A DNA stretch of 64,000 nt from a virus (IMGVR_UViG_3300031994_000015:30276-94275); one strand, 5' to 3'. Counted from the first letter of the stretch, positions 1 to 64,000 are shown. Program-made: numbers and translations. The notes: a model not told the origin generated them from the sequence alone.

Positions 1-14
1 GTAATATAGTCAAT

Positions 15-299
15 ATGGATTCATATTCTAAAAATTCATTTGATAATAATATTTGGGAATTTATTGATTGTAGTTGGGATAAAAATCGTGATTATGAAGT
101 AATTGATATAACTAACATTGGTGAAAAATATATTAAATTGACACTTAGGAGAACTGTTCCTTATAAGGGTCGTGATGGTAAAAATTCTTATTATCCTAAG
201 AAACGTATCATCTTTGACAAGGATGGAGTATCAAAAACTCAGTATTGTTCTTCATCACCTGGATCATCCTGGAAAAAAGTAATTACAATTATTAAGTAA
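15..299 (+). CDS. hypothetical protein
   Basis: ORF track, AT-rich leader. Confidence 0.7.
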   Translation: MDSYSKNSFDNNIWEFIDCSWDKNRDYEVIDITNIGEKYIKLTLRRTVPYKGRDGKNSYYPKKRIIFDKDGVSKTQYCSSSPGSSWKKVITIIK

Positions 300-311
300 T
301 TTTATCATAAT

Positions 312-524
312 ATGAAAAGAATTTTTGATATTATTTTTGGGTTTATGTGTGCAACTACTTTCATTATTGTAGGATTTCCCCAAGGTTCATTTACGTTTGA
401 TAATTTTAGATATTGGGTAGGAGCGGCATTTGGTATAGGTTTAGCTTATTGTATTGGTGCTTGGAATAAACAGAGAATTGATAAGCTTGAAGAGGAAATA
501 GAAGATCTTAAAAACAACAAGTAA
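312..524 (+). CDS. small membrane protein
   Basis: two hydrophobic segments plus coiled C-terminus. Confidence 0.7.
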   Translation: MKRIFDIIFGFMCATTFIIVGFPQGSFTFDNFRYWVGAAFGIGLAYCIGAWNKQRIDKLEEEIEDLKNNK

Positions 525-525
525 T

Positions 526-882
526 ATGACAAATATTAAAGAGTACATGGAAGGTAAGGAGTTCTTTAAATGGAACCCATTTTTGAAAGGTTACATGTCT
601 AATGAAGAGCGTAAGATGCCTATTCAATGGAGCAATACCCATTTTTATTTCTTTTGCAAGCATGCTGATCTTTTAGGAGCTCCTCTTGAGGTAAGAGTAA
701 TTTCAAAATACAAGTTTACTGATTACCAAAAAGAATTCATGCGAGCATTCATGCAATTTGTATTTGAATGGAAAAATGAAGTATGGGATCACCTAAATGG
801 GTATTCAGGTATTGACTGCATTGAGTTTGAATTTGACGAGAATATTGATATTAAGTTTTTTGGTGGTTTTCGTATGGATTGA
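526..882 (+). CDS. hypothetical protein
   Basis: ORF track, tight packing. Confidence 0.75.
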   Translation: MTNIKEYMEGKEFFKWNPFLKGYMSNEERKMPIQWSNTHFYFFCKHADLLGAPLEVRVISKYKFTDYQKEFMRAFMQFVFEWKNEVWDHLNGYSGIDCIEFEFDENIDIKFFGGFRMD

Positions 883-918
883 GGTAATATTTAATTATTA
901 CCTCAATTTTATATTATA

Positions 919-946
919 TTGAATTTTTAGATAAAGTTTCTATATT
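919..946 (+). promoter_or_regulatory. conserved phage early-type promoter motif TTGAA-N16-CTATATT
   Basis: exact copy in intergenic gap upstream of ORF 970. Confidence 0.75.
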
Positions 947-969
947 TATAATATAAAACAAATATAGAT

Positions 970-1251
970 ATGACAAATAAAATCAACGTTCAGATTTGGG
1001 AAACTAAGCCACTTACTAATGATGATGTTTTATATCAGCTTCATGAAGGAGGTACTAAGATGGTTATTGGTAATAAGAAAATGACTTCTCAAATCTCTTG
1101 GGCTCCTGATAATATGATTGAAATTATTACTATTAAGAATGGTAAGGAGTTCAATCATTTCTTTAATAAGTTCGAAGAGATGGAGACAATCAATTGGATT
1201 CGTAGAACATATCCAACTGAAGATTTTTATTTAGGTTATTTTGAAGATTAA
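970..1251 (+). CDS. hypothetical protein
   Basis: ORF directly after promoter motif. Confidence 0.75.
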   Translation: MTNKINVQIWETKPLTNDDVLYQLHEGGTKMVIGNKKMTSQISWAPDNMIEIITIKNGKEFNHFFNKFEEMETINWIRRTYPTEDFYLGYFED

Positions 1252-1253
1252 AT

Positions 1254-1676
1254 ATGAATATCGTAAAATCATTTGAAGCGGCATTTAAGCGTGCTAAAGA
1301 AAAGAATTGGGATTATATCTATGTTCTTGTAGATATTCATGGCACGATCTTTCACCCATCTTATTATAATAAAGAAGCATATCAATATTATCCTTGGGCC
1401 CAGGAGGCATTGCAAATGCTTACAGCAGATTCAAGAATTAAATTGATTCTTTGGAGTTCATCGTATCAGGAAGAAGCAGGTTTTTATATCATGCACATGC
1501 AAAAGGATTCTATTAAGTTTGATTATTATAATGAGAATCCTGAAGTAACAAATACCGATTTACAATGTTTTGATAGTAAATTGTATTTTAATGTAGGTAT
1601 TGATGATAAATTTGGTTTTGAACCACTAGAAGATTGGAAACTAATATTTGATTATTTAAGACAAAATCATGAATAA
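1254..1676 (+). CDS. HAD-superfamily-like phage protein
   Basis: VLVDIHGT (DxxGT) N-terminal motif, LILWSS, C-terminal IDDK. Confidence 0.6.
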   Translation: MNIVKSFEAAFKRAKEKNWDYIYVLVDIHGTIFHPSYYNKEAYQYYPWAQEALQMLTADSRIKLILWSSSYQEEAGFYIMHMQKDSIKFDYYNENPEVTNTDLQCFDSKLYFNVGIDDKFGFEPLEDWKLIFDYLRQNHE

Positions 1677-2028
1677 AACTAAAATATGTACATTAGATTT
1701 ACCAGAAGATAATAGAAAATATCCTGGACAACAATGTCAGAATGACAAAATTAATTATAAGTTCCGTCAGCTACATAAACATATTATAAATGATATTATT
1801 ACATTTTGTAATGCATATCATATCAGTATTGATGAAATACATATTGATGCTGATGGTTTAGCTGGTTCTATTGAATGTGGGTCTTGGCAAGCATGTACTG
1901 ATTCATCTTTTGTATTAAATAAATTTACAGATGAATATAAAGATGTTATATCAATGAAGAAAATAGTTTCTCAAGAAGAATATAATAGAATAAAATTAGA
2001 ACAAGAACCCTATTTATTTAGTATATAA
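1669..2028 (+). CDS. hypothetical protein
   Basis: ORF track, 8-nt overlap with previous gene. Confidence 0.75.
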   Translation: MNKTKICTLDLPEDNRKYPGQQCQNDKINYKFRQLHKHIINDIITFCNAYHISIDEIHIDADGLAGSIECGSWQACTDSSFVLNKFTDEYKDVISMKKIVSQEEYNRIKLEQEPYLFSI

Positions 2029-2029
2029 T

Positions 2030-2314
2030 ATGGATTATAATTTCGAAAATTTAGAGGAGGCAAATATTTTTTCAGCAAAAGTAGCTCGTGCAATGACAGA
2101 TAAAGCTCGTGAGGAAGATATGTCATGTTTGAAGCCTATTATGGAGAAAATCCAAAAGAATGCACGAATGAAAGATTATCATTGCTATATTAGTGCAACA
2201 ACTCCTGATTATGTATTAGAAAAATTAAGGAGATTAGGATATACAGTTCAGTTAATTAAAGGAGATCCAAGAGATCCACGAGAAACTGATACTATAAAAA
2301 TATGTTGGAAATGA
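2030..2314 (+). CDS. hypothetical protein (LGYxV...I.W family, similar to 50156..50380)
   Basis: ORF track; shared C-terminal pattern. Confidence 0.7.
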   Translation: MDYNFENLEEANIFSAKVARAMTDKAREEDMSCLKPIMEKIQKNARMKDYHCYISATTPDYVLEKLRRLGYTVQLIKGDPRDPRETDTIKICWK

Positions 2315-2317
2315 TTA

Positions 2318-2839
2318 ATGGTTCATTATGTAGATGAATGTAAATTTAGAGAAGCTTTACAGCAATTATGGAATTATGATTCATTAGAATTATTTTTTAA
2401 AATAGTGATTGTACCAGAAGGATTTGATGAAAATAATAAAAGATATAAAATCACTTTTGGTAACAATCATTATCCATTTAAGGGGTGTGAATTGACAAGT
2501 TGGCAAAGATCATATATCAATAAAAATAGAGGATATGATTTTATGCGAACTTGTTACTATTTAAATAAAGAAGAAGAATTTGAAATTATAAATCGTCTAA
2601 GGAGAGCAGAAAAATATTTAGAAGAAGTACAATTATTATTTCAAGCTTTTAAAAGACAAATCGAAAAATTATATTCAATACAAGGCTTAGATGATTTTAA
2701 TAAAGAGTGTGATGTATTAATTTGGATAGATACAGATGAAGTTACAAAAGTAGCACAAGATTATATTGATTCTTGTCCTTATATATTATTGCATACAGAT
2801 TGGGTAGAGGGCGGATATAAATTACAAGACAAAAAATAA
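2318..2839 (+). CDS. hypothetical protein
   Basis: ORF track. Confidence 0.75.
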   Translation: MVHYVDECKFREALQQLWNYDSLELFFKIVIVPEGFDENNKRYKITFGNNHYPFKGCELTSWQRSYINKNRGYDFMRTCYYLNKEEEFEIINRLRRAEKYLEEVQLLFQAFKRQIEKLYSIQGLDDFNKECDVLIWIDTDEVTKVAQDYIDSCPYILLHTDWVEGGYKLQDKK

Positions 2840-2841
2840 TT

Positions 2842-3045
2842 ATGAGAGGAAAAGTAAAATTATATTGTGGATGTTTTAATCATTATGCAACTATTTGGTT
2901 AGATGAAATTAAATCTATGGAACAAAATGGTGCATATTGGTTTATTGAAATGAAAGATGGTAACATATGGGAAGATGCAACTAATGCAGTTATTACATAT
3001 GATGAAAATAAAAAAATAGGATATTTTATTGAAAATGAAAATTAA
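2842..3045 (+). CDS. hypothetical protein
   Basis: ORF track. Confidence 0.7.
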   Translation: MRGKVKLYCGCFNHYATIWLDEIKSMEQNGAYWFIEMKDGNIWEDATNAVITYDENKKIGYFIENEN

Positions 3046-3355
3046 TGAAAAAAGATTTTTAAAAGAAAGTGATAAAACAGGGCGTTTTATCGTAAAATCA
3101 AAAATAACAGGAAAGAAATATTTTGTAGAACCTATTGGTAATACACATGCTGCTGATTGGGGAGATTTAGATCCTGCAACAAAAAAGATGACAGGATCTT
3201 ATGGAGAACGTTATGAAGGATGCGTATCAGAAAAGGATTCTCTTATAACTGAAGCAAATGGATTTGAAAAAATTGAATTATTAGGTCCTGGTGTTTCACC
3301 ATTATCAGAAATTGATAGAAGAGATAGAGAATATCAAAAACAAATGGGTTTATAA
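3029..3355 (+). CDS. hypothetical protein
   Basis: ORF track. Confidence 0.75.
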   Translation: MKMKINEKRFLKESDKTGRFIVKSKITGKKYFVEPIGNTHAADWGDLDPATKKMTGSYGERYEGCVSEKDSLITEANGFEKIELLGPGVSPLSEIDRRDREYQKQMGL

Positions 3356-3356
3356 T

Positions 3357-3551
3357 ATGACAACAAAAGAACAAGTAGATAAAGCATGGGAAGAATATCG
3401 TGATTTTAGATATAAAGAATTTGGTGGACCTGGAAATGGATGTGATGACTATAGAGATTGCTCACCAGAAGTTTCAGCTAAAATGAATAAATTATATAAA
3501 ATAGCTATAAATTTGCAAAAAGAATATGAAGAAGGACAACATTTACGTTGA
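3357..3551 (+). CDS. hypothetical protein
   Basis: ATG at 3357 right after previous stop (track start 3291 is too long). Confidence 0.7.
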   Translation: MTTKEQVDKAWEEYRDFRYKEFGGPGNGCDDYRDCSPEVSAKMNKLYKIAINLQKEYEEGQHLR

Positions 3552-3852
3552 TAATGATGTTTGGAAATTCAAAATTGATTTAAAAAATAATTATGTAGAA
3601 AAAACTATTTATACCAAACCATTACCTGATTTTCCTATTGGTGAATATAAATCAGAAGAACAAGTTCAAAAATTTTATGATGATCAAGAAAATTTAGTTC
3701 AAGAAAAATATTTTACAAAAGAACGTATTCAAGAACTAAAAGATTATTTTTGCAAATTAATTCAAGAAGATGAAAATCCATTTTATATTTGTTGTGTAGA
3801 TAAAGATGGTGGATATAATGTTACAAAAGATCAATTATTTAGTTTAGATTAA
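3526..3852 (+). CDS. hypothetical protein
   Basis: ORF track. Confidence 0.7.
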   Translation: MKKDNIYVDNDVWKFKIDLKNNYVEKTIYTKPLPDFPIGEYKSEEQVQKFYDDQENLVQEKYFTKERIQELKDYFCKLIQEDENPFYICCVDKDGGYNVTKDQLFSLD

Positions 3853-3856
3853 TATT

Positions 3857-4066
3857 ATGGAAGAGAATCCACAAGAAATTTATATAGTATGTGATAATAA
3901 GTATGGACATTATACTATTCATTTTGATGAACCTAAATTTGACGAAAAATCTGGAATATTTAGATCTCTTAATGGACAATGGACAGATGTGCCTGATTTA
4001 AGATGGTGGTTAGATAGTTTAGAGCCAGGACATTATTTAAAATTTAAATTAGAAAAGTATGTGTAA
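3857..4066 (+). CDS. hypothetical protein
   Basis: ORF track. Confidence 0.7.
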   Translation: MEENPQEIYIVCDNKYGHYTIHFDEPKFDEKSGIFRSLNGQWTDVPDLRWWLDSLEPGHYLKFKLEKYV

Positions 4067-4232
4067 GGAATATATTATATATGAATCTGAATTACCTTGG
4101 TGGTTTTTCTGGTTACATCCATCGGATAATGGCATATTTGAACATTATGGTGAGGTTTGTTATGGTGGAATTCCTCCAAAAAGGTATTGGAAATATATTA
4201 AAAACAGATATCCAGAATTAGATAAAGAATAA
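4059..4232 (+). CDS. small hypothetical protein (57 aa, MCKEYIIYESELPWWFFW...)
   Basis: manually translated; fills gap, 8-nt overlap. Confidence 0.6.
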   Translation: MCKEYIIYESELPWWFFWLHPSDNGIFEHYGEVCYGGIPPKRYWKYIKNRYPELDKE

Positions 4233-4252
4233 TTATTTAGTTTAGATTAAAT

Positions 4253-4885
4253 ATGAAAGAAGAATTTTTAGATTTATATAATAAATGGCATTCATCATAT
4301 ATATTTAGTGCTTTTGGTTCATCTGATCCAAGAGCTAAAAGATATTATGATGCTTTAATTGAATGGTGCAAGAATCACCATGATGAAACATTACAATATG
4401 TTAGAGAACTATTATTAGAAGAACCTAGTGATGTAGTTCGAGTGTTAGATGATTTATATACAAAAGAATATAATTTTGAAGTTAAAGGTTATTGTCCTTT
4501 AGATGTTTATTGTAATTTTTGGTTGAATATCACTACACCAGGATTTGAGAAAGGTGGAATTATGGTAGATTATTATAAAGGTTATAATGAATATAAAGAT
4601 TATATGAAAAAGAATTATATTTCATGGAGACCTAATTTAGAAGATGATCCAAATGTCACTATTGAAGAATATATACAAGGAAAAAGAAATAATAAGAATA
4701 TAAAAAGAAAGTGGCATGAATTTCCTTTGTCAATATTAAAAGATGAAGAACTTGAAACTCTTTATAATGAAGGACATATTGGTGATATGACTAAGTATAT
4801 TGCTGAATTGCATCATTTTTATAATCAAGTTGAAGAAGAGATTAAATGTAGGAAATTAAAGAAAAATGAAAGCAAAAGCAAATAA
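4253..4885 (+). CDS. hypothetical protein
   Basis: ORF track, 210 aa. Confidence 0.8.
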   Translation: MKEEFLDLYNKWHSSYIFSAFGSSDPRAKRYYDALIEWCKNHHDETLQYVRELLLEEPSDVVRVLDDLYTKEYNFEVKGYCPLDVYCNFWLNITTPGFEKGGIMVDYYKGYNEYKDYMKKNYISWRPNLEDDPNVTIEEYIQGKRNNKNIKRKWHEFPLSILKDEELETLYNEGHIGDMTKYIAELHHFYNQVEEEIKCRKLKKNESKSK

Positions 4886-5150
4886 ATATTATAAATTAAA
4901 TTCTAATTATTCATATTTTTGTGTAACTATACAAAGATTTGTAAAATTTTTAGGTTTAGTTGTAGTCAAAGCTGAAAATGCCGGAATATTAGATCCAACT
5001 CATTATGGATATTTAGTTGATACAAGTAATCCATTTGGGCCGGATTATGATTCAAAATTATGTGAAATTACATTTACTGATGCCGATATTATTGATGAAT
5101 ATCAATTAAAAGATATGCCTTTAATGTATATGGATTTCACTCAAAAATAA
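4866..5150 (+). CDS. hypothetical protein
   Basis: ORF track. Confidence 0.7.
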   Translation: MKAKANKYYKLNSNYSYFCVTIQRFVKFLGLVVVKAENAGILDPTHYGYLVDTSNPFGPDYDSKLCEITFTDADIIDEYQLKDMPLMYMDFTQK

Positions 5151-5156
5151 TTTAGT

Positions 5157-5363
5157 ATGATAGGAAAGATTTTAGATAATATAATAGGACTTATTATATA
5201 TACAATAATGTTCTTTGGGATATTAAGGATTGGTTTTAATTCAGAAATGATTCCTACTAATCAATGTTTTTCAATATCTTTTATATTAGCATTCTTTGCT
5301 GGAGAAATAAATAATCTTGAAAGAGTAATAAGAGAACTTTTTGATAAGAATTATATGAAATAA
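5157..5363 (+). CDS. small membrane protein
   Basis: two hydrophobic segments. Confidence 0.7.
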   Translation: MIGKILDNIIGLIIYTIMFFGILRIGFNSEMIPTNQCFSISFILAFFAGEINNLERVIRELFDKNYMK

Positions 5364-5414
5364 TTTGTTGGTAAAACTATTTTATTTTTATATATAAGAG
5401 TTCTTTTATTTATT

Positions 5415-5805
5415 GGGGTCATTTTGGTATTTGATTGGTAAGTTGAATATTGAAATCATGCAGGAGCGTTGAATCCTTAAATTTGACAAAACAATAAATG
5501 CTAATGATGAATTAGTTGACGAAGCTTGGCTTGACAGCTGGGAGTATCGTATGGCTGCTTAATCCCTCAGGGATACCATTTTACAGAGTTAGGTTATAAA
5601 TAAGCATAGCCGGCGCAGTGGGAACCTACGGGTCGGGCAACAGAAGTCCCACACAAGAGTTTTCTACATGAATCTTTAACTTAATAAAGAACAATGAACC
5701 TCCTTTCTGTGGTTGTCGAACCCAAATAATCGACTAAGCATGTTAATTAAAAGTTTCAATAGGATAGTTATTAAGACGTCGGTTCGAATCCGACTGGCTC
5801 CACGA
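5415..5805 (+). ncRNA. ssrA: tmRNA
   Basis: 5' GGGGTCA pairs with 3' TGGCTCC (G3:U70 Ala identity), T-arm GTCGG-TTCGAAT-CCGAC, discriminator A5802, internal tag frame 5500-5562 (ATAAAT|GCT resume context) ending MAA-TAA. Confidence 0.93.
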
Positions 5806-6065
5806 TTTGGCAGGTGGAATAGACACCATGTTTAGCAAGTGAACTGGAATCACAAGGGTTTGATGTAATCATGTTACCTAACAAGGGGATCCATTAAAAG
5901 ACTGAATGGTTATCAGAAATTCGTTTTTTAAGAGATTTTGCGACGTTAACAAAAAGCTTAGTTTTGCTAATATTTCTTTAAAAATTAGCCGGGTGAAGAA
6001 GATGGCGTAAACAATTTCTATAGAGGCAAATAAGTACATAAATACTAGTTAAATTTATTTGTATC
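5806..6065 (+). ncRNA. candidate unknown structured RNA downstream of tmRNA
   Basis: no ORF, visibly GC-richer than flanks, several short hairpins, ends in terminator. Confidence 0.3.
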
Positions 6066-6066
6066 G

Positions 6067-6092
6067 AGAGGGCTTAATCAACCCTCTTTTTT
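6067..6092 (+). terminator. intrinsic terminator
   Basis: AGAGGG/CCCTCT stem plus T run. Confidence 0.7.
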
Positions 6093-6118
6093 ATTTTTAA
6101 AAAAGATAATATATAGAT

Positions 6119-7057
6119 ATGAATTGTGCAATAATAGCATGTCTTAAGAGAGAAGAATTATATGTCAGAGAATGGTTAGATTGGCATATAAGTATAGGTG
6201 TAGATCATTTTTATCTATGTGACAATAATGATAAAGATTATGAACCTAAATTACAAGATATTATTAAAGATTATATAGATCAAGGAATAGTTGAAGTATT
6301 TGATTATTCTGGAGTACATCCTATTCAACCAATTTGTTATACTGATATTTATGATAAATATGGTGATTTATATGATTGGTGGATGATAATTGATATAGAT
6401 GAATTTTTAACTATACCAATTACGAATAATGATTTGAAGGATTTTTTGAGTTTACCATACATAGAAGATAAATATAATATTGCTTTAATGTGGAGAAACT
6501 ATGGTGATAATGATTTGTTAGAATATGATGGTAGAGGATGTTTAGAAAGATTTACTAAACCAGCAACTTCATTTAAAGGTGGTAAATATCGAGTTATAAA
6601 TGGTGTATCTAATATAACTAAATCATTATTTAGAAATAAACAAACTATTTACGATAAATTTAAAGTAATACCAAGAATATATTCACAACATAATGTTTTT
6701 AACAATAAAAAAGAAATTCATATTCCAAGATTTGATGTAATTAATCAATCTATAGGGCAATCTTCTGATGTTTTCCATAAAATTAGAATAATGAAAGATT
6801 GTTATAAATTAAATGGATTTTGGAAAAAATATTCTAATCAAATTTATAATGTATGTTATTTGAAACATTTTATAACAAAAACTTTACAAGAATATATAGG
6901 AAAAATAGATAGAGGTTATACATTAAAAATTGAAAGTCATGAAAAATTTCCTTATGATTTGGGAAAATTTTTTAGTATATCACAAGAAACAGATGAAAAA
7001 GATAAATATCTTTTTGAACATTATAATATAAAAAGAGGAAAATATATAGATAAATGA
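6119..7057 (+). CDS. glycosyltransferase (GT92/GT2-like)
   Basis: CAIIACLKREELYVREWLDWH..GVDHFYLCDNN, IIDIDEF (DxD) motif. Confidence 0.8.
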   Translation: MNCAIIACLKREELYVREWLDWHISIGVDHFYLCDNNDKDYEPKLQDIIKDYIDQGIVEVFDYSGVHPIQPICYTDIYDKYGDLYDWWMIIDIDEFLTIPITNNDLKDFLSLPYIEDKYNIALMWRNYGDNDLLEYDGRGCLERFTKPATSFKGGKYRVINGVSNITKSLFRNKQTIYDKFKVIPRIYSQHNVFNNKKEIHIPRFDVINQSIGQSSDVFHKIRIMKDCYKLNGFWKKYSNQIYNVCYLKHFITKTLQEYIGKIDRGYTLKIESHEKFPYDLGKFFSISQETDEKDKYLFEHYNIKRGKYIDK

Positions 7058-8007
7058 AATGTGCCATAATAGCATGTCTTAAGAGAGAAGAATTATATGT
7101 CAGAGAATGGTTAGATTGGCATATAAGTATAGGTGTAGATCATTTTTATCTATGTGATAATAATGATAAAGATTATGAACCTAAATTAAAAGATGTTGTA
7201 AAGGATTATATAGAACGAGGAATAGTTGAAGTATTTGATTATTCTGGAGTACATCCTATTCAACCAATTTGCTATACTGATATTTATGACAAATATGGTG
7301 ATTTATATGATTGGTGGATGGTAATTGATATAGATGAATTTTTAACTATACCAATTACTAATAATGATTTGAAGGGTTTTTTAAGTTTACCATATATAGA
7401 AGATAAATATAATATTGCTTTAATGTGGAGAAACTATGGTGATAATGATTTGTTAGAATATGATGGTAGAGGATGTTTAGAAAGATTTACCAAACTGGCG
7501 ACATCATTTAAAGATGACCAATATAGAATTATAAATGGAGTTTCTAATGTAACTAAATCATTATTTAGAAATAAAAAAACTATTTATAATAAATTCGGAA
7601 TAATACCAAGAATATATTATCAACATAATGTATTTGATAACAAAAGAGATAATCCTAAAGATCCTATTAATTTTATACCTCGACATGATGTACATGGATT
7701 TCCTGTAGGTAAAAAAACTAAAGTATTTAATTCTAATATAATGATATATAATGATAAATTAACAGGATTTTGGAAATATTATTCTAATAGAATTTATAAT
7801 CAATGTTATTTGAAACATTTTATAACAAAAACTTTACAAGAATATATGTGGAAAATAGATAGAGGTGATACATTAATAATTAAAGATAATTCAAAATATC
7901 CATATAATTTTGGACATTTCTTTGCCATATCACAAGAAACGGATGAAAAGGATAAATATCTATATGAACATTATAGAATAAAAAGAGGAAAATATAAAAA
8001 CAAATAA
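7054..8007 (+). CDS. glycosyltransferase (GT92/GT2-like), tandem paralog
   Basis: near-identical N-terminal half to 6119..7057, VIDIDEF. Confidence 0.8.
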   Translation: MKCAIIACLKREELYVREWLDWHISIGVDHFYLCDNNDKDYEPKLKDVVKDYIERGIVEVFDYSGVHPIQPICYTDIYDKYGDLYDWWMVIDIDEFLTIPITNNDLKGFLSLPYIEDKYNIALMWRNYGDNDLLEYDGRGCLERFTKLATSFKDDQYRIINGVSNVTKSLFRNKKTIYNKFGIIPRIYYQHNVFDNKRDNPKDPINFIPRHDVHGFPVGKKTKVFNSNIMIYNDKLTGFWKYYSNRIYNQCYLKHFITKTLQEYMWKIDRGDTLIIKDNSKYPYNFGHFFAISQETDEKDKYLYEHYRIKRGKYKNK

Positions 8008-8019
8008 TATTAAAATTTT

Positions 8020-8051
8020 AAGCTAGGAATTTGAAATTCCTAGCTTTTTTT
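8020..8051 (+). terminator. intrinsic terminator overlapping next promoter
   Basis: AAGCTAGGAAT/ATTCCTAGCTT stem plus T run. Confidence 0.8.
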
Positions 8052-8058
8052 CTATATT
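8031..8058 (+). promoter_or_regulatory. TTGAA-N16-CTATATT promoter motif
   Basis: exact copy. Confidence 0.75.
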
Positions 8059-8083
8059 ATATTTGTAAAACAAAATAATTATT

Positions 8084-8353
8084 ATGAGAGATAAAAAAAG
8101 ACCCCAGTACATTGAGAAGCAACTTAAGGAGATTAATGATTATTTTCGTAATGTTCGTTTGAAGTTTGATAGCAAATACGATGATAGTCTTTTCTGTTGG
8201 TTTACTCAGTATCTTCTTTCTCATGGTTGGTATCGTGGTTTTAATATGCATTATGATAAAGAGGTAGAATATTCAGATGGTACTACCAAGGTAATTAGAG
8301 CTTTGGCAGGTCCTGACTATGAAAAGAAAGATTATTATATTCAAATTTGGTAA
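8084..8353 (+). CDS. hypothetical protein
   Basis: ORF after promoter motif. Confidence 0.75.
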   Translation: MRDKKRPQYIEKQLKEINDYFRNVRLKFDSKYDDSLFCWFTQYLLSHGWYRGFNMHYDKEVEYSDGTTKVIRALAGPDYEKKDYYIQIW

Positions 8354-8358
8354 TTATT

Positions 8359-8619
8359 ATGATGTTAAAAATATCTGAAGGTTCAAAGAAAAGATGCCGC
8401 TCTCAGTTCCCAATAAAAAGAATTGGCAAGATTATTAATAGCGCAGTTCTTCTCTTAGATTTGACTCCAGTAGAAATTGTTATTTCAGAATGTATTTATG
8501 ATTCAGATAATCCAAATCTTTATAATGTACTTCTTTATTTGATTAGAGAAAACTGTAAAGACGAAAATATAATTAACGAACTTAAATCATTTAATTATAT
8601 TTATAAAGATGAAGATTAA
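8359..8619 (+). CDS. hypothetical protein
   Basis: ORF track, ATG start chosen. Confidence 0.65.
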   Translation: MMLKISEGSKKRCRSQFPIKRIGKIINSAVLLLDLTPVEIVISECIYDSDNPNLYNVLLYLIRENCKDENIINELKSFNYIYKDED

Positions 8620-8998
8620 ATATTTAGAATCTAATAATAAATACTATATTCAAGCATTCAACGAAGATGATATGTGGTTAAGCACAGTCATTATTGATAT
8701 TGAATGTGATGAATTTCCAAGGTATAAAGAATATTGTAATGGAAATAAATTAGCTAAGATTATAAGAGTTGAAACTAACCCAAATTATGTAGGTAAAGGA
8801 TATGCATCTAAACTTATAAAGTTGGCCCTTAATAAATTCAAAACTTACAATATAGTTTTATTATGTAGTCCTTGTAAAAGATGGGAAGATACTGATACTT
8901 TAAAAACTGCCAAAGATTTACAAATATTCTATTCAAAATTTGGTTTTGTAAGAACCAATGAACTTTTACCTACAATGATTTATAAAGCAAATATTTAA
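8609..8998 (+). CDS. GNAT family N-acetyltransferase
   Basis: VETNPNYVGKGYASKLI acetyl-CoA motif A; FYSKFGF motif. Confidence 0.8.
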   Translation: MKIKYLESNNKYYIQAFNEDDMWLSTVIIDIECDEFPRYKEYCNGNKLAKIIRVETNPNYVGKGYASKLIKLALNKFKTYNIVLLCSPCKRWEDTDTLKTAKDLQIFYSKFGFVRTNELLPTMIYKANI

Positions 8999-8999
8999 T

Positions 9000-9278
9000 A
9001 TGAAATTTATTAGTTTTAAGAAATATAAAGAATATCTTGAATCATTTGGATATGTTCAGGAAAAAAATGCAAGTGAATATTATAATTTAGGTTTTATAAC
9101 ATATTTCTTTTCAAAGCCTGATGAAAAACTTAAGTATACTGTAAACGTATATACTAATAAAGATTTTAAACCAACAGATAAAGTAATGTCCATTGCCCAT
9201 GGGTATGGAAGCCCTTATCTTGGTTGGAATTCAGTTAAAGTAGATATGCGTAGAAAATTTTGGAAAGATTTATGTTGA
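9000..9278 (+). CDS. hypothetical protein
   Basis: ORF track. Confidence 0.7.
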   Translation: MKFISFKKYKEYLESFGYVQEKNASEYYNLGFITYFFSKPDEKLKYTVNVYTNKDFKPTDKVMSIAHGYGSPYLGWNSVKVDMRRKFWKDLC

Positions 9279-9295
9279 TATTTTTCTAATATAAT

Positions 9296-9323
9296 TTGAA
9301 TTTTTTAAAATAGTTTCTATATT
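9296..9323 (+). promoter_or_regulatory. TTGAA-N16-CTATATT promoter motif
   Basis: exact copy. Confidence 0.75.
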
Positions 9324-9345
9324 ATAATTGTAAAACAGAAACAAA

Positions 9346-9717
9346 ATGAATAAATCAAATTTTTCAAACAAACAAATTAAAAAGTTTTTTAGCACCTTTG
9401 GAGCAGAGTTTACAACTAGGATAAATAAGGCTGGTAATCTAGTTGTAGTAAATGTTGTTAATCCTAAAGGTGCTGGTGAGTTTTATGTACTTCATGCTTA
9501 TGAGAATGGAACTTTTCTTTGGAGACGCCATTATACAACATATTGGGGTTCAAAGTCAATGTGTCCATTAAATATGAAGAATCGCAATCAAACAACACCT
9601 CATAAGTGTTGGAGATATTGGGATTATGAGAAGCATTGTTTCTTTAATTCTTTTGAGGAAGCTATGGATTATATCAAGATGTATTTCAAGAAGTATAGAA
9701 ACATTAAATTAAATTAA
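9346..9717 (+). CDS. hypothetical protein
   Basis: ORF after promoter motif. Confidence 0.75.
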   Translation: MNKSNFSNKQIKKFFSTFGAEFTTRINKAGNLVVVNVVNPKGAGEFYVLHAYENGTFLWRRHYTTYWGSKSMCPLNMKNRNQTTPHKCWRYWDYEKHCFFNSFEEAMDYIKMYFKKYRNIKLN

Positions 9718-9719
9718 TT

Positions 9720-9935
9720 ATGTGGTTTGTAAATTGTTTAATTTATTGGTTAATTGGGTTTTTAACTATTTATTTAATGGCTGATAAATCCGAATCAACA
9801 GAAAATTCTGCATGGGTTGTAATATATGCATTTGGTTCATTTTTTTGGCCTATTGTAATAAGTGTATATATTTTTACATATTTGTCTAATAAAATAAATA
9901 AAATATATTATGGAAGAACTAATTATTGTAGATAG
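9720..9935 (+). CDS. small membrane protein
   Basis: two hydrophobic segments, FWPI motif. Confidence 0.7.
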   Translation: MWFVNCLIYWLIGFLTIYLMADKSESTENSAWVVIYAFGSFFWPIVISVYIFTYLSNKINKIYYGRTNYCR

Positions 9936-10521
9936 ACAACATGATTTTTCTAGTCCTACAGGAACTCTTTATGTTCAAGGTAGTGATGAGACAAAAGTAG
10001 CAATTATCAATTATATTAATAAGAATGCTAAAAACATTGTAGCAGCTATTTGTACTGTGGATTGGCATAGTCCTAATCATTGTTCATTCAAAAGAAATGG
10101 TGGGGAATGGCCGGCACATTGTCAACAATTTAGTGTTGGTGCAGGTATTGATACCGATATTTATAATGCACTTATTTTAAACAATATTCCTATTAAGGTA
10201 TTTAAGAAGGGTAATGTTGATTCAACTGAGGAATATGGTGCATTTGAGAATATTCATGTTTCTCATAATTCTAATGAGGAAGGAGATATTGATGTTATTG
10301 TCAATAATGCCGCTTTGAATAATGCCCTTCCTCTTGATTGCTTTACACTTACTGTTTGTGGGACTGCAGGTGATTATTGTGTAAAAGAGACAATTAAAAA
10401 TCTTATCAATTTCAAATGTGTAGAACTCAATGTTCAAGTTATGCTTGATGGAATTGCTTCTATTGACGATGGTACAACTATTCGTAATTTCGTAAAGGAA
10501 AATAATTTGAAGACTGTATGA
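9910..10521 (+). CDS. pncA: nicotinamidase (isochorismatase family)
   Basis: LIIVDRQHDF, DWH, WPAHC, GTAGDYCV catalytic motifs. Confidence 0.88.
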   Translation: MEELIIVDRQHDFSSPTGTLYVQGSDETKVAIINYINKNAKNIVAAICTVDWHSPNHCSFKRNGGEWPAHCQQFSVGAGIDTDIYNALILNNIPIKVFKKGNVDSTEEYGAFENIHVSHNSNEEGDIDVIVNNAALNNALPLDCFTLTVCGTAGDYCVKETIKNLINFKCVELNVQVMLDGIASIDDGTTIRNFVKENNLKTV

Positions 10522-10613
10522 GTACATGCTTTGATTTGACAATTACAATTCCTAATAGTTATCTTGACTATAGAAAAATTGTTTACAAACCAAAAAGAAA
10601 GAAGAAGAAATAA
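10518..10613 (+). CDS. very small basic peptide (31 aa)
   Basis: ATGA overlap with pncA stop; manually translated. Confidence 0.35.
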   Translation: MSTCFDLTITIPNSYLDYRKIVYKPKRKKKK

Positions 10614-10614
10614 A

Positions 10615-10637
10615 ACTACGTTTCAATGTAACGTAGT
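10615..10637 (+). terminator. hairpin ACTACGTT/AACGTAGT
   Basis: 8-bp stem, no strong T tract. Confidence 0.4.
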
Positions 10638-10746
10638 GTAATTGAAATAAAGTATAACATGTGATATATTATATACAAAAAGTTAACTTAATGTATCATA
10701 TAATAAACATTAAACAATTTAGTAACTAATAAAAAAATTTAACAAT

Positions 10747-11943
10747 ATGATTTATTCAATTCTTGACACCGATCTTTATAAGTTTACTACTAGTTATGCT
10801 TACATGAAGTTGTTTCCAAACGCTGAGTGTACTTTCACTTTTAAGGATCGAAATAAGGTAAAACGTACTCCTGAGTTCTTGAAGAAGTTCAAGGAACAGC
10901 TTAAGAAGTATGAGTTGGTTCATCTTACAATGGAGGAGTTCAATTGGCTTATAAGCAATAAGTCTATTGATTTTATGCCTATTCACTATTGGGAGTGGCT
11001 TATGTCTTTCCGATTTGATATGAGCAAGATGAAGATCTATCTTGATGAGGAAGGTGTACTTTGTGTAGATGTTACCGATAAGTGCTATAAGGCTTCTCTT
11101 TATGAAATTCCTGTCTTGTTCTCTATTCCTGAAGTAAACAATGCTGGAAAGCCTATTAATTGGGAGCGTACAATGGATAAGCTTGCTGTAAAAGTTGCAA
11201 TTGCAAATAAGGAAGGAATGCTTTTCTCAGAATTTGGAACTCGTCGTCGTTTCAGTTATGAGGTTCAGGACCGAGTAATTGCATATCTTAAGGAGCATGC
11301 AAAGACATGCGTAGGTACTTCAAACATGCATTTCGCAATGAAGTACGATATGAAGCCAATTGGTACTCACCCTCATGAGTGGTTTATGTTCCACGGTGCT
11401 CAGTATGGTTACAAGGCAGCCAATTATATGGCTCTTGAAAATTGGGTGAATGTATATGATGGAGACCTTGGTATTGCTCTTTCTGACACTTACACATCTG
11501 ATGTTTTCTTCCGTAGTTTCTCTTTGAAGCAGGCTAAGTTGTTTGATGGTGTTCGTCAGGATTCTGGAGATGAATATGAATTTACCGATAAGACAATTAA
11601 TTTCTATAAATCAAAAGGAATTGATTATCATAACAAGACAATTGTATTCTCTAATGCATTGGACTTCCCTAAGGCTATTAAGATTTTGAAATATTGTCGA
11701 GAGAAGGGAATTAAGGCAAGTTTCGGTATTGGAACAAATCTTACTTGTGATGTATATGCTCCTGATGGAACTAAGTATGATGCAGAGAATATTGTAATGA
11801 AGATGTCTCGTTGCCGAATGACACCTACCCAGCCTTGGTATGTAACTATTAAGATTAGTGATGACCTCGGTAAGCATATGGGAGATAATAAGGAGTTCGA
11901 GCATGCTTGTTATGAGCTTGAAATCGTAATACCAATAGTATAA
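10747..11943 (+). CDS. pncB: nicotinate phosphoribosyltransferase
   Basis: SILDTDLYKFT, SEFGTRRRFS, GTSN, GTHPHEW, GIALSDT, GVRQDSGD, FGIGTNL. Confidence 0.95.
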   Translation: MIYSILDTDLYKFTTSYAYMKLFPNAECTFTFKDRNKVKRTPEFLKKFKEQLKKYELVHLTMEEFNWLISNKSIDFMPIHYWEWLMSFRFDMSKMKIYLDEEGVLCVDVTDKCYKASLYEIPVLFSIPEVNNAGKPINWERTMDKLAVKVAIANKEGMLFSEFGTRRRFSYEVQDRVIAYLKEHAKTCVGTSNMHFAMKYDMKPIGTHPHEWFMFHGAQYGYKAANYMALENWVNVYDGDLGIALSDTYTSDVFFRSFSLKQAKLFDGVRQDSGDEYEFTDKTINFYKSKGIDYHNKTIVFSNALDFPKAIKILKYCREKGIKASFGIGTNLTCDVYAPDGTKYDAENIVMKMSRCRMTPTQPWYVTIKISDDLGKHMGDNKEFEHACYELEIVIPIV

Positions 11944-11957
11944 GAAATAAATATATA

Positions 11958-12001
11958 AAGCCAACATGTGATATAAATCAAGTCTACTTACATGTTGGCT
12001 T
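11958..12001. repeat. 12-bp perfect inverted repeat AAGCCAACATGT / ACATGTTGGCTT after pncB
   Basis: read directly; 20-nt loop. Confidence 0.8.
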
Positions 12002-12174
12002 CTTTTACTACTAACCATATTAAATTTATAAGTATTATGATAATTAATTGTCCAAAATGTCACAAAGAAACAGAATTTCTAATTGGTGATGCTATTGATG
12101 AACTTGGAGAAGTTTTTAAATGTCAACATTGTGGTTGGCCTTTTAGATATGTAAAAGAAAATGAAGTACGCTAG
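11992..12174 (+). CDS. small zinc-ribbon protein
   Basis: CPKC...CQHC; true start probably an internal ATG. Confidence 0.65.
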   Translation: MLASFTTNHIKFISIMIINCPKCHKETEFLIGDAIDELGEVFKCQHCGWPFRYVKENEVR

Positions 12175-12466
12175 TTATTCAAATAATCCTATTATATTAA
12201 AATCAAAATATTTTAGAATTGATTCATGGCAAGTAGATCCTCGAACAAAAAAACCTTTAAAGACTAAAGCAGAATTGTTCAAGGATCTGCTTCCTGGTGA
12301 TTTTTTACTTTTTTCTACTAAACTTGAATCTCTTGGTGGTTCATATACTTGCAATTTTAAAGTTGAAGCTTTTAGAAATGGAGAAAAAATAGGAGAAACT
12401 ACAAAATCTCAAAATTCAATATCCAATTTAATAGGTTCATATTTTGAATTATCAGAATGTTTATAA
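12161..12466 (+). CDS. hypothetical protein (paralog of 12531..12845)
   Basis: shared LPGD/LPND, RNGE/RNDE, FELxE pattern. Confidence 0.7.
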   Translation: MKYASYSNNPIILKSKYFRIDSWQVDPRTKKPLKTKAELFKDLLPGDFLLFSTKLESLGGSYTCNFKVEAFRNGEKIGETTKSQNSISNLIGSYFELSECL

Positions 12467-12479
12467 TTTCATATAATAT

Positions 12480-12507
12480 TTGAATTTTTTATATTTGTTT
12501 CTATATT
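12480..12507 (+). promoter_or_regulatory. TTGAA-N16-CTATATT promoter motif
   Basis: exact copy. Confidence 0.75.
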
Positions 12508-12530
12508 ATATATGTAAAATATAAATTAAT

Positions 12531-12845
12531 ATGGCAAGTTTAGACGGAAAAAATCATCACATTGAGTTGAAATCAAAAGTTTTAAAAGTAACTGGGTTTG
12601 TAATAAAAGAAAATGGCAAGCCATTTAAAATTACATCAAATAATAATTGGAAAAATGTTCTTCCAAATGATGTAATAGTTTTAAGTTTTATTTTTGAAAC
12701 AGGATTTTTGGGATATTCAAATTTTTATAAGCCTAAAATGGATGTAACTGTGTATCGTAATGATGAAGTTCTTTTTACAGAAAATACATATTTGACATCT
12801 ATATCATCGATGATTAGTCATTTTGAATTAGAAGAAATTAATTAA
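12531..12845 (+). CDS. hypothetical protein (paralog of 12161..12466)
   Basis: ORF after promoter motif. Confidence 0.7.
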   Translation: MASLDGKNHHIELKSKVLKVTGFVIKENGKPFKITSNNNWKNVLPNDVIVLSFIFETGFLGYSNFYKPKMDVTVYRNDEVLFTENTYLTSISSMISHFELEEIN

Positions 12846-12860
12846 TAAAAAGAATAAAAT

Positions 12861-13838
12861 ATGGATTACGCAAAAGTTTTTGAGACAATGGTTAGTGAGA
12901 CACAGAAGTATCTTGAGAATAATAACCTTTTCGCTATGATTCTTGGTATTTCTGGTGGTTTGGATTCTACTGTAACTGCGGCAATTTGTCATGAGGTTGA
13001 GAAACGAAATCCTGAGTTGAAGTTCTATGGTGTATCTCTTCCTTGCTCATCTAATACAATTGATGAGAATAATTCTGCAAATGCTTGTATGAAGGCATTT
13101 TGTAAGAAAGATCAGTATTGGACTGAGAATCTTCAGAAGGAGTATCTACTTATGAAAGCTACTTGTTCACAGCGCCATTCACCAACGACAATTGGGCAGG
13201 GAAATATCAAAGCTCGTCTTCGTATGATTTATCTTTATGACCTTGCAAATTATACTAAAGGTCTTGTTATGGACACTGATAATCTTACTGAGCATTATCT
13301 TGGATTCTTCACCATTCATGGGGATGTTGCTGATTTTAATCCAATTGGTGGACTTTGGAAACATGAAGTATATGAGCTTGCAAAATACATTCGTGATAAG
13401 TATGAGAATGATATGAAGCATTATCCTATGAGTCCTGATTCATTTGACATTATCGATGATATCAATGCTATAGACGATTTCAAGAACAAAATTGCCGCTC
13501 TTGATGCCGCACTTGGTATTCGTCCTACTGATGGAAATGGTGTAAATGACCTCGGTGATATGGGTCAGATTGCTCCAGCATTTGCACATGATAAGAATGT
13601 AGATGCTTATACTAAGGTTGATGACATCATTAAGACATATCTTTATGCAATCACTCAGTTCCCTGATGAGCGTGATAAGATGATTCAGGCACTTCGTGAT
13701 AAGTATGATGTAGATAATGACCAGGTAACTTATAAGACTGTTGATGGTGTTATCAATCGAATTAAGTGGACTGAATACAAGCGTAAAGGACTTCCTGTAG
13801 TTATTCCGAACGAGAAATATATTACCAAATTTGTTTAA
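12861..13838 (+). CDS. nadE: NH3-dependent NAD+ synthetase
   Basis: LGISGGLDST P-loop, GNIKARLRM, TDNLTE..LGFFTIHGD, PIGGLWKHEVY; no glutaminase domain. Confidence 0.92.
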   Translation: MDYAKVFETMVSETQKYLENNNLFAMILGISGGLDSTVTAAICHEVEKRNPELKFYGVSLPCSSNTIDENNSANACMKAFCKKDQYWTENLQKEYLLMKATCSQRHSPTTIGQGNIKARLRMIYLYDLANYTKGLVMDTDNLTEHYLGFFTIHGDVADFNPIGGLWKHEVYELAKYIRDKYENDMKHYPMSPDSFDIIDDINAIDDFKNKIAALDAALGIRPTDGNGVNDLGDMGQIAPAFAHDKNVDAYTKVDDIIKTYLYAITQFPDERDKMIQALRDKYDVDNDQVTYKTVDGVINRIKWTEYKRKGLPVVIPNEKYITKFV

Positions 13839-13852
13839 TTTTTATATTATAT

Positions 13853-13880
13853 TTGAATTTTTTATAATTATATCTATATT
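13853..13880 (+). promoter_or_regulatory. TTGAA-N16-CTATATT promoter motif
   Basis: exact copy. Confidence 0.75.
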
Positions 13881-13909
13881 GTAATTGTAAAACAAATAAA
13901 TATAAAGAT

Positions 13910-14314
13910 ATGAATACAATTCCAGTTTCAATGGTCAATGAGGTGATGGGAGTTCAGAAATCTGATAATTCAAACCTCTATGTAGGACTTGCAGGTACAA
14001 TGTTTGTAGGTTCTGATCGTTATGCAGTTGTAATTACAGAGGTAATTTCTCCCAAAGAAGTTCGAGTTGCAAACATGATAGATGAGGATTACAACTCAAA
14101 TATCATGATCGATGGAAATACTATGGAATATATCGCTCCACATAATATGATAAAGTATGCCCGAGTAAATGCCGAAGGTACTTCTTTTATAGCCACTGGT
14201 GATATTTATAAGCTTCGTAAGAATGGACGTTGGGTTGAGAAGGGACATGGTCTTTGGGAAACTGGAGCAGTTCATTTTGGTCATGCAGATGAGTACAGAG
14301 ATCCGAGTTTTTAA
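13910..14314 (+). CDS. hypothetical protein
   Basis: ORF after promoter motif. Confidence 0.8.
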   Translation: MNTIPVSMVNEVMGVQKSDNSNLYVGLAGTMFVGSDRYAVVITEVISPKEVRVANMIDEDYNSNIMIDGNTMEYIAPHNMIKYARVNAEGTSFIATGDIYKLRKNGRWVEKGHGLWETGAVHFGHADEYRDPSF

Positions 14315-14326
14315 TATAATTTGATT

Positions 14327-14599
14327 ATGAAAGCAAGAGTAATTGAAACAGGAGAAATAATTGAAGTTAAGTCTCTTTATTCACCAATATATTCTCGACT
14401 TGATTGTAATGGAAAAATTATAGAGGAATATGATGAAGATGAACTTGAATTTATTCCTAATCCTAACAGACCTAAAATGGTATCAATAGATGAGGTTTGT
14501 GATTATCTTAAAAGTTTAACATATCAAGAATATCCTGGTGGCCCAATAGTTCGCATGATTAGTGATGAATATATTGAAGAATTTAAGAAAAGAATTTGA
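14327..14599 (+). CDS. hypothetical protein
   Basis: ORF track, ATG start. Confidence 0.7.
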   Translation: MKARVIETGEIIEVKSLYSPIYSRLDCNGKIIEEYDEDELEFIPNPNRPKMVSIDEVCDYLKSLTYQEYPGGPIVRMISDEYIEEFKKRI

Positions 14600-14602
14600 A
14601 TA

Positions 14603-15100
14603 ATGGGAAAGAAATTCAATGACATTAAGCCAGGTACTATTTGTACGATGACTCATAATAAATCAATAGTATTTCGTATTACTCATGTAAATGATCAAGG
14701 AATGCCATTTGCTAAGCATTCATATTATCATTATGCTAATACAACTGGTGAATATGAATTTCAGATAGATGACAAACCGGTATGCATGGCTTACACCACA
14801 GAATATGAAGAAGCAAGTAAAGAACAGAAAGAAAGATTTATAAAGATGGAGAAAAAGGAAGTTTATTTCACTAAATTCAAAAATGCTTTACATAAGAGAA
14901 TTGTAGAGTTTGAATATAAGAAAAAGAATGGAGAAATACGAATTGCCCATGGTACTTTAAATATTGATCTTATGGGTGAGAATAATGCACCTAAAGGTAA
15001 TGCCGAATATGTACCTGATAACACAATTCGATATTTTGATACTGATGTTAATGGTTGGCGTTCATTTATTATAGAAAACTTTATAGATTGGATAGATTAA
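14603..15100 (+). CDS. WYL_2/SH3-fold (DUF2693-like) domain protein
   Basis: C-terminal VEFEYKKKNGEIRIAHGTL...YFDTDVNGWRSF. Confidence 0.7.
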   Translation: MGKKFNDIKPGTICTMTHNKSIVFRITHVNDQGMPFAKHSYYHYANTTGEYEFQIDDKPVCMAYTTEYEEASKEQKERFIKMEKKEVYFTKFKNALHKRIVEFEYKKKNGEIRIAHGTLNIDLMGENNAPKGNAEYVPDNTIRYFDTDVNGWRSFIIENFIDWID

Positions 15101-15102
15101 TT

Positions 15103-15366
15103 ATGATGTACGAGCACATTAAAGAAAATTTTATTAACAGGTTTTTGAATCCACGTTATCGTTGGGCCACTGTAATAAGTAAGAATTCTATTATTTGTAA
15201 TATTGGTGAAAACTGTCCTTTCCCAGTTAAATCAATTGAGAACGGAAATAAGATTCTAATTGACCTTGGTGATAATATAGTAATCGATATCAATTTAGTT
15301 TGGGAAGATAAGATTATTGCTAATGACAAGAATATTGTTCATTATAGGTTAATTAGCTTTGAATAA
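15103..15366 (+). CDS. hypothetical protein
   Basis: ATG at 15103 after previous stop. Confidence 0.7.
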   Translation: MMYEHIKENFINRFLNPRYRWATVISKNSIICNIGENCPFPVKSIENGNKILIDLGDNIVIDINLVWEDKIIANDKNIVHYRLISFE

Positions 15367-15385
15367 TTTTTTGTTTGTTGTTTAT

Positions 15386-15415
15386 AAATAGGAGGTTAAA
15401 GATAATCTCCTATTT
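15386..15415 (+). terminator. intrinsic terminator
   Basis: AAATAGGAGGTTA/TAATCTCCTATTT stem. Confidence 0.7.
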
Positions 15416-15453
15416 TTCTATATTATTATGTAAGTGTAATTAAATTTATAATA

Positions 15454-16527
15454 ATGTATAATAAATATTTTCTTAAAGATTTATTGATGACTCATACTCC
15501 TTCCGGATATGAGAATTTATTTTTGCAAAAACCAACAGAAACTTTATTTGAATATATTCATAATGATTTTGGGATTGATGCTTTGAAAAATGTTATCTTC
15601 CACAAAGGATCAAAAGCAGAAAATGCTACACCATTTATGATATCAGCTCATTATGATGAAATAGCTTTACAAGTTTCGGCAATTACAAAAAGTGGATTAC
15701 TTAAGGTTATTAATCTTGGTGGATTAGACTTAAAAACAATTGAAGGTTCATATGTTGAAGTAATTATCGATGAGATGGATGAATGGGGAAATCCAAAGAC
15801 AATTAAAGGTATTATTGGTAAAAAACCTATTCATAAAGAATCAAAAGAAGATCGTGAAAAAACCGATCCTTATGAGAAAATTATTATCGATGTAGGTTGT
15901 AATTCAAGACAAGAAGTATCTGATTTAGGTATACATATTGGTTGTCCTATTGTATTTAAAAAGGAATGTCAATTGGAATTTGGCAAAGATGAAAAGCATA
16001 TTGTTGGTAATGCATTGGATGACAAGATAGGTATTTATGCAGTTTCACAAGCATTTTTAGAGATTGATGAACAACTTCTTATTGATAAGAATATAGCTTT
16101 ATATCTTGTTTGGTGTAGTCAAGAAGAAGTTGGATTACGTGGGGCAAAAACGGTAACACAATCAATAAATCCAGCTATTTCTATTGATGTTGATGTTTGT
16201 TTCGATAATTCTTATTACAAGTCAAAAGATAATGAGAACGAAATCAAAATAGGAAAAGGAGTTGTTATAACTTATGGTCCTCATTGTGATTGGAAATTAG
16301 TTAAGATAATTAGAGATGCTGCTAATAAATATGCATTATCTTACCAAGAAGAAGTAACAAAAGTTGGTGGAAATAATTGTGATGCTATTCAATTACATAC
16401 ATCAAATTGCTCAACCGCCCATTTAGGTATACCATGTAGAAATATGCATACTCAAGTTGAGATGTGCCATTGGGATGATGTTGAATCATGCATAGATTTG
16501 ATAAAAATATTAATTAGTGATAACTAA
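15454..16527 (+). CDS. M42 family metallo-aminopeptidase
   Basis: AHYDEI, ALDDKIG, SQEEVGLRGA, DVD, MHTQVE metal-binding motifs. Confidence 0.88.
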   Translation: MYNKYFLKDLLMTHTPSGYENLFLQKPTETLFEYIHNDFGIDALKNVIFHKGSKAENATPFMISAHYDEIALQVSAITKSGLLKVINLGGLDLKTIEGSYVEVIIDEMDEWGNPKTIKGIIGKKPIHKESKEDREKTDPYEKIIIDVGCNSRQEVSDLGIHIGCPIVFKKECQLEFGKDEKHIVGNALDDKIGIYAVSQAFLEIDEQLLIDKNIALYLVWCSQEEVGLRGAKTVTQSINPAISIDVDVCFDNSYYKSKDNENEIKIGKGVVITYGPHCDWKLVKIIRDAANKYALSYQEEVTKVGGNNCDAIQLHTSNCSTAHLGIPCRNMHTQVEMCHWDDVESCIDLIKILISDN

Positions 16528-16908
16528 ATGAAAAGTTTTATAGCTATTCATCTTAAAGATAAAGATTTAAATCGAACAATAAATACAGTTAAAGGTTCTA
16601 TTAAAACAAATTCAGAATATCCATATCTTTATATTTATATTACAGATTGCAAGAATATTAGCTTGCAATTATTAAATAATTATAAAAAATATGAAGATGT
16701 TCTTGAATTTATATTAGAAGGAGATAGAGCTACATTTGATAAACCTTATTTTGAATGTGGAGAATCTTGGTCTGATAATAAACCTGATTCTGTAAAAACT
16801 GTTAAAGGTAGAATACCAGAATGTGTTTTCTATTTATTTGAAAATAATAAATGGTATTATAGAGATTCTAAATTTGATAGTGGTTATTATAAAGAATTGA
16901 AATACTAA
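16528..16908 (+). CDS. hypothetical protein
   Basis: ORF track. Confidence 0.7.
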   Translation: MKSFIAIHLKDKDLNRTINTVKGSIKTNSEYPYLYIYITDCKNISLQLLNNYKKYEDVLEFILEGDRATFDKPYFECGESWSDNKPDSVKTVKGRIPECVFYLFENNKWYYRDSKFDSGYYKELKY

Positions 16909-17144
16909 TGGTTGATGATATATTAGAGTTACTTTATAAAAAGCTAATGGTAGAGCCTTCTCCTAATTTATTAGCTATGATTTGTGCTTTTCAATCAATA
17001 CGAGGATTAGAAGGTATTCCAATAGCTAATGAAATATGGTATGATAATTATACAGCAGCTCTTGATTATTATCGATATATAGATAAACGGATTCAAAATA
17101 TAATAATGTTGAAAAAAGATAAAAATAGAAAAATTTTAGATTGA
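16908..17144 (+). CDS. hypothetical protein
   Basis: ORF track, 1-nt overlap. Confidence 0.7.
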   Translation: MVDDILELLYKKLMVEPSPNLLAMICAFQSIRGLEGIPIANEIWYDNYTAALDYYRYIDKRIQNIIMLKKDKNRKILD

Positions 17145-17162
17145 TTATTCTATATAATATAT

Positions 17163-17696
17163 ATGAAAGAAGATAATTATTTACAATCATCAGAAGGAAA
17201 GATCTACAAAATAATGGACACCCATTTGCTTCAACTTTCTCCTTGGAAAGATGGAGAAAGTCGTCGTATTTATGAGTATGATGATTCTGATATGCATGTA
17301 ATTACATACCAAAATGCATGTATGATTGTAAATAAGCAATTTGCTGAAACCGATGAAGAATGGGAGCATAATGGAAAGAAATATAAAGCAAGAGCATTAA
17401 TAAATAAAAATATTGATGAACATACTGCTATGATTTCTATGTTACCTTCTCATTATATCAAAGAATCTTCAAAAGTATTAAAGACTTTACCAAATGAAAA
17501 TTCTATTACTATATCTGATAACAAAGGTAATGAATTTAAAATGGTAAAACATAAAGGTAAAATATATTATTGTTTAGTAGTTAATCAATATTTACCAAAG
17601 GTACAACTTTATAATACATTCGGTGATTTTTGTCAAATGGTTAATATCAAGAATGTAAAACCAATTTTTAATGAAACTGATAAGAGATTTATGTAA
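17163..17696 (+). CDS. hypothetical protein
   Basis: ORF track. Confidence 0.75.
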   Translation: MKEDNYLQSSEGKIYKIMDTHLLQLSPWKDGESRRIYEYDDSDMHVITYQNACMIVNKQFAETDEEWEHNGKKYKARALINKNIDEHTAMISMLPSHYIKESSKVLKTLPNENSITISDNKGNEFKMVKHKGKIYYCLVVNQYLPKVQLYNTFGDFCQMVNIKNVKPIFNETDKRFM

Positions 17697-18283
17697 TGGA
17701 TAATAATAGTTTTAATATATTTATAAGAAGTATACTTGCCGGTATTTGTATAGGTTTAGGTGGAGCAATATTTATCAAACTAGGTGGAGTTGTAGGTGCA
17801 TGTATGTTTGCATTTGGATTACTTACTGTAGTTCATTTTAAATTACCACTTTATACTGGAACAGCTGGTTTTATTCAACTTAATAAATATGAAGAATATG
17901 AAAAAATGTTATTCATTTTATTAGGAAATATTCTTGGTTGTATTTTATTAAGTTATATGAATATAAAAGGAATTGATGGAACTGCAATTATCCAATCAAG
18001 ATTAGATACATCTTATTCACAATGCTTATTAAATGCAATCGGGTGTGGTTTGATAATGACATTAATTGTAAAAGGTGGCAGAGATAAAAATTTACTATTA
18101 ATTCTTTTTGGAATTCCTTTATTTATTCTTTTAGGATTTTATCATAGTATTGCTGATGCATTTTATATGATGGTTGTTCCTGGAGAATTAAGGACATTAT
18201 TTTTTGGAAGATATTGGACTATTGTTTTAGGTAATTTTATTGGGTGTAATATACCACGATTATTAAATTATGAAAATACATAA
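17696..18283 (+). CDS. formate/nitrite transporter (FNT) family protein
   Basis: SILAGICIGLG, LYTG, GNILG, FYHSIAD, LGNFIG; multiple TM segments. Confidence 0.82.
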   Translation: MDNNSFNIFIRSILAGICIGLGGAIFIKLGGVVGACMFAFGLLTVVHFKLPLYTGTAGFIQLNKYEEYEKMLFILLGNILGCILLSYMNIKGIDGTAIIQSRLDTSYSQCLLNAIGCGLIMTLIVKGGRDKNLLLILFGIPLFILLGFYHSIADAFYMMVVPGELRTLFFGRYWTIVLGNFIGCNIPRLLNYENT

Positions 18284-18545
18284 TAAAGAATATAGAATCA
18301 TTAAAAAAGTATATGGGGATGGGCATGAAGAATATCATGCAGAAGAACGTATACTAAATCTATTTTTATTTGGGATTTGGAAAGATTATGTTTATGGAAT
18401 AAGTGATTATGGTTATGGATCTATAGTTTATAAATATCGTTTTCCAACATATGATAAATGTTTAGATTACTTAATTGAAAATATCGAATATAATCTAAAA
18501 CTTAAGAATGATAAAAAAGTAATTAGTATTAACATATTTAAATAA
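18270..18545 (+). CDS. hypothetical protein
   Basis: ORF track. Confidence 0.7.
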   Translation: MKIHNKEYRIIKKVYGDGHEEYHAEERILNLFLFGIWKDYVYGISDYGYGSIVYKYRFPTYDKCLDYLIENIEYNLKLKNDKKVISINIFK

Positions 18546-18551
18546 AAAATT

Positions 18552-19367
18552 ATGAACGGAATTATTGGAGCTATTGTAGGTAATAGTGTTGGTCAGTCTT
18601 ATGAAATTATTAAGACCCGTGATTACAATTTTAATATGATTTATGATAAGGGTAATGCAGCTGATGATTCAGTAGCTATTCTTGCTGTAGCTGATTGGCT
18701 TATGTCAACAAAGCATACTAAAGATGAGCTTATTGATAAGTTGCATTTCTGGTGTAATAAGTTCAATTATGGAATGTATAATTATGGAAATGCCGTAAAA
18801 TTTAAGGATTGGATACGTAATAAGGAACGTGAGCCATATAATTCTTATGGTAATGGTTCTGCAATGCGCGTTATTCCTGTTGGATTTTATGCTAAAAATA
18901 TTGATGAATGTCTTGAATTAGCTAAGGCATCTGCTGAGATTACACATAATCATCCTGAAGGAATTAAGGGAGCTCAAGCTATTGCAGCTGCTATATTTTT
19001 TATTCGCCAAGGTAAATCAAAGAGAGCTATTAAGAAATATGTTGAAGAGACATTTGGTTATAATTTAACTAAGTCTTATGATGCATTAAAGAGAACACAT
19101 AAATTTGAATGCACATGCCAAAATTCTGTTCCTGCTGCTTTAATTTGTTGGTTAGAATCTAAATCATTTGAAGATGCTATTCGTAAAGCTATTTCTCTTG
19201 GAGGAGATGCTGATACCGAAGGAGCTATTGCTGGAGCATTAGCAGCTGCTGATCCAAAGACACCAGTTGATGATGATTTGGTTCATGATGTAATTAGATT
19301 CTTTAGTATAGATTTTCTTGATTTATTGAATAAGTGGCATAAAAATGTAGAAAAGATTTATGAGTAG
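18552..19367 (+). CDS. ADP-ribosylglycohydrolase (DraG/ARH family)
   Basis: GAIVG, DDS, SYGNGSAMRV, THNHPEG, ISLGGDADT. Confidence 0.9.
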   Translation: MNGIIGAIVGNSVGQSYEIIKTRDYNFNMIYDKGNAADDSVAILAVADWLMSTKHTKDELIDKLHFWCNKFNYGMYNYGNAVKFKDWIRNKEREPYNSYGNGSAMRVIPVGFYAKNIDECLELAKASAEITHNHPEGIKGAQAIAAAIFFIRQGKSKRAIKKYVEETFGYNLTKSYDALKRTHKFECTCQNSVPAALICWLESKSFEDAIRKAISLGGDADTEGAIAGALAAADPKTPVDDDLVHDVIRFFSIDFLDLLNKWHKNVEKIYE

Positions 19368-19635
19368 AATTAGTCAAGCAATTTGTGTATGTTATGATGA
19401 TGATTTTTCTCCATTAAAAGAAAAATGGGAACGAGGATTTAGAATTGTTGATATGAAGCCTGTTGGTGCATATGATGAAACTTGTAAAAATTGGGATGAA
19501 TCAACAAGAAGAAAAATTAAATCATGTTGTTGGTTTTTAATGGAAAAAGAAATTGATGATCCTAAACTACAAACAAAACCTTTAATTAAAAATGATGAAA
19601 TAAAATCATCAATTATAACAGAATTAAATAAATAA
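19360..19635 (+). CDS. hypothetical protein
   Basis: ORF track. Confidence 0.7.
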   Translation: MSRISQAICVCYDDDFSPLKEKWERGFRIVDMKPVGAYDETCKNWDESTRRKIKSCCWFLMEKEIDDPKLQTKPLIKNDEIKSSIITELNK

Positions 19636-19643
19636 AATATAAA

Positions 19644-19931
19644 ATGAAAGATACAAGTAATTTAACAAAAAATCAATATATTAATGAAACAATAAAACTC
19701 ATCAATGATTTATTTGTTATCCAAAATGAAGATGATGAAAGTGTAATTTCTGAATGGTTAGATGTTTTTTATAAACATGCCAGACAAAGAGGATATGATG
19801 ATGGGTATTGTCATGGATTAGGTGAAGGATGTGATTATGATGGTCGTATGTATGAGGAAGTAGCCTATGAATGGGATGAAGAGAATGATGAGCCTGGTGA
19901 AAAAATAGATTATAAATGGGATTTAAAATAA
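19644..19931 (+). CDS. hypothetical acidic protein
   Basis: ORF track. Confidence 0.7.
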   Translation: MKDTSNLTKNQYINETIKLINDLFVIQNEDDESVISEWLDVFYKHARQRGYDDGYCHGLGEGCDYDGRMYEEVAYEWDEENDEPGEKIDYKWDLK

Positions 19932-19988
19932 GTTAAAATATTTTGAATTTTTTATATCAAATTAACTATATAATTTTATTATTAAATA

Positions 19989-20012
19989 CAAGGTAGAAAT
20001 ATTTCTATCTTG
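19989..20012 (+). promoter_or_regulatory. near-perfect 24-nt palindrome in dnaK leader
   Basis: CAAGGTAGAA-ATAT-TTCTATCTTG, one G:T. Confidence 0.5.
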
Positions 20013-20040
20013 AGCAACTAAAAATATTAACATAATAATT

Positions 20041-21999
20041 ATGAGCAACAAAGTTTTTGGAATTGACCTGGGAACAGGTTTTAGTGCTTGTGCCATTATT
20101 GAAGGTGGCAAGCCAGAAGTAATCGCTAATGGTGAAGGACATCGTACCACTCCTTCAGTAGTTTTTATTAAAGGCGATGAACGTAAAGTCGGTGATGCGG
20201 CTAAACGTGGTATGGTAATGAATCCTAAGAACACAGTATCATTTGTAAAGCGTTTTATGGGTGCTGATTGGAATGATGCTGATGTACAAAAAATGCTTAC
20301 TATGGTAACTTATGATGTTGTCAATAAGAATGGTAAGCCTTATATTAAGATTGACAACAAAGAATATTCTCCAGAAGAAATTTCCTCTTATATTCTTGCT
20401 GAAATGGCTAAAGTAGCTTCTGACTATTATGGTGAGGAAGTTAAGAAGGTTGTTATTACAGTTCCTGCATGGTTTAATGATGTTCAACGTAAAGCTACTA
20501 AGTTAGCTGGTGAACTTGCTGGTCTTGAAGTACTTCGTATTATAAATGAACCTACAGCCGCAATTCTTTCATCTGATATTGATACAACTAAAGGTGATAG
20601 AACAGTTATGGTAGCTGACTATGGTTGTGGTACTTTGGACTTCTCTATTTGTGAATGTTCAGATGGTATGATTGAGGTATTAGCATCTGATGGTGATGTA
20701 TTCCTTGGTGGTCAAAACTATGATAATAGAATTGTAGATTGGATGGCTGAGGAGTTTATGAAGGATCACCCAACTATTGACCTTCGTAAAGATCAAATGG
20801 CTTATGCTCGTTTGGTAGAAGCAGCTGAAAAAGCAAAATGTGAACTTTCTACTTCTATGCAAACTGAAATTAACCTTCCATATATTACTGTATTGGATGG
20901 TGCTCCACAAATGCTTATACTTACACTTACACGTGCTAAGTTTGAGTCATTAGTAGCTGATTTGAATAATAAAGTAGTTGAAATTGCTAAGCGTGCTCTT
21001 AATAAAGCTGGAAAGACTGCTTCAGAAATTAATGATATTCTTCTTGTAGGTGGTTCTTGTCGTATTCCATCTGTTCAAGATGCACTTAAAAATAACTTTG
21101 GTGATAAGCTTAACAAGACTGCTAATTTCGATGAAGCCGTTGCACTTGGTGCAGCTAAGCAAGCTAAAGCTATTGTAAACCCAGAAGATACTGATACATT
21201 ACTTCTTGATGTTACACCTATTACATTAGGTATTGAGGTTAATGGTAATATGATGGGTAAGCTTATTGAAGCTAATACTACAATTCCTTGTAAGAAATCA
21301 CAAGTATTTACTACTGCTGAGGATAATCAACCTGCTGTATCAATTGTAGTTCTTCAAGGTGAACGTCCAATGAGTAAAGATAATAAGCAAATTGGTATGT
21401 TTAATCTTGATGGTATTGCACCAGCTCGTCGTGGAGTTCCTCAAATCGAAGTAACATTTGATATTGATGCTAATGGTACACTTACCGTATCAGCTAAGGA
21501 CCTTGGTACTCAAAAAGAACAACATATTACTATTGATAATTCTAATTCTCTTTCACAAGAAGAAATTGATCGAATCAAGAAGGAAGCTGAAGAGCATAAG
21601 GAAGAGGATAATAAGAAGAAGGCAGAAATGGATAAGTTGAATGCCGCTGAAGGATATATCTATAATGTTGAGAAATCACTTAATGATGAGAATCTTAAAG
21701 ATAAGTTTACAGATGATGAACGTAAGCATCTTGAAGATTTAGTAGCTAAAGGTAAAGAAGCTATTGATAGTAAGAATAATGATAGTGTCTATGCTGCTAA
21801 GGATGAACTTCAAAAGGTATATGATCCAATCATTACTAAGATTTATCAAGCTAATGCACCTAAAGATGCAAATGGTAATCCAAAAGTAGATCCTAATTTC
21901 ATGAATCAATTTAATGATATGTTTGGTGGTGCAAGTGGATTTGCTGGAGGTCAAAATTTTGACCCATCACAATTTGCAACTGCAACCCCTAAGAATTAA
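20041..21999 (+). CDS. dnaK: Hsp70 chaperone DnaK
   Basis: GIDLGT, TTPSVV, TVPAWF, RIINEPTAA, LLLDVTPITLGIE, GVPQIEVTFDIDANG. Confidence 0.97.
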   Translation: MSNKVFGIDLGTGFSACAIIEGGKPEVIANGEGHRTTPSVVFIKGDERKVGDAAKRGMVMNPKNTVSFVKRFMGADWNDADVQKMLTMVTYDVVNKNGKPYIKIDNKEYSPEEISSYILAEMAKVASDYYGEEVKKVVITVPAWFNDVQRKATKLAGELAGLEVLRIINEPTAAILSSDIDTTKGDRTVMVADYGCGTLDFSICECSDGMIEVLASDGDVFLGGQNYDNRIVDWMAEEFMKDHPTIDLRKDQMAYARLVEAAEKAKCELSTSMQTEINLPYITVLDGAPQMLILTLTRAKFESLVADLNNKVVEIAKRALNKAGKTASEINDILLVGGSCRIPSVQDALKNNFGDKLNKTANFDEAVALGAAKQAKAIVNPEDTDTLLLDVTPITLGIEVNGNMMGKLIEANTTIPCKKSQVFTTAEDNQPAVSIVVLQGERPMSKDNKQIGMFNLDGIAPARRGVPQIEVTFDIDANGTLTVSAKDLGTQKEQHITIDNSNSLSQEEIDRIKKEAEEHKEEDNKKKAEMDKLNAAEGYIYNVEKSLNDENLKDKFTDDERKHLEDLVAKGKEAIDSKNNDSVYAAKDELQKVYDPIITKIYQANAPKDANGNPKVDPNFMNQFNDMFGGASGFAGGQNFDPSQFATATPKN

Positions 22000-22012
22000 A
22001 GAAACTCTCTAT

Positions 22013-22034
22013 GGAACTCTCATATGAGAGTTCC
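22013..22034 (+). terminator. hairpin after dnaK
   Basis: GGAACTCTC-ATAT-GAGAGTTCC perfect stem. Confidence 0.6.
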
Positions 22035-22072
22035 TAAAATATAAAAATATTCAATAATTGGAGGTAATTATT

Positions 22073-22507
22073 ATGACAAACGCTTTAGATTTTTTTGGTT
22101 CAAAAGACTTATTTGATTTTAGTTTTAATCCTATTAAAACTTTTTTAGGTGACTTTGTTCCATCAAACTTTACCAATTCCCCAAAGGTTAACGTAAAGGA
22201 AACTGATAAAGCTTATGAAATAGAAATTGCCAATCCTGGTTTTGGAAAAGATGACACTAAGATTGAAGTAAAAGATGGTGTAATCTATGTTTCTATGGAA
22301 TTAGAGACAGAATCCAAAGATGATGATAAATATCATGTACATCAATGGAAGAAATCATCTTATAACGAATCTTGGAATCTTCCAGAAAATGTTATTGAAG
22401 ACCAAATTACTGCTAAGCATGATAATGGTGTTTTAACCATTACTTTGCCAAAGAAGGAAGAAGATCCTCAAACAAAGAAAGAAACAAGGACAATTGAAAT
22501 TGAATAA
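22073..22507 (+). CDS. Hsp20/alpha-crystallin small heat shock protein
   Basis: PKVNVKET..YEIEIANPGF, LPENV..DQITAKHDNGVLTITLPK; GGAGG before ATG 22073. Confidence 0.92.
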   Translation: MTNALDFFGSKDLFDFSFNPIKTFLGDFVPSNFTNSPKVNVKETDKAYEIEIANPGFGKDDTKIEVKDGVIYVSMELETESKDDDKYHVHQWKKSSYNESWNLPENVIEDQITAKHDNGVLTITLPKKEEDPQTKKETRTIEIE

Positions 22508-22513
22508 GAGAGT

Positions 22514-22545
22514 AATGGGATGGGAGAAATCCCATCCCATTTTTT
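22514..22545 (+). terminator. intrinsic terminator
   Basis: AATGGGATGGGA/TCCCATCCCATT stem plus T run. Confidence 0.8.
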
Positions 22546-22562
22546 ATTTTAAATTTAAACTT

Positions 22563-22793
22563 ATGACAAAACAAGATATTAAAGAAGAATTATTATCTAT
22601 TATAGATCAACAAAAAGCATATATAAATCATAACAATAATGCTGCTCAAAAACTTGTTGGTAGAATGGATTCTGTGAATATGAGAGTTCTTTATGCATCA
22701 GCTAATGATATGCTTAGTAATTTAAATAAAAGACTTGAAGATGTAATTAAACAAATAGATAATGATGAAATTGAAATAAATCAATATAGATGA
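22563..22793 (+). CDS. hypothetical helical protein
   Basis: ATG 22563 downstream of terminator. Confidence 0.65.
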   Translation: MTKQDIKEELLSIIDQQKAYINHNNNAAQKLVGRMDSVNMRVLYASANDMLSNLNKRLEDVIKQIDNDEIEINQYR

Positions 22794-23887
22794 TGAATAA
22801 AGATTTATACGAAATATTAGGAGTTAGTCGAAATGCAACTGAAGACGAAATAAAGAAAGCATTTAGAAAACTCTCACTTCAATATCATCCAGATAGACAA
22901 GGTGGAAAATCAGAAGCAGAAAAAAAAGCAGCCGAAGAGAAATTCAAAGAAATTGGAGCGGCTTATGCTATTTTGTCTGACCCAGATAAGAAAGCTAAAT
23001 ATGATAGATTTGGTACTGTTGATGATAATATGATGAATGGTACTGGATTTAATTTTGATGATATATTTGGACACATGGAAGATATATTTGGTGGAATGTT
23101 TGGTAGTTCGAGAAGAACTTACAAAAAACAAACTCCACAAAATCACCCAGGTATGTCTGTCAAAATGCAAGTTGGAGTTTCTATTAAAGATATATTAAAT
23201 GGAAAAATTGACAAAGAAGTCAAATATGATTGTAAAGTAAGATGTCATACTTGTAATGGTGTTGGTGGAGATGGAATAAGTGATTGTCCTCATTGTCATG
23301 GAACTGGTATGATTACTGAAACTCAATATGGACCATTTGGTATGATTCAAAATAGCCATCCGTGTCAATATTGTGGAGCTTCTGGTAAAGTTATAAAGAA
23401 TAAATGTAAATCTTGTAATGGTACTGGATTTGAAGTAAAAGAAAAATCAATTCATGTATTTGCCAATTATCCTCGTAATGGACAAGAAATATTATTCAAA
23501 GGTATGGGATATGAGTCAAAGACACCAGGTATGCCTGCCGGAGATTTAATAGTTGTTTTGACATATGATTTTGATAGATCTAAATATATTATCAAACCTG
23601 ATGAAGGTGGATGTATGACAATATATGAAAAGGTTGATGTACCTTATTATGATGCTATTCTTGGTACTTCAAAACTTAAAGGAACTGATTTTAAGCATAA
23701 ATTAGAGAATGGAAAAGAAGTTTCTGTAAATATTCCTAAATATTGTCAAGAAGGTCAGCAAATAGATGTAGGTGGATCATATGGTGGACTTAAATATAAA
23801 TTGGTAGTTCATATCAAGATGCCTACATATATTAGAGATAGCGAAAGAGAATTATTGGAAAAAATAAAGAAAGAGAACTCAAAATAA
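22790..23887 (+). CDS. dnaJ: Hsp40 co-chaperone DnaJ
   Basis: J-domain with HPD, G/F region, four CxxCxGxG-type repeats. Confidence 0.95.
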   Translation: MMNKDLYEILGVSRNATEDEIKKAFRKLSLQYHPDRQGGKSEAEKKAAEEKFKEIGAAYAILSDPDKKAKYDRFGTVDDNMMNGTGFNFDDIFGHMEDIFGGMFGSSRRTYKKQTPQNHPGMSVKMQVGVSIKDILNGKIDKEVKYDCKVRCHTCNGVGGDGISDCPHCHGTGMITETQYGPFGMIQNSHPCQYCGASGKVIKNKCKSCNGTGFEVKEKSIHVFANYPRNGQEILFKGMGYESKTPGMPAGDLIVVLTYDFDRSKYIIKPDEGGCMTIYEKVDVPYYDAILGTSKLKGTDFKHKLENGKEVSVNIPKYCQEGQQIDVGGSYGGLKYKLVVHIKMPTYIRDSERELLEKIKKENSK

Positions 23888-23898
23888 TGAGTTCTCTT
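23871..23898. terminator. terminator between convergent dnaJ and LRR gene
   Basis: AAGAGAACTCA/TGAGTTCTCTT stem. Confidence 0.7.
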
Positions 23899-23906
23899 TT
23901 ATTTTA

Positions 23907-25079
23907 TTATTTTTCAACTTTAGTCCAATTATATTTACCTAAATAATAATTATCTGTTCCCATCCAAACATCATAACTAGTAGAACCCACAGGTACTGTT
24001 AATGTACCATTTGGTGCAATATCATAGAATGTGCTCTTATTTATTGTAGGTGCAATTGTTGCATTACATGTTATGTTTGTAAGTCTTGAACAACTAGCAA
24101 ATGCTTCATAGCCAATTGATGTTACCGAATCAGGTATAGTTATGCTTGTAAGTCTTGAACAACTAGCAAATGCTCTACCACCTATCGATGTTACAGAATT
24201 AGGTATAGTTATACTTGTAAGTCCAGTACAACCACCGAATACCCAGGCACCAATTGATGTCACCGAATTAGGTATAGTTATATTTGTAAGTCCAGTACAA
24301 TCACTGAATGCACCATCGCCAATTGATGTTACTGAATCAGGTATAGTTATGCTTGTAAGCCCAGAACATCTAGAGAATGCAGAATCACCAATTGATGTCA
24401 CTGAATTAGGTATAATTGTATTTTTACTACCTAAGTATAATTTATTAGTAGATGTTTCAATTATTGCATTGCAATTATTTCTTGAATCATATTTTTGATT
24501 ATCTGGGTGTACTTTAATATATCCGAATTCTTTGATTTGAAATCCTCCCTCATCATTACTAAATGCTCTACCTATGGTTAAAGAATTAATTGTATATACA
24601 CCTTCAAGGGCACTACTAGCAAAATTTTCAATAGAATTTCCTAAAATTATGGATGTAATATTTTTACAATCTTGAAACATAAATTTACCAACATCAGTAG
24701 GATCAGTTAATGTGTATAAAACTTTATGTTTACCTATTGTATTAAATGTATAATAATCAACGATTTCTTGTTGTTCAATTCCATCTATTTTCATAGAAGT
24801 AAATACCTCTGTATTTTCACCATTACCAGAACCACTAGAACCCATTTTATGATAAAGGTGAGTAGGTTCTTCAGTAGAAGTTACATTATATATACATAAT
24901 ACAACATTACCATCAATAAAATCTTCAACTTCTTCAACTGGTTCTACTTGTGTAGAAGAATTAATACTGTATTGAATATTTTCATCTGATAATATAACAT
25001 AAAGAGAATGTGTTCTTGCTATTTCTTGTATTTCTGAAATAAGAGAACCCCTCTTGTCAAAAAGATATTTTTTTCCCAT
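23907..25079 (-). CDS. BspA-type leucine-rich repeat (LRR_5) protein
   Basis: five 23-aa IPxSVTSIGxxAFxxCxxLTxI repeats; YDSRNNCNAIIET motif. Confidence 0.9.
   Translation of the reverse strand: MGKKYLFDKRGSLISEIQEIARTHSLYVILSDENIQYSINSSTQVEPVEEVEDFIDGNVVLCIYNVTSTEEPTHLYHKMGSSGSGNGENTEVFTSMKIDGIEQQEIVDYYTFNTIGKHKVLYTLTDPTDVGKFMFQDCKNITSIILGNSIENFASSALEGVYTINSLTIGRAFSNDEGGFQIKEFGYIKVHPDNQKYDSRNNCNAIIETSTNKLYLGSKNTIIPNSVTSIGDSAFSRCSGLTSITIPDSVTSIGDGAFSDCTGLTNITIPNSVTSIGAWVFGGCTGLTSITIPNSVTSIGGRAFASCSRLTSITIPDSVTSIGYEAFASCSRLTNITCNATIAPTINKSTFYDIAPNGTLTVPVGSTSYDVWMGTDNYYLGKYNWTKVEK
24073..24417 (-). repeat. about five 69-nt coding repeats (LRR units)
   Basis: repeat visible in DNA and protein; bounds approximate. 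Confidence 0.8.
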
Positions 25080-25130
25080 AAATATATTTTTGTTTTATTT
25101 AAAAATAATCTATAAATTATAAATATTTTT

Positions 25131-25158
25131 TTGAATTATATATAAAAATTACTATATT
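25131..25158 (+). promoter_or_regulatory. TTGAA-N16-CTATATT promoter motif
   Basis: exact copy. Confidence 0.75.
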
Positions 25159-25182
25159 ATATATGTAAAACAAATAAAAAAT

Positions 25183-25908
25183 ATGATAGTTACAAAGAAT
25201 TGGATCGCAAAGAATTACGCTAAGTTCAACGAACTCTATTTTAATGGAGCACTCCCACAGATTCAGTTTGTAGTTAATCGTTCTAAGCATTCATGGGGAA
25301 TGGCATATTTCAACTATGACTTTCCTAATGATACAATTATTCCAACTAAGATAGCTATCTCAAACTATTATGACTCTCCTGAGGAAGTCAAGATACAAAC
25401 TCTTCTCCATGAGATGATTCATATTGCAGATTACTTTTGGCACCCTGAGCATTTCATTAAGAATCATAAGAAAGTATCTAAGCGTTATTATGATGCTCAC
25501 GGATATTGGTTCAAAGATGAAGCTAAGCGCCTTACCAAGGAAAGTGGTTATAAAGTAGCTAACCATGTTACAAAAGAAGAGATGAATGCTTCTTCCCTTT
25601 CTGAAAAGTCAAAAGAAAATCTTCGTAGAAAGGAAAATAATGCATTGATTTGTGCAGTAACTGGAGATAATGGAGTTATTTTCTACTTCAAGACAGATTT
25701 CTATAAAGTAGATTATTTGAAGAAGACACTTCCAACTATCATTTGGTATAGGTTCAAGAATATCAAATCAGTTAAGTTCTATACATTTGATAGCCCTAGA
25801 TATGCAGCAATGAGGAGTTGTGAGACAAGACTTCGTGGTTGGCACACTAACAAGATGGGTTTGATGAATTTCTTGAAGAATATTAAAGCTACAGAAGTTT
25901 ATGTATAA
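25183..25908 (+). CDS. SprT-like zinc metalloprotease domain protein
   Basis: FNELYFNGALP, TLLHEMIH (HExxH), HGYWF. Confidence 0.8.
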   Translation: MIVTKNWIAKNYAKFNELYFNGALPQIQFVVNRSKHSWGMAYFNYDFPNDTIIPTKIAISNYYDSPEEVKIQTLLHEMIHIADYFWHPEHFIKNHKKVSKRYYDAHGYWFKDEAKRLTKESGYKVANHVTKEEMNASSLSEKSKENLRRKENNALICAVTGDNGVIFYFKTDFYKVDYLKKTLPTIIWYRFKNIKSVKFYTFDSPRYAAMRSCETRLRGWHTNKMGLMNFLKNIKATEVYV

Positions 25909-25924
25909 AAATTCTTAATAAAAT

Positions 25925-25952
25925 TTAAATTTTCTGAAAAATAAACTATATT
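25925..25952 (+). promoter_or_regulatory. promoter motif variant TTAAA-N16-CTATATT
   Basis: one mismatch, same spacing. Confidence 0.6.
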
Positions 25953-25975
25953 ATTAATTGTAAAACGACAGTAAT

Positions 25976-26320
25976 ATGAATAAGAATTTCAGTGATGTTC
26001 TATGCAATCAGGTAATTGATGTTGCATTAGTGGTGAAAGAAATTGAAGACACTCCAGTCTCTATCTCTCCAAACGCTTACCCAAATGTAAGCAAGTTTAT
26101 TAACCGAATCAATTCTGTTGTAGATTTTGTTCAGACATTGTTTACAGATTATGAATCTGGAAAGGTTAATGAGGAATTCGTAAATGACAAGATGGTTGAG
26201 CTCATGAATGCCCTTGTCAATTACAAGAACTCTTATAAAATACGTGGAATTGCTTATATCACTATGAACTCTCTGCTTGATATTGTTAAGGACTCATTTG
26301 TTGAACTTAATAGCAAGTAA
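25976..26320 (+). CDS. hypothetical protein
   Basis: ORF track. Confidence 0.75.
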   Translation: MNKNFSDVLCNQVIDVALVVKEIEDTPVSISPNAYPNVSKFINRINSVVDFVQTLFTDYESGKVNEEFVNDKMVELMNALVNYKNSYKIRGIAYITMNSLLDIVKDSFVELNSK

Positions 26321-26323
26321 ATC

Positions 26324-26791
26324 ATGAAAAAGTATGAATTGATCCGTGGTATTTTTAATATCATAATGCGTGAAGGTTATCATGACGATAAGCAGGATGC
26401 TATCAGTGAATATACACGTGATAAGTTTACAAATCCTGTGTATGTCAAGAAAATTAACATTGGTGAAGAGGCAGGCTTTGAATCGGTATCTGTAACTTCT
26501 TTGGATTACACATTTGATGATGTAGCTGATTGTGATATTCGTGTAGCAATTAATGATCGAAATATTGGTAAACGTGTAATTGCTTATATCAATGAACTTG
26601 ATTATAGTGATATTCAGAAAATTCATGATTGGCTTAAAGCAAAGTATTGTACATCTCTTGAAGAGAAAACCTATAATACTCTAATTAAAAACATAAATAG
26701 TCAGACTAGCAGAGATAATGTAACGGTTGATCGTAAAAGTCTCGAGTTTGTTCTCTGGTGCTTCAAGAAAGCTTATTTGGATAAGAACTAA
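26324..26791 (+). CDS. hypothetical protein
   Basis: ORF track. Confidence 0.75.
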   Translation: MKKYELIRGIFNIIMREGYHDDKQDAISEYTRDKFTNPVYVKKINIGEEAGFESVSVTSLDYTFDDVADCDIRVAINDRNIGKRVIAYINELDYSDIQKIHDWLKAKYCTSLEEKTYNTLIKNINSQTSRDNVTVDRKSLEFVLWCFKKAYLDKN

Positions 26792-26805
26792 TAAATTATA
26801 CTATT

Positions 26806-26988
26806 ATGTTAAAATATGTTACAGGTGGGCACTTGATTGAAAGTTTTGCAATCTTTCCTTGTGTAAGTTTGAATTGGATGCACAAAACGAATAGTACACC
26901 ATTATCATTGGAGTTCAATATTGCTTGGCTCTTTTGGTATATTTCAATCGGTAATGTAAAGAATAATTTAAAGAAAGCAGGATATTAA
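26806..26988 (+). CDS. small hypothetical protein
   Basis: ORF track. Confidence 0.65.
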   Translation: MLKYVTGGHLIESFAIFPCVSLNWMHKTNSTPLSLEFNIAWLFWYISIGNVKNNLKKAGY

Positions 26989-26989
26989 T

Positions 26990-27253
26990 ATGGTAGATTA
27001 TATCACAACAACTGGAAATATTATTCCTCCTAAAGATCGTAATGGTGTAAAGATTGAGCCAAATACTCATGTATTGTTTAAGAATGGAGGAGCGATTGGT
27101 ATTGGAAAGGTTCTTGGGTATACAAAGAACATGAAGTATGTATATGTAATTTCAAGTTCATTCTATAAGGTTGAACTTTATAAAAGAGAAGGAAAGAGTC
27201 TTATCGTTGGTAAGAATCTTGACACATGGAATAGTTCAAAATCTAATTGGTAA
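26990..27253 (+). CDS. hypothetical protein (SH3/KOW-like)
   Basis: KDRNGVKIEP..VLF..G.GKV pattern. Confidence 0.65.
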   Translation: MVDYITTTGNIIPPKDRNGVKIEPNTHVLFKNGGAIGIGKVLGYTKNMKYVYVISSSFYKVELYKREGKSLIVGKNLDTWNSSKSNW

Positions 27254-27258
27254 ATAAT

Positions 27259-27513
27259 ATGGGTTGGAAGATAAGTGAATTAGATAAGGCTAAGACAGAA
27301 CAGTCTATTGCTAATGAAGAGATTCGATTAGATCATTGTCATGAAGAGATAATGAAGCTCATAAATGAAGCTGATAGGTTACGTTCTAATTATGAACAGA
27401 AGTATAATTCATTATGTGAGCGAATCGACAAGATTAAGAAGTCTATTGAAGGTGGTGAACAATTTATTGAAGAGTGCAAGGAACACTTAAAGAATGATTT
27501 CAATGAAGATTAA
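27259..27513 (+). CDS. coiled-coil hypothetical protein
   Basis: ORF track. Confidence 0.7.
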   Translation: MGWKISELDKAKTEQSIANEEIRLDHCHEEIMKLINEADRLRSNYEQKYNSLCERIDKIKKSIEGGEQFIEECKEHLKNDFNED

Positions 27514-27778
27514 TAAATTGATTGACAAACGTCCTGGTAGTTGGCCATCTTATTATGATGAGAAAGATGTAGATGATTATTATGAGTATTTTATTAAAGG
27601 TACTAATATAAAACTAGGATTCACATATTTTGATAAAGAAACAAGAGAAGAGAATTTCTATTGTATTGTATGTGATGGATATGACCAAATGGATCGTTAT
27701 AATTCAGAAAAAAGTCTTTTTGAACATTTTGAATGGATGCTGACAAATGAAGAACTAATTTGGAGATATTACGAATGA
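27503..27778 (+). CDS. hypothetical protein
   Basis: ORF track. Confidence 0.7.
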   Translation: MKINKLIDKRPGSWPSYYDEKDVDDYYEYFIKGTNIKLGFTYFDKETREENFYCIVCDGYDQMDRYNSEKSLFEHFEWMLTNEELIWRYYE

Positions 27779-28002
27779 AACTACGAAAAGTTAATATAAA
27801 TTACAAAGTAGATGGTTGGGTAACAACTTGCAATACATGTGGGTCAGAATATGACTTTACTATGAAAGATACTATTTTGTCAAATGGAGAAAAGTATGTT
27901 CAATGTCCTAATTGTGGAGACTGGCATAAAGTTTCAGTTACACCACATAAATATAACCCATTGAACACAAACATATTAAACATGGATAACTTAAAAATAT
28001 AA
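27775..28002 (+). CDS. zinc-ribbon protein
   Basis: CNTCG...CPNCG; ATGA overlap. Confidence 0.7.
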   Translation: MKLRKVNINYKVDGWVTTCNTCGSEYDFTMKDTILSNGEKYVQCPNCGDWHKVSVTPHKYNPLNTNILNMDNLKI

Positions 28003-28014
28003 GGAGAAAAAACT

Positions 28015-29463
28015 ATGAGTAAGATTAATTCCACAAGAAAGTCAAAGACTCTTAAGTCTAACCAAACATCTGTTGGTGAAATCGCAGGTGTAGTAACTAA
28101 CACTGCCGCTGCTCAATCAAATATTCAGCTTCTTCGTAGAGCTGTATTGGCAAACCTCCTTTGGGAGAATATTGCATATATGGATGGTGAATCTGTAGCT
28201 GCAGAAATCAAGAGACTCATCCCTCTTTGCAATCCAGAGGATGTTGCTTTGCTTACTGTAGAGGCTCGTACTATGCAGAAGCTTCGTCACACCCCATTGT
28301 TTCTTGCAGTTGAGATGTGTAAGCATGATGCAACTCGTCCTTATGTTAAGGATGTACTTCCAAAGATCATAACTCGTGCAGATATGCTTACTGACTTTAT
28401 GGCTCTTTACTGGGCTGATGGTAAGTGTCCTATCTGTAATGCAGCTAAGAAGGGTCTTGCAGAAGCATTTCACAACTTCAAGGAGTATCACTTCGCTAAG
28501 TATGATCGCGATGCAGAGATTAAGCTTCGTGACGTAATGTTCATGGTACGTCCAAAGCCAGAGAATCAACTTGAAGAGCTTCTTTACAAGAAGATTGCTG
28601 ACCGTACTCTTGAGACACCAGAAACTTGGGAGGTATTGCTTTCAAAGGCCCACACACCTGAAGAGAAGGCTGCTGTTTGGACAAAGCTTATTACCGAAGG
28701 TAAGATTGGTGGTAAGGCAATGCTTATGAACATTCGTAACATGCAATCAGCTAAGGTTGCACGTCCTATCATTGAGCAAGGTCTTCGTGAGATTAAGGGA
28801 TCTATGCTTCTTCCACTTGACTTCTTGAAGGCTATGCGTGAAAGCAATGGTTTCGAGAGAGAAATTGAAGATGCTATGCTTAAGACATATGAGAATATGC
28901 CAAAGCTCCCTGGTAAGACATTGTTCATTGTAGACGTATCAGGTTCTATGGGTTCAATCACTTCAAGTGGTTCTATATTCTCACGTTTGGACCAGGCTGC
29001 AGCTATGGCTATGCTTGCCGCTAACCAATGTGAAGACTTCGAACTTGTATGTACTGCTGGTTATGACAGTACTTGTGAGGAGCACCAGGAAATGATTGAA
29101 TATCCTTCTAAGGGATTCAAGATGTTCCAGCAAATTCGTGAAGCTGCTAGTCGTCTACATGGTGGTGGTATTTTCACATACCAATGCCTTGAGAAGCTTC
29201 GTTCAAAGCTTGGTAGTAAGATAAATGATTACGCTCGTATCATTGTCTTCTCAGACTCTCAAGATATTGATGTTTCCCATGGTCGTAATGTAAAGCCACG
29301 TCCATTTGGTAAGTACAACTACATCTGTGATGTATCTTGTCATACCCATGGTATTAACTACAATGGAGTATGGACAGCTGAAATTTCTGGTTGGTCAGAG
29401 CACTTCCTTACTTACATTGCCGCTTTTGAAGGTATTGAGAACACATTTGAGGATCTTAACTAA
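28015..29463 (+). CDS. TROVE-domain Ro60-like RNA-binding protein with vWA domain
   Basis: LRHTPLFL, AKY.RD, KLRDVMF..RPKP, TPETWE, LLPL, TLFIVDVSGSM (MIDAS), VFSDSQ. Confidence 0.88.
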   Translation: MSKINSTRKSKTLKSNQTSVGEIAGVVTNTAAAQSNIQLLRRAVLANLLWENIAYMDGESVAAEIKRLIPLCNPEDVALLTVEARTMQKLRHTPLFLAVEMCKHDATRPYVKDVLPKIITRADMLTDFMALYWADGKCPICNAAKKGLAEAFHNFKEYHFAKYDRDAEIKLRDVMFMVRPKPENQLEELLYKKIADRTLETPETWEVLLSKAHTPEEKAAVWTKLITEGKIGGKAMLMNIRNMQSAKVARPIIEQGLREIKGSMLLPLDFLKAMRESNGFEREIEDAMLKTYENMPKLPGKTLFIVDVSGSMGSITSSGSIFSRLDQAAAMAMLAANQCEDFELVCTAGYDSTCEEHQEMIEYPSKGFKMFQQIREAASRLHGGGIFTYQCLEKLRSKLGSKINDYARIIVFSDSQDIDVSHGRNVKPRPFGKYNYICDVSCHTHGINYNGVWTAEISGWSEHFLTYIAAFEGIENTFEDLN

Positions 29464-29489
29464 ATGAAAGGGCTTTAAGCCCTTTCATT
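29463..29489 (+). terminator. hairpin terminator
   Basis: AATGAAAGGGC/GCCCTTTCATT. Confidence 0.7.
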
Positions 29490-29527
29490 CATTAAATATA
29501 ATTAGTAACATTTAATTTATATAAATT

Positions 29528-29821
29528 ATGGAAATTGCACAAATTATTTGGTTAGTTATTTGTGGTGTAGTAATCATTGCTGGTTTCTGGCTTGGTTCAT
29601 ATTATTTGAGTGAATGGAAAGAAGCATGTGTTGATTATGCAAAGTATAGTGTAAAGTCAGTAAGTTTAAAGAAGAAAAATGACGAAAAATGGGTCGATAC
29701 CTATGAGTCAGAAATTGCCCAAAATCTTGTCAAGAGACAAATTTGCCTACCTGTTTGGATTACAAGTTTTGTTTTTGTTTTAATATTTCTTGTTATAGTT
29801 GCAGTGACATTATTTAAGTAA
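29528..29821 (+). CDS. membrane protein
   Basis: N- and C-terminal TM segments. Confidence 0.7.
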   Translation: MEIAQIIWLVICGVVIIAGFWLGSYYLSEWKEACVDYAKYSVKSVSLKKKNDEKWVDTYESEIAQNLVKRQICLPVWITSFVFVLIFLVIVAVTLFK

Positions 29822-29824
29822 ATT

Positions 29825-30445
29825 ATGAATAATATAGATATTGTAAATATTAAGAAAGAATTAGCTAAGCGTAAGGCGACTAATTATGAATGGAAAGATG
29901 GTGGTGAAATGGCTAAGGATGATATTATGCTTCGCACCACCAAAGAGTTAAATGAACTTCTTAAGGATTATGAAAATGCCAAGAATAATAAAATTTCTGA
30001 AAAGGTACATAAATTAGTTGATGAAATATTTGAGAAATATGCAGATGAAGGTGACAACATGATTCCATTGTCATGCGCATATCGACCAGAATATCGAATT
30101 TATGGTAATGCTGGTATTGAAGTATATAGTTCAGTAATGTTTAGTGACATAGATGGCTATAACGATAATCCTAAAGTAAAGCCAATTGCCCGTAATTGGT
30201 ATGAGGAAGATAAACGTTGGGAAAACTATACTAACGATTTGGAGAAATTAGTTGATGAAATTTTTAAAACTAAAGTTCCTTTGGCAGAAGACTTTTGGAA
30301 AGACAATGGAGACCGCCTTAATGAATATTGGTATGGTGTAATTGCAATTACCCGTAATTATAAAATTGTAGGATTTGAAATGCGAAATGATGGTCTACCA
30401 CAAGATGATAATAAATTGAATTATCCTTGTATAATGACTATATAA
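29825..30445 (+). CDS. hypothetical protein
   Basis: ORF track, 206 aa. Confidence 0.8.
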   Translation: MNNIDIVNIKKELAKRKATNYEWKDGGEMAKDDIMLRTTKELNELLKDYENAKNNKISEKVHKLVDEIFEKYADEGDNMIPLSCAYRPEYRIYGNAGIEVYSSVMFSDIDGYNDNPKVKPIARNWYEEDKRWENYTNDLEKLVDEIFKTKVPLAEDFWKDNGDRLNEYWYGVIAITRNYKIVGFEMRNDGLPQDDNKLNYPCIMTI

Positions 30446-30469
30446 TAATTATATAATTAATTTATTGAA

Positions 30470-30546
30470 GCCGGCATACTGGAAACAGTCACTGCGACAG
30501 TCGGGCATAACTTATCATTATTTGGTAGGTTATGCTCGATTTTTTT
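30470..30546 (+). ncRNA. candidate small structured RNA or attenuator
   Basis: GC-rich intergenic island: ACTG-GAAA-CAGT hairpin, then 17-bp stem and T tract. Confidence 0.35.
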
Positions 30547-30571
30547 GTTTAAATATATTAACATTAAAATT

Positions 30572-30727
30572 ATGAGTAAAACGGTAGATTATTGGAGAGC
30601 AAAAGATGACAGAAACTACATGCAAGTGCTTGATTCAAGGATAAGCAACCATGAATGTACAAGATCTGAAGCTGCATGGGACTATGAACGCTATAGCAAT
30701 CATATGTACCCAAATAAATATATTTAA
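30572..30727 (+). CDS. small hypothetical protein
   Basis: ATG 30572 with AT-rich leader. Confidence 0.6.
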   Translation: MSKTVDYWRAKDDRNYMQVLDSRISNHECTRSEAAWDYERYSNHMYPNKYI

Positions 30728-30735
30728 ATTTAATT

Positions 30736-30864
30736 ATGACATCAAAAGAATGGGAAGAAAAATGGGGTAGCCCTAAAGAAGCATGGGAAAAAGATCCTCC
30801 GGTGTATGACAAAAGAGGAAGATTAATACATATACCCGAATGGGAATATGATAAAATGTTTTAA
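30736..30864 (+). CDS. micro-ORF, 42 aa Trp/acidic
   Basis: manually translated MTSKEWEEKWG...EWEYDKMF. Confidence 0.5.
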   Translation: MTSKEWEEKWGSPKEAWEKDPPVYDKRGRLIHIPEWEYDKMF

Positions 30865-30883
30865 AAATATATTCATTAAAATT

Positions 30884-30916
30884 ATGGGAGATTGGGAATA
30901 TGATTGGGAAGATTAA
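30884..30916 (+). CDS. possible 10-aa peptide MGDWEYDWED
   Basis: same leader type as neighbours. Confidence 0.25.
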   Translation: MGDWEYDWED

Positions 30917-30937
30917 TACATATATTTAAATTGTATT

Positions 30938-31057
30938 ATGACTTTGGAAGAAGCAATTCAACATTGTGAAGAAAAAATTGATAACACTTTATGTGGATTA
31001 GAACATCGTCAACTGAGAGATTGGTTGATTGAACTTAAAGAAAGAAGGAGCTCTTAA
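30938..31057 (+). CDS. micro-ORF, 39 aa (MTLEEAIQHCEE...)
   Basis: manually translated. Confidence 0.55.
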   Translation: MTLEEAIQHCEEKIDNTLCGLEHRQLRDWLIELKERRSS

Positions 31058-31072
31058 GAGCTCCTTCTTTTT
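31041..31072. terminator. bidirectional terminator between convergent blocks
   Basis: AAAGAAGGAGCTCTTAAGAGCTCCTTCTTT perfect palindrome. Confidence 0.85.
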
Positions 31073-31824
31073 TACCATCTTAATATCTTATGTGATGTAT
31101 ATTTTTTTCCACTCATATTTTTGAAATCAGATATCAAATCACCTTTTTTAAATGGTTGTTGATGATCGAATAAATCACTAATAATATCATCAAACCAACT
31201 AGGTACTTCTCTATATTCTGTTATAACATAATAACCACATTTATTGCATTTTTTATAATGGAATTGATATTCTGAATGTCCGTGGCCAGAAACATGTACT
31301 CCAGCACCAACAGGGCCACCAGAAAACCAATCATATTCTATATCGGCTAATCCAGTTTCATGATATTTCATTTCACCTTTATTGCATTTTGGACAAAGAA
31401 CTCCCTTTTCTTTTAATTCATTAATATAGAAATCATCATATTCTTCATCCCATTGGTGATAGTATGCAATTCTTTTCTCAATCCATTTTTGATAACGAGC
31501 ATCATCATTACGATTATATACCCTCAATAAGAGATATAAATTCTCTTTCAAAGCTCTATCATCCATACTAAGTCCTGAGTATTTCTCTTCACCTTCTTTG
31601 ACATCATATTTCTTAATATCACTTAAAAATACTTTTTTGTCTTTATATGACTCCAATTTAGATATAAGTAAATCGATGTTGAATTTTGGTCTTGGAACAT
31701 AACTACCACCTAATAAAACAGGTTTTTCTTCATTTGTTTCAATTGGTTCTTCAATAGTAGCTTTATCGGATTTCTTAGAGAATAAATTCTTAAACCAATT
31801 GAATATTTTACAAAATATATTCAT
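31072..31824 (-). CDS. hypothetical protein with zinc ribbon
   Basis: CPKC...CNKC; amphipathic N-terminus. Confidence 0.75.
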   Translation of the reverse strand: MNIFCKIFNWFKNLFSKKSDKATIEEPIETNEEKPVLLGGSYVPRPKFNIDLLISKLESYKDKKVFLSDIKKYDVKEGEEKYSGLSMDDRALKENLYLLLRVYNRNDDARYQKWIEKRIAYYHQWDEEYDDFYINELKEKGVLCPKCNKGEMKYHETGLADIEYDWFSGGPVGAGVHVSGHGHSEYQFHYKKCNKCGYYVITEYREVPSWFDDIISDLFDHQQPFKKGDLISDFKNMSGKKYTSHKILRW

Positions 31825-31832
31825 ATCAAATA

Positions 31833-32345
31833 TTATTTATTTAGTGATTCATTAACTTCCATATTAGCTTCAGCTTCAGCTTTTTGTTTCTTTTGCATAA
31901 GTTCATCTAATTCATTTTGAACTTTTTCAATTTCTTTCAATATTCCTTCTAATTTTTTAGCTCCTTTAGTTCTGATAAAATCTTGTATAGCTTCTTTAGA
32001 TGTCCCAACATAATACGTTGAAGTTTTTCCTTCAGTATTACTTAAAGCCATAGGTTTAACTTGATATTTTTCATCAGAATAATCAAAATTTCTTCCATAA
32101 TGAGGTTCAGTCCAACCATCAATATTATATTCATTTTGAGCTAATTCAATATTGATATCATATCCATCGGTACCACGATACCAAGAACCTTTTACCTTAT
32201 AAGTATCTACTACTTTTACAGGAATAGCTTTTGTTTCTCCATCTTTTAAAACCCATAAAGTTGAACCTTTACGAGGATTATGAACGTTTTTGGCAGCTGC
32301 TTCTACTATAAGTCCTTCAAAAATTTTGTCTTGTAAATTTTTCAT
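31833..32345 (-). CDS. putative capsid-internal protein (leader MKNLQDKIFE)
   Basis: shared N-terminal leader; CDS confident, function inferred. Confidence 0.6.
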   Translation of the reverse strand: MKNLQDKIFEGLIVEAAAKNVHNPRKGSTLWVLKDGETKAIPVKVVDTYKVKGSWYRGTDGYDINIELAQNEYNIDGWTEPHYGRNFDYSDEKYQVKPMALSNTEGKTSTYYVGTSKEAIQDFIRTKGAKKLEGILKEIEKVQNELDELMQKKQKAEAEANMEVNESLNK

Positions 32346-32347
32346 AA

Positions 32348-32626
32348 TTAAAATATACTTGGTATTTTTGATAAATCAGCATTTGAAAAGTCAAGATGGA
32401 ATTTATCTATTTCATGTTTACTATGATCTCTACAATAAATTTCAATTTCTTTAAAATCTACATTCATTAATTCATATCCATCTTTATCAATTTCTGTAAC
32501 ATCTGATTGGTCTTTACCATCACCTTTCCAAATAAGGATTTCACGAACCCCAGAATCTTTATAATCCCAAAGACACCATTCACCTTTTGGTGCATTTTCT
32601 GTTACAATTTGTGTTAAATTTTTCAT
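32348..32626 (-). CDS. putative capsid-internal protein (leader MKNLTQIVTE)
   Basis: shared N-terminal leader. Confidence 0.6.
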   Translation of the reverse strand: MKNLTQIVTENAPKGEWCLWDYKDSGVREILIWKGDGKDQSDVTEIDKDGYELMNVDFKEIEIYCRDHSKHEIDKFHLDFSNADLSKIPSIF

Positions 32627-32643
32627 ATTTTGATTTTATGTAT

Positions 32644-33024
32644 TTATTCTTTACCTACAACTACTAAAACATAATCACCATTATTGAAATTCTTCTTAAG
32701 AGTTTCTTTTGTTTTATAATCACCTTCAGATGATAAAAGTATTTCATCTCCTGAACCCTTTTGCCAATAGAATGTCACTGTTGCATTTACCCAATACTTT
32801 TTTAATTTATCCCAACGAATAAAATAAAGCTTGTCATCTTTGTCACAGTCACGTTCAATCATGGTTACAGCTTCTTCATATGATTCAGCATGATCGGTGA
32901 TTTTCATATCTTTACTATATATTGCTCCGACTAATGTTTTACCATCACTTCTAATTTCTGATTCAGATGGATCAAATACAGGAACATTAGTTGATTCAAT
33001 TATAAATGTTTTAATGTTTTTCAT
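32644..33024 (-). CDS. putative capsid-internal protein (leader MKNIKTFIIE)
   Basis: shared N-terminal leader. Confidence 0.6.
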   Translation of the reverse strand: MKNIKTFIIESTNVPVFDPSESEIRSDGKTLVGAIYSKDMKITDHAESYEEAVTMIERDCDKDDKLYFIRWDKLKKYWVNATVTFYWQKGSGDEILLSSEGDYKTKETLKKNFNNGDYVLVVVGKE

Positions 33025-33025
33025 A

Positions 33026-33283
33026 TTATTTATGATATAAACTTTTTATTTTTTCTTCAATCATTGACCAGCCATAATCTTCTGCTTCTTCATCACCGGT
33101 CATAAAATATACCATAGTAGCAATAAAACCTCTATCACCATCTTTCCATTCATCCCAAATTTCTTCAATTCTATCATGAAATTCTGGATAAGACATACAC
33201 CATTCAGGTACTTTTTTCAAAGGTCTAAGTTTAGGTAATTCATCCTTTTTAGCTTCTATTATTTTATCTTTAATATCTCTCAT
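33026..33283 (-). CDS. putative capsid-internal protein (leader MRDIKDKIIE)
   Basis: second ATG gives leader and 1-nt gap to upstream gene. Confidence 0.6.
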   Translation of the reverse strand: MRDIKDKIIEAKKDELPKLRPLKKVPEWCMSYPEFHDRIEEIWDEWKDGDRGFIATMVYFMTGDEEAEDYGWSMIEEKIKSLYHK

Positions 33284-33284
33284 A

Positions 33285-33770
33285 TTAATCATCCCATATA
33301 TTTAGAAGTTCTCTTTGAAGCTTTTCTACTTTAGGATTAAGTTCTATAATTTTCTTTTTAATAGCATCAATTTCATCAGCAAGTTTATTGAACTTTTCAC
33401 CATATTCTTGTGCTAATTCTTCAGCTTTAGCCTCATCACCTTTTACATATAGAGCACCAACTTCCTCTTCTTGGTCAATTTGTAAATCTCTATATTCACG
33501 AGTTCTATCTTTAAGGTCTTGATTAAGTCCCCAAAGTTTATCTTCAAGTGGATCTAATGTTTTACGAAGTTTCTTTTCAGCTTCTAATCGTTTAACATAT
33601 TTATCATGTTCAGCTTTTGCTAATGCAGCTTTTTGTGCTTCTTCTTCAGGATCCGGATCAGCTACCCAAAGAGTTACAATTTCACCTGTATCTTCATCGA
33701 CAAAATCCTCATAATGGCCATTCTTGCCATCTTTTTCAGATTCTTTTATATATTTATATAAGTCTTTCAT
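33285..33770 (-). CDS. putative capsid-internal protein (leader MKDLYKYIKE), coiled-coil
   Basis: shared leader; EDFVDEDTGEIV segment. Confidence 0.6.
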   Translation of the reverse strand: MKDLYKYIKESEKDGKNGHYEDFVDEDTGEIVTLWVADPDPEEEAQKAALAKAEHDKYVKRLEAEKKLRKTLDPLEDKLWGLNQDLKDRTREYRDLQIDQEEEVGALYVKGDEAKAEELAQEYGEKFNKLADEIDAIKKKIIELNPKVEKLQRELLNIWDD

Positions 33771-34021
33771 TATACTCCTTCACTTTTATATATTTTTTTC
33801 CAAGGCCAATCATGAGGACCTTTGTCGCCTCTCTCATCAAAATGACAAGCATCTATTTGATACCATTCATCGTCATCATTCCAAGTGTAACGAAGACATA
33901 AACCTTTATCTTCCTTACCTTTTATGTATTCAAGAACTTTTTTCAAATCCTCTGGAGAAAGAACAATTGTTTCTTCATCAGCTATTTTTTCGGTTATCAA
34001 ACATTCTTTTAAATCTTTCAT
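33770..34021 (-). CDS. putative capsid-internal protein (leader MKDLKECLITE)
   Basis: shared N-terminal leader. Confidence 0.6.
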   Translation of the reverse strand: MKDLKECLITEKIADEETIVLSPEDLKKVLEYIKGKEDKGLCLRYTWNDDDEWYQIDACHFDERGDKGPHDWPWKKIYKSEGV

Positions 34022-34287
34022 TATTCATGTGTTGATTTATTTTTAGCATCAAAATAATCTTTCATATCCCAAATGAATTGATTTACATTTATATCATAAC
34101 TTTTCTTTTGAAGTTTTTCTATTTCTGTAAATACATCATCAAATAATTTTTTAACATATTCACTATATTGGACATTAAGATTTTCTAATTGTGATAAATC
34201 ACTTGCCATTTTACGAGCAATATCTTTTGTTATTGCTTTATCTAAATTTCCTTTAGATTCATTTATCATGGTAACTATATCTTTCAT
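34021..34287 (-). CDS. putative capsid-internal protein (leader MKDIVTMINE)
   Basis: shared N-terminal leader. Confidence 0.6.
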   Translation of the reverse strand: MKDIVTMINESKGNLDKAITKDIARKMASDLSQLENLNVQYSEYVKKLFDDVFTEIEKLQKKSYDINVNQFIWDMKDYFDAKNKSTHE

Positions 34288-34292
34288 ATTCT

Positions 34293-34592
34293 TTATGCTT
34301 CTATTTCATTAAAATTTTTAATTTTGAATTTGCCAGATACATGATCAGCGGCAAATAAAGTTACTTCGTATTGTGTATCAATATATTCACCAACAAATAC
34401 AAGTTTTTCATCTGATGAATCTTCTTCAACAAAATCAAAACCTGCTTTATACATTGCATCTTTAATATCATCAAGTTTAGCCATCTTAAAACCATTTCTG
34501 ATATTACCAAATTCCTTAAGGGCAAGACCTATTTCTTCATGTAAGTCTTCATCTTGAGTTGATTCTAATATAAAATCTTTAATATCTTTCAT
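34293..34592 (-). CDS. putative capsid-internal protein (leader MKDIKDFILE)
   Basis: shared N-terminal leader. Confidence 0.6.
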   Translation of the reverse strand: MKDIKDFILESTQDEDLHEEIGLALKEFGNIRNGFKMAKLDDIKDAMYKAGFDFVEEDSSDEKLVFVGEYIDTQYEVTLFAADHVSGKFKIKNFNEIEA

Positions 34593-34594
34593 AA

Positions 34595-34894
34595 TTACTT
34601 TAACGCAGTTATAATTTCATATTCGTTTTTAGATGATACATGTACCATACTTTCATTCTTCTTTAATCTATCTGAATCATGGCATATATCACGTATTTCA
34701 TCATCTTCATATCCACCCCATTCATCATATAATGAATAAAGTTGTTTTAGGTCTTTAAACAAATAACCTTTACACTTATCACCATTTGAAACAGTTACCA
34801 TTGAAAACATTGCTTCACCATATGGTATGTAATCCTCTAATGATTCTTTAATAACATTATCAGTTATTTCTATTATATCTTTTAAATTTTTCAT
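34595..34894 (-). CDS. putative capsid-internal protein (leader MKNLKDIIE...VIKE)
   Basis: shared N-terminal leader. Confidence 0.6.
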   Translation of the reverse strand: MKNLKDIIEITDNVIKESLEDYIPYGEAMFSMVTVSNGDKCKGYLFKDLKQLYSLYDEWGGYEDDEIRDICHDSDRLKKNESMVHVSSKNEYEIITALK

Positions 34895-34896
34895 AA

Positions 34897-35172
34897 TTAT
34901 GCATTATCTTTATATTCACTAAAATCAAGAAGTTTTTTCTTCTCGCAATAATCACCAATAAGTTCAACGATATCTTGTAAATATCCTGCATCCTTATCTT
35001 TATCACCTCTACAAATATCGGCCCCAGTTACTTCATTTATTATATCCATAATAAATCTTAAAAATTCAGAAACATCTTTTGCTTCTTTATCTGCATAATC
35101 AAATACAGCATCCCAAGCTTTATCTTCTAAATTTTTACTTTCATTTATTATTTTTTCTTTAAGGTCTTTCAT
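34897..35172 (-). CDS. putative capsid-internal protein (leader MKDLKEKIINE)
   Basis: shared N-terminal leader. Confidence 0.6.
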   Translation of the reverse strand: MKDLKEKIINESKNLEDKAWDAVFDYADKEAKDVSEFLRFIMDIINEVTGADICRGDKDKDAGYLQDIVELIGDYCEKKKLLDFSEYKDNA

Positions 35173-35372
35173 TATTTATTATTTTTTATATCTTTATAAA
35201 CCATAGTTAATATAACTATCAATTGTTGTGAAGTTATTTCTCCTTCACTTGAATGACCTATATATTGTATTAAGTCATCATTTGCTCCTAATTTTTCTAA
35301 TTCTTTAAGTTGAGACGGAAATCTATCTTTATTTAGAACTTCATTTATTAATTTATTTTTAAGATCTTTCAT
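35172..35372 (-). CDS. putative capsid-internal protein (leader MKDLKNKLINE)
   Basis: shared N-terminal leader. Confidence 0.6.
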   Translation of the reverse strand: MKDLKNKLINEVLNKDRFPSQLKELEKLGANDDLIQYIGHSSEGEITSQQLIVILTMVYKDIKNNK

Positions 35373-35388
35373 ATTTATAAAATAGTTT

Positions 35389-35598
35389 TTATTTATTTTT
35401 CATTCCTATATGCCATTTTCCACAGACCTTACAAATATATGTAGTATATCTATACATTTTATATTTTTTTATCCAAGCTAAGGCTTCAGTTTCTGTTTCA
35501 AATTTTTGTTTAGGTTTCCAATCACCTTCCTTTTTGGCATAATGTTCACGTTTAATAACATGTTTGTTACAATCTGATCTTGCTCCTAATTTTGCCAA
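35389..35598 (-). CDS. small zinc-finger-like protein
   Basis: YICKVCGKWHIG; similar to 44327..44608. Confidence 0.65.
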   Translation of the reverse strand: MAKLGARSDCNKHVIKREHYAKKEGDWKPKQKFETETEALAWIKKYKMYRYTTYICKVCGKWHIGMKNK

Positions 35599-35648
35599 TA
35601 TGTTGACTTAAATAATTTTGGTATTATCACCTCTATTATTAACTTAAT

Positions 35649-36149
35649 TTAATCTTCATACTTTTCTAATTTTTTCTTAAGAAGATCATCTATCTTTTCT
35701 TGAACTTTAGCTTTCTCAGATTCATATTTTGCCATTATTTTTTCCATTTCTTTTTCAAGTTCTTTAACATCTTTGTCAATAATTTCTTCTTGAAAATCAT
35801 TTAGCAATTCTCTATCTGTAGCTACATAATGGAATACTGTATCATCACCAAAACCACATATATTTATATAAAGTTTCTTTTCAAAATCTTTTCTATAGAT
35901 AAAGCATGATCCATTTTTGTTTTTGTTTTTACGTGTAAATTTGATTTCCCACATTTCTTCGGTAGTATAACTTCCTAATGACATAGGTTCATGATAATAT
36001 ACTCCATCAACAGAACATACTTCTATTTTATGGTTTCTATCACTATTATAAACATCTAAATAATAAAGTGTATCTCCTTTTCTAATTTGCTTAAAGGTTT
36101 TATCTTTAGACTCATTAGCTTCAAAAATTTTATCTTTTAAAGTTTTCAT
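35649..36149 (-). CDS. putative capsid-internal protein (leader MKTLKDKIFE)
   Basis: shared N-terminal leader. Confidence 0.6.
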   Translation of the reverse strand: MKTLKDKIFEANESKDKTFKQIRKGDTLYYLDVYNSDRNHKIEVCSVDGVYYHEPMSLGSYTTEEMWEIKFTRKNKNKNGSCFIYRKDFEKKLYINICGFGDDTVFHYVATDRELLNDFQEEIIDKDVKELEKEMEKIMAKYESEKAKVQEKIDDLLKKKLEKYED

Positions 36150-36172
36150 TGACGTTATTTAATATCTTTTTA

Positions 36173-37342
36173 TTAATCCATAGCACCAAATCCATCTACG
36201 GGTTTACCGTCATCACCATCTAATCCTTTGTCTTGTAATTTAACTTTACCATAAGATGTTCCATTAGCACCAATAACTTCAAATTCACATGTTGTATGCA
36301 TTCCTGAAAGCCAACTACCAGTATGATGTGATAATTCTTTAATTTCAGGCATTTTCTCATCAGATTCTAAATAAGCTTTAGCAGCTAATTTATAAAGACC
36401 ATCAACACCCCAAGATATGCGAGAATAACTACCAAATGATTTTTCTAAAACCTTTTGAACATCATCTTTAATCTTTTCAATTGCATCAGCTAATTTTTTG
36501 GCTTCTTCATCTTTTTTTATTTTTTCTGCAAATATCTTTTCCCATTTCTTATAGTTTTGTTCTGTTGCTTCTAAGTCATCTTCAACTTTATCTAATATTG
36601 CAACAATATCTTTATATAAATCTGATTTTCTAAAGGCCTCGCGCATTTTCTTTATTTTCTTAGAATCCTTTTCATATTCTGCTTCAGCCTTTTTATAAAC
36701 TTTACTTGATTTTTCTTCTCTTCTATTATCATTTTTAGGCTTAGATGTTTGATCCCACATTTCTTGATATTTACCATATACTGAATCTGTTTTCAATATA
36801 TTAAATTTATCATTAAACTTTGGAATATTAACATTATAAGCTTGCGCAATAACACTTAATGCAAGATAAATAGAAAATGTAAATCCTGATGATTCAGACC
36901 AGAATAATGTGACATCTTTATCCCATGAATTTCTTTTTTCGGGTTGACGTGTTTTTGTGAAACTTGCAACTTTTATATCATCTGTTTCTAATGCAATTCT
37001 TGCTTCTTTTGTTGCTTTTTCTACAAAATCAAAGAAATCTTTATTGCCATTTTCGTCTTTTCCATAGAAATTATCAAATGTACAATTTTGGGCATTAAGA
37101 ATAAAGTTATTATGCCCTTTTTTAGAAGTCATTGCTGTTTTAAGTTTATCAACAAGAATTTCGAAATTCTCTGTATTTATCTTAATTACAGATTCTTCAT
37201 ATTCTTTATATTTATTCTTCATTTCATCTTTTGTACTTTTAGGCATGCCAGGATAGAAAAATGGTTTATTCATTGATTGTGGCAAATCTAAATATTTTCC
37301 ATCTTCTTTAGATTCAACTAAAAAATCAATTAAATGTTTCAT
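36173..37342 (-). CDS. putative capsid-internal protein, 389 aa (leader MKHLIDFLVE)
   Basis: shared leader; long helical region. Confidence 0.6.
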   Translation of the reverse strand: MKHLIDFLVESKEDGKYLDLPQSMNKPFFYPGMPKSTKDEMKNKYKEYEESVIKINTENFEILVDKLKTAMTSKKGHNNFILNAQNCTFDNFYGKDENGNKDFFDFVEKATKEARIALETDDIKVASFTKTRQPEKRNSWDKDVTLFWSESSGFTFSIYLALSVIAQAYNVNIPKFNDKFNILKTDSVYGKYQEMWDQTSKPKNDNRREEKSSKVYKKAEAEYEKDSKKIKKMREAFRKSDLYKDIVAILDKVEDDLEATEQNYKKWEKIFAEKIKKDEEAKKLADAIEKIKDDVQKVLEKSFGSYSRISWGVDGLYKLAAKAYLESDEKMPEIKELSHHTGSWLSGMHTTCEFEVIGANGTSYGKVKLQDKGLDGDDGKPVDGFGAMD

Positions 37343-37348
37343 ATTATT

Positions 37349-38026
37349 TTATTCAATCTTTTTATATCTTTGTTCAATATTTCCATTTGCCCTAATACGA
37401 ATACGTTCTTGAACGGCAATATGATTCATACGTTCACCTCTAAAAATAGTTTTGATGGTTATATCTGATTTTCTACCATTTGATTCTATTAACCAAACAG
37501 CCCAAAGATTCATATCTTTAGGCCTTGCCCCACCATATTTTATTTCTCCTTGGTGTTCTTTATCATTATTAAGCCAACATTGACATTCTATAGTCCATGC
37601 ATTTACTGTTTGCTGCTTATATTCAAATGGTGTTAATTTACCATCTAAATCCATTTCAACAATATCATCCCATGCCCATCTGAACATATTAACTATTTCA
37701 TATTGCTTAATAGGTTCTTTACCATCTCCACCCTTTTCAACAGGTCTATCTTTACGAGAATTTGCATGGTCTCCCATCTTTAATTCATCACCATCTTTAG
37801 AAGTCCATATTGTTCTATTACCATGAGATTTATTATGATTGTGAGTTTTATCATAATATTTCTCCTCAGTTATAAGATTATATGATAAGACATTATGATT
37901 ATCTTCCAATATTTGCTTGAATTCATTATCCAATAAATTTAATGAATCTTCATCCAATTGAAAGATAATATTACCTAGTTTATTTTCAAACTTATTACGA
38001 TTTAAATATTCTAAAATTGATTTCAT
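37349..38026 (-). CDS. hypothetical protein (weak leader MKSILE)
   Basis: first gene of minus-strand block. Confidence 0.75.
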   Translation of the reverse strand: MKSILEYLNRNKFENKLGNIIFQLDEDSLNLLDNEFKQILEDNHNVLSYNLITEEKYYDKTHNHNKSHGNRTIWTSKDGDELKMGDHANSRKDRPVEKGGDGKEPIKQYEIVNMFRWAWDDIVEMDLDGKLTPFEYKQQTVNAWTIECQCWLNNDKEHQGEIKYGGARPKDMNLWAVWLIESNGRKSDITIKTIFRGERMNHIAVQERIRIRANGNIEQRYKKIE

Positions 38027-38042
38027 TTTGTATATATACTAA

Positions 38043-38057
38043 CTTATATAAAAATAA
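38043..38057 (-). promoter_or_regulatory. candidate late-type motif TTATTTTTATATAAG
   Basis: similar TTATTTTTA-W3-AA upstream of other minus-strand genes, tmRNA and GT pair. Confidence 0.35.
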
Positions 38058-38076
38058 ATTTTTTCATAAACAATAT

Positions 38077-38104
38077 TTGAAAAACCTAAAATAAATTCTA
38101 TATT
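38077..38104 (+). promoter_or_regulatory. TTGAA-N16-CTATATT promoter motif
   Basis: exact copy. Confidence 0.75.
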
Positions 38105-38134
38105 ATATATGTAAAACAAATAATAAACAAAGAT

Positions 38135-38839
38135 ATGGGAATTAAAGAAAAGCTTGCAAATCAGTATCTCGAATTGAAGAAGCAGTTTGAAGGTCCTGAA
38201 TTTAAGGAGAATCTTTCTACAAATAAGGTTAGTTATCTTGTTAAGGAGTTCAAAAAGGTCGATTTGGAAGACAAGATTCGTGCTATGGAGACAGCAATTG
38301 AAGCTAAAGCACTTCGTCTTAAAAAGAAAGCTTTTTATGCAACTCCAGAAGGTGAGAAGTACAAGAAAGATTTGGAGGAGCGCCGAGAGCTTTTTATTCA
38401 TGTTAGAAAGACCCTTATTAAGGGAGTTGAAGGTTTTGTGCAGAATTTCTTGAATGAATATATTGGCGAAGGTTGGGGATGCCAGTTTAGTCATGGTTGG
38501 AATAGAGCTCACCTTAGTGTTGGCCTAAAAGCTTTTACTCCTGAGAGAATTGAGAAGGGATATTTCTTTGAGTTTGGCCATGAGTTTGAAATCACCTGGG
38601 ATAAAGAAGATTTTGGTCATGGAGAACTTCAGATGAACTATGGAACTCTTGGTGGTTTTGACCTTGAGAATGGTGAAGGTCGATTGAAGTATCTTCGTGG
38701 AATGGCAGAATTTGCCGATAATAAGGGATGGATTAACAAACTTAAAGAAAGGTTTGTCGATGCTAATGCTAAACTTATGGAGATTAATCGAAATATTGAT
38801 GAAGTAGATGATAAGTTGAAAAATCCAAAAATTGACTAA
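38135..38839 (+). CDS. hypothetical protein
   Basis: 234 aa ORF between promoter and terminator. Confidence 0.85.
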   Translation: MGIKEKLANQYLELKKQFEGPEFKENLSTNKVSYLVKEFKKVDLEDKIRAMETAIEAKALRLKKKAFYATPEGEKYKKDLEERRELFIHVRKTLIKGVEGFVQNFLNEYIGEGWGCQFSHGWNRAHLSVGLKAFTPERIEKGYFFEFGHEFEITWDKEDFGHGELQMNYGTLGGFDLENGEGRLKYLRGMAEFADNKGWINKLKERFVDANAKLMEINRNIDEVDDKLKNPKID

Positions 38840-38850
38840 TAATTTTATTC

Positions 38851-38881
38851 AAATGGCTAGTTTGAAAAAAACTAGCTATTT
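38851..38881 (+). terminator. intrinsic terminator
   Basis: ATGGCTAGTTT/AAACTAGCTAT stem plus T run. Confidence 0.75.
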
Positions 38882-38894
38882 TTGTATATTATAT

Positions 38895-38922
38895 TTGAAT
38901 TTTTTTAATAATATTCTATATT
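38895..38922 (+). promoter_or_regulatory. TTGAA-N16-CTATATT promoter motif
   Basis: exact copy. Confidence 0.75.
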
Positions 38923-38947
38923 TATATTGTAATTAAATATCGATAAT

Positions 38948-39304
38948 ATGAATATAACATTTCAGATCCAGATTAAAACCCTCAATTGGGAAGGTGGTTC
39001 TCCTACAATCACAAAGGAAATTTCTTTGAATGACCTTACTAAGTTTTCAAATCTTGCCACAATGATTAACGAGAATTCTGGTAAGCAGACATGGAATTGG
39101 TTTGGTAAAGGAAAAGGTCTTCCTACTACTTGGGATGGACATCATTATGTTCTTGATACTTGGAGACTTTGCAACCACATGAATGAGCATTTTGGATATA
39201 AAGTAGAAGATGTTAATCTTGTTAAGGAGTTTTTCCTTCGCTTTACACCTCATGGTTGTGATGGTATTGAGTGGATTAAGTTCTTTAAGGTTGAGGAAAT
39301 CTAA
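38948..39304 (+). CDS. hypothetical protein
   Basis: ORF after promoter. Confidence 0.75.
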   Translation: MNITFQIQIKTLNWEGGSPTITKEISLNDLTKFSNLATMINENSGKQTWNWFGKGKGLPTTWDGHHYVLDTWRLCNHMNEHFGYKVEDVNLVKEFFLRFTPHGCDGIEWIKFFKVEEI

Positions 39305-39316
39305 TTTAAGTCAATT

Positions 39317-39550
39317 ATGATTACATTAGAAAAACTTCAGGAAGTATTTGAAAGTAAAAATTCGTTTTACTCCAAAATTGATGGAAACAAAGTATCACTT
39401 TTGATTCTTAAATATCCTTATACCAATTTTCAAATTACCGTAGTTTCGAAATCAAATTCAAATTATATTAAGGATTTTTATGGAAGCTTAAACCCATTTG
39501 ATACATTCAATATGATTCGTGAACTTCTTTCACCAATAAATGATAAGTAA
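39317..39550 (+). CDS. hypothetical protein
   Basis: ORF track. Confidence 0.7.
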   Translation: MITLEKLQEVFESKNSFYSKIDGNKVSLLILKYPYTNFQITVVSKSNSNYIKDFYGSLNPFDTFNMIRELLSPINDK

Positions 39551-39958
39551 ATGAAAAAGATAGAAATTTTTTGGTTGGTAATATTTTTTACAATAATATC
39601 AGTTTTAGTAAGTTATCCAATTATTACTCCAAATGATGTTCTTGTTAAAGAAGATACTGAATATCTTTATTATAAAGAGTATAGGTGGTGGGGTATGGAT
39701 TCTTGTACTTATAAATACCATAAACCAATTTATTCTACAGGTAAAATAATTGATGTAGATGAATGGAGACATGTTGTTGGAGTAGCTGGTAAAGGTGGCC
39801 ATTGGGAGACAAAAACAACCATCACAATATCATTTGATGGGAAAACTTACAAAGATTCATACAATGAGTGGTTTTGCTCTCATAAGTATCATATTGGTGA
39901 TAAAGTAAAAGTAATTGAAGTTTTTTATCCTCAACATTATATTGAATATCATAAATGA
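39551..39958 (+). CDS. membrane-anchored hypothetical protein
   Basis: N-terminal TM segment. Confidence 0.7.
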   Translation: MKKIEIFWLVIFFTIISVLVSYPIITPNDVLVKEDTEYLYYKEYRWWGMDSCTYKYHKPIYSTGKIIDVDEWRHVVGVAGKGGHWETKTTITISFDGKTYKDSYNEWFCSHKYHIGDKVKVIEVFYPQHYIEYHK

Positions 39959-40206
39959 AACAAAGAATAGTTAATAAAAAACTTAAAAGAGATGTTGAAT
40001 TAAAACTTTGGGTAAATCAATGGATTAATTCAGTCAAAATAATGAAGGCTACTGTTGATCATCTTTCTGAAGATGATTTAGCAAGAATAAGATTTAGCTT
40101 AGCTACTTCATTGGCCAATTATGAAATTTCTCAGCTATATAAAATTGCTGTAAGAAAATATAATATTAAATATCGTCAAGTTTGGAATTGGTATGGATTA
40201 TGTTAA
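39955..40206 (+). CDS. hypothetical protein
   Basis: ATGA overlap. Confidence 0.7.
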   Translation: MKQRIVNKKLKRDVELKLWVNQWINSVKIMKATVDHLSEDDLARIRFSLATSLANYEISQLYKIAVRKYNIKYRQVWNWYGLC

Positions 40207-40442
40207 TAAGTAGAAAACCATATTGTAATAATTGCCAAAATCGTGGGTCTGCTTATGGGCCAACCGATTATACTTGGTACCCATGTAGTAAAGGTGAAGA
40301 AATTGATAAAGCAAGACCTGGTATAATGCATAAATGCGATGGACTGTTTATGGTAGGAGAAAAATGGAGATGTCCAGATAAAAGATTTTTTAATCCAATA
40401 TATACTAAAGAACAGCAATTAAAATATAATAATCATAAGTAA
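40200..40442 (+). CDS. Cys-rich hypothetical protein
   Basis: CNNC..C..C..C. Confidence 0.65.
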   Translation: MLISRKPYCNNCQNRGSAYGPTDYTWYPCSKGEEIDKARPGIMHKCDGLFMVGEKWRCPDKRFFNPIYTKEQQLKYNNHK

Positions 40443-40443
40443 T

Positions 40444-40749
40444 ATGTCGGTAAAACCTATTAAACCACAAGAAATTGAGCAGGCAATTCCTGATTTTGTA
40501 ATTGAAGGAGCTAATGAGTGCATTCAGGCACATTATAAAGCTTTGGATAAAACATCTCATTTTACACAAAATGAATTGATTAAGTATGTATTGCATTTTG
40601 CCCCTGAAGGAGTTACGAGAAATCAATTGTTCAAGAATAGTTGGTTAGATATTGAACCTATTTATAGAAAACAAGGTTGGGAAGTGGAATACGATAAGCC
40701 TGGATATTGTGAAACATACGAAGCTAATTTTACATTTACTCATAAGTAA
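40444..40749 (+). CDS. phage hypothetical protein
   Basis: YRKQGWEVEYDKPGY pattern. Confidence 0.75.
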   Translation: MSVKPIKPQEIEQAIPDFVIEGANECIQAHYKALDKTSHFTQNELIKYVLHFAPEGVTRNQLFKNSWLDIEPIYRKQGWEVEYDKPGYCETYEANFTFTHK

Positions 40750-40770
40750 TTGGATTAAATTTTAATTAAT

Positions 40771-41142
40771 ATGGTTGTAAAATATAAAGTAGAAGGAGAA
40801 ATTGAGATTGACCTCAATAAATACCAAATTGAGGAATTTCAATCTATGCATTCAGAAACAGCTAAGAAAGCATATCTTGAGAAATTATTTCAAGAACAAC
40901 TTCATTGGGCAGCTGAAACTCTTGAATGTGAATTAGATCGTAAAATTAATTTTGATAATCTTTATATTGCTAGGGATTGGGATAAATATGCAGGAAATAT
41001 GAAGGCAAAAAATGAACAATATGGTAGCCCTCTTGCAATAACTCTTGATAATTTTCCAACTACTAATGAAGAAGTAGTGGATAATGCTATGAAAGAAATT
41101 GGAGAACGTAAACAAAGACATTCAAAGAAATGGACAAAATAA
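40771..41142 (+). CDS. hypothetical protein
   Basis: ORF track. Confidence 0.7.
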   Translation: MVVKYKVEGEIEIDLNKYQIEEFQSMHSETAKKAYLEKLFQEQLHWAAETLECELDRKINFDNLYIARDWDKYAGNMKAKNEQYGSPLAITLDNFPTTNEEVVDNAMKEIGERKQRHSKKWTK

Positions 41143-41279
41143 CTGATGCTCAAATTATTCACACACTTAATTTATATTTGGATTTGAAACAAAATCATCC
41201 ACTAAAATTTAACTCATTGAATTTGGATGATTTAGTATTATATATCCAACAAAATTGGGATAAATAATTTTAATAATAT

Positions 41280-41307
41280 TTGAAAAATTCTCTTTTATTT
41301 CTATATT
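41280..41307 (+). promoter_or_regulatory. TTGAA-N16-CTATATT promoter motif
   Basis: exact copy. Confidence 0.75.
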
Positions 41308-41331
41308 ATATATGTAAAACAAATAATAGAA

Positions 41332-41535
41332 ATGAAAGAGAATATTTTTTATACCATACTTGGAATCGTAATGATTATCCTCATAATATTTGCAGTTTTG
41401 GTATGGGTTGGAATGTTAATTGTCTTTGTTGTAGATGATTATGGTAAAAATCCAAATTTACTATTTATTGATATTCCGATGATTATTCTGGTTCATTGGT
41501 TTGGTTATATGGTAATTAAGCATACACGTATATAA
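41332..41535 (+). CDS. small membrane protein
   Basis: two TM segments. Confidence 0.75.
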   Translation: MKENIFYTILGIVMIILIIFAVLVWVGMLIVFVVDDYGKNPNLLFIDIPMIILVHWFGYMVIKHTRI

Positions 41536-41536
41536 T

Positions 41537-41698
41537 ATGACACCAAGAGAGAAATTTATTGACATTATCAAGACGATGATTGATTACAATATGCTTAAAG
41601 TATCTGACTTGGATAACCCAAGCTATGTAATTGAAAGAGTTCAGATGTATCTCGAAGCTAAAAAATTTGTGATGGATAATTTTAAAGGAATGTTTTAA
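41537..41698 (+). CDS. small hypothetical protein (53 aa)
   Basis: manually translated; fills gap exactly. Confidence 0.65.
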   Translation: MTPREKFIDIIKTMIDYNMLKVSDLDNPSYVIERVQMYLEAKKFVMDNFKGMF

Positions 41699-41699
41699 T

Positions 41700-42077
41700 A
41701 TGGATAGGATTTTAAGTTATTTGCCTGAAAATGTACATGTTCGATTCGGTTGGGATAGTGAGCCTTGGTGTGGAAGGCATTCATCTGGCCATATAACATA
41801 TAAAGTTATTGAAATTCCTAAGATTTGGTTGAAACATGGTGAACGTGGACGTTATGATGAATGGTCTATTAAAGAAACATATAAAAAGAAATTAGCTAAA
41901 GAATTTGGTGATGAATACCTCCATAAGACAGAACGACTTGAAGTTCTTGAATGGAATCAATTAGAATCTGTTTGCTACATTCTTAAAAAGGCAGATAAAA
42001 TTGGTTTTGATCTGATTGATAGAATTTCTCAAGTCAATGACACAGATCTAAAATATCTGAATACTTATGCAATATGA
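41700..42077 (+). CDS. hypothetical protein
   Basis: ORF track. Confidence 0.7.
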   Translation: MDRILSYLPENVHVRFGWDSEPWCGRHSSGHITYKVIEIPKIWLKHGERGRYDEWSIKETYKKKLAKEFGDEYLHKTERLEVLEWNQLESVCYILKKADKIGFDLIDRISQVNDTDLKYLNTYAI

Positions 42078-42232
42078 CTTATAGATGGGGATCAGAACAT
42101 AATACTATATTAGAAGAATATAAATGCAAATATGCCGCTTGTCCATTTTGTAATTGGGGAGTTTGCACAGGTGATAAAGAAATAGCTATAAAAAATAATT
42201 TTTGTTATAAAGAAAAATATGGAACATTATAA
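42074..42232 (+). CDS. small Cys-rich protein (52 aa)
   Basis: manually translated; ATGA overlap. Confidence 0.55.
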   Translation: MTYRWGSEHNTILEEYKCKYAACPFCNWGVCTGDKEIAIKNNFCYKEKYGTL

Positions 42233-42512
42233 AATTGTTAAAGTTTCTTATGTTGGAATAGATCTTCGTGGAGATATTGATACAACTAGTAAATTTAAAT
42301 GCTATCATAGAGAAAGTTTTTTAGGATTTCATTGGTGGGAACCTATGAAGACAGTTGAAATGCCTTATGCTAATTCTACTATTATAAGTGATAAGGAAGC
42401 TACATTTGTTCATCTGGAAAATGCCGAGAAATTCATTTATAAATATCATGAATTTAGGCATAAAGTTGGAAAATATACTTGTGAAGTAATTGAAAATATT
42501 GACCTTAGATAA
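42219..42512 (+). CDS. hypothetical protein
   Basis: ORF track. Confidence 0.7.
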   Translation: MEHYKIVKVSYVGIDLRGDIDTTSKFKCYHRESFLGFHWWEPMKTVEMPYANSTIISDKEATFVHLENAEKFIYKYHEFRHKVGKYTCEVIENIDLR

Positions 42513-42536
42513 AAATCCATAATTTCTAAATACTAT

Positions 42537-42564
42537 TTGAATTTTTCAAAATAATTTCTATATT
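42537..42564 (+). promoter_or_regulatory. TTGAA-N16-CTATATT promoter motif
   Basis: exact copy. Confidence 0.75.
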
Positions 42565-42584
42565 ATATTTGTAAAATAAATAAT

Positions 42585-42725
42585 ATGAGAACTAAGAAAT
42601 CTGTTTGGTATGAAGTTATTTATACAGAAGGTGGTTATCAGCACCAGGTATTAAGCCGTGGTAAAAGAGAAGCCAGAGAACTTCATAAGTCACATCCAGG
42701 TTCTACATTTAAAGTTATTAAGTAA
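42585..42725 (+). CDS. small hypothetical protein (46 aa)
   Basis: manually translated; first ORF after promoter. Confidence 0.6.
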   Translation: MRTKKSVWYEVIYTEGGYQHQVLSRGKREARELHKSHPGSTFKVIK

Positions 42726-42726
42726 T

Positions 42727-42963
42727 ATGAGTAAGTGGAAAATCATTAAAGGTACTTATCTTAAGCAAGATGATAAGATTGATGAGATGACATACAATAC
42801 TGTTCGATTAGGCGATACTTTATATTATTGCTATCGCAGGCATTGGTTTTTCTTTTGGAAGTTAGAGCGAATTTTAAATCAGCAAAATTATGATAGACTT
42901 TGTGAAAATGTAAAGTTTGATCAACATAATGTTCGTGAATTATATAACCACGTTAATTTCTAA
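42727..42963 (+). CDS. hypothetical protein
   Basis: ATG 42727 in track frame. Confidence 0.7.
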   Translation: MSKWKIIKGTYLKQDDKIDEMTYNTVRLGDTLYYCYRRHWFFFWKLERILNQQNYDRLCENVKFDQHNVRELYNHVNF

Positions 42964-42968
42964 ATAAT

Positions 42969-44327
42969 ATGGCAAAGGAAACATTACACATGAAGGTAGG
43001 AGAAAATCTTGGAGCAGTAATGCTTGAGATTTGCCAGACCAATATTTCAAAAGGAGATATCCGGAAGGGCTTGGATGTATATCTTAAGGGCCTTCATGGT
43101 TTCACTATGGAATATGTCCTCATGTTGTTGAAGAATCAGGCAGTTCTTGTTACAGACGAAGACGGTGAAGGAGTTAATCTAACTGATGATCCTGAGGTTT
43201 TATCAATGAACACTCATAATATTCTAAATTGGGAGTGGATTATCAGTCAGAAGATTGCAACTATGCAGAGAATTCGTGAGTCATTAGTACTTACTGAGCA
43301 GGAATTCAGGAAGTTCTATAACGGAGATATTGAAGATTATAGTATCATTGAGATGATGCTTCGATATTTTACAAGTGATCAGCTTAAGCAGATTGGTTTG
43401 CATACAATTGCCGCTCGTATCCTTGGTTCTTTTGATGGTAAGATTTGTGATAAGGGTAATTCCAATCCTACATCAATTTGGGAAAGAGTTGAAGATAAGA
43501 TTGAGTATGGAAGAGATGAAGATGGAAATTATTCAGATGATATCTCCAAGTATGAATTAGTTCTCTATTTTACCGTTAAGTATAATAAGCTTATAAAGAT
43601 GCTCCATAAGGAATATATGAGTTTTGAGAACTTGTATTTCTTTCTTACGGAAAATGGTTTTATTGAAAGACCAAATATGATTGAGCTTATGCTTGAGAAT
43701 ACTATAGCAACTCTTATGGAATTCACAGATACTGGCAAAGGTTATTATCATCCTCTTTGCAATGAAGGTCTTTATAGATATAAGGAGCAGTTGCATGATG
43801 ATCTTCTTAAGACCAAGATTGGTAATGAGTATGCTAAGAATGGAATTATTGAGAAGAACATTATGGATGGATATGATGCCGGTTGGCTTTCTCCTGACGG
43901 TGAGTTCTATGGTGCAAATGGTGAAACTTCTGCTTTAATCCACATGAATCTTGCTGAGCAGATTTTCAATGCTCCAACAAATAAGTACGCAGTACGAATG
44001 ATGAATGATGGAGTAAGTATTTTTGGTAGTGGAGATCAGCCGGATTATTGGTTAGAGAAGAATGGTTGGATTAAGATTCATCACAATGAGATTTATGGTA
44101 GTTTCATTGGTGAGAGAGATCCAGAAAAGCGTACTAAGGATTTTCCATACCCATATTGTCCTACTGAAATTCAGATTAAGATGATTTGTGATTATGCAGA
44201 TAAGTTTTATGGAGGCAAGTTCCTTACTGAGGCTAGTTGCATAGGTTGGAAGAAGGATCCAGAAGTAACTACTTACAAGGTTCGTCAGATGGATGAATTC
44301 AAGTTGCACGAAACATTTGGTAGATAA
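42969..44327 (+). CDS. large hypothetical protein (452 aa)
   Basis: GWLSPDGEFY...H, LEKNGWIKI motifs. Confidence 0.85.
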   Translation: MAKETLHMKVGENLGAVMLEICQTNISKGDIRKGLDVYLKGLHGFTMEYVLMLLKNQAVLVTDEDGEGVNLTDDPEVLSMNTHNILNWEWIISQKIATMQRIRESLVLTEQEFRKFYNGDIEDYSIIEMMLRYFTSDQLKQIGLHTIAARILGSFDGKICDKGNSNPTSIWERVEDKIEYGRDEDGNYSDDISKYELVLYFTVKYNKLIKMLHKEYMSFENLYFFLTENGFIERPNMIELMLENTIATLMEFTDTGKGYYHPLCNEGLYRYKEQLHDDLLKTKIGNEYAKNGIIEKNIMDGYDAGWLSPDGEFYGANGETSALIHMNLAEQIFNAPTNKYAVRMMNDGVSIFGSGDQPDYWLEKNGWIKIHHNEIYGSFIGERDPEKRTKDFPYPYCPTEIQIKMICDYADKFYGGKFLTEASCIGWKKDPEVTTYKVRQMDEFKLHETFGR

Positions 44328-44608
44328 TGGAATATGATAAGAAACATTGGACACCAGAAGGATTTACTACTGATGGTTCAAGGACATATAAAGCAAAAAA
44401 GAGTTTTGATACAGAATTAAGAGCTCAACAAGAATGTTTTAAGTTAAATTTAAAACCAGAAACAATTCACAAGTTAGTTGCTTATAAATGTCCGATATGT
44501 AATAAATGGCATATAGGTCACCATAATAGCAAATCTTTAGGTGATAAAGATAAAGCTAAAATTCAGAAACAATATAATGAATGGAAAATAATTCATGGTT
44601 TAAAATAA
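44327..44608 (+). CDS. zinc-finger-like protein
   Basis: YKCPICNKWHIGH. Confidence 0.7.
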   Translation: MEYDKKHWTPEGFTTDGSRTYKAKKSFDTELRAQQECFKLNLKPETIHKLVAYKCPICNKWHIGHHNSKSLGDKDKAKIQKQYNEWKIIHGLK

Positions 44609-44614
44609 ATAATT

Positions 44615-44968
44615 ATGGCACGATATAAATTATCAAACGCATTGCGTGAATCAGATCCAATAGAAGCTAAGAATGATGAGGAAGCTTGGAATAAACTTCG
44701 TCAAAATTTCATTTGGAATCATAATTTAGATGGCACCCAATCAGGATGTTATATTTGGATGTTTAAAGAATTTGAAACTATAATTGATGTCAATAATGAG
44801 GAAGAATATGTAGATTTGTATAATAAAAAATATGGTCCTCGTCCTATTGGTTATGGTCCTGAAGATGCCGAACTTATGGTTGTTGGAGAACCTTATAAAA
44901 TCACTTATTGGAAGCCTGTTCTTGTAGGTTGTACCCATCATCCTTATAATGTAACTAAAAAGAAATAA
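44615..44968 (+). CDS. hypothetical protein
   Basis: ORF track. Confidence 0.7.
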   Translation: MARYKLSNALRESDPIEAKNDEEAWNKLRQNFIWNHNLDGTQSGCYIWMFKEFETIIDVNNEEEYVDLYNKKYGPRPIGYGPEDAELMVVGEPYKITYWKPVLVGCTHHPYNVTKKK

Positions 44969-44969
44969 T

Positions 44970-45257
44970 ATGGATTATTCAATTTTCCCTTATTGGATGG
45001 GTATTTCAAATTTTGGAGAACTTATATGTGCAATGATTTGTATGATGCTTTTGTTCTTCATATATTGTCTATTTGGTTATGCATTTTGCCCAAATTCTCT
45101 TAAAGTTCAGTGGATTAGAGTATTATATATTCTATTTTGGCCTTTGGGTATTGCGTTTGATATTATAACATTTCCATTCTATATGCTTTATGAATTTTCA
45201 AAACCACCAGAACAAATAGAAAAAGAATGGAATGAATTTATAAAAGAAGCAAAGTGA
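44970..45257 (+). CDS. membrane protein
   Basis: hydrophobic segments, LFWPL. Confidence 0.7.
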   Translation: MDYSIFPYWMGISNFGELICAMICMMLLFFIYCLFGYAFCPNSLKVQWIRVLYILFWPLGIAFDIITFPFYMLYEFSKPPEQIEKEWNEFIKEAK

Positions 45258-45434
45258 TATGATTCCTTGTTATTGTATTAAAGAAAATAAAGAAGATGGT
45301 TTTACATTAGGTGAAGAATGTTACTACCATATAGGTTGGCATAATCATCGATATGTCTACCATCATATGGCTAAGTATGCCGATGGTATGTATACTAAAA
45401 GAGAATTTGAAAAATATTTTAAAGAAGGATATAA

Positions 45435-45671
45435 ATGAAAGAATATCCACATAATATAGTATTACGAATAGGAGATGGACAATCACCATCAGGAAAAATT
45501 ATTGATAGAGGTACTCATTGGTATAATTTGAATTCTTATAAAGAAGCACTCCAAGATGCTAAAGATAGACATAGGATTATCTATATTTCTATAAATAATA
45601 AAAAATATCAACAACTAACTCCTGAACAATTGATTAAATTTGCAAAAGAAAAATTAAATCATGAAAACTGA
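45435..45671 (+). CDS. hypothetical protein
   Basis: ORF track. Confidence 0.7.
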   Translation: MKEYPHNIVLRIGDGQSPSGKIIDRGTHWYNLNSYKEALQDAKDRHRIIYISINNKKYQQLTPEQLIKFAKEKLNHEN

Positions 45672-45924
45672 ACTTTTTGAAACATTACAAGATTTTAAGG
45701 ATTGGCAAAAAATGATGTTAATCAATAATGAAAATCATAAATATCTTATTAATTGTATTAAAGACCCTATAAAATTTCCAGTAATCATGATTTGGTATTT
45801 CCAATCTTGGGATGAAGATCATGATGATGAGTATCATTATAAATATATTTATAAAGATAGTTTTGATACTATGAAACGATTTAAGTTCGAATATCATAAC
45901 CAATTCAATATTATTGTAAAATGA
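45661..45924 (+). CDS. hypothetical protein
   Basis: ORF track; PxxFP.I.IW pattern shared with next ORF. Confidence 0.7.
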   Translation: MKTELFETLQDFKDWQKMMLINNENHKYLINCIKDPIKFPVIMIWYFQSWDEDHDDEYHYKYIYKDSFDTMKRFKFEYHNQFNIIVK

Positions 45925-46229
45925 ATACAGTACTTTTAGAAACTAAAGAAGATTATATCAATTATTGTAAAGAAAATGATGTATACAATACTTCACAAAA
46001 ATATGGAAGTCAATATACAAATATTGATGGTGGAATAGAACATGATCTTTTTGATGCAATAGATATAGAACCTGATTCATTATTTATTCGCCGTAAATAT
46101 ATTACATCAGAACCAATGTCTTATCCATGTATTTTTATTTGGACTTGTATTGATAATGATAACCCAGAGTATAGAGGTGAATTTATATATCCACAAGATT
46201 TTGAATATATGAAAAAATATGGAAAATAA
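45921..46229 (+). CDS. hypothetical protein (possible paralog of 45661..45924)
   Basis: ET.EDY..., P.SYPCIFIW...Y.Y..DF pattern. Confidence 0.7.
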   Translation: MNTVLLETKEDYINYCKENDVYNTSQKYGSQYTNIDGGIEHDLFDAIDIEPDSLFIRRKYITSEPMSYPCIFIWTCIDNDNPEYRGEFIYPQDFEYMKKYGK

Positions 46230-46419
46230 TGAAATTTTAGAAAATTATAAGAGTAGATATTATAATCAATTATTTGCAAATATGCATACAAAATGTATTT
46301 GTGGATTAGAGCATAATTGGGTAGAAGATTTCTCAAGAAAAAATGATTATGATTCTGTAATTACTCCTGTAAGATGTAAAAGATGTAATATCAAAGGATT
46401 ATATTATGAACGAGATTAA
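46219..46419 (+). CDS. small Cys/His protein
   Basis: C.C..H...C..C. Confidence 0.65.
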   Translation: MENNEILENYKSRYYNQLFANMHTKCICGLEHNWVEDFSRKNDYDSVITPVRCKRCNIKGLYYERD

Positions 46420-46422
46420 AAT

Positions 46423-46755
46423 ATGGAAACAAATAGAACAATTGAAATTCTTAGAACATACAACTTTGCTCAAAAGAATCATTGGCAGCTTATGTGTGAT
46501 TTGTCTAATAATGATTATGATATTCGTTATTTTGATGGTAGACAATCTGCAAATATTTATTTAGATGAGTTTTTGCAAACTCAAGAAGATAATTTTAATA
46601 TTGATGAGATATTAAAATGTCTTGCTGATAATCTTGAAGAGTATACACAATCACAAGATGAATATTATAAAGAAAATAATTGTTACAATGAATTTCTCAG
46701 AGGTATGGTCGATGAAACTGAATTATTGATTCGTATTGTAAAACAAGATTATTAA
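46423..46755 (+). CDS. hypothetical protein
   Basis: ORF track. Confidence 0.7.
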   Translation: METNRTIEILRTYNFAQKNHWQLMCDLSNNDYDIRYFDGRQSANIYLDEFLQTQEDNFNIDEILKCLADNLEEYTQSQDEYYKENNCYNEFLRGMVDETELLIRIVKQDY

Positions 46756-46770
46756 ATACTATATTAAATT

Positions 46771-47130
46771 ATGAACATATTTGAAGAGTTAATATATAAT
46801 ATCAATCACCAACGTGAGTTACATAAAAAGATTGATGATTTAGTTTATAATTGGCTTGTTGCCCATTATAAACTTTGGACTAGTTTAAAACCTACTGAAG
46901 ACCAGATAGGAACTCTTTATATTGGTCCTAATAATGCATATCCAAAAGATTCTATAAATTATGATCATGATTTTTGTAACACCAAATGGGGATGGGATTG
47001 GTGTTTTACAAATGATTATAAAGCCATTAGGATTCAATATAATACTGTAAAGAATCAATGGTTGGATATTAATGAAGAAAATGAAAGAGTAGTAACATTT
47101 ACTGAACTTTTAAAATATGATAAATCCTAA
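46771..47130 (+). CDS. hypothetical protein
   Basis: ORF track. Confidence 0.7.
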   Translation: MNIFEELIYNINHQRELHKKIDDLVYNWLVAHYKLWTSLKPTEDQIGTLYIGPNNAYPKDSINYDHDFCNTKWGWDWCFTNDYKAIRIQYNTVKNQWLDINEENERVVTFTELLKYDKS

Positions 47131-47383
47131 TGAACATTATAAGGGTAATTATAAATGGTTAAAAGCTAAATTACCCGATGGGTATATAGGTTGGGTTACT
47201 GAAATTGAAAGTGCCCCAGGAATGTATATATCTGATGAAGGTGGTGATGTTTTTGAAGAAAGCCAATTAGAATTTTTGGATAATGATTACCTTTATGAAG
47301 AACTTAAGAAACTATTAAAGTTATATACTAAAGAAGAAGTTATTAATACAATACAAAAAATTGAAATATTTAACAAGATATGA
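47117..47383 (+). CDS. hypothetical protein
   Basis: ORF track. Confidence 0.7.
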   Translation: MINPNEHYKGNYKWLKAKLPDGYIGWVTEIESAPGMYISDEGGDVFEESQLEFLDNDYLYEELKKLLKLYTKEEVINTIQKIEIFNKI

Positions 47384-48018
47384 GTACTTGGACATGGACA
47401 TTTATTAAACCTGAATATCTTTCAAAGGATCAAATTAAATATTTATTGGAAGATGCTATCCGACATACTGGTGGAGTTTATTATGATAATTATAGAAAAC
47501 ATGGTTGGGATTATGAATTACAAAATTGGTTAGAGTTTCATAAAGAAGAATATGATTATTTTGTCAATGAATGTGGAGTCTCACCAGAGAAAATGACTGA
47601 AGAATATCTTACAGAAGACTTAAGAAAACGAATTGCAGTTTGTGATAGAAATGTAGGATATTATAATAAGGTCCTTGAAGGTAATATGACATTCAGAGAA
47701 ATGTTAGAAAATACTAAAGAAGAAGATTCTAAACATAATGCTGGATATACTCATGATTTTTATATCATTAAACGCCAAGGAGATATATATGTAAATCTTA
47801 AAGGAGAATGGTGGAGAAATCAAAGAGATTCAGAAGATGAATTCTGTACTGTAGATAGTCTTATTGAAGAAGTAAAAAAATCCCATTATTTGGGTTATTA
47901 TGATGAAGATATAAAAGATTGGGTTAAAGAAGATAAATTAACTCCTAAACTTGAAAAGAAATTAAGAGAATTCTATGGTAATATAGGTGATAATAATTTT
48001 TATGTTCATTTTGGATAA
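47380..48018 (+). CDS. hypothetical protein
   Basis: ORF track, 212 aa. Confidence 0.8.
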   Translation: MSTWTWTFIKPEYLSKDQIKYLLEDAIRHTGGVYYDNYRKHGWDYELQNWLEFHKEEYDYFVNECGVSPEKMTEEYLTEDLRKRIAVCDRNVGYYNKVLEGNMTFREMLENTKEEDSKHNAGYTHDFYIIKRQGDIYVNLKGEWWRNQRDSEDEFCTVDSLIEEVKKSHYLGYYDEDIKDWVKEDKLTPKLEKKLREFYGNIGDNNFYVHFG

Positions 48019-48019
48019 T

Positions 48020-48253
48020 ATGAATAAAGAAAAATTATATGATACATTGGTAGATCATATTAGAAAAGAATGGTCTATCAATGTTAAAAAGGATATAGAT
48101 TATGAAAATCGAATTAAGAATCAACCAGATTTATTATTCGAGCATGAAGTTATTCGTATAAATGCACTTAAGCATGACCAAGTAAGACATAAAGGTCGCA
48201 TAGATGAACTTAATGATTTAATAGAGTTTATTGAACAATTAGAAAATACATAA
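48020..48253 (+). CDS. hypothetical protein
   Basis: ATG 48020 after previous stop. Confidence 0.7.
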   Translation: MNKEKLYDTLVDHIRKEWSINVKKDIDYENRIKNQPDLLFEHEVIRINALKHDQVRHKGRIDELNDLIEFIEQLENT

Positions 48254-48254
48254 T

Positions 48255-48440
48255 ATGCCTTATCAAGAGCCATATTGGGCAAGATTTGTTAAAAGTTGGA
48301 AAAAACCACCTAAATATATTCCAGGAAAAAATAAGGTTAAACCATTACAACATTGTAAAGCATGTACATGGCCTTGTGAATATATAGGATATACAGAATA
48401 TGAAAAATCTTATATGTGCCCACATTATAATTTACAATAG
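48255..48440 (+). CDS. small Cys-rich protein
   Basis: C..C...C...C.H. Confidence 0.6.
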   Translation: MPYQEPYWARFVKSWKKPPKYIPGKNKVKPLQHCKACTWPCEYIGYTEYEKSYMCPHYNLQ

Positions 48441-48442
48441 AT

Positions 48443-49150
48443 ATGAGTAGAAAAGAAAAAGGAACTATTTTATATAGTCGTAATGGTATAAAAATTGAGA
48501 AAATCGAATTTCTTGATATGACTAAATGGCCTAATACAAAAGATGTAGGTTATTTAGTAAAAACAAAAATAGACCAAAGATTAAAAAGAAATAGTAAAGT
48601 TGAAATAATACCAGCAACTAAAGCATGGACTGAAACTATTACAAGAACTTCAAAACTTGGTTTTTACTATTATGAAATTAAAGAGCATAAAGCTGAAAAA
48701 CAAAAGATAATAAACCATGATAAATATGATATGGCAACTTATAAGAAATTAGTATTTAAGTTTGCCGATAAAAGATATGAAATGGTTTATCCTATTAAAT
48801 GTGGAGATGTTTCTATAAATAAAGAAACAAGACCTTGGGATTTATTACCAGGAACAAATGGTATTGAAGATCATTTTATCACCGATTTATATAAAGAAGT
48901 TCTTAAGTTTTTTGATGTATGTGAAGATGAAAGAATAGGATATCAAATTAAAGCTCCTTCTTATAGTTGGAATGGAAATAAAGAAGGAGAATATGCTAAA
49001 GATATGGGTTGGGTTAATGATGTCCGTAAAGAAGTTTTAATTGATTTATTTGGAGATGAAAATGGTCCATCTACTAATTATAATGATATAAAAATTCTTT
49101 CACATGGATTTGATTTAAAACAATCTTTTAGAAAAAGAAAAGAATCATAA
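48443..49150 (+). CDS. hypothetical protein
   Basis: ORF track, 235 aa. Confidence 0.8.
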   Translation: MSRKEKGTILYSRNGIKIEKIEFLDMTKWPNTKDVGYLVKTKIDQRLKRNSKVEIIPATKAWTETITRTSKLGFYYYEIKEHKAEKQKIINHDKYDMATYKKLVFKFADKRYEMVYPIKCGDVSINKETRPWDLLPGTNGIEDHFITDLYKEVLKFFDVCEDERIGYQIKAPSYSWNGNKEGEYAKDMGWVNDVRKEVLIDLFGDENGPSTNYNDIKILSHGFDLKQSFRKRKES

Positions 49151-49151
49151 T

Positions 49152-49379
49152 ATGACTTTAAAAGAATTTATAGATGTAGTTAAAGATTTTCCTGATGATT
49201 TTGCTAATAATTTAGTATTATCAATAGGTATAAGAGATGAAAATGATATAGTTAATGATGGTAAAACTATACATTTTCCTGAATTTAGTGAACGATATGA
49301 TATAGCAGGTGTTAATATAATTTCTGAAGGTACTATGGCACCTAAATTGTTTTTTTCCGCTATTAGAAAAAAGAAATAA
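49152..49379 (+). CDS. hypothetical protein
   Basis: ORF track. Confidence 0.7.
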   Translation: MTLKEFIDVVKDFPDDFANNLVLSIGIRDENDIVNDGKTIHFPEFSERYDIAGVNIISEGTMAPKLFFSAIRKKK

Positions 49380-49381
49380 TC

Positions 49382-49711
49382 ATGATTTCTTGTACACAAA
49401 AAGGATATAAAAAATATGTACCTGGATTATGGCCAGTAGATATTGGGTTTTATTCACAAAAAATTATTGGGTGGTATGCCAAACGTGATTGGAACAGATG
49501 GGATGATAATCGACCAATAGGTGACAAATGTAATTGGAAAATATTTATAGATAAAGAATGGAAGTATTTTGAACATTATTTGACAAAAAATATATTTTAT
49601 TTTTCTGATAATAATATTTGGATTGAAAATTCAAAATTAGTTGAGTATGTAGATGACCCAGAAAAATCAGCACACGAATTTATGGGTTGGGATTATAATA
49701 AAGATGAATAA
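49382..49711 (+). CDS. hypothetical protein
   Basis: ORF track. Confidence 0.7.
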   Translation: MISCTQKGYKKYVPGLWPVDIGFYSQKIIGWYAKRDWNRWDDNRPIGDKCNWKIFIDKEWKYFEHYLTKNIFYFSDNNIWIENSKLVEYVDDPEKSAHEFMGWDYNKDE

Positions 49712-49712
49712 T

Positions 49713-50159
49713 ATGAATGAAAAAGATATAATACATGTTATAAGTGCATATAAAAATGGGTATAGAATTCAATCAAGAAAACTTGAAGAATCTGATTGGA
49801 AAGATGATTTAGAGCCTACTTGGAATTTTGAACAATATGAATATAGAGTAAAATTAGTTCCTGAAGATTCTACAAAAGCATTTTGGCAAATGGCAGAATA
49901 CCCTATGCAGATTCCTGCATTAGTTGAATGTCATAAGAAAATTGAAGGTTATCTTGGTGGAGTACCAGTTGATGGGTTTTCTCAAATGTGGTATGAAATA
50001 AGAGATAAAGTAGAACCAGGTGAATATTATTTAACTTTATATTCAATTAGTAATTTACCGAGAAAACACCACGAACCGTTAAAAGAAAAAGAAGAGAAAA
50101 AAGAGAAAAATTCAAAACCAAATAAATTTTCATTTAAAAACCTTTGGAATTTAATATGA
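49713..50159 (+). CDS. phage hypothetical protein
   Basis: AYKNG..IQ...W.D...PTWNF...EYRVK pattern. Confidence 0.75.
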   Translation: MNEKDIIHVISAYKNGYRIQSRKLEESDWKDDLEPTWNFEQYEYRVKLVPEDSTKAFWQMAEYPMQIPALVECHKKIEGYLGGVPVDGFSQMWYEIRDKVEPGEYYLTLYSISNLPRKHHEPLKEKEEKKEKNSKPNKFSFKNLWNLI

Positions 50160-50380
50160 TAAATGCAGAAGCAGCTAGAGATATTTCAATAAAATGTAAA
50201 TTTTCTTATATTGAGTCACTTATTAGAAATGCAGCTAATAAAGGTAGTAGATGTGTTTCACTTATAGGAAAAAATATCTATTTAAGTGAAGATGAAATTA
50301 AAGAATTAAATGGACTTGGTTATGAAATTCGTCAAGGACACTCAGGTAAATGTGGAGTATTTAATATTATAAGTTGGTAA
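50156..50380 (+). CDS. hypothetical protein (similar to 2030..2314)
   Basis: LGYEI...IISW. Confidence 0.7.
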   Translation: MINAEAARDISIKCKFSYIESLIRNAANKGSRCVSLIGKNIYLSEDEIKELNGLGYEIRQGHSGKCGVFNIISW

Positions 50381-50382
50381 TT

Positions 50383-50610
50383 ATGAGTATGTTTACTAAA
50401 CGTCGTAAAGTTATACGAAAAAAACAAGAAGAAGATAGAAAACGTTGGGAGGAGAATAAGAAAAAATTCGATAAAGGATGTAATGATATTATTAAGACTT
50501 GTGACTATATTCAAAAAAATCATCCTGAATTTGATTCTTTAGATGGAGATCACCGAGTAGAATTATTTGGAAAAATATTTAACGAAATACATAATAGTGA
50601 ACAATCATAA
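50383..50610 (+). CDS. hypothetical protein
   Basis: ORF track. Confidence 0.65.
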   Translation: MSMFTKRRKVIRKKQEEDRKRWEENKKKFDKGCNDIIKTCDYIQKNHPEFDSLDGDHRVELFGKIFNEIHNSEQS

Positions 50611-50611
50611 T

Positions 50612-50749
50612 ATGAAAAATACTGTACTTTGGCGACGAAATATTCCTGATGAAGTTTTTGAAGAATGTATTTGGTGTGATGATGATCGAGAACTCTGGGA
50701 AAAAGAAATTGATGCTGAATTAGATAGAAGATTTTGGACTAAATTATGA
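50612..50749 (+). CDS. small hypothetical protein
   Basis: ATG 50612 in track frame. Confidence 0.6.
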   Translation: MKNTVLWRRNIPDEVFEECIWCDDDRELWEKEIDAELDRRFWTKL

Positions 50750-51621
50750 GTGATATAAAATTAAAACATTGGGAAGAATTAGGACATAGAACATTTTGGT
50801 GGCATCTCAAAAGAATTTATAATATTGATAGACCAACTAAATATTGTGTAATATTTAATACATATACTGATTCACCAAAATCATTTTCTGTGACACCATT
50901 TGATACATTAGAAGAAGCTTTAGAGGAAGCAAAACTTATTAATATAATGTATTGCAATACTCCAAAGCCACAAAAAATTGATAATAAATTAATTGGGAAT
51001 AAACATCCTTTAGATTATTCAAATGGTGCTTATTTTTGGGGTTACATGGTACTTGATATGATTAATAAGAAAGTTATTAAACTTGTTAATACTATCAAGC
51101 ATTGTGGGTTTACATTTGAAAATAAAATCACTTTGGCAAATATAGATGTTTTATTTAGGGATGAAAATGAAATACCTGATGACTATATTTGGGATATAAG
51201 AGGTGAATATGAAGGATGGCTTCAATTTAGATGGGGTGACAAAAAGAATGCATTAGATTATGTTGAGCCACCAAAGAAAGAACGTCCTGGTGTAGATGAA
51301 ATATGGGAAATATATGATGAAGCAACTGATTCATATATTAAAAGAAAAGTAAGAGTTGTTTATGTTAATTGGGATGATCCTTTGCCTAAACCAGAAAAAG
51401 GAATTAAATATCTTAGACCTAATAAAGAACCAGTAAGATTTCCAGGATCCGATATAGGCTTTGAAAATGATTATTCATTACAAGAATGGGCATTATCAGA
51501 AGAAATAGCTGGTGATGAATATTTAAACAATGGTGGAACATTTAAACCTGAATCAACTTCTAATTCGTTAGCAGATATGCTTGGAGATAATAACCCATTA
51601 CTTAAACTTAAATTTAATTAA
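50746..51621 (+). CDS. hypothetical protein (291 aa)
   Basis: ORF track. Confidence 0.8.
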   Translation: MSDIKLKHWEELGHRTFWWHLKRIYNIDRPTKYCVIFNTYTDSPKSFSVTPFDTLEEALEEAKLINIMYCNTPKPQKIDNKLIGNKHPLDYSNGAYFWGYMVLDMINKKVIKLVNTIKHCGFTFENKITLANIDVLFRDENEIPDDYIWDIRGEYEGWLQFRWGDKKNALDYVEPPKKERPGVDEIWEIYDEATDSYIKRKVRVVYVNWDDPLPKPEKGIKYLRPNKEPVRFPGSDIGFENDYSLQEWALSEEIAGDEYLNNGGTFKPESTSNSLADMLGDNNPLLKLKFN

Positions 51622-51622
51622 T

Positions 51623-52222
51623 ATGAGACATAGATATATATTTTGTGGTGTTGTTTGGGACCAACCAGAAATTTGTAATTATAGACTTATTTCGAAGCCA
51701 ACTTATTCTCATGGATCATTTGTGAGAGTAAATATTCCTGATGATTTAGAATTAAATCATTATAGTGGTGATGGATATTCTACAACTTATGATAAAAGGA
51801 CTATTCATGAATTAGGTTGTGATTGTTATATTCTATATAAAGGACAATGGAGAAAATTCAATTATTTAAAACAATTTGAACCTTGTTGGTGGTTTAGAGT
51901 TCTAGAACATATATTTAGTTTATATGATTGTTGTGATGAAAAAATCGGTTGGACTGATGATGCTAAACAATGGTCAGAAATATTTTATGGTGAAGAACGT
52001 ATGGAAATGTCAGATAAATGTTCAAGAAATGAATATAAAATGCATTATCCAACGGTTAAAGAAGATAAAAAAGGACTTAAATTAAAAGTCAATTTAGATA
52101 AAAGTGAGAAAACAATTGAATTTCTTCGAACAGGATCTGGAGAAGGTGAATGGTTGAAATTCTATGATGAGTTCAAAAAAGAATTAGAAGAGAATCCTAA
52201 TAAAGAAATTTGGTGTGAATAA
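51623..52222 (+). CDS. hypothetical protein
   Basis: ATG 51623 after previous stop. Confidence 0.75.
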   Translation: MRHRYIFCGVVWDQPEICNYRLISKPTYSHGSFVRVNIPDDLELNHYSGDGYSTTYDKRTIHELGCDCYILYKGQWRKFNYLKQFEPCWWFRVLEHIFSLYDCCDEKIGWTDDAKQWSEIFYGEERMEMSDKCSRNEYKMHYPTVKEDKKGLKLKVNLDKSEKTIEFLRTGSGEGEWLKFYDEFKKELEENPNKEIWCE

Positions 52223-52236
52223 AAATGTAATTAGAA

Positions 52237-52752
52237 ATGGATAATAAAAAATTAAAACCAATACCAGAAGTAGGAAAATTCTATCATTTCTGGGATGACG
52301 GGAAAACAAGTGCAAGTAGACACTATATTTGTAAAGTTGAACGTATAGTACCATTTGAAGAAGCTAAGGATATTATATTAAGTACTCCACGAGGTGAAAC
52401 TATTTATGAAAATGGTAAATTTGAAAATGTTTTCATTGATATGTCTTTAGAAGATATTTGGGAGGATGAAATACGACAATGCGATTGGTTATATTCTACA
52501 GAAACAGATTATTTTATAGAAGCTTCTTGTCCGGTTTATGACGATAATAATCTTTGGTTTGCAAGAACTAAATATGGTGGATGGTTTAGTATGGATATTC
52601 AATCATGGTGGCAAAGTGGAGAATTAGATGTCGATGAAAATATTTTTACAAATATCGTAGAATTCTGGAAAAATGATAAGTATACTTCAGAAGAATCCAG
52701 AAAAGCTATTGTTGAATCTTACTATGATCAAAAATACGAAAAGAAAAAATGA
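52237..52752 (+). CDS. hypothetical protein
   Basis: ORF track. Confidence 0.75.
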   Translation: MDNKKLKPIPEVGKFYHFWDDGKTSASRHYICKVERIVPFEEAKDIILSTPRGETIYENGKFENVFIDMSLEDIWEDEIRQCDWLYSTETDYFIEASCPVYDDNNLWFARTKYGGWFSMDIQSWWQSGELDVDENIFTNIVEFWKNDKYTSEESRKAIVESYYDQKYEKKK

Positions 52753-52865
52753 ATTGTTTATATATAGCTGGAATAATATGTGTAGTTGTATTTATAGGTA
52801 CAATTATATTTTTTAGAATTTGTGATAGTAAAGGAATACATTTTCAAGGAGATGATTTTAGTTAA
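52749..52865 (+). CDS. small membrane peptide (38 aa)
   Basis: manually translated; ATGA overlap; one TM. Confidence 0.5.
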   Translation: MNCLYIAGIICVVVFIGTIIFFRICDSKGIHFQGDDFS

Positions 52866-52900
52866 TTTATAGAGATTTAAAAATATATATATGAGAAATA

Positions 52901-53422
52901 ATGGGTGAATTAACTTTAAATGATAAAACATTTTTTGGTGAAGATACATACAACAAAGCTACTACAAATGGTGGGTGGGGTTCTTTTGATCCACAATATT
53001 ATAATGATAGTAATGTAGGAAATCTATTACATACAGCTGTAAATTGTGGCTTAAAAGTAGACATTTCACAAGAAATGAGTCATAATACCGATTATGAATT
53101 TCCACATAGATATGGTGATATAGGAACAACTGTAAATATTGATGTAAGTGGAAGAATAGAAGATATAAGTAGATTTAATTGTTGTGTTGATGGAAATGCC
53201 CCAAATGAAATAGATAAATTAAGATCTGAAGTATCTGAACTAAAATCAAAAATTAATAATTCTATCGAATCAGATTGTAAATTTAAAAGTTTATTAGATC
53301 ATACTATTGCAAGAATCCAAAATAAACTTCTTAAAGAAATTGATGAAGATATATTTTATTCAGAGATTTGGCAGAAAGCTTTAAATATTGTTAATGAAGA
53401 AATAAAATCCTTAGAATTTTGA
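52901..53422 (+). CDS. hypothetical protein
   Basis: ORF track. Confidence 0.75.
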   Translation: MGELTLNDKTFFGEDTYNKATTNGGWGSFDPQYYNDSNVGNLLHTAVNCGLKVDISQEMSHNTDYEFPHRYGDIGTTVNIDVSGRIEDISRFNCCVDGNAPNEIDKLRSEVSELKSKINNSIESDCKFKSLLDHTIARIQNKLLKEIDEDIFYSEIWQKALNIVNEEIKSLEF

Positions 53423-53446
53423 ATTTCTAAGGATTTTTTCTATATT
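53419..53446 (+). promoter_or_regulatory. TTGAA-N16-CTATATT promoter motif
   Basis: exact copy. Confidence 0.75.
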
Positions 53447-53473
53447 ATATATGTAAAATCAAAATAAGAAAAT

Positions 53474-53788
53474 ATGTTCAAGACATTCGATGAATTCAAG
53501 GAGTTTTGTGAGAAGGTTGCCAAAGAACAGTCTACTATGGTAGAGTTCAGGGAATATTCTGGGTATCGATATGGTACCAGTTCATTTATGGTTGATAAGT
53601 TTGGTGGAACATATTGTAACTTCAAGTTTGATTTTGACAATCTTATGGTTATTGATACTTTTGATACTGATATCAAGCTTTACACAACTATTGAAGATAT
53701 GGTAAATCATATTACTGAGCGCCGTAAGAATGAGGAAGAACTTAGAGATTTAGATTATATTAGCGAATGTATTAATTCAGAATATTAA
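53474..53788 (+). CDS. hypothetical protein
   Basis: ORF after promoter. Confidence 0.75.
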   Translation: MFKTFDEFKEFCEKVAKEQSTMVEFREYSGYRYGTSSFMVDKFGGTYCNFKFDFDNLMVIDTFDTDIKLYTTIEDMVNHITERRKNEEELRDLDYISECINSEY

Positions 53789-53791
53789 GAT

Positions 53792-54055
53792 ATGAAAAAA
53801 ATTCTTTTTGTTTTAATGATGGTCTTTTGTTTGACCTCATGTGAACAGTATTTTACTCGCGAATTTGGCGGAACAACAGAAATTACACTGGAATCTGGCA
53901 AGAAATTAGTTGAATGCACTTGGAAAGGTGATGGTGATATTTGGATGTTGGTAGAACCTATGGATTCTAATTATGTACCTAAGACTAAAGAATTCGTTGA
54001 ATATTCTCTTTATGGTATTTGTAATGGTAAAGTAATTATTAAAGAAACTCGATAA
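53792..54055 (+). CDS. putative lipoprotein
   Basis: MKK signal plus hydrophobic stretch and LTSC lipobox. Confidence 0.75.
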   Translation: MKKILFVLMMVFCLTSCEQYFTREFGGTTEITLESGKKLVECTWKGDGDIWMLVEPMDSNYVPKTKEFVEYSLYGICNGKVIIKETR

Positions 54056-54056
54056 T

Positions 54057-54278
54057 ATGTGGCCTTTTAATCAAAAAACAATTCAAGTTTGGTTTGCCGT
54101 CAACAAGAATGGATTTGTCGGTATGTGGCTCGATAAACCAGAACGAAATGAAGATACTGGTAAGTGGGAATCAAATCATTGTTTTGTAAACTCATTGATT
54201 TATCCTCAGATTTGCCAGCTTGTTGAAAAAGCAAAAATGGATTGGGAATCAGACCCAGAAGTGGTAACATTCCAGTAA
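54057..54278 (+). CDS. hypothetical protein
   Basis: WFAVNKNG...P.R....W pattern. Confidence 0.7.
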   Translation: MWPFNQKTIQVWFAVNKNGFVGMWLDKPERNEDTGKWESNHCFVNSLIYPQICQLVEKAKMDWESDPEVVTFQ

Positions 54279-54281
54279 TGC

Positions 54282-54329
54282 ATTAGTCAAATAGAAGCAC
54301 ACAGGTTCACTGAATTCTATTTGACTAAT
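54282..54329. repeat. 15-bp perfect inverted repeat with 18-nt loop
   Basis: ATTAGTCAAATAGAA / TTCTATTTGACTAAT. Confidence 0.8.
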
Positions 54330-54366
54330 AATTATATAGAATGGATAAATAAATTAACCTGTGTTA

Positions 54367-54558
54367 ATGAAAGTTAAAGGAATAGATAAGTTCGAATATA
54401 AATATGCTGAATTATTTAATTCTATAAAAAGTACTGAAAATGCATTGAATATTCTTGGTCGAAATGGTTGGGAAGTATTCGATTTTCAAAAACCAAAATC
54501 TACTGGAGATATTTATAAAGCATGGTTGAAACGTAAAGTTATAGAAGTAGAAGTATGA
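54367..54558 (+). CDS. DUF4177-like small protein
   Basis: FEYK...LNILGRNGWEV...LKR. Confidence 0.65.
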   Translation: MKVKGIDKFEYKYAELFNSIKSTENALNILGRNGWEVFDFQKPKSTGDIYKAWLKRKVIEVEV

Positions 54559-54908
54559 ATAAGTCTTTATATTTTATTGAATGTACATGTATTAGGGATT
54601 GTAAGTTTCCTAATGTAGAATATCATAAAGGTGAAGTTGTTTATTTCAACCCTAAAGCAGCTTCTAATGAAACATATATTTATTGCTGGACAGATGAAGA
54701 GAAGAATAAATTATCGGAACAAACTAGGAATAATTATGGCCTATTGATATCTGAAGGACATCTCCCATTCACAAGGCAAAAGAAATTTGCAAAGAAATGG
54801 CAAATTAAAAGATATGCCGAAAATAATGCTTATTGGGTAGAAAAATGTGGAGATTTTAAATGCACAATTAAAGAAATTAAGTTAACATATACTGAAGAAG
54901 AAATATAA
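54555..54908 (+). CDS. hypothetical protein
   Basis: ORF track. Confidence 0.7.
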   Translation: MNKSLYFIECTCIRDCKFPNVEYHKGEVVYFNPKAASNETYIYCWTDEEKNKLSEQTRNNYGLLISEGHLPFTRQKKFAKKWQIKRYAENNAYWVEKCGDFKCTIKEIKLTYTEEEI

Positions 54909-54912
54909 ATAT

Positions 54913-55851
54913 ATGCAATATACTAAATTTAAAGAAACAATTCTTGACGGGTTTAGACCTATCAATATTGACAATACAAATCGTGACGGTCATGGCCATA
55001 CATTGTCCGTAAAAATTGTTGTACCTTGTTATTGTCAAGCACATTGTCCTTTTTGTTTTAACAACCAAACAATTAATACTCAACAGCATAATTGGGATGG
55101 TTTTATTACTAATATTTCTGATTCATTAAAAATATTGTTTAATAACATTGATAATAGACATATTAGTCTTGATATTACTGGTAATGAACCTACATTTAAT
55201 ATCCAACAATTCAAATCATTGATGGATCTTCTCAGTATCTTCAAAAGAGATTATGGTCATAAAATAGATAAGATTGTATTGACAACAAATGGGTTTCATC
55301 TTTATGAGTGTATTCCTTATATGAGAAGTGTTGTTGATATAGTTAATATTTCATTACATCATTATGATTATAAAACTAGGCAGGATATTTTCAAGACAAA
55401 ATATATTCCTTCAAATAATGATTTGAAGATTATTATACAAAATCTTAACAATATTGGAATATCGGTAACATCTGTAGCAGTTATTTATACAAATGTTGAT
55501 ATGATAAATTTTGTTAATAGTTTTGCATCATTTTCAAAAGAAATTGGGTTTAAGGATGCCCGTATTAGAGTTAACTTTACCACAAATAATCCATTTATTA
55601 GAAATTTGTTTTATACGAAGTTTGAAAATGAAGAAGTATGTGAACAAAAAGGTCTTGCTACTAAATACCTTATGATTGATAATTATAATGTCAACATATA
55701 TTTAGGTGTTACTGATTTAATTGATTATGTTATAGGGGTTGAAATGGTAATTGATGATGATGGAAAACTATATGTTGATTATAATAAACGATATCCTGTA
55801 GATGTAGATTATTTGAATGATTTTAATAAATATATATTTGTCAATGAATGA
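54913..55851 (+). CDS. radical SAM protein
   Basis: CQAHCPFC (CxxxCxxC), ITGNEP, LTTNG, VNISLHH. Confidence 0.88.
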   Translation: MQYTKFKETILDGFRPINIDNTNRDGHGHTLSVKIVVPCYCQAHCPFCFNNQTINTQQHNWDGFITNISDSLKILFNNIDNRHISLDITGNEPTFNIQQFKSLMDLLSIFKRDYGHKIDKIVLTTNGFHLYECIPYMRSVVDIVNISLHHYDYKTRQDIFKTKYIPSNNDLKIIIQNLNNIGISVTSVAVIYTNVDMINFVNSFASFSKEIGFKDARIRVNFTTNNPFIRNLFYTKFENEEVCEQKGLATKYLMIDNYNVNIYLGVTDLIDYVIGVEMVIDDDGKLYVDYNKRYPVDVDYLNDFNKYIFVNE

Positions 55852-56441
55852 AAGTAATATTTCTTGATTTTGATGGTGTTATAACAATTCCACCAAAATG
55901 GCGAATAGAACTTGAAAAACTCAAATGGATTAAGAAAATAGTAGATGAGACAAGTGCCAAGATTGTTGTTTCATCATCTTGGCGTAGTAATTCTGTTGAA
56001 AAAACTAAATATATTATATCAGAAGAAAGGCCAAAAAGATGTCCTAAATCAAAGATGATGTCATGGTTCATTGATAATATATATGATGTTACACCTTGGG
56101 TAGGATTAGGAAATGGGCGTGGTGGAGAGATACAAAAATGGCTTAATGAACATCCTGATGTGGAAAACTATGTTATAATAGATGATGATGGAGATATGTG
56201 GGATTCACAACTTTATCATTTTGTGCAAACAAATTATGAACATGGTATAGGAGAATCAGAAGCAATATATGCAATTAAAATACTCAATGGATTATTCATC
56301 CATAATTGTTTAGGTTTAAATTTTACATTAAGAAATGAATATCTAAAGAAATGTGAAGGTTTACCTAATAAATCAGAAGAATTGTCTAATAAATATAATG
56401 ACTTAAAACAAGATTTCCATTTTAGATATGAAAAAAAATGA
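55848..56441 (+). CDS. HAD phosphatase, HAD_SAK_2-like (RNA-repair associated)
   Basis: IFLDFDGV, IVVSSSWR, RGGEIQKWL, YVIIDDD. Confidence 0.8.
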   Translation: MKVIFLDFDGVITIPPKWRIELEKLKWIKKIVDETSAKIVVSSSWRSNSVEKTKYIISEERPKRCPKSKMMSWFIDNIYDVTPWVGLGNGRGGEIQKWLNEHPDVENYVIIDDDGDMWDSQLYHFVQTNYEHGIGESEAIYAIKILNGLFIHNCLGLNFTLRNEYLKKCEGLPNKSEELSNKYNDLKQDFHFRYEKK

Positions 56442-56901
56442 ATATATTGGCCAAGAAGTTGAGGCTGGAGGAAAATTAACAAGAGTTCATGGTATTATTA
56501 TCGATGTATTGAAAGATAAGGAAGACGAAAGTCAAGAATGGTATAGAGTATATGAAGATTCAGGAAATGTATCATTGTGGGATTTTAATGAATTGACTTT
56601 TGTATCTCCTTCACCATTACGTAATGAATCGTGGGAAGAGAAAGTTCAAAATCTCCAAAGGAATTCAAGTAAACCAAAAGAAGATTGTGAGAAGTTTATA
56701 GACTTTGTAGCTGACTATTTATCTTCTTGTGGATATTTTCATGCTGATTATAATATACATGGAATATTCCCTAAAGATTACCCTAAATACAGAGATAAAT
56801 GTTTCGGTACTTGGCTTTTAGATATGGCTCTTCAATATAATATGGAAATAGGATTAGAGTATCAATGTAATTTTATTAGAGATAGACATGAAAATCAATG
56901 A
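56428..56901 (+). CDS. hypothetical protein
   Basis: ORF track. Confidence 0.7.
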   Translation: MKKNEYIGQEVEAGGKLTRVHGIIIDVLKDKEDESQEWYRVYEDSGNVSLWDFNELTFVSPSPLRNESWEEKVQNLQRNSSKPKEDCEKFIDFVADYLSSCGYFHADYNIHGIFPKDYPKYRDKCFGTWLLDMALQYNMEIGLEYQCNFIRDRHENQ

Positions 56902-57334
56902 TTATAAAGTTGGATATTCTTTTGAAATAGATTGTGCAAAGGGTTTTAGAAAAATAAATGGAGAACCTACTAAGCAAATCATATATGATAGTTTTGGCAT
57001 AAAGAAAGAACTTGCATATATGTGGGCTAGAAAACCCGAAGATATTATCAAAGTTAAAGTAACAATTATTGAAGAAGATGTTCTAATTAATGAATTGTTT
57101 CAAAATAAAAATTATGATGATAATTCTATAGATTATTTTGGTTGGGTGGATTTTGAAAAATTTTATGAAGACAATCAATATGATATTCAAATGATCTTTC
57201 CTAATATTAAACAATACTTTATATGTTTTCCTTATGGCCCTGATAGTGTTAGATTTTGGCAAACAGATTTAGGACCACATAAAAAAGGAGATCGTAAAGG
57301 AATGACAGTTAGATTAAAAATTGAAGAGTTATGA
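56888..57334 (+). CDS. hypothetical protein
   Basis: ORF track. Confidence 0.7.
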   Translation: MKINDYKVGYSFEIDCAKGFRKINGEPTKQIIYDSFGIKKELAYMWARKPEDIIKVKVTIIEEDVLINELFQNKNYDDNSIDYFGWVDFEKFYEDNQYDIQMIFPNIKQYFICFPYGPDSVRFWQTDLGPHKKGDRKGMTVRLKIEEL

Positions 57335-57507
57335 GTAAACAATTTAGAATTAGGAAATATCTCAGAAATAAATATAAGATAAGTGATAATGATTTAGATT
57401 GGTATATGATGCAAAAACACCATTTAGATCATAAACCAACTAGAGAAGAATTATTTAAATTAGAACCTGTATTTATAACTTATGGATATAATATTCTTAG
57501 ATATTGA
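57331..57507 (+). CDS. small hypothetical protein (58 aa)
   Basis: manually translated; ATGA overlap. Confidence 0.5.
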   Translation: MSKQFRIRKYLRNKYKISDNDLDWYMMQKHHLDHKPTREELFKLEPVFITYGYNILRY

Positions 57508-57991
57508 TGGAGTTTTCAATTCCGAAAGATTAGTAGATAAAATGATCTCTCAAGGGTATACAGATGCCCAATATGATTTCATTGATACTGAAGAATTAGA
57601 AAATTTCATTCAATTTATAGATGCAAATGATATAGGTATAGTCATAACATCATGTTGGCGAATAGGTGGATATAAAGAAACATGTGAGTATTTTGAAAAA
57701 ACTTTAATGGCACCTATTATTCCTTACATTGTAGGAGTAACGCCAAGGTCACAATCAGGTTTTAGAGGTACGGAAATAGAATTTTTCATATATGCAAATG
57801 ATGTCGAACACGAATCATATAAATATTTAATGAAAGATAATAAATATATCTATATAGAAGAGTATTGTATAATAGATGATGATAATGATATGACTGAAGA
57901 GCAATTAGAATCTCATTTTGTACAAACAAATTATGAAGTTGGATTAACTAAAGAACTTTATCCTCTAATTACCAAAAAGTTAAGACTATAA
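57482..57991 (+). CDS. HAD phosphatase, HAD_SAK_2-like (second copy)
   Basis: IFLDIDGV, IVITSCWR, RGTEI, YCIIDDD. Confidence 0.8.
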   Translation: MDIIFLDIDGVFNSERLVDKMISQGYTDAQYDFIDTEELENFIQFIDANDIGIVITSCWRIGGYKETCEYFEKTLMAPIIPYIVGVTPRSQSGFRGTEIEFFIYANDVEHESYKYLMKDNKYIYIEEYCIIDDDNDMTEEQLESHFVQTNYEVGLTKELYPLITKKLRL

Positions 57992-58014
57992 ATGGAAGCT
58001 TTTAGCTTCCATTT
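57990..58014. terminator. bidirectional terminator
   Basis: AAATGGAAGCT/AGCTTCCATTT between convergent genes. Confidence 0.75.
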
Positions 58015-58022
58015 GTTGTTTA

Positions 58023-58898
58023 TTATACTCCAAAATATCCAAGATAAGATAAGAATATATTTTCCAAATCTAATATTCTTTGTTCCACTTGTGACATTCT
58101 ATTTTCTAATTGATATATTCTTTGACTTAAATTACTTTCTGTATTTATAGTTATACTAGCACTAAATATATCTACATATTGTTTCAAGCAAGAGAATCTT
58201 ATATACGCTGCATTAGATGGTACATTAATTGTATCTAACTCATATCCTATAGCTGAGCCATTACCTTTTAAAGGTTCACCTGATATAGCAACTTTATTAG
58301 AATCATAGAAGCATAACCCAATTCCTATACCACTTTGTGGAGCAGTGTGAATCGATCTAGTATACGTAATAACAGGATTTTTGCCGATATAATTTGATAT
58401 ATTAACATAGTCTGTATATTGACAAAGAGATTCAGAAGAAATAGTGCCTATTGGACCAGAACTAGTTGTTTTTGATCGTATTGCACCAACCCCTAAAAAA
58501 TTAACATCTAAATTATTTATTATTATAGGTAAATTAACCCATGATGGTTCTCCACTACCATTTGACATTAAATATTGGCCATGAATACCACCGGATGTTG
58601 GTGCATATATTGTACCAAGATCAGTAGAACCACCACCCTTTATAGTACTATTTAATGTAAGCTTATAAGTAGTATCTGTAAATACAGCTGTAGATGGAAC
58701 TGATTTACTTAATGTATATGTTGTTTTTGCAAATGTTCCATCTGCTTTAAGATAAATCGGATTTTTTGTGGAACCTATTGCCGCAGATACATTCATTGAA
58801 TCTGCCCTATCGGCATATTGTACTCCTAATGGGTATGTTTTTCCATTTAATGTAAGTGATTTAATAGTATTTTCAATTGAATCTGACGTATAAGCCAT
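58023..58898 (-). CDS. tail-fibre/virion structural-like protein
   Basis: S/T/G-rich, TDTTY, APTSGG..GQYLMSNGSGEPSW, C-terminal coiled coil. Confidence 0.55.
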   Translation of the reverse strand: MAYTSDSIENTIKSLTLNGKTYPLGVQYADRADSMNVSAAIGSTKNPIYLKADGTFAKTTYTLSKSVPSTAVFTDTTYKLTLNSTIKGGGSTDLGTIYAPTSGGIHGQYLMSNGSGEPSWVNLPIIINNLDVNFLGVGAIRSKTTSSGPIGTISSESLCQYTDYVNISNYIGKNPVITYTRSIHTAPQSGIGIGLCFYDSNKVAISGEPLKGNGSAIGYELDTINVPSNAAYIRFSCLKQYVDIFSASITINTESNLSQRIYQLENRMSQVEQRILDLENIFLSYLGYFGV

Positions 58899-58960
58899 GA
58901 CTTATTTATCTAATAAATTTATTTGCTTTTATAAAAATAAACATATTTATTAAATTTATA

Positions 58961-58988
58961 TTGAATTTTTTTGAATAAATTCTATATT
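58961..58988 (+). promoter_or_regulatory. TTGAA-N16-CTATATT promoter motif
   Basis: exact copy. Confidence 0.75.
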
Positions 58989-59017
58989 ATATTTGTAAAA
59001 ATCAAATAACAAATAAT

Positions 59018-59404
59018 ATGACATTTCTTGAAATATTTGAAGAGTTTAAAAGTCATTCCTATATTAGACGAGCAAGTTGGTCTAAAAATACATTTGTTCA
59101 GTTAAGAAGTACTGCAAATTTAATTCGTCTCGTTTATTTTGAAATGGGTAAAACTCCAGATACTTTGGATAATGATGTACGATTGACGGCTGAAGATTTG
59201 CTTGCTGATGATTGGATTGATATTGATGATTTGATGCCGAAGCCATCAAAAAAGCCTGAAACACTTTGGGAATATATAGATACTCTTAAAGATGGTTCTG
59301 ATGAATGGCGTATAGCAATTGATCTTGGGAGGAAATATTATAAAGAAGGTAAAAACCCAGATGAATATATTGAAGAAATAATTGAGAAAGTAAATAAGAA
59401 ATAA
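59018..59404 (+). CDS. Tad2/DUF2829-like anti-defence sponge protein with C-terminal extension
   Basis: MTF.E.....K....RRASW...F ... DLLADDW pattern in first ~70 aa. Confidence 0.6.
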   Translation: MTFLEIFEEFKSHSYIRRASWSKNTFVQLRSTANLIRLVYFEMGKTPDTLDNDVRLTAEDLLADDWIDIDDLMPKPSKKPETLWEYIDTLKDGSDEWRIAIDLGRKYYKEGKNPDEYIEEIIEKVNKK

Positions 59405-59473
59405 GATGTTCTGCTACTGAGCTAATAGGATCGAAACAAATTTAGTAGTAAAAACATTAAAATTTTAAAAATT

Positions 59474-60334
59474 ATGGGAAAACAGAAAAGAAGTGAGAAC
59501 ACTTATCAGAAGATTAACACTATCTTCATGCGTGATGCAAAGAATGTAATTATGCCATTTGAGCCATTTGTTGAGCCTGAGTTCAACTATCTCCGTGGAT
59601 TACAGTGGCGTGGTGAAGAGAAGATTGATGGCACTAACATGCGTATTGAGGTCACCAAGGAAGAGGTTTGGGATGATCCAATGGAGCCATGTAAGCTTGA
59701 AGGTGTAAAGTTCAATGTACGTATTGCTGGTAAGACTGACAATGCTCAGATTCCAAAGAACTTGCTTAAGCACATGCAGGAGAAATATCCTGATGAGAAG
59801 GTACTTGCAGCACTTGGTCTTAAGGAATTTATTCCTGTAGATGAGTGGGAGTCAGAGCACAATTGGCTTACTTATGAGCAGATTCCTAATATCTACACTA
59901 TCTATGGTGAAGGTTATGGTGAAGGAATTCAGTCAGGTGGTTGGTATATCAAGGGTGGAAATGAGTTTATCGTTTTTGATGTCAAGGTAAATGATATTTA
60001 TCTTTTGACTACTGCCCGTGATGAGATTGCAACTAAACTTGGTGCACCTATTGTACCTCTTGTAGGTTACTTCACCCTTGATGAGGCCATTGATTTTGTT
60101 CGTAAGGGTTTCCGTTCTAAGGTAGCACAGAATCCTGATGCAAAGATGGCAGAAGGTCTTGTACTTCGTCCTGCTTTTGGTCTAAAGAACCGTATGGGAA
60201 AGAGACTTATTGTAAAGGTTAAGTATGAAGACTTCCAGAAGTATCGTCAGGTTTATGGAACTGATGAAAAGGTAGATCAGCCAGTAAATGAAAATTACAA
60301 GGGTGACAAACTTGGTTATGCATTTACTTGGTAA
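59474..60334 (+). CDS. ATP-dependent RNA ligase (Rnl2-like)
   Basis: EKIDGTN (KxDG), YGEGYG, FIVFDV, EGLVLRP, IVKVK nucleotidyltransferase motifs. Confidence 0.85.
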   Translation: MGKQKRSENTYQKINTIFMRDAKNVIMPFEPFVEPEFNYLRGLQWRGEEKIDGTNMRIEVTKEEVWDDPMEPCKLEGVKFNVRIAGKTDNAQIPKNLLKHMQEKYPDEKVLAALGLKEFIPVDEWESEHNWLTYEQIPNIYTIYGEGYGEGIQSGGWYIKGGNEFIVFDVKVNDIYLLTTARDEIATKLGAPIVPLVGYFTLDEAIDFVRKGFRSKVAQNPDAKMAEGLVLRPAFGLKNRMGKRLIVKVKYEDFQKYRQVYGTDEKVDQPVNENYKGDKLGYAFTW

Positions 60335-60404
60335 ATAATACAGTCAGCCAGGGAGACTCTAAAATCATCCTCTGATGAGACCTGGACGAAAATATATTCC
60401 CCTG

Positions 60405-60438
60405 AATCCACTTGCTTGTGAAAGTAGGTGGATTTTTT
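60405..60438 (+). terminator. intrinsic terminator
   Basis: AATCCACTTGCTT/AAGTAGGTGGATT stem plus T run. Confidence 0.8.
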
Positions 60439-60448
60439 ATTATTTTAT

Positions 60449-60476
60449 TTGAATTTTTTATATATTATTCTATATT
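60449..60476 (+). promoter_or_regulatory. TTGAA-N16-CTATATT promoter motif
   Basis: exact copy. Confidence 0.75.
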
Positions 60477-60500
60477 ATATTGTAACAAATATATAGAATT

Positions 60501-61256
60501 ATGGCAATCACAGCAATTGGTTTCGCAAATAAGTATTACACTCTTTGGAATATCACTGAGGAATCAAAACCTCTTGGTAATGGTTGTAATTATATAGTAA
60601 CCCACTACAATTATATCAAGAATATTTCATTTGATAAGGAAACTGCTTTGGCTAAATATCCTGAAGCTATTCTTGATGAGAATCTTCGTGGTAAGACAAT
60701 TTCTTGGGAATCAACGAAGGAAGTTTGGGATAATGTTGATGTGTTTAGGTTTGGTAAATATAAATACCAAAATATTGAAGAGATTAATGATCTGAATTAT
60801 ACTGCTTGGTATTGGGATCAAGTTGATGGAGATCATAAGATATTTATCTCTGAGTTTCTTAAGAAAAATGGATATGAAATTCGCTGTTGGATTTCAGAAT
60901 TGGACGGCCAAAAGATTGCTCATCAATATCTTATGAGTCCTGAAGATCTTGAAGAAGAAAAAGAGAATAATAAAATAGCAAATATTCTTGAGGAAAAGCT
61001 GAATAATGAAGAAATAATTGAGTTTACCCCTGAATATAATCCTGATGAGGATGGTGACATTCGAATTGGAGATGTAATCTATCACTTCAATGAGGTTAAA
61101 GAGAATTGGTATAATGGATTTTACTATTATCTTCCTGTAATCAATGGAAAGCAAAAGAGAATCAAGAACAAGAAACTTACAATCACTAAATATACTTACT
61201 TAAGAAATGAGAATGTTATAACTATCAATATTGAAGAATTTAACATAAATAAGTAA
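60501..61256 (+). CDS. hypothetical protein
   Basis: 251 aa ORF after promoter; FGKYK motif. Confidence 0.8.
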   Translation: MAITAIGFANKYYTLWNITEESKPLGNGCNYIVTHYNYIKNISFDKETALAKYPEAILDENLRGKTISWESTKEVWDNVDVFRFGKYKYQNIEEINDLNYTAWYWDQVDGDHKIFISEFLKKNGYEIRCWISELDGQKIAHQYLMSPEDLEEEKENNKIANILEEKLNNEEIIEFTPEYNPDEDGDIRIGDVIYHFNEVKENWYNGFYYYLPVINGKQKRIKNKKLTITKYTYLRNENVITINIEEFNINK

Positions 61257-61263
61257 ACATACT

Positions 61264-61668
61264 ATGGCAAAAGAAGTTAAAGTAGACGAATATGGATATA
61301 TTCCTCGGTACCAAAATATGTCTTATGGTGGAGATGCAAAAATGTATAATGACTTACAAGACAAAATGTCAGCTCTATATTGCAAGTGGTATGGATCTGC
61401 TTATGGGTTGGATTCTGGAATGGTTGCATCTCTAAAAGAAGCAATTAAGAAGGGCAAGACTACTTTTACAGCTTGGAAGAGAGAATTTGAAGATAATGCA
61501 TACAAGGGAATTACCGGGCATACACTTACTGAAGAGCGTGAATTGAAGAAAAAGGAGAAAATTAAAGAGCAAAAACTTATTGATTCTGTATATAGCAAAA
61601 TATTGGAAGCACACATTACATTTACTAATACAGAATTTAATACACTAAATAAATTATTCAAGAAATGA
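61264..61668 (+). CDS. hypothetical protein
   Basis: ORF track. Confidence 0.75.
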   Translation: MAKEVKVDEYGYIPRYQNMSYGGDAKMYNDLQDKMSALYCKWYGSAYGLDSGMVASLKEAIKKGKTTFTAWKREFEDNAYKGITGHTLTEERELKKKEKIKEQKLIDSVYSKILEAHITFTNTEFNTLNKLFKK

Positions 61669-62018
61669 TTAATAGAGCAGAGAGAAGACGTCGTAAGCAA
61701 GTAATTTGGGATAGACGTGCCAAAATGTACTATCAAATGTGGCACATCCCAACAGTTCCTTGCAATCCTGAAGAATTACCTGTACATAATTATAGATGCA
61801 AGATAAATCATCGTTATTGGAGACCGGCTGAAAACTGGAAAGAATACCAAAAACTTGATCCTTCTATGCATCTTTATAAAAACACAGGTACAATATGGGA
61901 TCATGGATATTGGACCAAGTATGAAAGACGTAGATTGAATAAACAATCAAGGATGAATGCAAAACTCGATTTGAGAAATGGTGAAGAAATAGTTTATGAA
62001 AGAACAAACCTAAAATAA
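61665..62018 (+). CDS. basic hypothetical protein
   Basis: ATGA overlap; Arg-rich. Confidence 0.7.
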   Translation: MINRAERRRRKQVIWDRRAKMYYQMWHIPTVPCNPEELPVHNYRCKINHRYWRPAENWKEYQKLDPSMHLYKNTGTIWDHGYWTKYERRRLNKQSRMNAKLDLRNGEEIVYERTNLK

Positions 62019-62046
62019 AAGGAGAACTTATTAGTTCTCCTTTTTT
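62017..62046. terminator. bidirectional terminator
   Basis: AAAAGGAGAACT/AGTTCTCCTTTT. Confidence 0.8.
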
Positions 62047-62855
62047 GGTAACATATAACTATTATATTCTTGATAATTGTTTCCAAACATAAAGAATGGT
62101 GTCTTAATATCTTTGAATGAACAATTATTTTTGTTTTCTTGTAATTGCTTATTTAATTCTTTATAATTATTAATGGATTTTATATCTGTTCCTGTAATAA
62201 AATTTTCATTATAAATATTATAATCTGCATGGATATTATTATCATATTCACGCATCTTATTCATAACAACTTCTGTTTGTTCTTTAGAATTTGTATATAA
62301 ATCAAAATTACTACCTTTAGTTATAATATGAGTTTTTAATAATGGATATTTGTTTATCAAATGTTCATTTATTATTTTTTTAATATGGACCTTATCTTCC
62401 ATATTGTTTTTTAACATATTTACAAATTCTTGTGTTGTCAAACAATTATAAGATTTATTTTCTGATAATCCCATTTTATTCCAAAGATTTGGAGTAATAA
62501 CCTTATTATGATTTATATTTGTAAATTGTTTGTCAATAATATATTTTGATAATTTCTTGTAATTTGATTTCGTTATAAATACAGGGACTTCACACCAATC
62601 AGGATCAATTTTACAAATATCAAACAAATATTTGCCATTAACGTGTTGTAGTTTATATTCATTTAAGTTATATACATAGTTTGCATAAGGATTAAATGAA
62701 TATAATAAATTCTTAGCTTCTAAATAAGAATTAGCATAAATCACTATATAATTCTCTCGTTTAAGATTTTGATAGAATATATATAATGTACGTTGACCAT
62801 AAAGAAATGAAAAATCTTCAGGTTTTTGTGAATGATCTATTACTTCTCGCTTCAT
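62031..62855 (-). CDS. hypothetical protein
   Basis: ORF track, 274 aa. Confidence 0.75.
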   Translation of the reverse strand: MKREVIDHSQKPEDFSFLYGQRTLYIFYQNLKRENYIVIYANSYLEAKNLLYSFNPYANYVYNLNEYKLQHVNGKYLFDICKIDPDWCEVPVFITKSNYKKLSKYIIDKQFTNINHNKVITPNLWNKMGLSENKSYNCLTTQEFVNMLKNNMEDKVHIKKIINEHLINKYPLLKTHIITKGSNFDLYTNSKEQTEVVMNKMREYDNNIHADYNIYNENFITGTDIKSINNYKELNKQLQENKNNCSFKDIKTPFFMFGNNYQEYNSYMLPKKEN

Positions 62856-62867
62856 ATATATTATAAT

Positions 62868-63452
62868 TTATTTAAATTCATTAGTTACAAAATGCTTATA
62901 AAAGGTTAATATAAAATTTGATAAATATCTAAAAGATCTATCACCTCTATTATATAATTTTGTATTTTTAGAAATTCGTGATTGAGATTTTAATTTTTTA
63001 TATAAATCTTCATTTCCAAAAGTATCTATAATTTGTTTATAATGATTAAAATATGTGGCAGTTTTTATTAACCCATATTCATTATCAACTATATAAGATG
63101 AACTTACAAATAATATTTTGTTTTTCCAATCTTTATTATTTTGGATAAATTCAATTAATCTTTGTGCTCTATCTAGCCACCTTTCTCTAACTCTATCAAT
63201 AGTAGGGTAGTGGATAAACCAAATTTGAACAAGATTATCTAAAATAATATAATTATGTTGTTCTTGATTTAAAGGAAAAATCCCATTTTCTACTTTAATA
63301 TTCAAAAAATTTATCTTCTCAAAATTTTCTAATAATAAATTCCAATCTTTTGCAAAAATTGTACAACTTACAAAAGGATTATCATATTGATAATGTCTGT
63401 CTTTTTTATTTTGATAACAAAAAGCTCCTGCACATGAATTAGCTATTACCAT
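62868..63452 (-). CDS. DUF1919-like protein (polysaccharide-locus associated)
   Basis: IANSCAG...NPF...I.FIHY...W..RA.R pattern. Confidence 0.6.
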   Translation of the reverse strand: MVIANSCAGAFCYQNKKDRHYQYDNPFVSCTIFAKDWNLLLENFEKINFLNIKVENGIFPLNQEQHNYIILDNLVQIWFIHYPTIDRVRERWLDRAQRLIEFIQNNKDWKNKILFVSSSYIVDNEYGLIKTATYFNHYKQIIDTFGNEDLYKKLKSQSRISKNTKLYNRGDRSFRYLSNFILTFYKHFVTNEFK

Positions 63453-63482
63453 TTTCTTAAAATTATGTATAATTAATAATAA

Positions 63483-64000
63483 CTAATTAAAATCAATTTC
63501 AAGTTGATTATTCTTAGTTCCTAAATTCTCCGGCATATCATCTTCAATTTGAGCAAATATATTATCCTTTAATGCATTTGTATTTTCTTGCTTTCTCATA
63601 AATCTATCATTAGATTCATCAAGTTTAGAATAATCAAAATATCCAAATTGACTATGTATTACATTCATTAATTCTGGCTCTACATCAGATAATTGTAATT
63701 TTTCAGTATGTGGTAATTCTGGTAATTCTTCATCATCATTTTCGAGTTTATTAGTATCAATATTATCAATTAATTCAGAGAAGAATTCTTTTGTATTTCT
63801 ATTACCATATATATTTGCCAAATCCTCTTTTCTTTCCCAAATTAGTTCAAATGGTTTAATTGATATTTTTCCATTTTTTGGTCTTGAATGTACAATAATT
63901 ACATCAAATAATTCTTGCATCAAATCAAAAATATGCTCTAATAAATCAATATCATCAACAACAATATCTTTAATTGTATTTGCATATTTAGCTGCCCAAT
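63483..64000 (-). CDS. hypothetical protein, 5' part outside window
   Basis: frame of track ORF 63483..63923 appears open to the window edge. Confidence 0.55.
   Translation of the reverse strand, partial: WAAKYANTIKDIVVDDIDLLEHIFDLMQELFDVIIVHSRPKNGKISIKPFELIWERKEDLANIYGNRNTKEFFSELIDNIDTNKLENDDEELPELPHTEKLQLSDVEPELMNVIHSQFGYFDYSKLDESNDRFMRKQENTNALKDNIFAQIEDDMPENLGTKNNQLEIDFN

What the first reader, a model, noticed from the sequence alone, without database searches (positions are those of the whole stretch)
9910..13838. Phage-encoded deamidating (Preiss-Handler) NAD+ rebuilding route: PncA + PncB + NadE
Seen: three intact enzymes within 4 kb, interleaved with small ORFs. Known: SIR2/TIR/Thoeris defences cleave NAD+ to nicotinamide + ADPR. 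The described phage counter-pathways NARP1 (Adps+Namat) and NARP2 (Nampt+Nmnat) are amidated routes using different enzymes. Inference: a third-type NAD reconstitution pathway (Nam to NA to NaMN to NaAD to NAD). The NaMN adenylyltransferase step (NadD/NadM/NadR) is not in this window and may come from the host or elsewhere in the genome. An ARH and a Tad2-like gene in the same window fit an anti-NAD-depletion theme.
Basis: partly seen in the sequence, partly recalled or inferred. Interest (0 to 1): 0.8.

Follow-up and report, generated by a model that had tools for sequence, protein, structure and literature searches.

The report
Phage nicotinamide-to-NAD+ salvage genes
A large sheep-gut phage carries intact genes for every enzyme needed to turn nicotinamide back into the cofactor NAD+, but this gene set was reported in big gut phages in 2024 and its proposed use against NAD-destroying bacterial immunity is still untested.

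Summary
Window 9910-13838 encodes an intact nicotinamidase (PncA), nicotinate phosphoribosyltransferase (PncB) and NH3-type NAD synthetase (NadE), separated by small genes of unknown function.

A NadD-like gene lies 13 kb upstream of pncA, outside the window, near an intact Nudix hydrolase. In 66 of 80 related viral contigs the five genes sit in the order pncA-pncB-nadE-nadD-nudix on one strand, within about 5 kb. In this jumbo lineage that cassette is split in two and loosened by insertions.

The closest cellular PncB proteins are from Bacteroidales (56-59% identity), but those bacterial loci do not show the cassette. The DNA occurs in sheep-gut metagenomes.

The claim of a new third type does not hold. 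Preiss-Handler clusters in jumbo phages, and a counter-defence role for them, were proposed in 2024 (PMC11662467), and the name NARP3 now belongs to PnuC+NadR. No experiment has tested a phage deamidating route.

This scan has already logged the same kind of finding on many other genomes (162 notes). Verdict: a real, complete pathway that is a new member of a known kind. Its defence role is plausible but unshown.

The parts
9296..9323 (+). Two-part promoter-like motif (TTGAATTTTT, 10 bases, TCTATATT) ahead of the o123-o71-pncA gene run
   Evidence: One of 8 exact matches in the window, against 0 expected in 100 shuffles. Sequence context. Promoter function is inferred, not shown.
9346..9935 (+). 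Two small ORFs of unknown function (9346-9717, 123 aa; 9720-9935, 71 aa) directly upstream of pncA, the second overlapping its start
   Evidence: ORF list. No Pfam or PHROG match.
9910..10521 (+). PncA, nicotinamidase (nicotinamide to nicotinate plus NH3)
   Evidence: The best matches among solved structures are nicotinamidases, from E 5e-17. D8, K100 and C157 (catalytic) and D51, H53 and H70 (metal site) are invariant in alignment A2. The AF2 model has pLDDT 88, and its top 26 fold hits are nicotinamidases.
10522..10746 (.). 225-bp spacer between pncA and pncB, with sigma-70-like sites and an inverted repeat at 10615-10637
   Evidence: Promoter and terminator scan: TTGAAA, 17 bases, TATATT with an upstream TG at 10642-10670. 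Sequence. This is a consensus match only.
10747..11943 (+). PncB, nicotinate phosphoribosyltransferase (nicotinate plus PRPP to NaMN)
   Evidence: TIGR01514 scores 370.6 bits against a cut-off of 269.55. PF04095 and PF17767 both match. 2im5 aligns at E 3e-98. The His of the GTHPHEW motif (H210) is invariant in A3.
11992..12174 (+). 60-aa zinc-ribbon ORF
   Evidence: Weak Zn_ribbon matches, all below cut-off. Conserved at 63-74% identity at the same place in L005-L007.
12161..12845 (+). Tandem paralogous small ORFs (12161-12466, 101 aa; 12531-12845, 104 aa) of unknown function, inserted between pncB and nadE
   Evidence: 34% identity to each other, E 9e-09. phrog_5068, function unknown. No named Atlas cluster. 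A contig in DNA run X1 skips 12470-12846, which removes the second copy.
12480..12507 (+). Second copy of the promoter-like motif, ahead of o104 and nadE
   Evidence: nadE starts 15 bases after the o104 stop, so co-transcription is inferred.
12861..13838 (+). NadE, NH3-type NAD synthetase with no glutaminase domain (amidates NaAD to NAD+)
   Evidence: TIGR00552 scores 127 bits against a cut-off of 63.65. The P-loop S31-G32-G33-D35-S36 and the T139/N141/E144, P222/D224/G225 and R300/K307/R308/P312 columns are invariant or nearly so in A1. The AF2 model matches NadE folds over its whole length.
18552..19367 (+). ADP-ribosylglycohydrolase (ARH/DraG-like), a possible associate of the NAD module
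   Evidence: PF03747 scores 128.5 bits. It is found 61-70% identical, 9-11 kb downstream of pncB, in L005-L007. A functional link is not shown.

Best explanation
This is the window's share of a complete, phage-encoded deamidating (Preiss-Handler type) salvage pathway that rebuilds NAD+ from nicotinamide in the infected cell.

Inferred chemistry, following the established roles of each enzyme family:
1. PncA deamidates nicotinamide to nicotinate.
2. PncB joins nicotinate to PRPP to give NaMN. No PRPP synthetase was found in the 158-kb record, so PRPP presumably comes from the host.
3. The NadD-like adenylyltransferase, 13 kb upstream of pncA and outside the window, makes NaAD.
4. NadE amidates NaAD to NAD+ using ammonia.
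5. An intact Nudix hydrolase near nadD may split ADP-ribose to AMP and ribose-5-phosphate, returning the other half of cleaved NAD+ to the PRPP pool.

The ancestral form is a compact pncA-pncB-nadE-nadD-nudix cassette. In this jumbo rumen lineage it is split into nudix...nadD and pncA-pncB...nadE, with small genes inserted.

The most likely benefit is keeping NAD+ available when it is cleaved to nicotinamide and ADP-ribose, whether by NADase-type host defences or by heavy NAD+ turnover during infection.

What is shown: gene integrity, family membership, conserved active-site residues, and conserved gene order. What is inferred: enzyme activities, flux, timing, and any counter-defence effect.
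For: - Family and active-site evidence for PncA, PncB and NadE.
- The NadD-like protein (213 aa) matches TIGR00482 end to end at E 2.7e-18, and PF01467 at 35.8 bits against a cut-off of 21. It has the GSFNPPHKGH motif and a C-terminal HSTKLR motif, and aligns over its full length with S. aureus NadD 2h29.
- The Nudix protein matches PF00293 at 35.8 bits, and its box (G-x5-E-x7-REIYEE) is read directly from the sequence. It is weakly similar to the ADP-ribose pyrophosphatase half of NadM-Nudix enzymes.
- 66 of 80 related viral loci carry all five genes in the same order on one strand, with a median span of 5.0 kb.
- A 98%-complete 376-kb relative shows the same split layout, with NadD about 16 kb upstream of pncB.
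- The same promoter-like motif stands ahead of the nudix...nadD run, the pncA run and the nadE run.
- Weak hint only: contigs from three sheep-gut RNA libraries lie within pncA, pncB and nadE. DNA carry-over is not excluded.
Against: - No activity, metabolite or infection data exist for any phage deamidating route.
- PncA and the NadD-like protein score below the curated NCBIfam cut-offs.
- Neither NaMN versus NMN preference of the adenylyltransferase nor NaAD versus NaMN preference of NadE can be read from sequence.
- No PRPP synthetase was found, though the record is only about 56% complete.
- One close, 97%-complete relative has no detectable NadD, so the full set is dispensable in at least one lineage.
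- The 66 loci include many near-identical contigs from one project. After removing sequences more than 93% alike, only 21 phage PncB sequences remain.
- Bacteroidales hosts have their own PncB, so the phage duplicates at least that host function rather than filling a gap.
Confidence: 0.72

Rival explanations
1. The pathway works as described, but it is general auxiliary metabolism. It raises or maintains NAD+ for the large biosynthetic demand of a jumbo-phage infection, or after host shut-off. It is not a dedicated answer to NADase immunity.
For: The surrounding region is a mixed bag of host-like housekeeping genes: DnaK, DnaJ, an M42 peptidase, an FNT-like transporter, glycosyltransferases and a tmRNA. 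The 2024 paper frames these clusters first as independent NAD+ synthesis. Jumbo phage PA5oct induces the host pncA-pncB1-nadE operon with no defence context reported.
Against: PncA and the Nudix hydrolase act on exactly the two products of NADase cleavage. A Tad2-like gene shares the same promoter-like motif. No phage NAD-dependent ligase was found in the 158-kb record that would explain a special NAD+ demand.
Confidence: 0.35
2. The steps run in the Francisella order. NadE acts as an NMN synthetase that amidates NaMN to NMN, and the adenylyltransferase then converts NMN to NAD+.
For: The NadE model's best target-normalised fold match is the Francisella NMN synthetase 3fiu, TM 0.83. The adenylyltransferase is too diverged to assign NaMN or NMN preference.
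Against: The best sequence matches are ordinary NAD synthetases of Campylobacter and Helicobacter (3p52 at E 3e-24, 1xng), ahead of 3fiu at E 6e-16. Helicobacter NadE scores almost the same by fold, TM 0.79-0.81. The adenylyltransferase matches NadD models rather than NadM models over its full length.
Confidence: 0.12
3. In this jumbo lineage the split cassette is decaying. The genes are leftovers that no longer work together as a pathway.
For: The cassette is broken into two pieces and interrupted by small ORFs. One close relative lacks a detectable NadD, and another carries a NadD-like stretch with two stop codons.
Against: All five ORFs are intact, with invariant catalytic residues. The split layout is conserved in a relative whose PncB is only 80% identical, which argues for selection. 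RNA-library contigs cover the genes, a weak hint.
Confidence: 0.07
4. The 203-aa protein is another isochorismatase-fold amidase, not a nicotinamidase, so the route starts from nicotinate rather than nicotinamide.
For: There is no Pfam match, and the score is below the NCBIfam cut-off.
Against: The metal-site residues D51, H53 and H70 (in a WPxHC motif), together with D8, K100 and C157, are invariant. The best sequence matches among solved structures and the top 26 fold matches are nicotinamidases. The gene lies directly upstream of pncB in 77 of 80 loci.
Confidence: 0.05

Closest known systems
Preiss-Handler gene clusters of 'NAD-jumbo phages' (Microbiome 2024, PMC11662467; e.g. the Kuafu_71 pncB-nadD-nadE cluster)
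   Same: Large gut phages encoding PncB, NadD and NadE, clustered, with Bacteroidota hosts common. A counter-defence role against NAD+ depletion was proposed from annotation only.
   Different: Here PncA and a Nudix hydrolase belong to the conserved unit. The unit is split, with nadD and nudix 13-17 kb upstream, and loosened by small inserted genes. I could not check whether this exact clade is in their data set, because no supplements are held.
NARP2 (Nampt + Nmnat) and the Vibrio phage KVP40 salvage pathway
   Same: A phage-encoded route from nicotinamide to NAD+ that uses a phosphoribosyltransferase of the NAPRTase/NAMPT superfamily and an adenylyltransferase.
   Different: NARP2 is a two-step amidated route through NMN. 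This one is a four-step deamidated route through nicotinate, NaMN and NaAD, needing PncA and NadE. NARP2 and KVP40 have experimental support (citing Lee et al. 2017). This route has none.
NARP1 (Adps + Namat)
   Same: Starts from the products of NADase cleavage.
   Different: NARP1 pyrophosphorylates ADP-ribose and joins it to nicotinamide directly. Here no Prs/Adps-like gene was found, and ADP-ribose could only be reused indirectly, through Nudix and the host PRPP synthetase.
NARP3 (PnuC + NadR; Sci Adv 2026, PMC13464706)
   Same: Phage NAD+ restoration by a classical bacterial salvage branch.
   Different: NARP3 imports nicotinamide riboside and converts it with a bifunctional NadR. No PnuC was found here, and the chemistry differs. 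That paper does not mention PncA, PncB or NadE.
Bacterial pncA-pncB-nadE type operons (e.g. pncA-pncB1-nadE of Pseudomonas aeruginosa, named in PMC7318152)
   Same: The same enzymes in the same order, pncA then pncB then nadE.
   Different: The nearest cellular PncB proteins are from Bacteroidales, and their loci show no pncA, nadE or nadD within 6 kb. The phage NadE is a long NH3-type form closest to Campylobacterota enzymes. The phage cassette therefore looks assembled from parts rather than copied whole from the likely host. This is an inference.

Membership tests
Nicotinamidase / pyrazinamidase (PncA) | Catalytic Asp-Lys-Cys triad of the isochorismatase fold | tested here: met
   D8, K100 and C157 are invariant in 20 phage homologues and align with solved nicotinamidases.
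Nicotinamidase / pyrazinamidase (PncA) | Metal site formed by Asp and two His residues (DxH plus the His of WPxHC). That these residues define the site is from my own knowledge of the solved enzymes. | tested here: met
   D51, H53, W67 and H70 are invariant.
Nicotinamidase / pyrazinamidase (PncA) | Score above curated family cut-offs | tested here: not met
   NF008623 scores 54.7 bits against a cut-off of 174, and there is no Pfam hit. Fold search compensates: the top 26 matches are nicotinamidases.
Nicotinamidase / pyrazinamidase (PncA) | Hydrolysis of nicotinamide to nicotinate | not testable with these tools
   Needs an enzyme assay.
Nicotinate phosphoribosyltransferase (PncB) | Both NAPRTase domains, and a score above the equivalog cut-off | tested here: met
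   PF17767 and PF04095 both match. TIGR01514 scores 370.6 against 269.55. 2im5 aligns over residues 2-385.
Nicotinate phosphoribosyltransferase (PncB) | Conserved His of the HEW motif. That this is the autophosphorylation site in enteric PncB is from my own knowledge. | tested here: met
   H210, E211 and W212 are invariant in 14 sequences.
NH3-dependent NAD synthetase (NadE) | PP-loop SGGxDS ATP-binding motif, and a score above the family cut-off | tested here: met
   S31, G32, G33, D35 and S36 are invariant. TIGR00552 scores 127 against 63.65.
NH3-dependent NAD synthetase (NadE) | Complete NadE fold including the C-terminal substrate-binding helices | tested here: met
   The AF2 model aligns over 316-323 columns with 3fiu, 1xng and 1xnh, TM by target 0.79-0.83. 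The extra length comes from insertions around residues 185-220 and 223-231, where confidence is low.
NH3-dependent NAD synthetase (NadE) | Preference for NaAD over NaMN | not testable with these tools
   Needs kinetics. See the Francisella-type rival explanation.
Nicotinate-nucleotide adenylyltransferase (NadD), gene outside the window | HxGH-type nucleotidyltransferase motif and a C-terminal ISST-like motif | tested here: met
   GSFNPPHKGH lies at residues 8-17 and HSTKLR near residue 180. PF01467 scores 35.8 against 21.
Nicotinate-nucleotide adenylyltransferase (NadD), gene outside the window | Score above the equivalog cut-off | tested here: not met
   TIGR00482 scores 66.7 against 112.45, although it aligns end to end.
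Phage NAD+ reconstitution pathway acting as counter-defence (NARP-type) | Restores NAD+ and phage growth under an NADase defence system | not testable with these tools
   No experiment on a deamidating phage route was found in the literature searched.
Preiss-Handler cluster of NAD-jumbo phages (PMC11662467) | The phage genome encodes PncB, NadD and NadE | tested here: met
   The record is a 158-kb fragment estimated at 56% complete, and close relatives are 254-435 kb.

The most novel reading that the evidence does not exclude
The five-gene unit pncA-pncB-nadE-nadD-nudix, widespread in phages of gut Bacteroidales and split in this jumbo lineage, is a dedicated NAD+ reconstitution counter-defence. 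It would recycle both products of NADase cleavage: nicotinamide through PncA and PncB, and ADP-ribose through the Nudix hydrolase and host PRPP synthetase. That would make it a fourth, experimentally distinct NARP-type system.
Probability: 0.3. Interest if true: 0.55.

Novelty: new member of a known kind. Interest (0 to 1): 0.25.

Why it matters
NAD+ depletion is a common end-point of bacterial anti-phage immunity. Three phage routes that rebuild NAD+ have experimental support, and none of them uses the deamidated branch. If the cassette described here were shown to rescue phages from NADase defences, it would add the classical four-step route to that list. It would also explain why many phages of gut Bacteroidales keep it. 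This window adds detail rather than a new idea: the module includes PncA and a Nudix hydrolase, the nearest cellular pncB loci lack it (so it was probably not copied whole from the likely host), and it can be split and still retained. The same kind of locus has been noted many times in this scan.

Tried and rejected
- Megablast of the 4-kb region against 50,697 phage records found no match. tblastn with PncB found only 13 distant records.
- A PRPP synthetase/Adps-like gene (PF13793), an NAD-dependent ligase (PF01653), PnuC (PF04973) and a second NAPRTase/NAMPT gene were not found in the 158-kb record. The record is incomplete, so this does not show that the phage lacks them.
- The second cytidylyltransferase-like hit, a 665-aa ORF at genome 119176-121173, was considered as the missing adenylyltransferase and set aside. 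Only its first ~170 residues match, and weakly.
- The small ORFs between the enzymes gave no informative match in Pfam, PHROGs or the Atlas.
- The careful PncB tree did not finish, so only the quick tree is available. It shows the window's clade and the gut-phage clade as separate groups near Bacteroidales, but it has no reliable root, so I make no claim about donor or direction.
- The supplements of PMC11662467 are not held, so I could not check whether PncA or this clade is listed there.
- RNA-library contigs were laid on the region. They cannot show strand, ends or level, and may be DNA carry-over. Parts without cover mean nothing.
- Searches for 'NARP4' and for a phage nicotinamidase in NAD+ reconstitution found nothing relevant.

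Full report
**Where the window lies.** The window is bases 30276-94275 of a 158,275-bp viral record, estimated at 56% complete. Its GC content is about 29%. The closest relatives by PncB (74-80% identity) are viral contigs of 254-435 kb. One of them is also filed in a genome collection as a rumen 'Firmicutes' bin. The DNA of the region occurs almost word for word in several sheep-gut metagenomes. This is therefore a fragment of a jumbo phage from the ruminant gut.

**The observation.** The three ORFs are at the stated coordinates and are uninterrupted.
- PncB (10747-11943) is unambiguous. Both NAPRTase domains match, it scores above two curated NCBIfam cut-offs, and it aligns over its full length to the Porphyromonas gingivalis enzyme 2im5 at E 3e-98. 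The His of the GTHPHEW motif is invariant among 14 homologues.
- NadE (12861-13838) scores above the TIGR00552 cut-off, but only residues 1-180 match sequence profiles. An alignment of 24 phage homologues shows that the rest is conserved too: the TDN-x2-E, PTDG and FKRK-x2-P blocks. All phage versions are about 280-340 aa long. The AF2 model (pLDDT 82) superposes on solved NadE chains over its whole length, and the extra residues are insertions. There is no glutaminase domain, so ammonia is the likely nitrogen donor.
- PncA (9910-10521) fails Pfam and the NCBIfam cut-off. Its best matches among solved structures are nicotinamidases. The catalytic D8/K100/C157 and the metal-site D51/H53/H70 are invariant in 20 homologues. 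The top 26 fold matches of its model (pLDDT 88) are all nicotinamidases.

**The missing step.** A search of the whole record for the cytidylyltransferase-like family found two genes.
- The first is at genome 26215-26856, 13 kb upstream of pncA and 3.4 kb before the window starts. It encodes 213 aa and aligns end to end with NadD models and with S. aureus NadD. It has the GSFNPPHKGH and HSTKLR motifs, although its score is below the curated cut-off.
- The second is only the N-terminal part of a 665-aa protein, 77 kb beyond nadE, and it matches weakly. I do not count it as part of the pathway.
- About 2 kb upstream of nadD lies a 233-aa Nudix protein with an intact Nudix box. It is faintly similar to the ADP-ribose pyrophosphatase half of NadM-Nudix enzymes.

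**Relatives.**
- PncB retrieved 80 loci from the viral collection. In 77 a PncA homologue lies directly upstream, and in 75 a NadE homologue lies downstream.
- At ORF level, 66 of the 80 carry pncA-pncB-nadE-nadD-nudix in that order on one strand, with a median span of 5.0 kb and often overlapping stop and start codons.
- Many of these contigs are near-duplicates from one project, so the number of independent lineages is much smaller. About 21 phage PncB sequences remain after removing those more than 93% alike.
- The jumbo clade that contains the window shows a loosened form. Several kilobases are inserted between pncB and nadE, and nadD is moved away.
- A 98%-complete 376-kb relative has NadD (49% identical) about 16 kb upstream of pncB, the same layout as here. 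A 97%-complete relative has no detectable NadD.

**Origin.**
- The nearest cellular PncB proteins are from Bacteroides, Phocaeicola, Parabacteroides and other Bacteroidales, at 56-59% identity.
- Apart from three contigs that look like mis-binned phage DNA, none of those 80 loci has a pncA, nadE or nadD homologue within 6 kb.
- NadE is closest to the small NH3-type enzymes of Campylobacter and Helicobacter.
- I infer that the cassette was assembled in phages rather than copied whole from a host operon. The quick tree has no reliable root, and I make no claim about direction of transfer.

**Expression signals.**
- A two-part AT-rich motif (TTGAATTTTT, 10 bases, TCTATATT) occurs 8 times in the window, against none expected by chance.
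- Three copies lie in this region: ahead of the o123-o71-pncA run, ahead of o104-nadE, and ahead of the genes after nadE.
- Another copy precedes the gene run that leads through nudix to nadD, and one precedes the Tad2-like gene.
- pncB has its own 225-bp upstream spacer, with a looser version of the same two hexamers. These are consensus matches, and function is inferred.
- Contigs from three sheep-gut RNA libraries lie inside pncA, pncB and nadE. This is only a weak hint of transcription, because DNA can be present in such libraries.

**How it most likely works.** From the established roles of the families, the steps run as follows:
- PncA converts nicotinamide to nicotinate.
- PncB converts nicotinate to NaMN, using PRPP.
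- NadD converts NaMN to NaAD.
- NadE converts NaAD to NAD+.
- The Nudix enzyme possibly returns ADP-ribose to the ribose-phosphate pool.

No PRPP synthetase was found in the record, so PRPP is presumably supplied by the host. Nicotinamide and ADP-ribose are exactly what SIR2- and TIR-type defence NADases release, which makes a counter-defence role attractive. The data fit a general NAD+ supply role equally well. The neighbourhood is rich in host-like housekeeping genes, and Bacteroidales hosts already have their own PncB. A variant order, in which NadE amidates NaMN as in Francisella, cannot be excluded.

**Comparison with what is known.**
- NARP1 and NARP2 use other enzymes, and the NARP preprint does not mention this route.
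- NARP3 is PnuC plus NadR.
- The Microbiome 2024 paper on gastrointestinal jumbo phages reports that 174 of 668 genomes have complete NAD+ synthesis by salvage or Preiss-Handler routes. It names a clustered pncB-nadD-nadE set, mentions phage pncA, and proposes a counter to NAD+ depletion, all from annotation.
- I found no paper that tests a phage nicotinamidase or the deamidating route.
- This scan has already logged the same kind of finding on many other genomes, and those follow-ups reached the same conclusion.

**Verdict.** The interpretation as a new type does not hold. This is a new member of a known kind. Three details may be useful: the five-gene ancestral unit includes PncA and Nudix, that unit is split in the jumbo lineage, and it is absent from the nearest bacterial pncB loci.

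Noticed in passing
window 5415-5803 (+): A phage-encoded tmRNA with a 20-residue tag ending in AA (ARAGORN).
   Followed up: no
window 20041-21999 and 22790-23887 (+): Full-length DnaK (Hsp70, 688 bits) and DnaJ (J domain, zinc-finger and C-terminal domains) encoded by the phage.
   Followed up: no
window 17163-18283 (+): A short (195 aa) formate/nitrite-transporter-like membrane protein. The 177-aa gene of unknown function before it is conserved at 70-84% identity in L005-L007, upstream of the ARH gene. Its substrate is unknown. A link to uptake of a small carboxylate such as nicotinate is pure speculation.
   Followed up: partly
window 12470-12846: A contig in sheep-gut DNA run X1 joins 12469 to 12847, with two other letters in between. 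This removes the second of the tandem small paralogues and its promoter-like motif, so a variant without that gene coexists in the sample.
   Followed up: partly
window 919, 9296, 12480, 13853, 38895, 42537, 58961, 60449 (+); L004 2960: A recurrent two-part promoter-like motif (TTGAATTTTT, 10 bases, TCTATATT), with 8 matches against 0 expected. It stands ahead of non-structural gene runs, including the Tad2-like gene.
   Followed up: partly
window 59018-59404 (+): A 128-aa protein whose first 67 residues match the Tad2-like domain (PF11195, 33.4 bits against a cut-off of 25). Its C-terminal half is unexplained.
   Followed up: partly
window 6119-8007, 8609-8998, 15454-16527, 23907-25079 (-), 25183-25908: Two tandem paralogous family-2/92-like glycosyltransferases, a small GNAT acetyltransferase, an M42 aminopeptidase, a BspA-type leucine-rich-repeat protein and a SprT-like protein.
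   Followed up: no
L089, L100, L104, L012, L013: Likely filing errors in public collections. L089 is a 410-kb contig labelled as an uncultured Firmicutes rumen bin, but it is the same record as viral contig L008. L100 and L104, labelled Tenericutes and Firmicutes bins, carry nadD-pncB-nadE and group with the jumbo-phage clade. Of the short 'viral' contigs L012 and L013, which hold pncB alone, L012 groups inside Bacteroides in the quick tree.
   Followed up: partly
genome 119176-121173 (L003 177-2174), outside the window: A 665-aa protein with a weak NadM-like nucleotidyltransferase domain at its N-terminus. It is followed by a Pol-beta-fold nucleotidyltransferase. The two ORFs just before it start with a T4-like capsid-targeting leader.
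   Followed up: no

Follow-up and report, generated by a model that had tools for sequence, protein, structure and literature searches.

How do thirteen consecutive genes, whose products seem to have almost nothing else in common, come to begin with the same short run of amino acids? The question is raised by the minus-strand genes at positions 31833-37342 of the 64,000-nucleotide stretch of DNA analysed here (the window), which belongs to a half-complete contig of 158 kb and about 285 genes from a huge, T4-related, uncultured phage of the sheep gut; this phage probably infects a rumen member of the Bacteroidota. The tag closely matches the head-loading signal of phage T4, and the tagged proteins are therefore most likely packaged cargo cut by the head protease. 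We regard it as probable that the leader is a capsid-targeting sequence (CTS) of the T4 type, that a gp21-type protease frees the cargo from it and that the cargo is then ejected with the DNA. The array is a greatly expanded form of a known T4 device, the principle of which is already in print for T-even phages. An earlier note had proposed such a targeting and cleavage tag on unrelated proteins, and this reading is supported by the protease, the likeness to the T4 leaders, the constant Glu at the junction, the promoter box in common with virion genes and the modularity described below; none of the three refuting conditions of that note that lend themselves to an in silico check spoke against it. 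The array is not unique but makes up one third of a genome-wide system.

The array (hereafter array A) lies in a minus-strand unit of 16 genes bounded by a promoter-type box and a terminator-like hairpin (Table 1), the three genes without a canonical leader being the 69-aa Zn-ribbon ORF, the 250-aa ORF and the 225-aa head gene. All 13 ORFs listed in the earlier note are present with their shared leader, except that for the one given as 33026-33292 (MINMRDIK...) the second Met, at 33283, is the most likely start. Their starts follow the pattern M-K-x-[LI]-x-x-x-[ILV]-x-E in 13/13 genes, with a leader of 10 residues in nine genes, 11 in three and 9 in one. The proteins are 66 to 389 aa long and differ in predicted architecture. 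Their bodies, described before as mutually unrelated, give no BLASTP match to one another apart from a pair of weak paralogues (the 170-aa and 166-aa proteins, E 5e-4), and are mostly acidic, as had been noticed (mature pI 4.3-6.3). For the 13 proteins, neither Pfam nor PHROG gave a function and no fold was matched, and nothing supports, for these proteins in particular, the anti-defence or host-takeover role that the earlier note thought probable. The AF2 model of the 389-aa protein (pLDDT 83) matched no known fold; in this model the leader is a detached helix (residues 4-10) followed by a low-confidence linker. The leaders are amphipathic (muH 0.53 vs 0.32 for shuffles). Among the genes without a canonical leader, the 69-aa ORF is also kept within the array of a distant relative, L018, and the orthologue of the head gene in the relative G002 begins MKNITEFLNRN. 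A DnaK gene is also present within the window.

Table 1. Features of the minus-strand unit in order of transcription (window positions; a slash marks the predicted cut).
Feature	Position	Strand	Remarks
Promoter-type box TTATTTTTA	38049..38057	-	31 nt upstream of the unit's first gene
Head gene, 225 aa, start MKSILEYLNRN	37349..38026	-	Leader positions 1, 2, 4, 7, 8 kept, Glu10 absent
Cargo gene, 389 aa, leader MKHLIDFLVE/S	36173..37342	-	
Cargo gene, 166 aa, leader MKTLKDKIFE/A	35649..36149	-	
Leaderless ORF, 69 aa	35389..35598	-	Basic (pI 9.8), Zn-ribbon-like, within array
Cargo gene, 66 aa, leader MKDLKNKLINE/V	35172..35372	-	11-residue leader
Cargo gene, 91 aa, leader MKDLKEKIINE/S	34897..35172	-	11-residue leader
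Cargo gene, 99 aa, leader MKNLKDIIE/I	34595..34894	-	9-residue leader
Cargo gene, 99 aa, leader MKDIKDFILE/S	34293..34592	-	G002 orthologue, 81%
Cargo gene, 88 aa, leader MKDIVTMINE/S	34021..34287	-	L003 DNA homology: leader only
Cargo gene, 83 aa, leader MKDLKECLITE/K	33770..34021	-	11-residue leader
Cargo gene, 161 aa, leader MKDLYKYIKE/S	33285..33770	-	Body acidic, coiled-coil-rich
Cargo gene, 85 aa, leader MRDIKDKIIE/A	33026..33283	-	Corrected start
Cargo gene, 126 aa, leader MKNIKTFIIE/S	32644..33024	-	
Cargo gene, 92 aa, leader MKNLTQIVTE/N	32348..32626	-	G002 orthologue, 72%
Cargo gene, 170 aa, leader MKNLQDKIFE/GLIVE/AAAK	31833..32345	-	Two tandem [IL]xE sites
Last gene of unit, 250 aa, no leader	31072..31824	-	Zn-ribbon motifs
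Terminator-like hairpin, 13-bp stem	31041..31070	-	Closes unit; convergent with + strand terminator 30499-30541

Two further leader arrays are found on the + strand of the contig (genome positions 117.9-124.7 kb and 153.2-158.3 kb), which brings the tagged genes to at least 32 (32-35), or about 11% of the roughly 285 genes. These arrays, B and C, carry enzyme domains, e.g., a P-loop kinase, as well as a sigma-like protein, and have leaders more canonical than those of array A. The leader consensus reads MK[DNS][IL]xx[YF]IxE/[SA]. Positions 4, 8 and 10 are conserved throughout while 3, 5, 6 and 9 vary, and position 7 is Y/F in 20/28 leaders genome-wide vs only 4/13 in array A, where Lys stands in about six. 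At the cleavage-type junction every leader has Glu at P1 and I, L or V at P3, and most have S, A or G at P1'.

In T4, IPI, IPII, IPIII and Alt carry the CTS, which the prohead protease gp21 cuts off (Mullaney and Black 1996, reviewed in PMC9026906, PMC9958956, PMC3012670). The T4 leaders read from AF158101 are MKTYQEFIAE/A (IPII, IPIII), MAKINELLRE/S (gp24) and MLKEQLIAE/A (gp22), and suppressor scanning of the IPIII CTS assigned targeting to residues 4 and 7 and processing to residues 8 and 10 (PMC9026906); these are the positions conserved here, position 7 with the exceptions given above. Both systems have a tag of about 10 residues at the extreme N-terminus, with M1, K2, I8 and E10 in place, an aromatic residue at 7 and a small one at 11, a cut predicted C-terminal to Glu with Leu/Ile at P3, and cargo bodies that share the tag only. 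They differ in that position 4 is Leu/Ile here and Tyr/Phe in T4, position 7 of array A is often Lys, and the cargo is acidic whereas IPII and IPIII are basic (PMC9026906). The scale also differs, with at least 32 tagged genes in three long arrays on half a genome as against a handful in T4, and the T4 signal has been mapped experimentally while the present system is known from its genes. When a regular expression built from IPII and IPIII alone (MK....[FY]I.E[AS]) was run on 484 ORF N-termini, 13 matched, whereas 1000 shuffles averaged 0.003 matches and never exceeded one; with a looser expression there were 27 matches vs 0.17. Matches so far above the shuffles exclude chance.

The earlier note had advised a search for a T4-type protease, and the contig encodes a protein of 566 aa with a Peptidase_S77 (T4 gp21) domain and intact catalytic motifs (PF03420, 47 bits, cut-off 27). 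It matches T4 gp21 in BLASTP (E 1e-5), with GELEHP/SSRGAG aligned to T4 GELNHP/SSRGLG, and its HP (His) and SSRG (Ser) motifs are invariant in 15 relatives. The same holds for its own start, MTNKRCL[VI]YE/T, which parallels the LIE-9 site carried by T4 gp21 (PMC9026906). Unlike gp21, the protein joins the protease domain to a repeat-rich, scaffold-like region; its AF2 model reaches a pLDDT of only 41, and a PDB sequence search gave no match. As in T4, the protease accompanies a capsid protein of the gp23 family (PF07068, 105 bits), whose gene adjoins that of the protease and is followed by sheath and tube. The capsid protein has IHEIHE/S close to its N-terminus, for which no alignment with the gp23 maturation site was obtained. 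The portal gene is absent from the contig fragment, but a T4-type portal gene adjoins the orthologous array in L018.

Processing after Glu by a gp21-related protease, as predicted here, is also a feature of the many head-internal proteins of giant phages such as phiKZ, 201phi2-1 and SPN3US, in which gp175 or gp245 cuts long propeptides off the ejection or inner-body proteins at (S/A)-x-E (PMC5694885). Those propeptides, thought to target proteins to the prohead, are, however, mostly longer than 100 residues, show Ala/Ser at P3 and do not follow one short consensus. The phiKZ/SPN3US type was rejected as a model, as the leaders here have 9-11 residues (about 15-34 at most in a few relatives), a shared consensus and I/L/V at P3, as in T4.

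Tagged genes and virion genes also share an upstream element. The box TTATTTTTA precedes 4/4 recognisable virion genes (protease, capsid, sheath and tube) and heads all three leader arrays; in relatives the portal gene and orthologues of the 389-aa gene have it upstream as well. It is found at 23 genes and a strong early promoter at 17, with no overlap. Genes in box units are tagged in 31/91 cases vs 0/129 in early-promoter units, in agreement with the remark that early + strand ORFs lack the leader, a contrast that involves only 3-5 independent units; 31 of 33 tagged genes lie within box units. The genes downstream of the box, which are the sole basis for this assignment and are mostly without annotation, point to a late-type promoter, and the 9-mer itself, with 35 sites vs about 28 predicted from composition, is not rarer than composition would have it.

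From these elements we infer docking, cleavage, packaging and ejection of the tagged proteins. The 16-gene unit would be transcribed from the promoter type of the virion genes, and the leader, as a short amphipathic N-terminal helix, would dock through residues 4 and 7 (with Met1 and Lys2) onto the assembling prohead core. After closure of the shell, the gp21-type protease would cut past [ILV]8-x-Glu10 and free the mature protein inside the head, where it would ride until probably ejected together with the DNA.

The tagged proteins might instead reach the prohead and be cleaved, but then serve there as assembly or core parts (like T4 gp67, gp68 and IPIII) or as pressure-tuning fillers, many of them perhaps degraded or lost from the head, rather than as injected effectors. 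This is unlikely, even though in L018 four tagged genes directly follow the portal gene in the same operon, at the position of gp67/gp68, and the acidic, coiled-coil-rich proteins of array A resemble pieces of scaffold. Essential assembly parts would not turn over so fast, only 3/13 proteins of array A being held in common with G002, nor do they account for the enzyme domains of the other arrays (P-loop kinase, sigma-like protein) or for bodies that are predicted to be well folded and varied.

We consider it distinctly improbable that the leader is read by a machine other than the capsid, i.e., a chaperone or unfoldase of phage or host, a degradation or secretion route, or a RiPP-like modifying enzyme. 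Such a machine could be sought in the DnaK of the window, in a ClpX-like gene beside an orthologue in L016 or in the radical-SAM genes of the contig. The last of these (genome positions 19088, 85299 and 143327) lie at least 17 kb from all arrays and resemble activases of nucleotide metabolism, the one scanned being close to an anaerobic RNR activase or QueE; a RiPP-like tag with a neighbouring maturase was rejected because of this distance from all three arrays. Moreover, the leader has no invariant modifiable residue and no hydrophobic stretch as required for secretion; the constant feature is a Glu preceded, two positions earlier, by [ILV], as in the specificity of gp21-type proteases, and the S77 protease itself begins with the same kind of site.

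The leader is conserved as protein. Leaders agree at a mean of 19.4/30 nt vs 11.1/30 for codons 11-20, and conservation runs from the ATG to codon 10-11, i.e., it stops at the Glu, with unconserved DNA upstream. In the family of the 389-aa protein (57 clusters, identity down to 40%), 27 sequences of 40-90% identity all keep E10 and nearly all S11; the remaining leader positions differ even between orthologues that are 88-90% identical, and in atypical members ...ILE/S or ...INE/A still abuts the body. In the 170-aa family, a leader and an [ILVM]xE site precede the conserved body in 18/18 distant members examined, so that an [ILV]-x-E site next to the body is kept in two cargo families with identity down to 25-40%. 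That the shared start should be a nucleic-acid feature, whether an initiation region for genes without a Shine-Dalgarno sequence or a mere recombination joint, is very improbable. No such sequence is visible upstream, the codons after the ATG are A/T-rich, and homology blocks stop at the leader boundary, as in the promoter/stem-loop (PeSL) shuffling of T4-type phages (PMC2839356). Yet synonymous codons vary while residues stay fixed (four codons for Leu/Ile4, five at position 8), E10 is invariant among orthologues of only 40% identity, highly expressed virion genes lack the leader, and leader-like sites persist in tandem or at internal places remote from the start codon (P0055, P0043; genome positions 119749, 123131).

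The leader may take part in exchange between phages. In G002, elsewhere less than 72% identical to the contig, homology spans the spacer and the 30-nt leader of the next gene (29/30), ending precisely with it; there, the leader of the 166-aa gene (29/30 nt) is fused to an unrelated body of 141 aa. Four of 22 homology blocks end at +28 to +34 from a gene start, vs 0.33 expected, and phages that can otherwise barely be aligned have one tagged cassette in common at 87% identity. Judged from these junctions, which agree with the modular tag proposed earlier, the leader is a portable module, and cassettes appear to be gained, lost and swapped, with repeated joining at the boundary between leader and body. 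The variable internal-protein loci of T-even phages likewise turn over fast between relatives, with the tag as sole conserved element; the scale here is far larger, and the boundary is an exact homology breakpoint between divergent phages. The junctions suggest a role of the leader in recombination comparable to that of PeSL cassettes, which mediate the shuffling of modules in hyperplastic regions of the T4-type phages (PMC2839356, PMC4122927). In both cases gene replacement between related phages has its ends at short conserved sequences on gene boundaries, but the boundary element here is coding and under protein-level selection.

That the 13 genes form one old paralogous family, with bodies diverged past recognition and a retained N-terminus that has no sorting role, is scarcely credible despite their tandem arrangement and the weak pair noted above, given lengths of 66 to 389 aa with differing predicted architectures, tagged proteins elsewhere on the contig that belong to different known families, the same leader joined at an exact junction to unrelated bodies, and a leader whose non-key positions change faster than the body.

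More tentatively, the product of roughly every eighth gene in a large, abundant ruminant-gut clade of huge T4-related phages could be capsid-addressed by a 10-residue zip-code, with the 30-nt leader doubling as a cassette-exchange joint. In that case one could read all the injected proteins, dozens per phage and enzymes among them, from the sequence, and otherwise divergent phages would exchange cassettes in a plug-and-play system that evolves first-strike proteins. Cargo amounting to about 11% of the genes would call for a large capsid capacity or a low copy number per species.

The array lies on a linear viral contig of IMG/VR (158,275 bp, G+C 29%, completeness of approximately 56% according to CheckV) and consists of 13 dense minus-strand ORFs, spaced by -1 to 50 nt, every one of which starts with a leader of 9-11 residues (M-K-x-[LI]-x-x-x-[ILV]-x-E). 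All 13 ORFs described in the earlier note were found, bar one start codon: ORF 33026-33292 does carry the leader, but its start is most likely the second Met (33283) rather than the one given, yielding MRDIKDKIIE. The acidity ascribed to the bodies was borne out for the mature parts (pI 4.3-6.3), and their lack of mutual similarity holds by BLASTP after residue 12, the 170-aa and 166-aa proteins alone giving a weak hit to each other. The array sits within a 16-gene unit, in which the Zn-ribbon ORF is the sole conserved untagged array member; its orthologue in the 264-kb relative L018 (13801-14016) is 61% identical and likewise leaderless inside a leader array.

Composition of the unit that contains the array (window coordinates)
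Feature	Coordinates	Strand	Remark
TTATTTTTA box	38049-38057		unit start
Unit head gene, 225 aa	37349-38026	-	leader without Glu
Array of 13 tagged genes	31833-37342	-	
389-aa gene	36173-37342	-	tagged
166-aa gene	35649-36149	-	tagged
Zn-ribbon ORF, 69 aa, basic	35389-35598	-	leaderless, inside array
170-aa gene	31833-32345	-	tagged
Unit's final gene, 250-aa ORF			leaderless
Strong terminator hairpin	31041-31070		unit end

The leaders are amphipathic and resemble the capsid targeting sequence (CTS) of the internal proteins of phage T4. The consensus on the contig, M-K-[DNS]-[IL]-x-x-[YF]-I-x-E/[SA] (the slash marks predicted cleavage after Glu), is to be compared with the T4 leaders of IPII and IPIII (MKTYQEFIAE/A), IPI (MKTFKEFTSTTTPVSTITE/A), gp24 (MAKINELLRE/S) and gp22 (MLKEQLIAE/A). 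A pattern derived solely from the real IPII/IPIII leader, as read in AF158101, matched 13 of the 484 ORF N-termini of the contig, with 0.003 expected from shuffled N-termini, and a looser leader pattern matched 27 (0.17 expected). In the IPIII CTS, residues 4 and 7 chiefly govern targeting and residues 8 and 10 processing, and Asp at position 10 blocks cleavage while targeting is retained (PMC9026906). These four functional positions are the ones conserved on the contig, although the array deviates at position 7, which is aromatic in 4/13 of its leaders and Lys in about six, as against mostly Tyr or Phe in two other arrays. A capsid-targeting tag is the best explanation of the leader and quite probably the correct one: as for a T4-type CTS, tagged proteins would be loaded into the head and then cut after Glu. 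Packaging, cleavage and ejection of the 13 proteins are proposed on this analogy, the contig system being an expanded, array-organized variant of a T4 mechanism whose principle is already published. The product of the unit's head gene begins with MKSILEYLNRN (in G002, a 157-kb phage, its counterpart has MKNITEFLNRN), in which the targeting-type positions are kept and the Glu is absent; like the T4 Asp10 mutant, it might be targeted yet uncleaved.

A gp21-like prohead protease was sought and is present on the contig, as a Peptidase_S77 domain whose score exceeds the Pfam cut-off and whose catalytic His and Ser motifs (GELEHP and SSRGAG, aligned with GELNHP and SSRGLG of T4 gp21) are unchanged across 15 relatives. 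The domain is the N-terminal portion of a 566-aa protein, the remainder of which comprises an acidic linker, a coiled coil and 12-residue repeats (5-11 copies), and this protease-scaffold fusion also occurs in >2,600 database proteins. The tandem repeat, QNWVxEEFAPEV (fusion at genome 131382-133082, i.e., 17382-19082 of contig stretch L009, outside the window), differs in copy number among relatives and may serve as a scaffold or cargo-docking element. An AF2 model of the fusion reached a pLDDT of only 41, and no match to the PDB was obtained by sequence. Its N-terminus, MTNKRCL[VI]YE/T, parallels LIE-9 of T4 gp21. Gp23-type capsid, sheath and tube genes lie downstream. The capsid protein has IHEIHE/S at residues 36-42; BLASTP gave no alignment of this protein with T4 gp23 or gp24 by which the site could be matched to the gp23 cleavage site. 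A portal gene was not found on the 158-kb contig, nor was the protease in the relatives G001 and G002, both of whose records are fragments.

A 21-kb stretch of L018 has 35 genes, at least 18 of them tagged, and four tagged genes directly downstream of the T4-type portal gene occupy the place of core genes 67, 68, 21 and 22 in T4. The chief rival left is a core or assembly role, in which the array proteins would be loaded and cut without being injected as effectors. Since searches gave none of the 13 proteins a function, with no functional match in Pfam and PHROGs, the anti-defence arsenal suggested in the earlier note is a guess modelled on T4 IPI. It was also considered that the tag may be read by another enzyme, e.g., of the radical-SAM type; however, the radical-SAM genes are distant from the arrays and resemble nucleotide-metabolism activases, and what is invariant in the leader is a Glu site such as gp21-type proteases typically use.

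The same leader also heads two more arrays on the + strand of the contig, one at genome 117.9-124.7 kb, immediately upstream of the head genes, and one from 153.2 kb to the contig end. Together with a few isolated genes, 32-35 of approximately 285 genes are tagged. Tandem leader pairs, or an internal copy before a second domain, occur in some proteins (genome 119749 and 122189-123421, both beyond the window, and also P0043 and P0055) and suggest cassette fusions at leader sequences, with cleavage possibly releasing two products. The third array is headed, downstream of a virion-type box, by a 385-aa sigma-factor-like protein (genome 151544-152701, or 17544-18701 of contig stretch L010, outside the window; phrog_351, E 5e-13) with the 9-residue leader MKKITSILE/S.

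Tagged genes also segregate by promoter class. The protease, capsid, sheath and tube genes, as well as the gene that heads each of the three arrays, have the TTATTTTTA box at a distance of 30-100 nt upstream, and in relatives it precedes the T4-type portal gene and the 389-aa orthologues at a like distance. A sharp early promoter, TTTGAA-N17-TCTATATTATATWTGTAAAA, has 21 copies on the contig, all on the + strand and none upstream of leader arrays or head genes; it is placed 15-25 nt ahead of ATG, e.g., at window 38073-38118 (+). Box and early core are mutually exclusive (23 genes with the box, 17 with the early core, 0 with both). When each gene was assigned to the closest same-strand upstream element, a crude operon proxy, 31 of the 33 tagged genes fell into box units (91 genes in all), and none of the 129 genes of early units was tagged (Fisher p of approximately 4e-14, the tagged genes forming only 3-5 independent units), in agreement with the earlier note, which had noticed no such leader on + strand early ORFs. 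We infer the timing of the box solely from the identity of the genes downstream; the 9-mer is no rarer than composition predicts, and PHROG annotation of the other box-preceded genes is too sparse for a temporal class. Other markers were discarded, namely the T4 late promoter TATAAATA (89 occurrences vs. approximately 86 expected, hence uninformative), a generic Bacteroidota promoter regex (16 sites vs. 10.7 expected) and a sigma-70 scan (chance level). Exact-match pieces of the array occur among the metatranscriptome contigs of three sheep-gut RNA libraries, many short-sided joints in the output being disregarded as cross-matches from related strains. These pieces are compatible with transcription and prove neither transcription nor timing, since they are contigs only, with DNA carry-over possible and no level or timing given.

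The DNA of the array had no match in the phage collection. G002, in which 28 of approximately 209 genes are tagged, has approximately 5 kb of DNA in common with the contig (69-72% identity), orthologues of 3/13 array proteins and an 87% identical copy of the 389-aa cassette. The homology extends past the end of the 389-aa gene and across the spacer into the following gene, where it covers precisely the 30-nt leader (29/30 nt) and then ends, and the bodies past the breakpoint (166 vs. 141 aa) are unrelated. Of the 22 ends of homology blocks across four relatives, 4 lie between +28 and +34 nt of a gene start (0.33 expected). These breakpoints identify the leader as a module attached to differing bodies at the predicted cleavage point. 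PeSL elements promote exchange in T4-type phages (PMC2839356), and leader DNA might promote cassette exchange likewise. Many leaders in relatives carry a second conserved stretch straight after Glu (ALIKKDTKL in L018, KLKVNSKSK in the relative L003, KLQI in G002), which looks like a lineage-specific linker that the array does not have. Descent of the array from one diverged paralogous family is contradicted by the exact leader/body junctions and by a tagged P-loop kinase and the sigma-like protein in other parts of the contig, which belong to different known families. Leaders have a mean identity of 19.4/30 nt, compared with 11.1 over the next ten codons; their codons vary synonymously and the DNA upstream is unconserved and without a Shine-Dalgarno sequence, which places the constraint on the leader peptide. 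Action of the shared start at the nucleic-acid level is contradicted by this codon variation, by the retention of internal and tandem copies and by highly expressed virion genes that have no leader.

The predicted cleavage junction was followed in two cargo families. Homologues of the 389-aa protein fall into 57 clusters, with identity down to 40%, on contigs of up to 533 kb; an alignment of 27 sequences shows no change at E10 and hardly any at S11, non-key leader positions differ even among 88-90%-identical orthologues, and two atypical members with longer N-termini still present ...ILE/S or ...INE/A directly before the conserved body. In the AF2 model of the 389-aa protein (pLDDT 83), residues 4-10 of the leader form a helix set apart from the body, a low-confidence linker comes next, and a fold search of the PDB and BFVD with this model gave no match at E<=0.001. 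For the 170-aa protein, a pattern scan of viral contigs found no relative and an exhaustive search yielded 30 representatives; the leader at the start and [ILVM]-x-E directly before a conserved AAAK... body were seen in 18/18 examined, and tandem site pairs are frequent. An Atlas search returned for this protein a weak lead, a beta-barrel like PF24203, and no match for the 126-aa protein.

Should the tag function as it does in T4, the proteins that a widespread uncultured group of huge rumen phages injects could be listed from their N-termini. Such proteins would act ahead of any phage gene expression, and the list would constitute a catalogue of candidate counter-defence or takeover factors of unknown fold, beginning with the 13 of the array. 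A tag of this kind would also bear on the localization of proteins to the scaffolding core, an open problem in the T4 literature (PMC9958956), by providing for comparison dozens of natural variants of the leader, together with a protease whose fusion partner is a repeat-bearing scaffold. How cargo repertoires diversify is suggested by the exact leader/body junctions, and with such a short natural tag of a second lineage there would be more options for loading foreign proteins into phage heads. Four results are new: tagged genes segregate by promoter class, the leader matches the CTS at the positions mapped by mutation, the Glu junction is invariant in both cargo families, and homology between divergent phages breaks exactly at the leader/body boundary.

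Two other loci of the window deserve mention. A 482-aa protein with a TROVE (Ro60-like) domain and a VWA domain is encoded at 28015-29463 (+), and the ORF-poor gap downstream of it (30446-31040) has a good fold score (z -3.5) and matches nothing in Rfam; a sharp peak of contig depth lies in this gap (bin 30204-30737) in two of the three sheep metatranscriptomes, and the gap RNA could be a Y-RNA-like partner for the phage Ro60 gene. A phage DnaK encoded at 20041-21999 (+) is 64% identical to that of the Prevotella megaphages Lak-A/B, a likeness that fits a Bacteroidota host.
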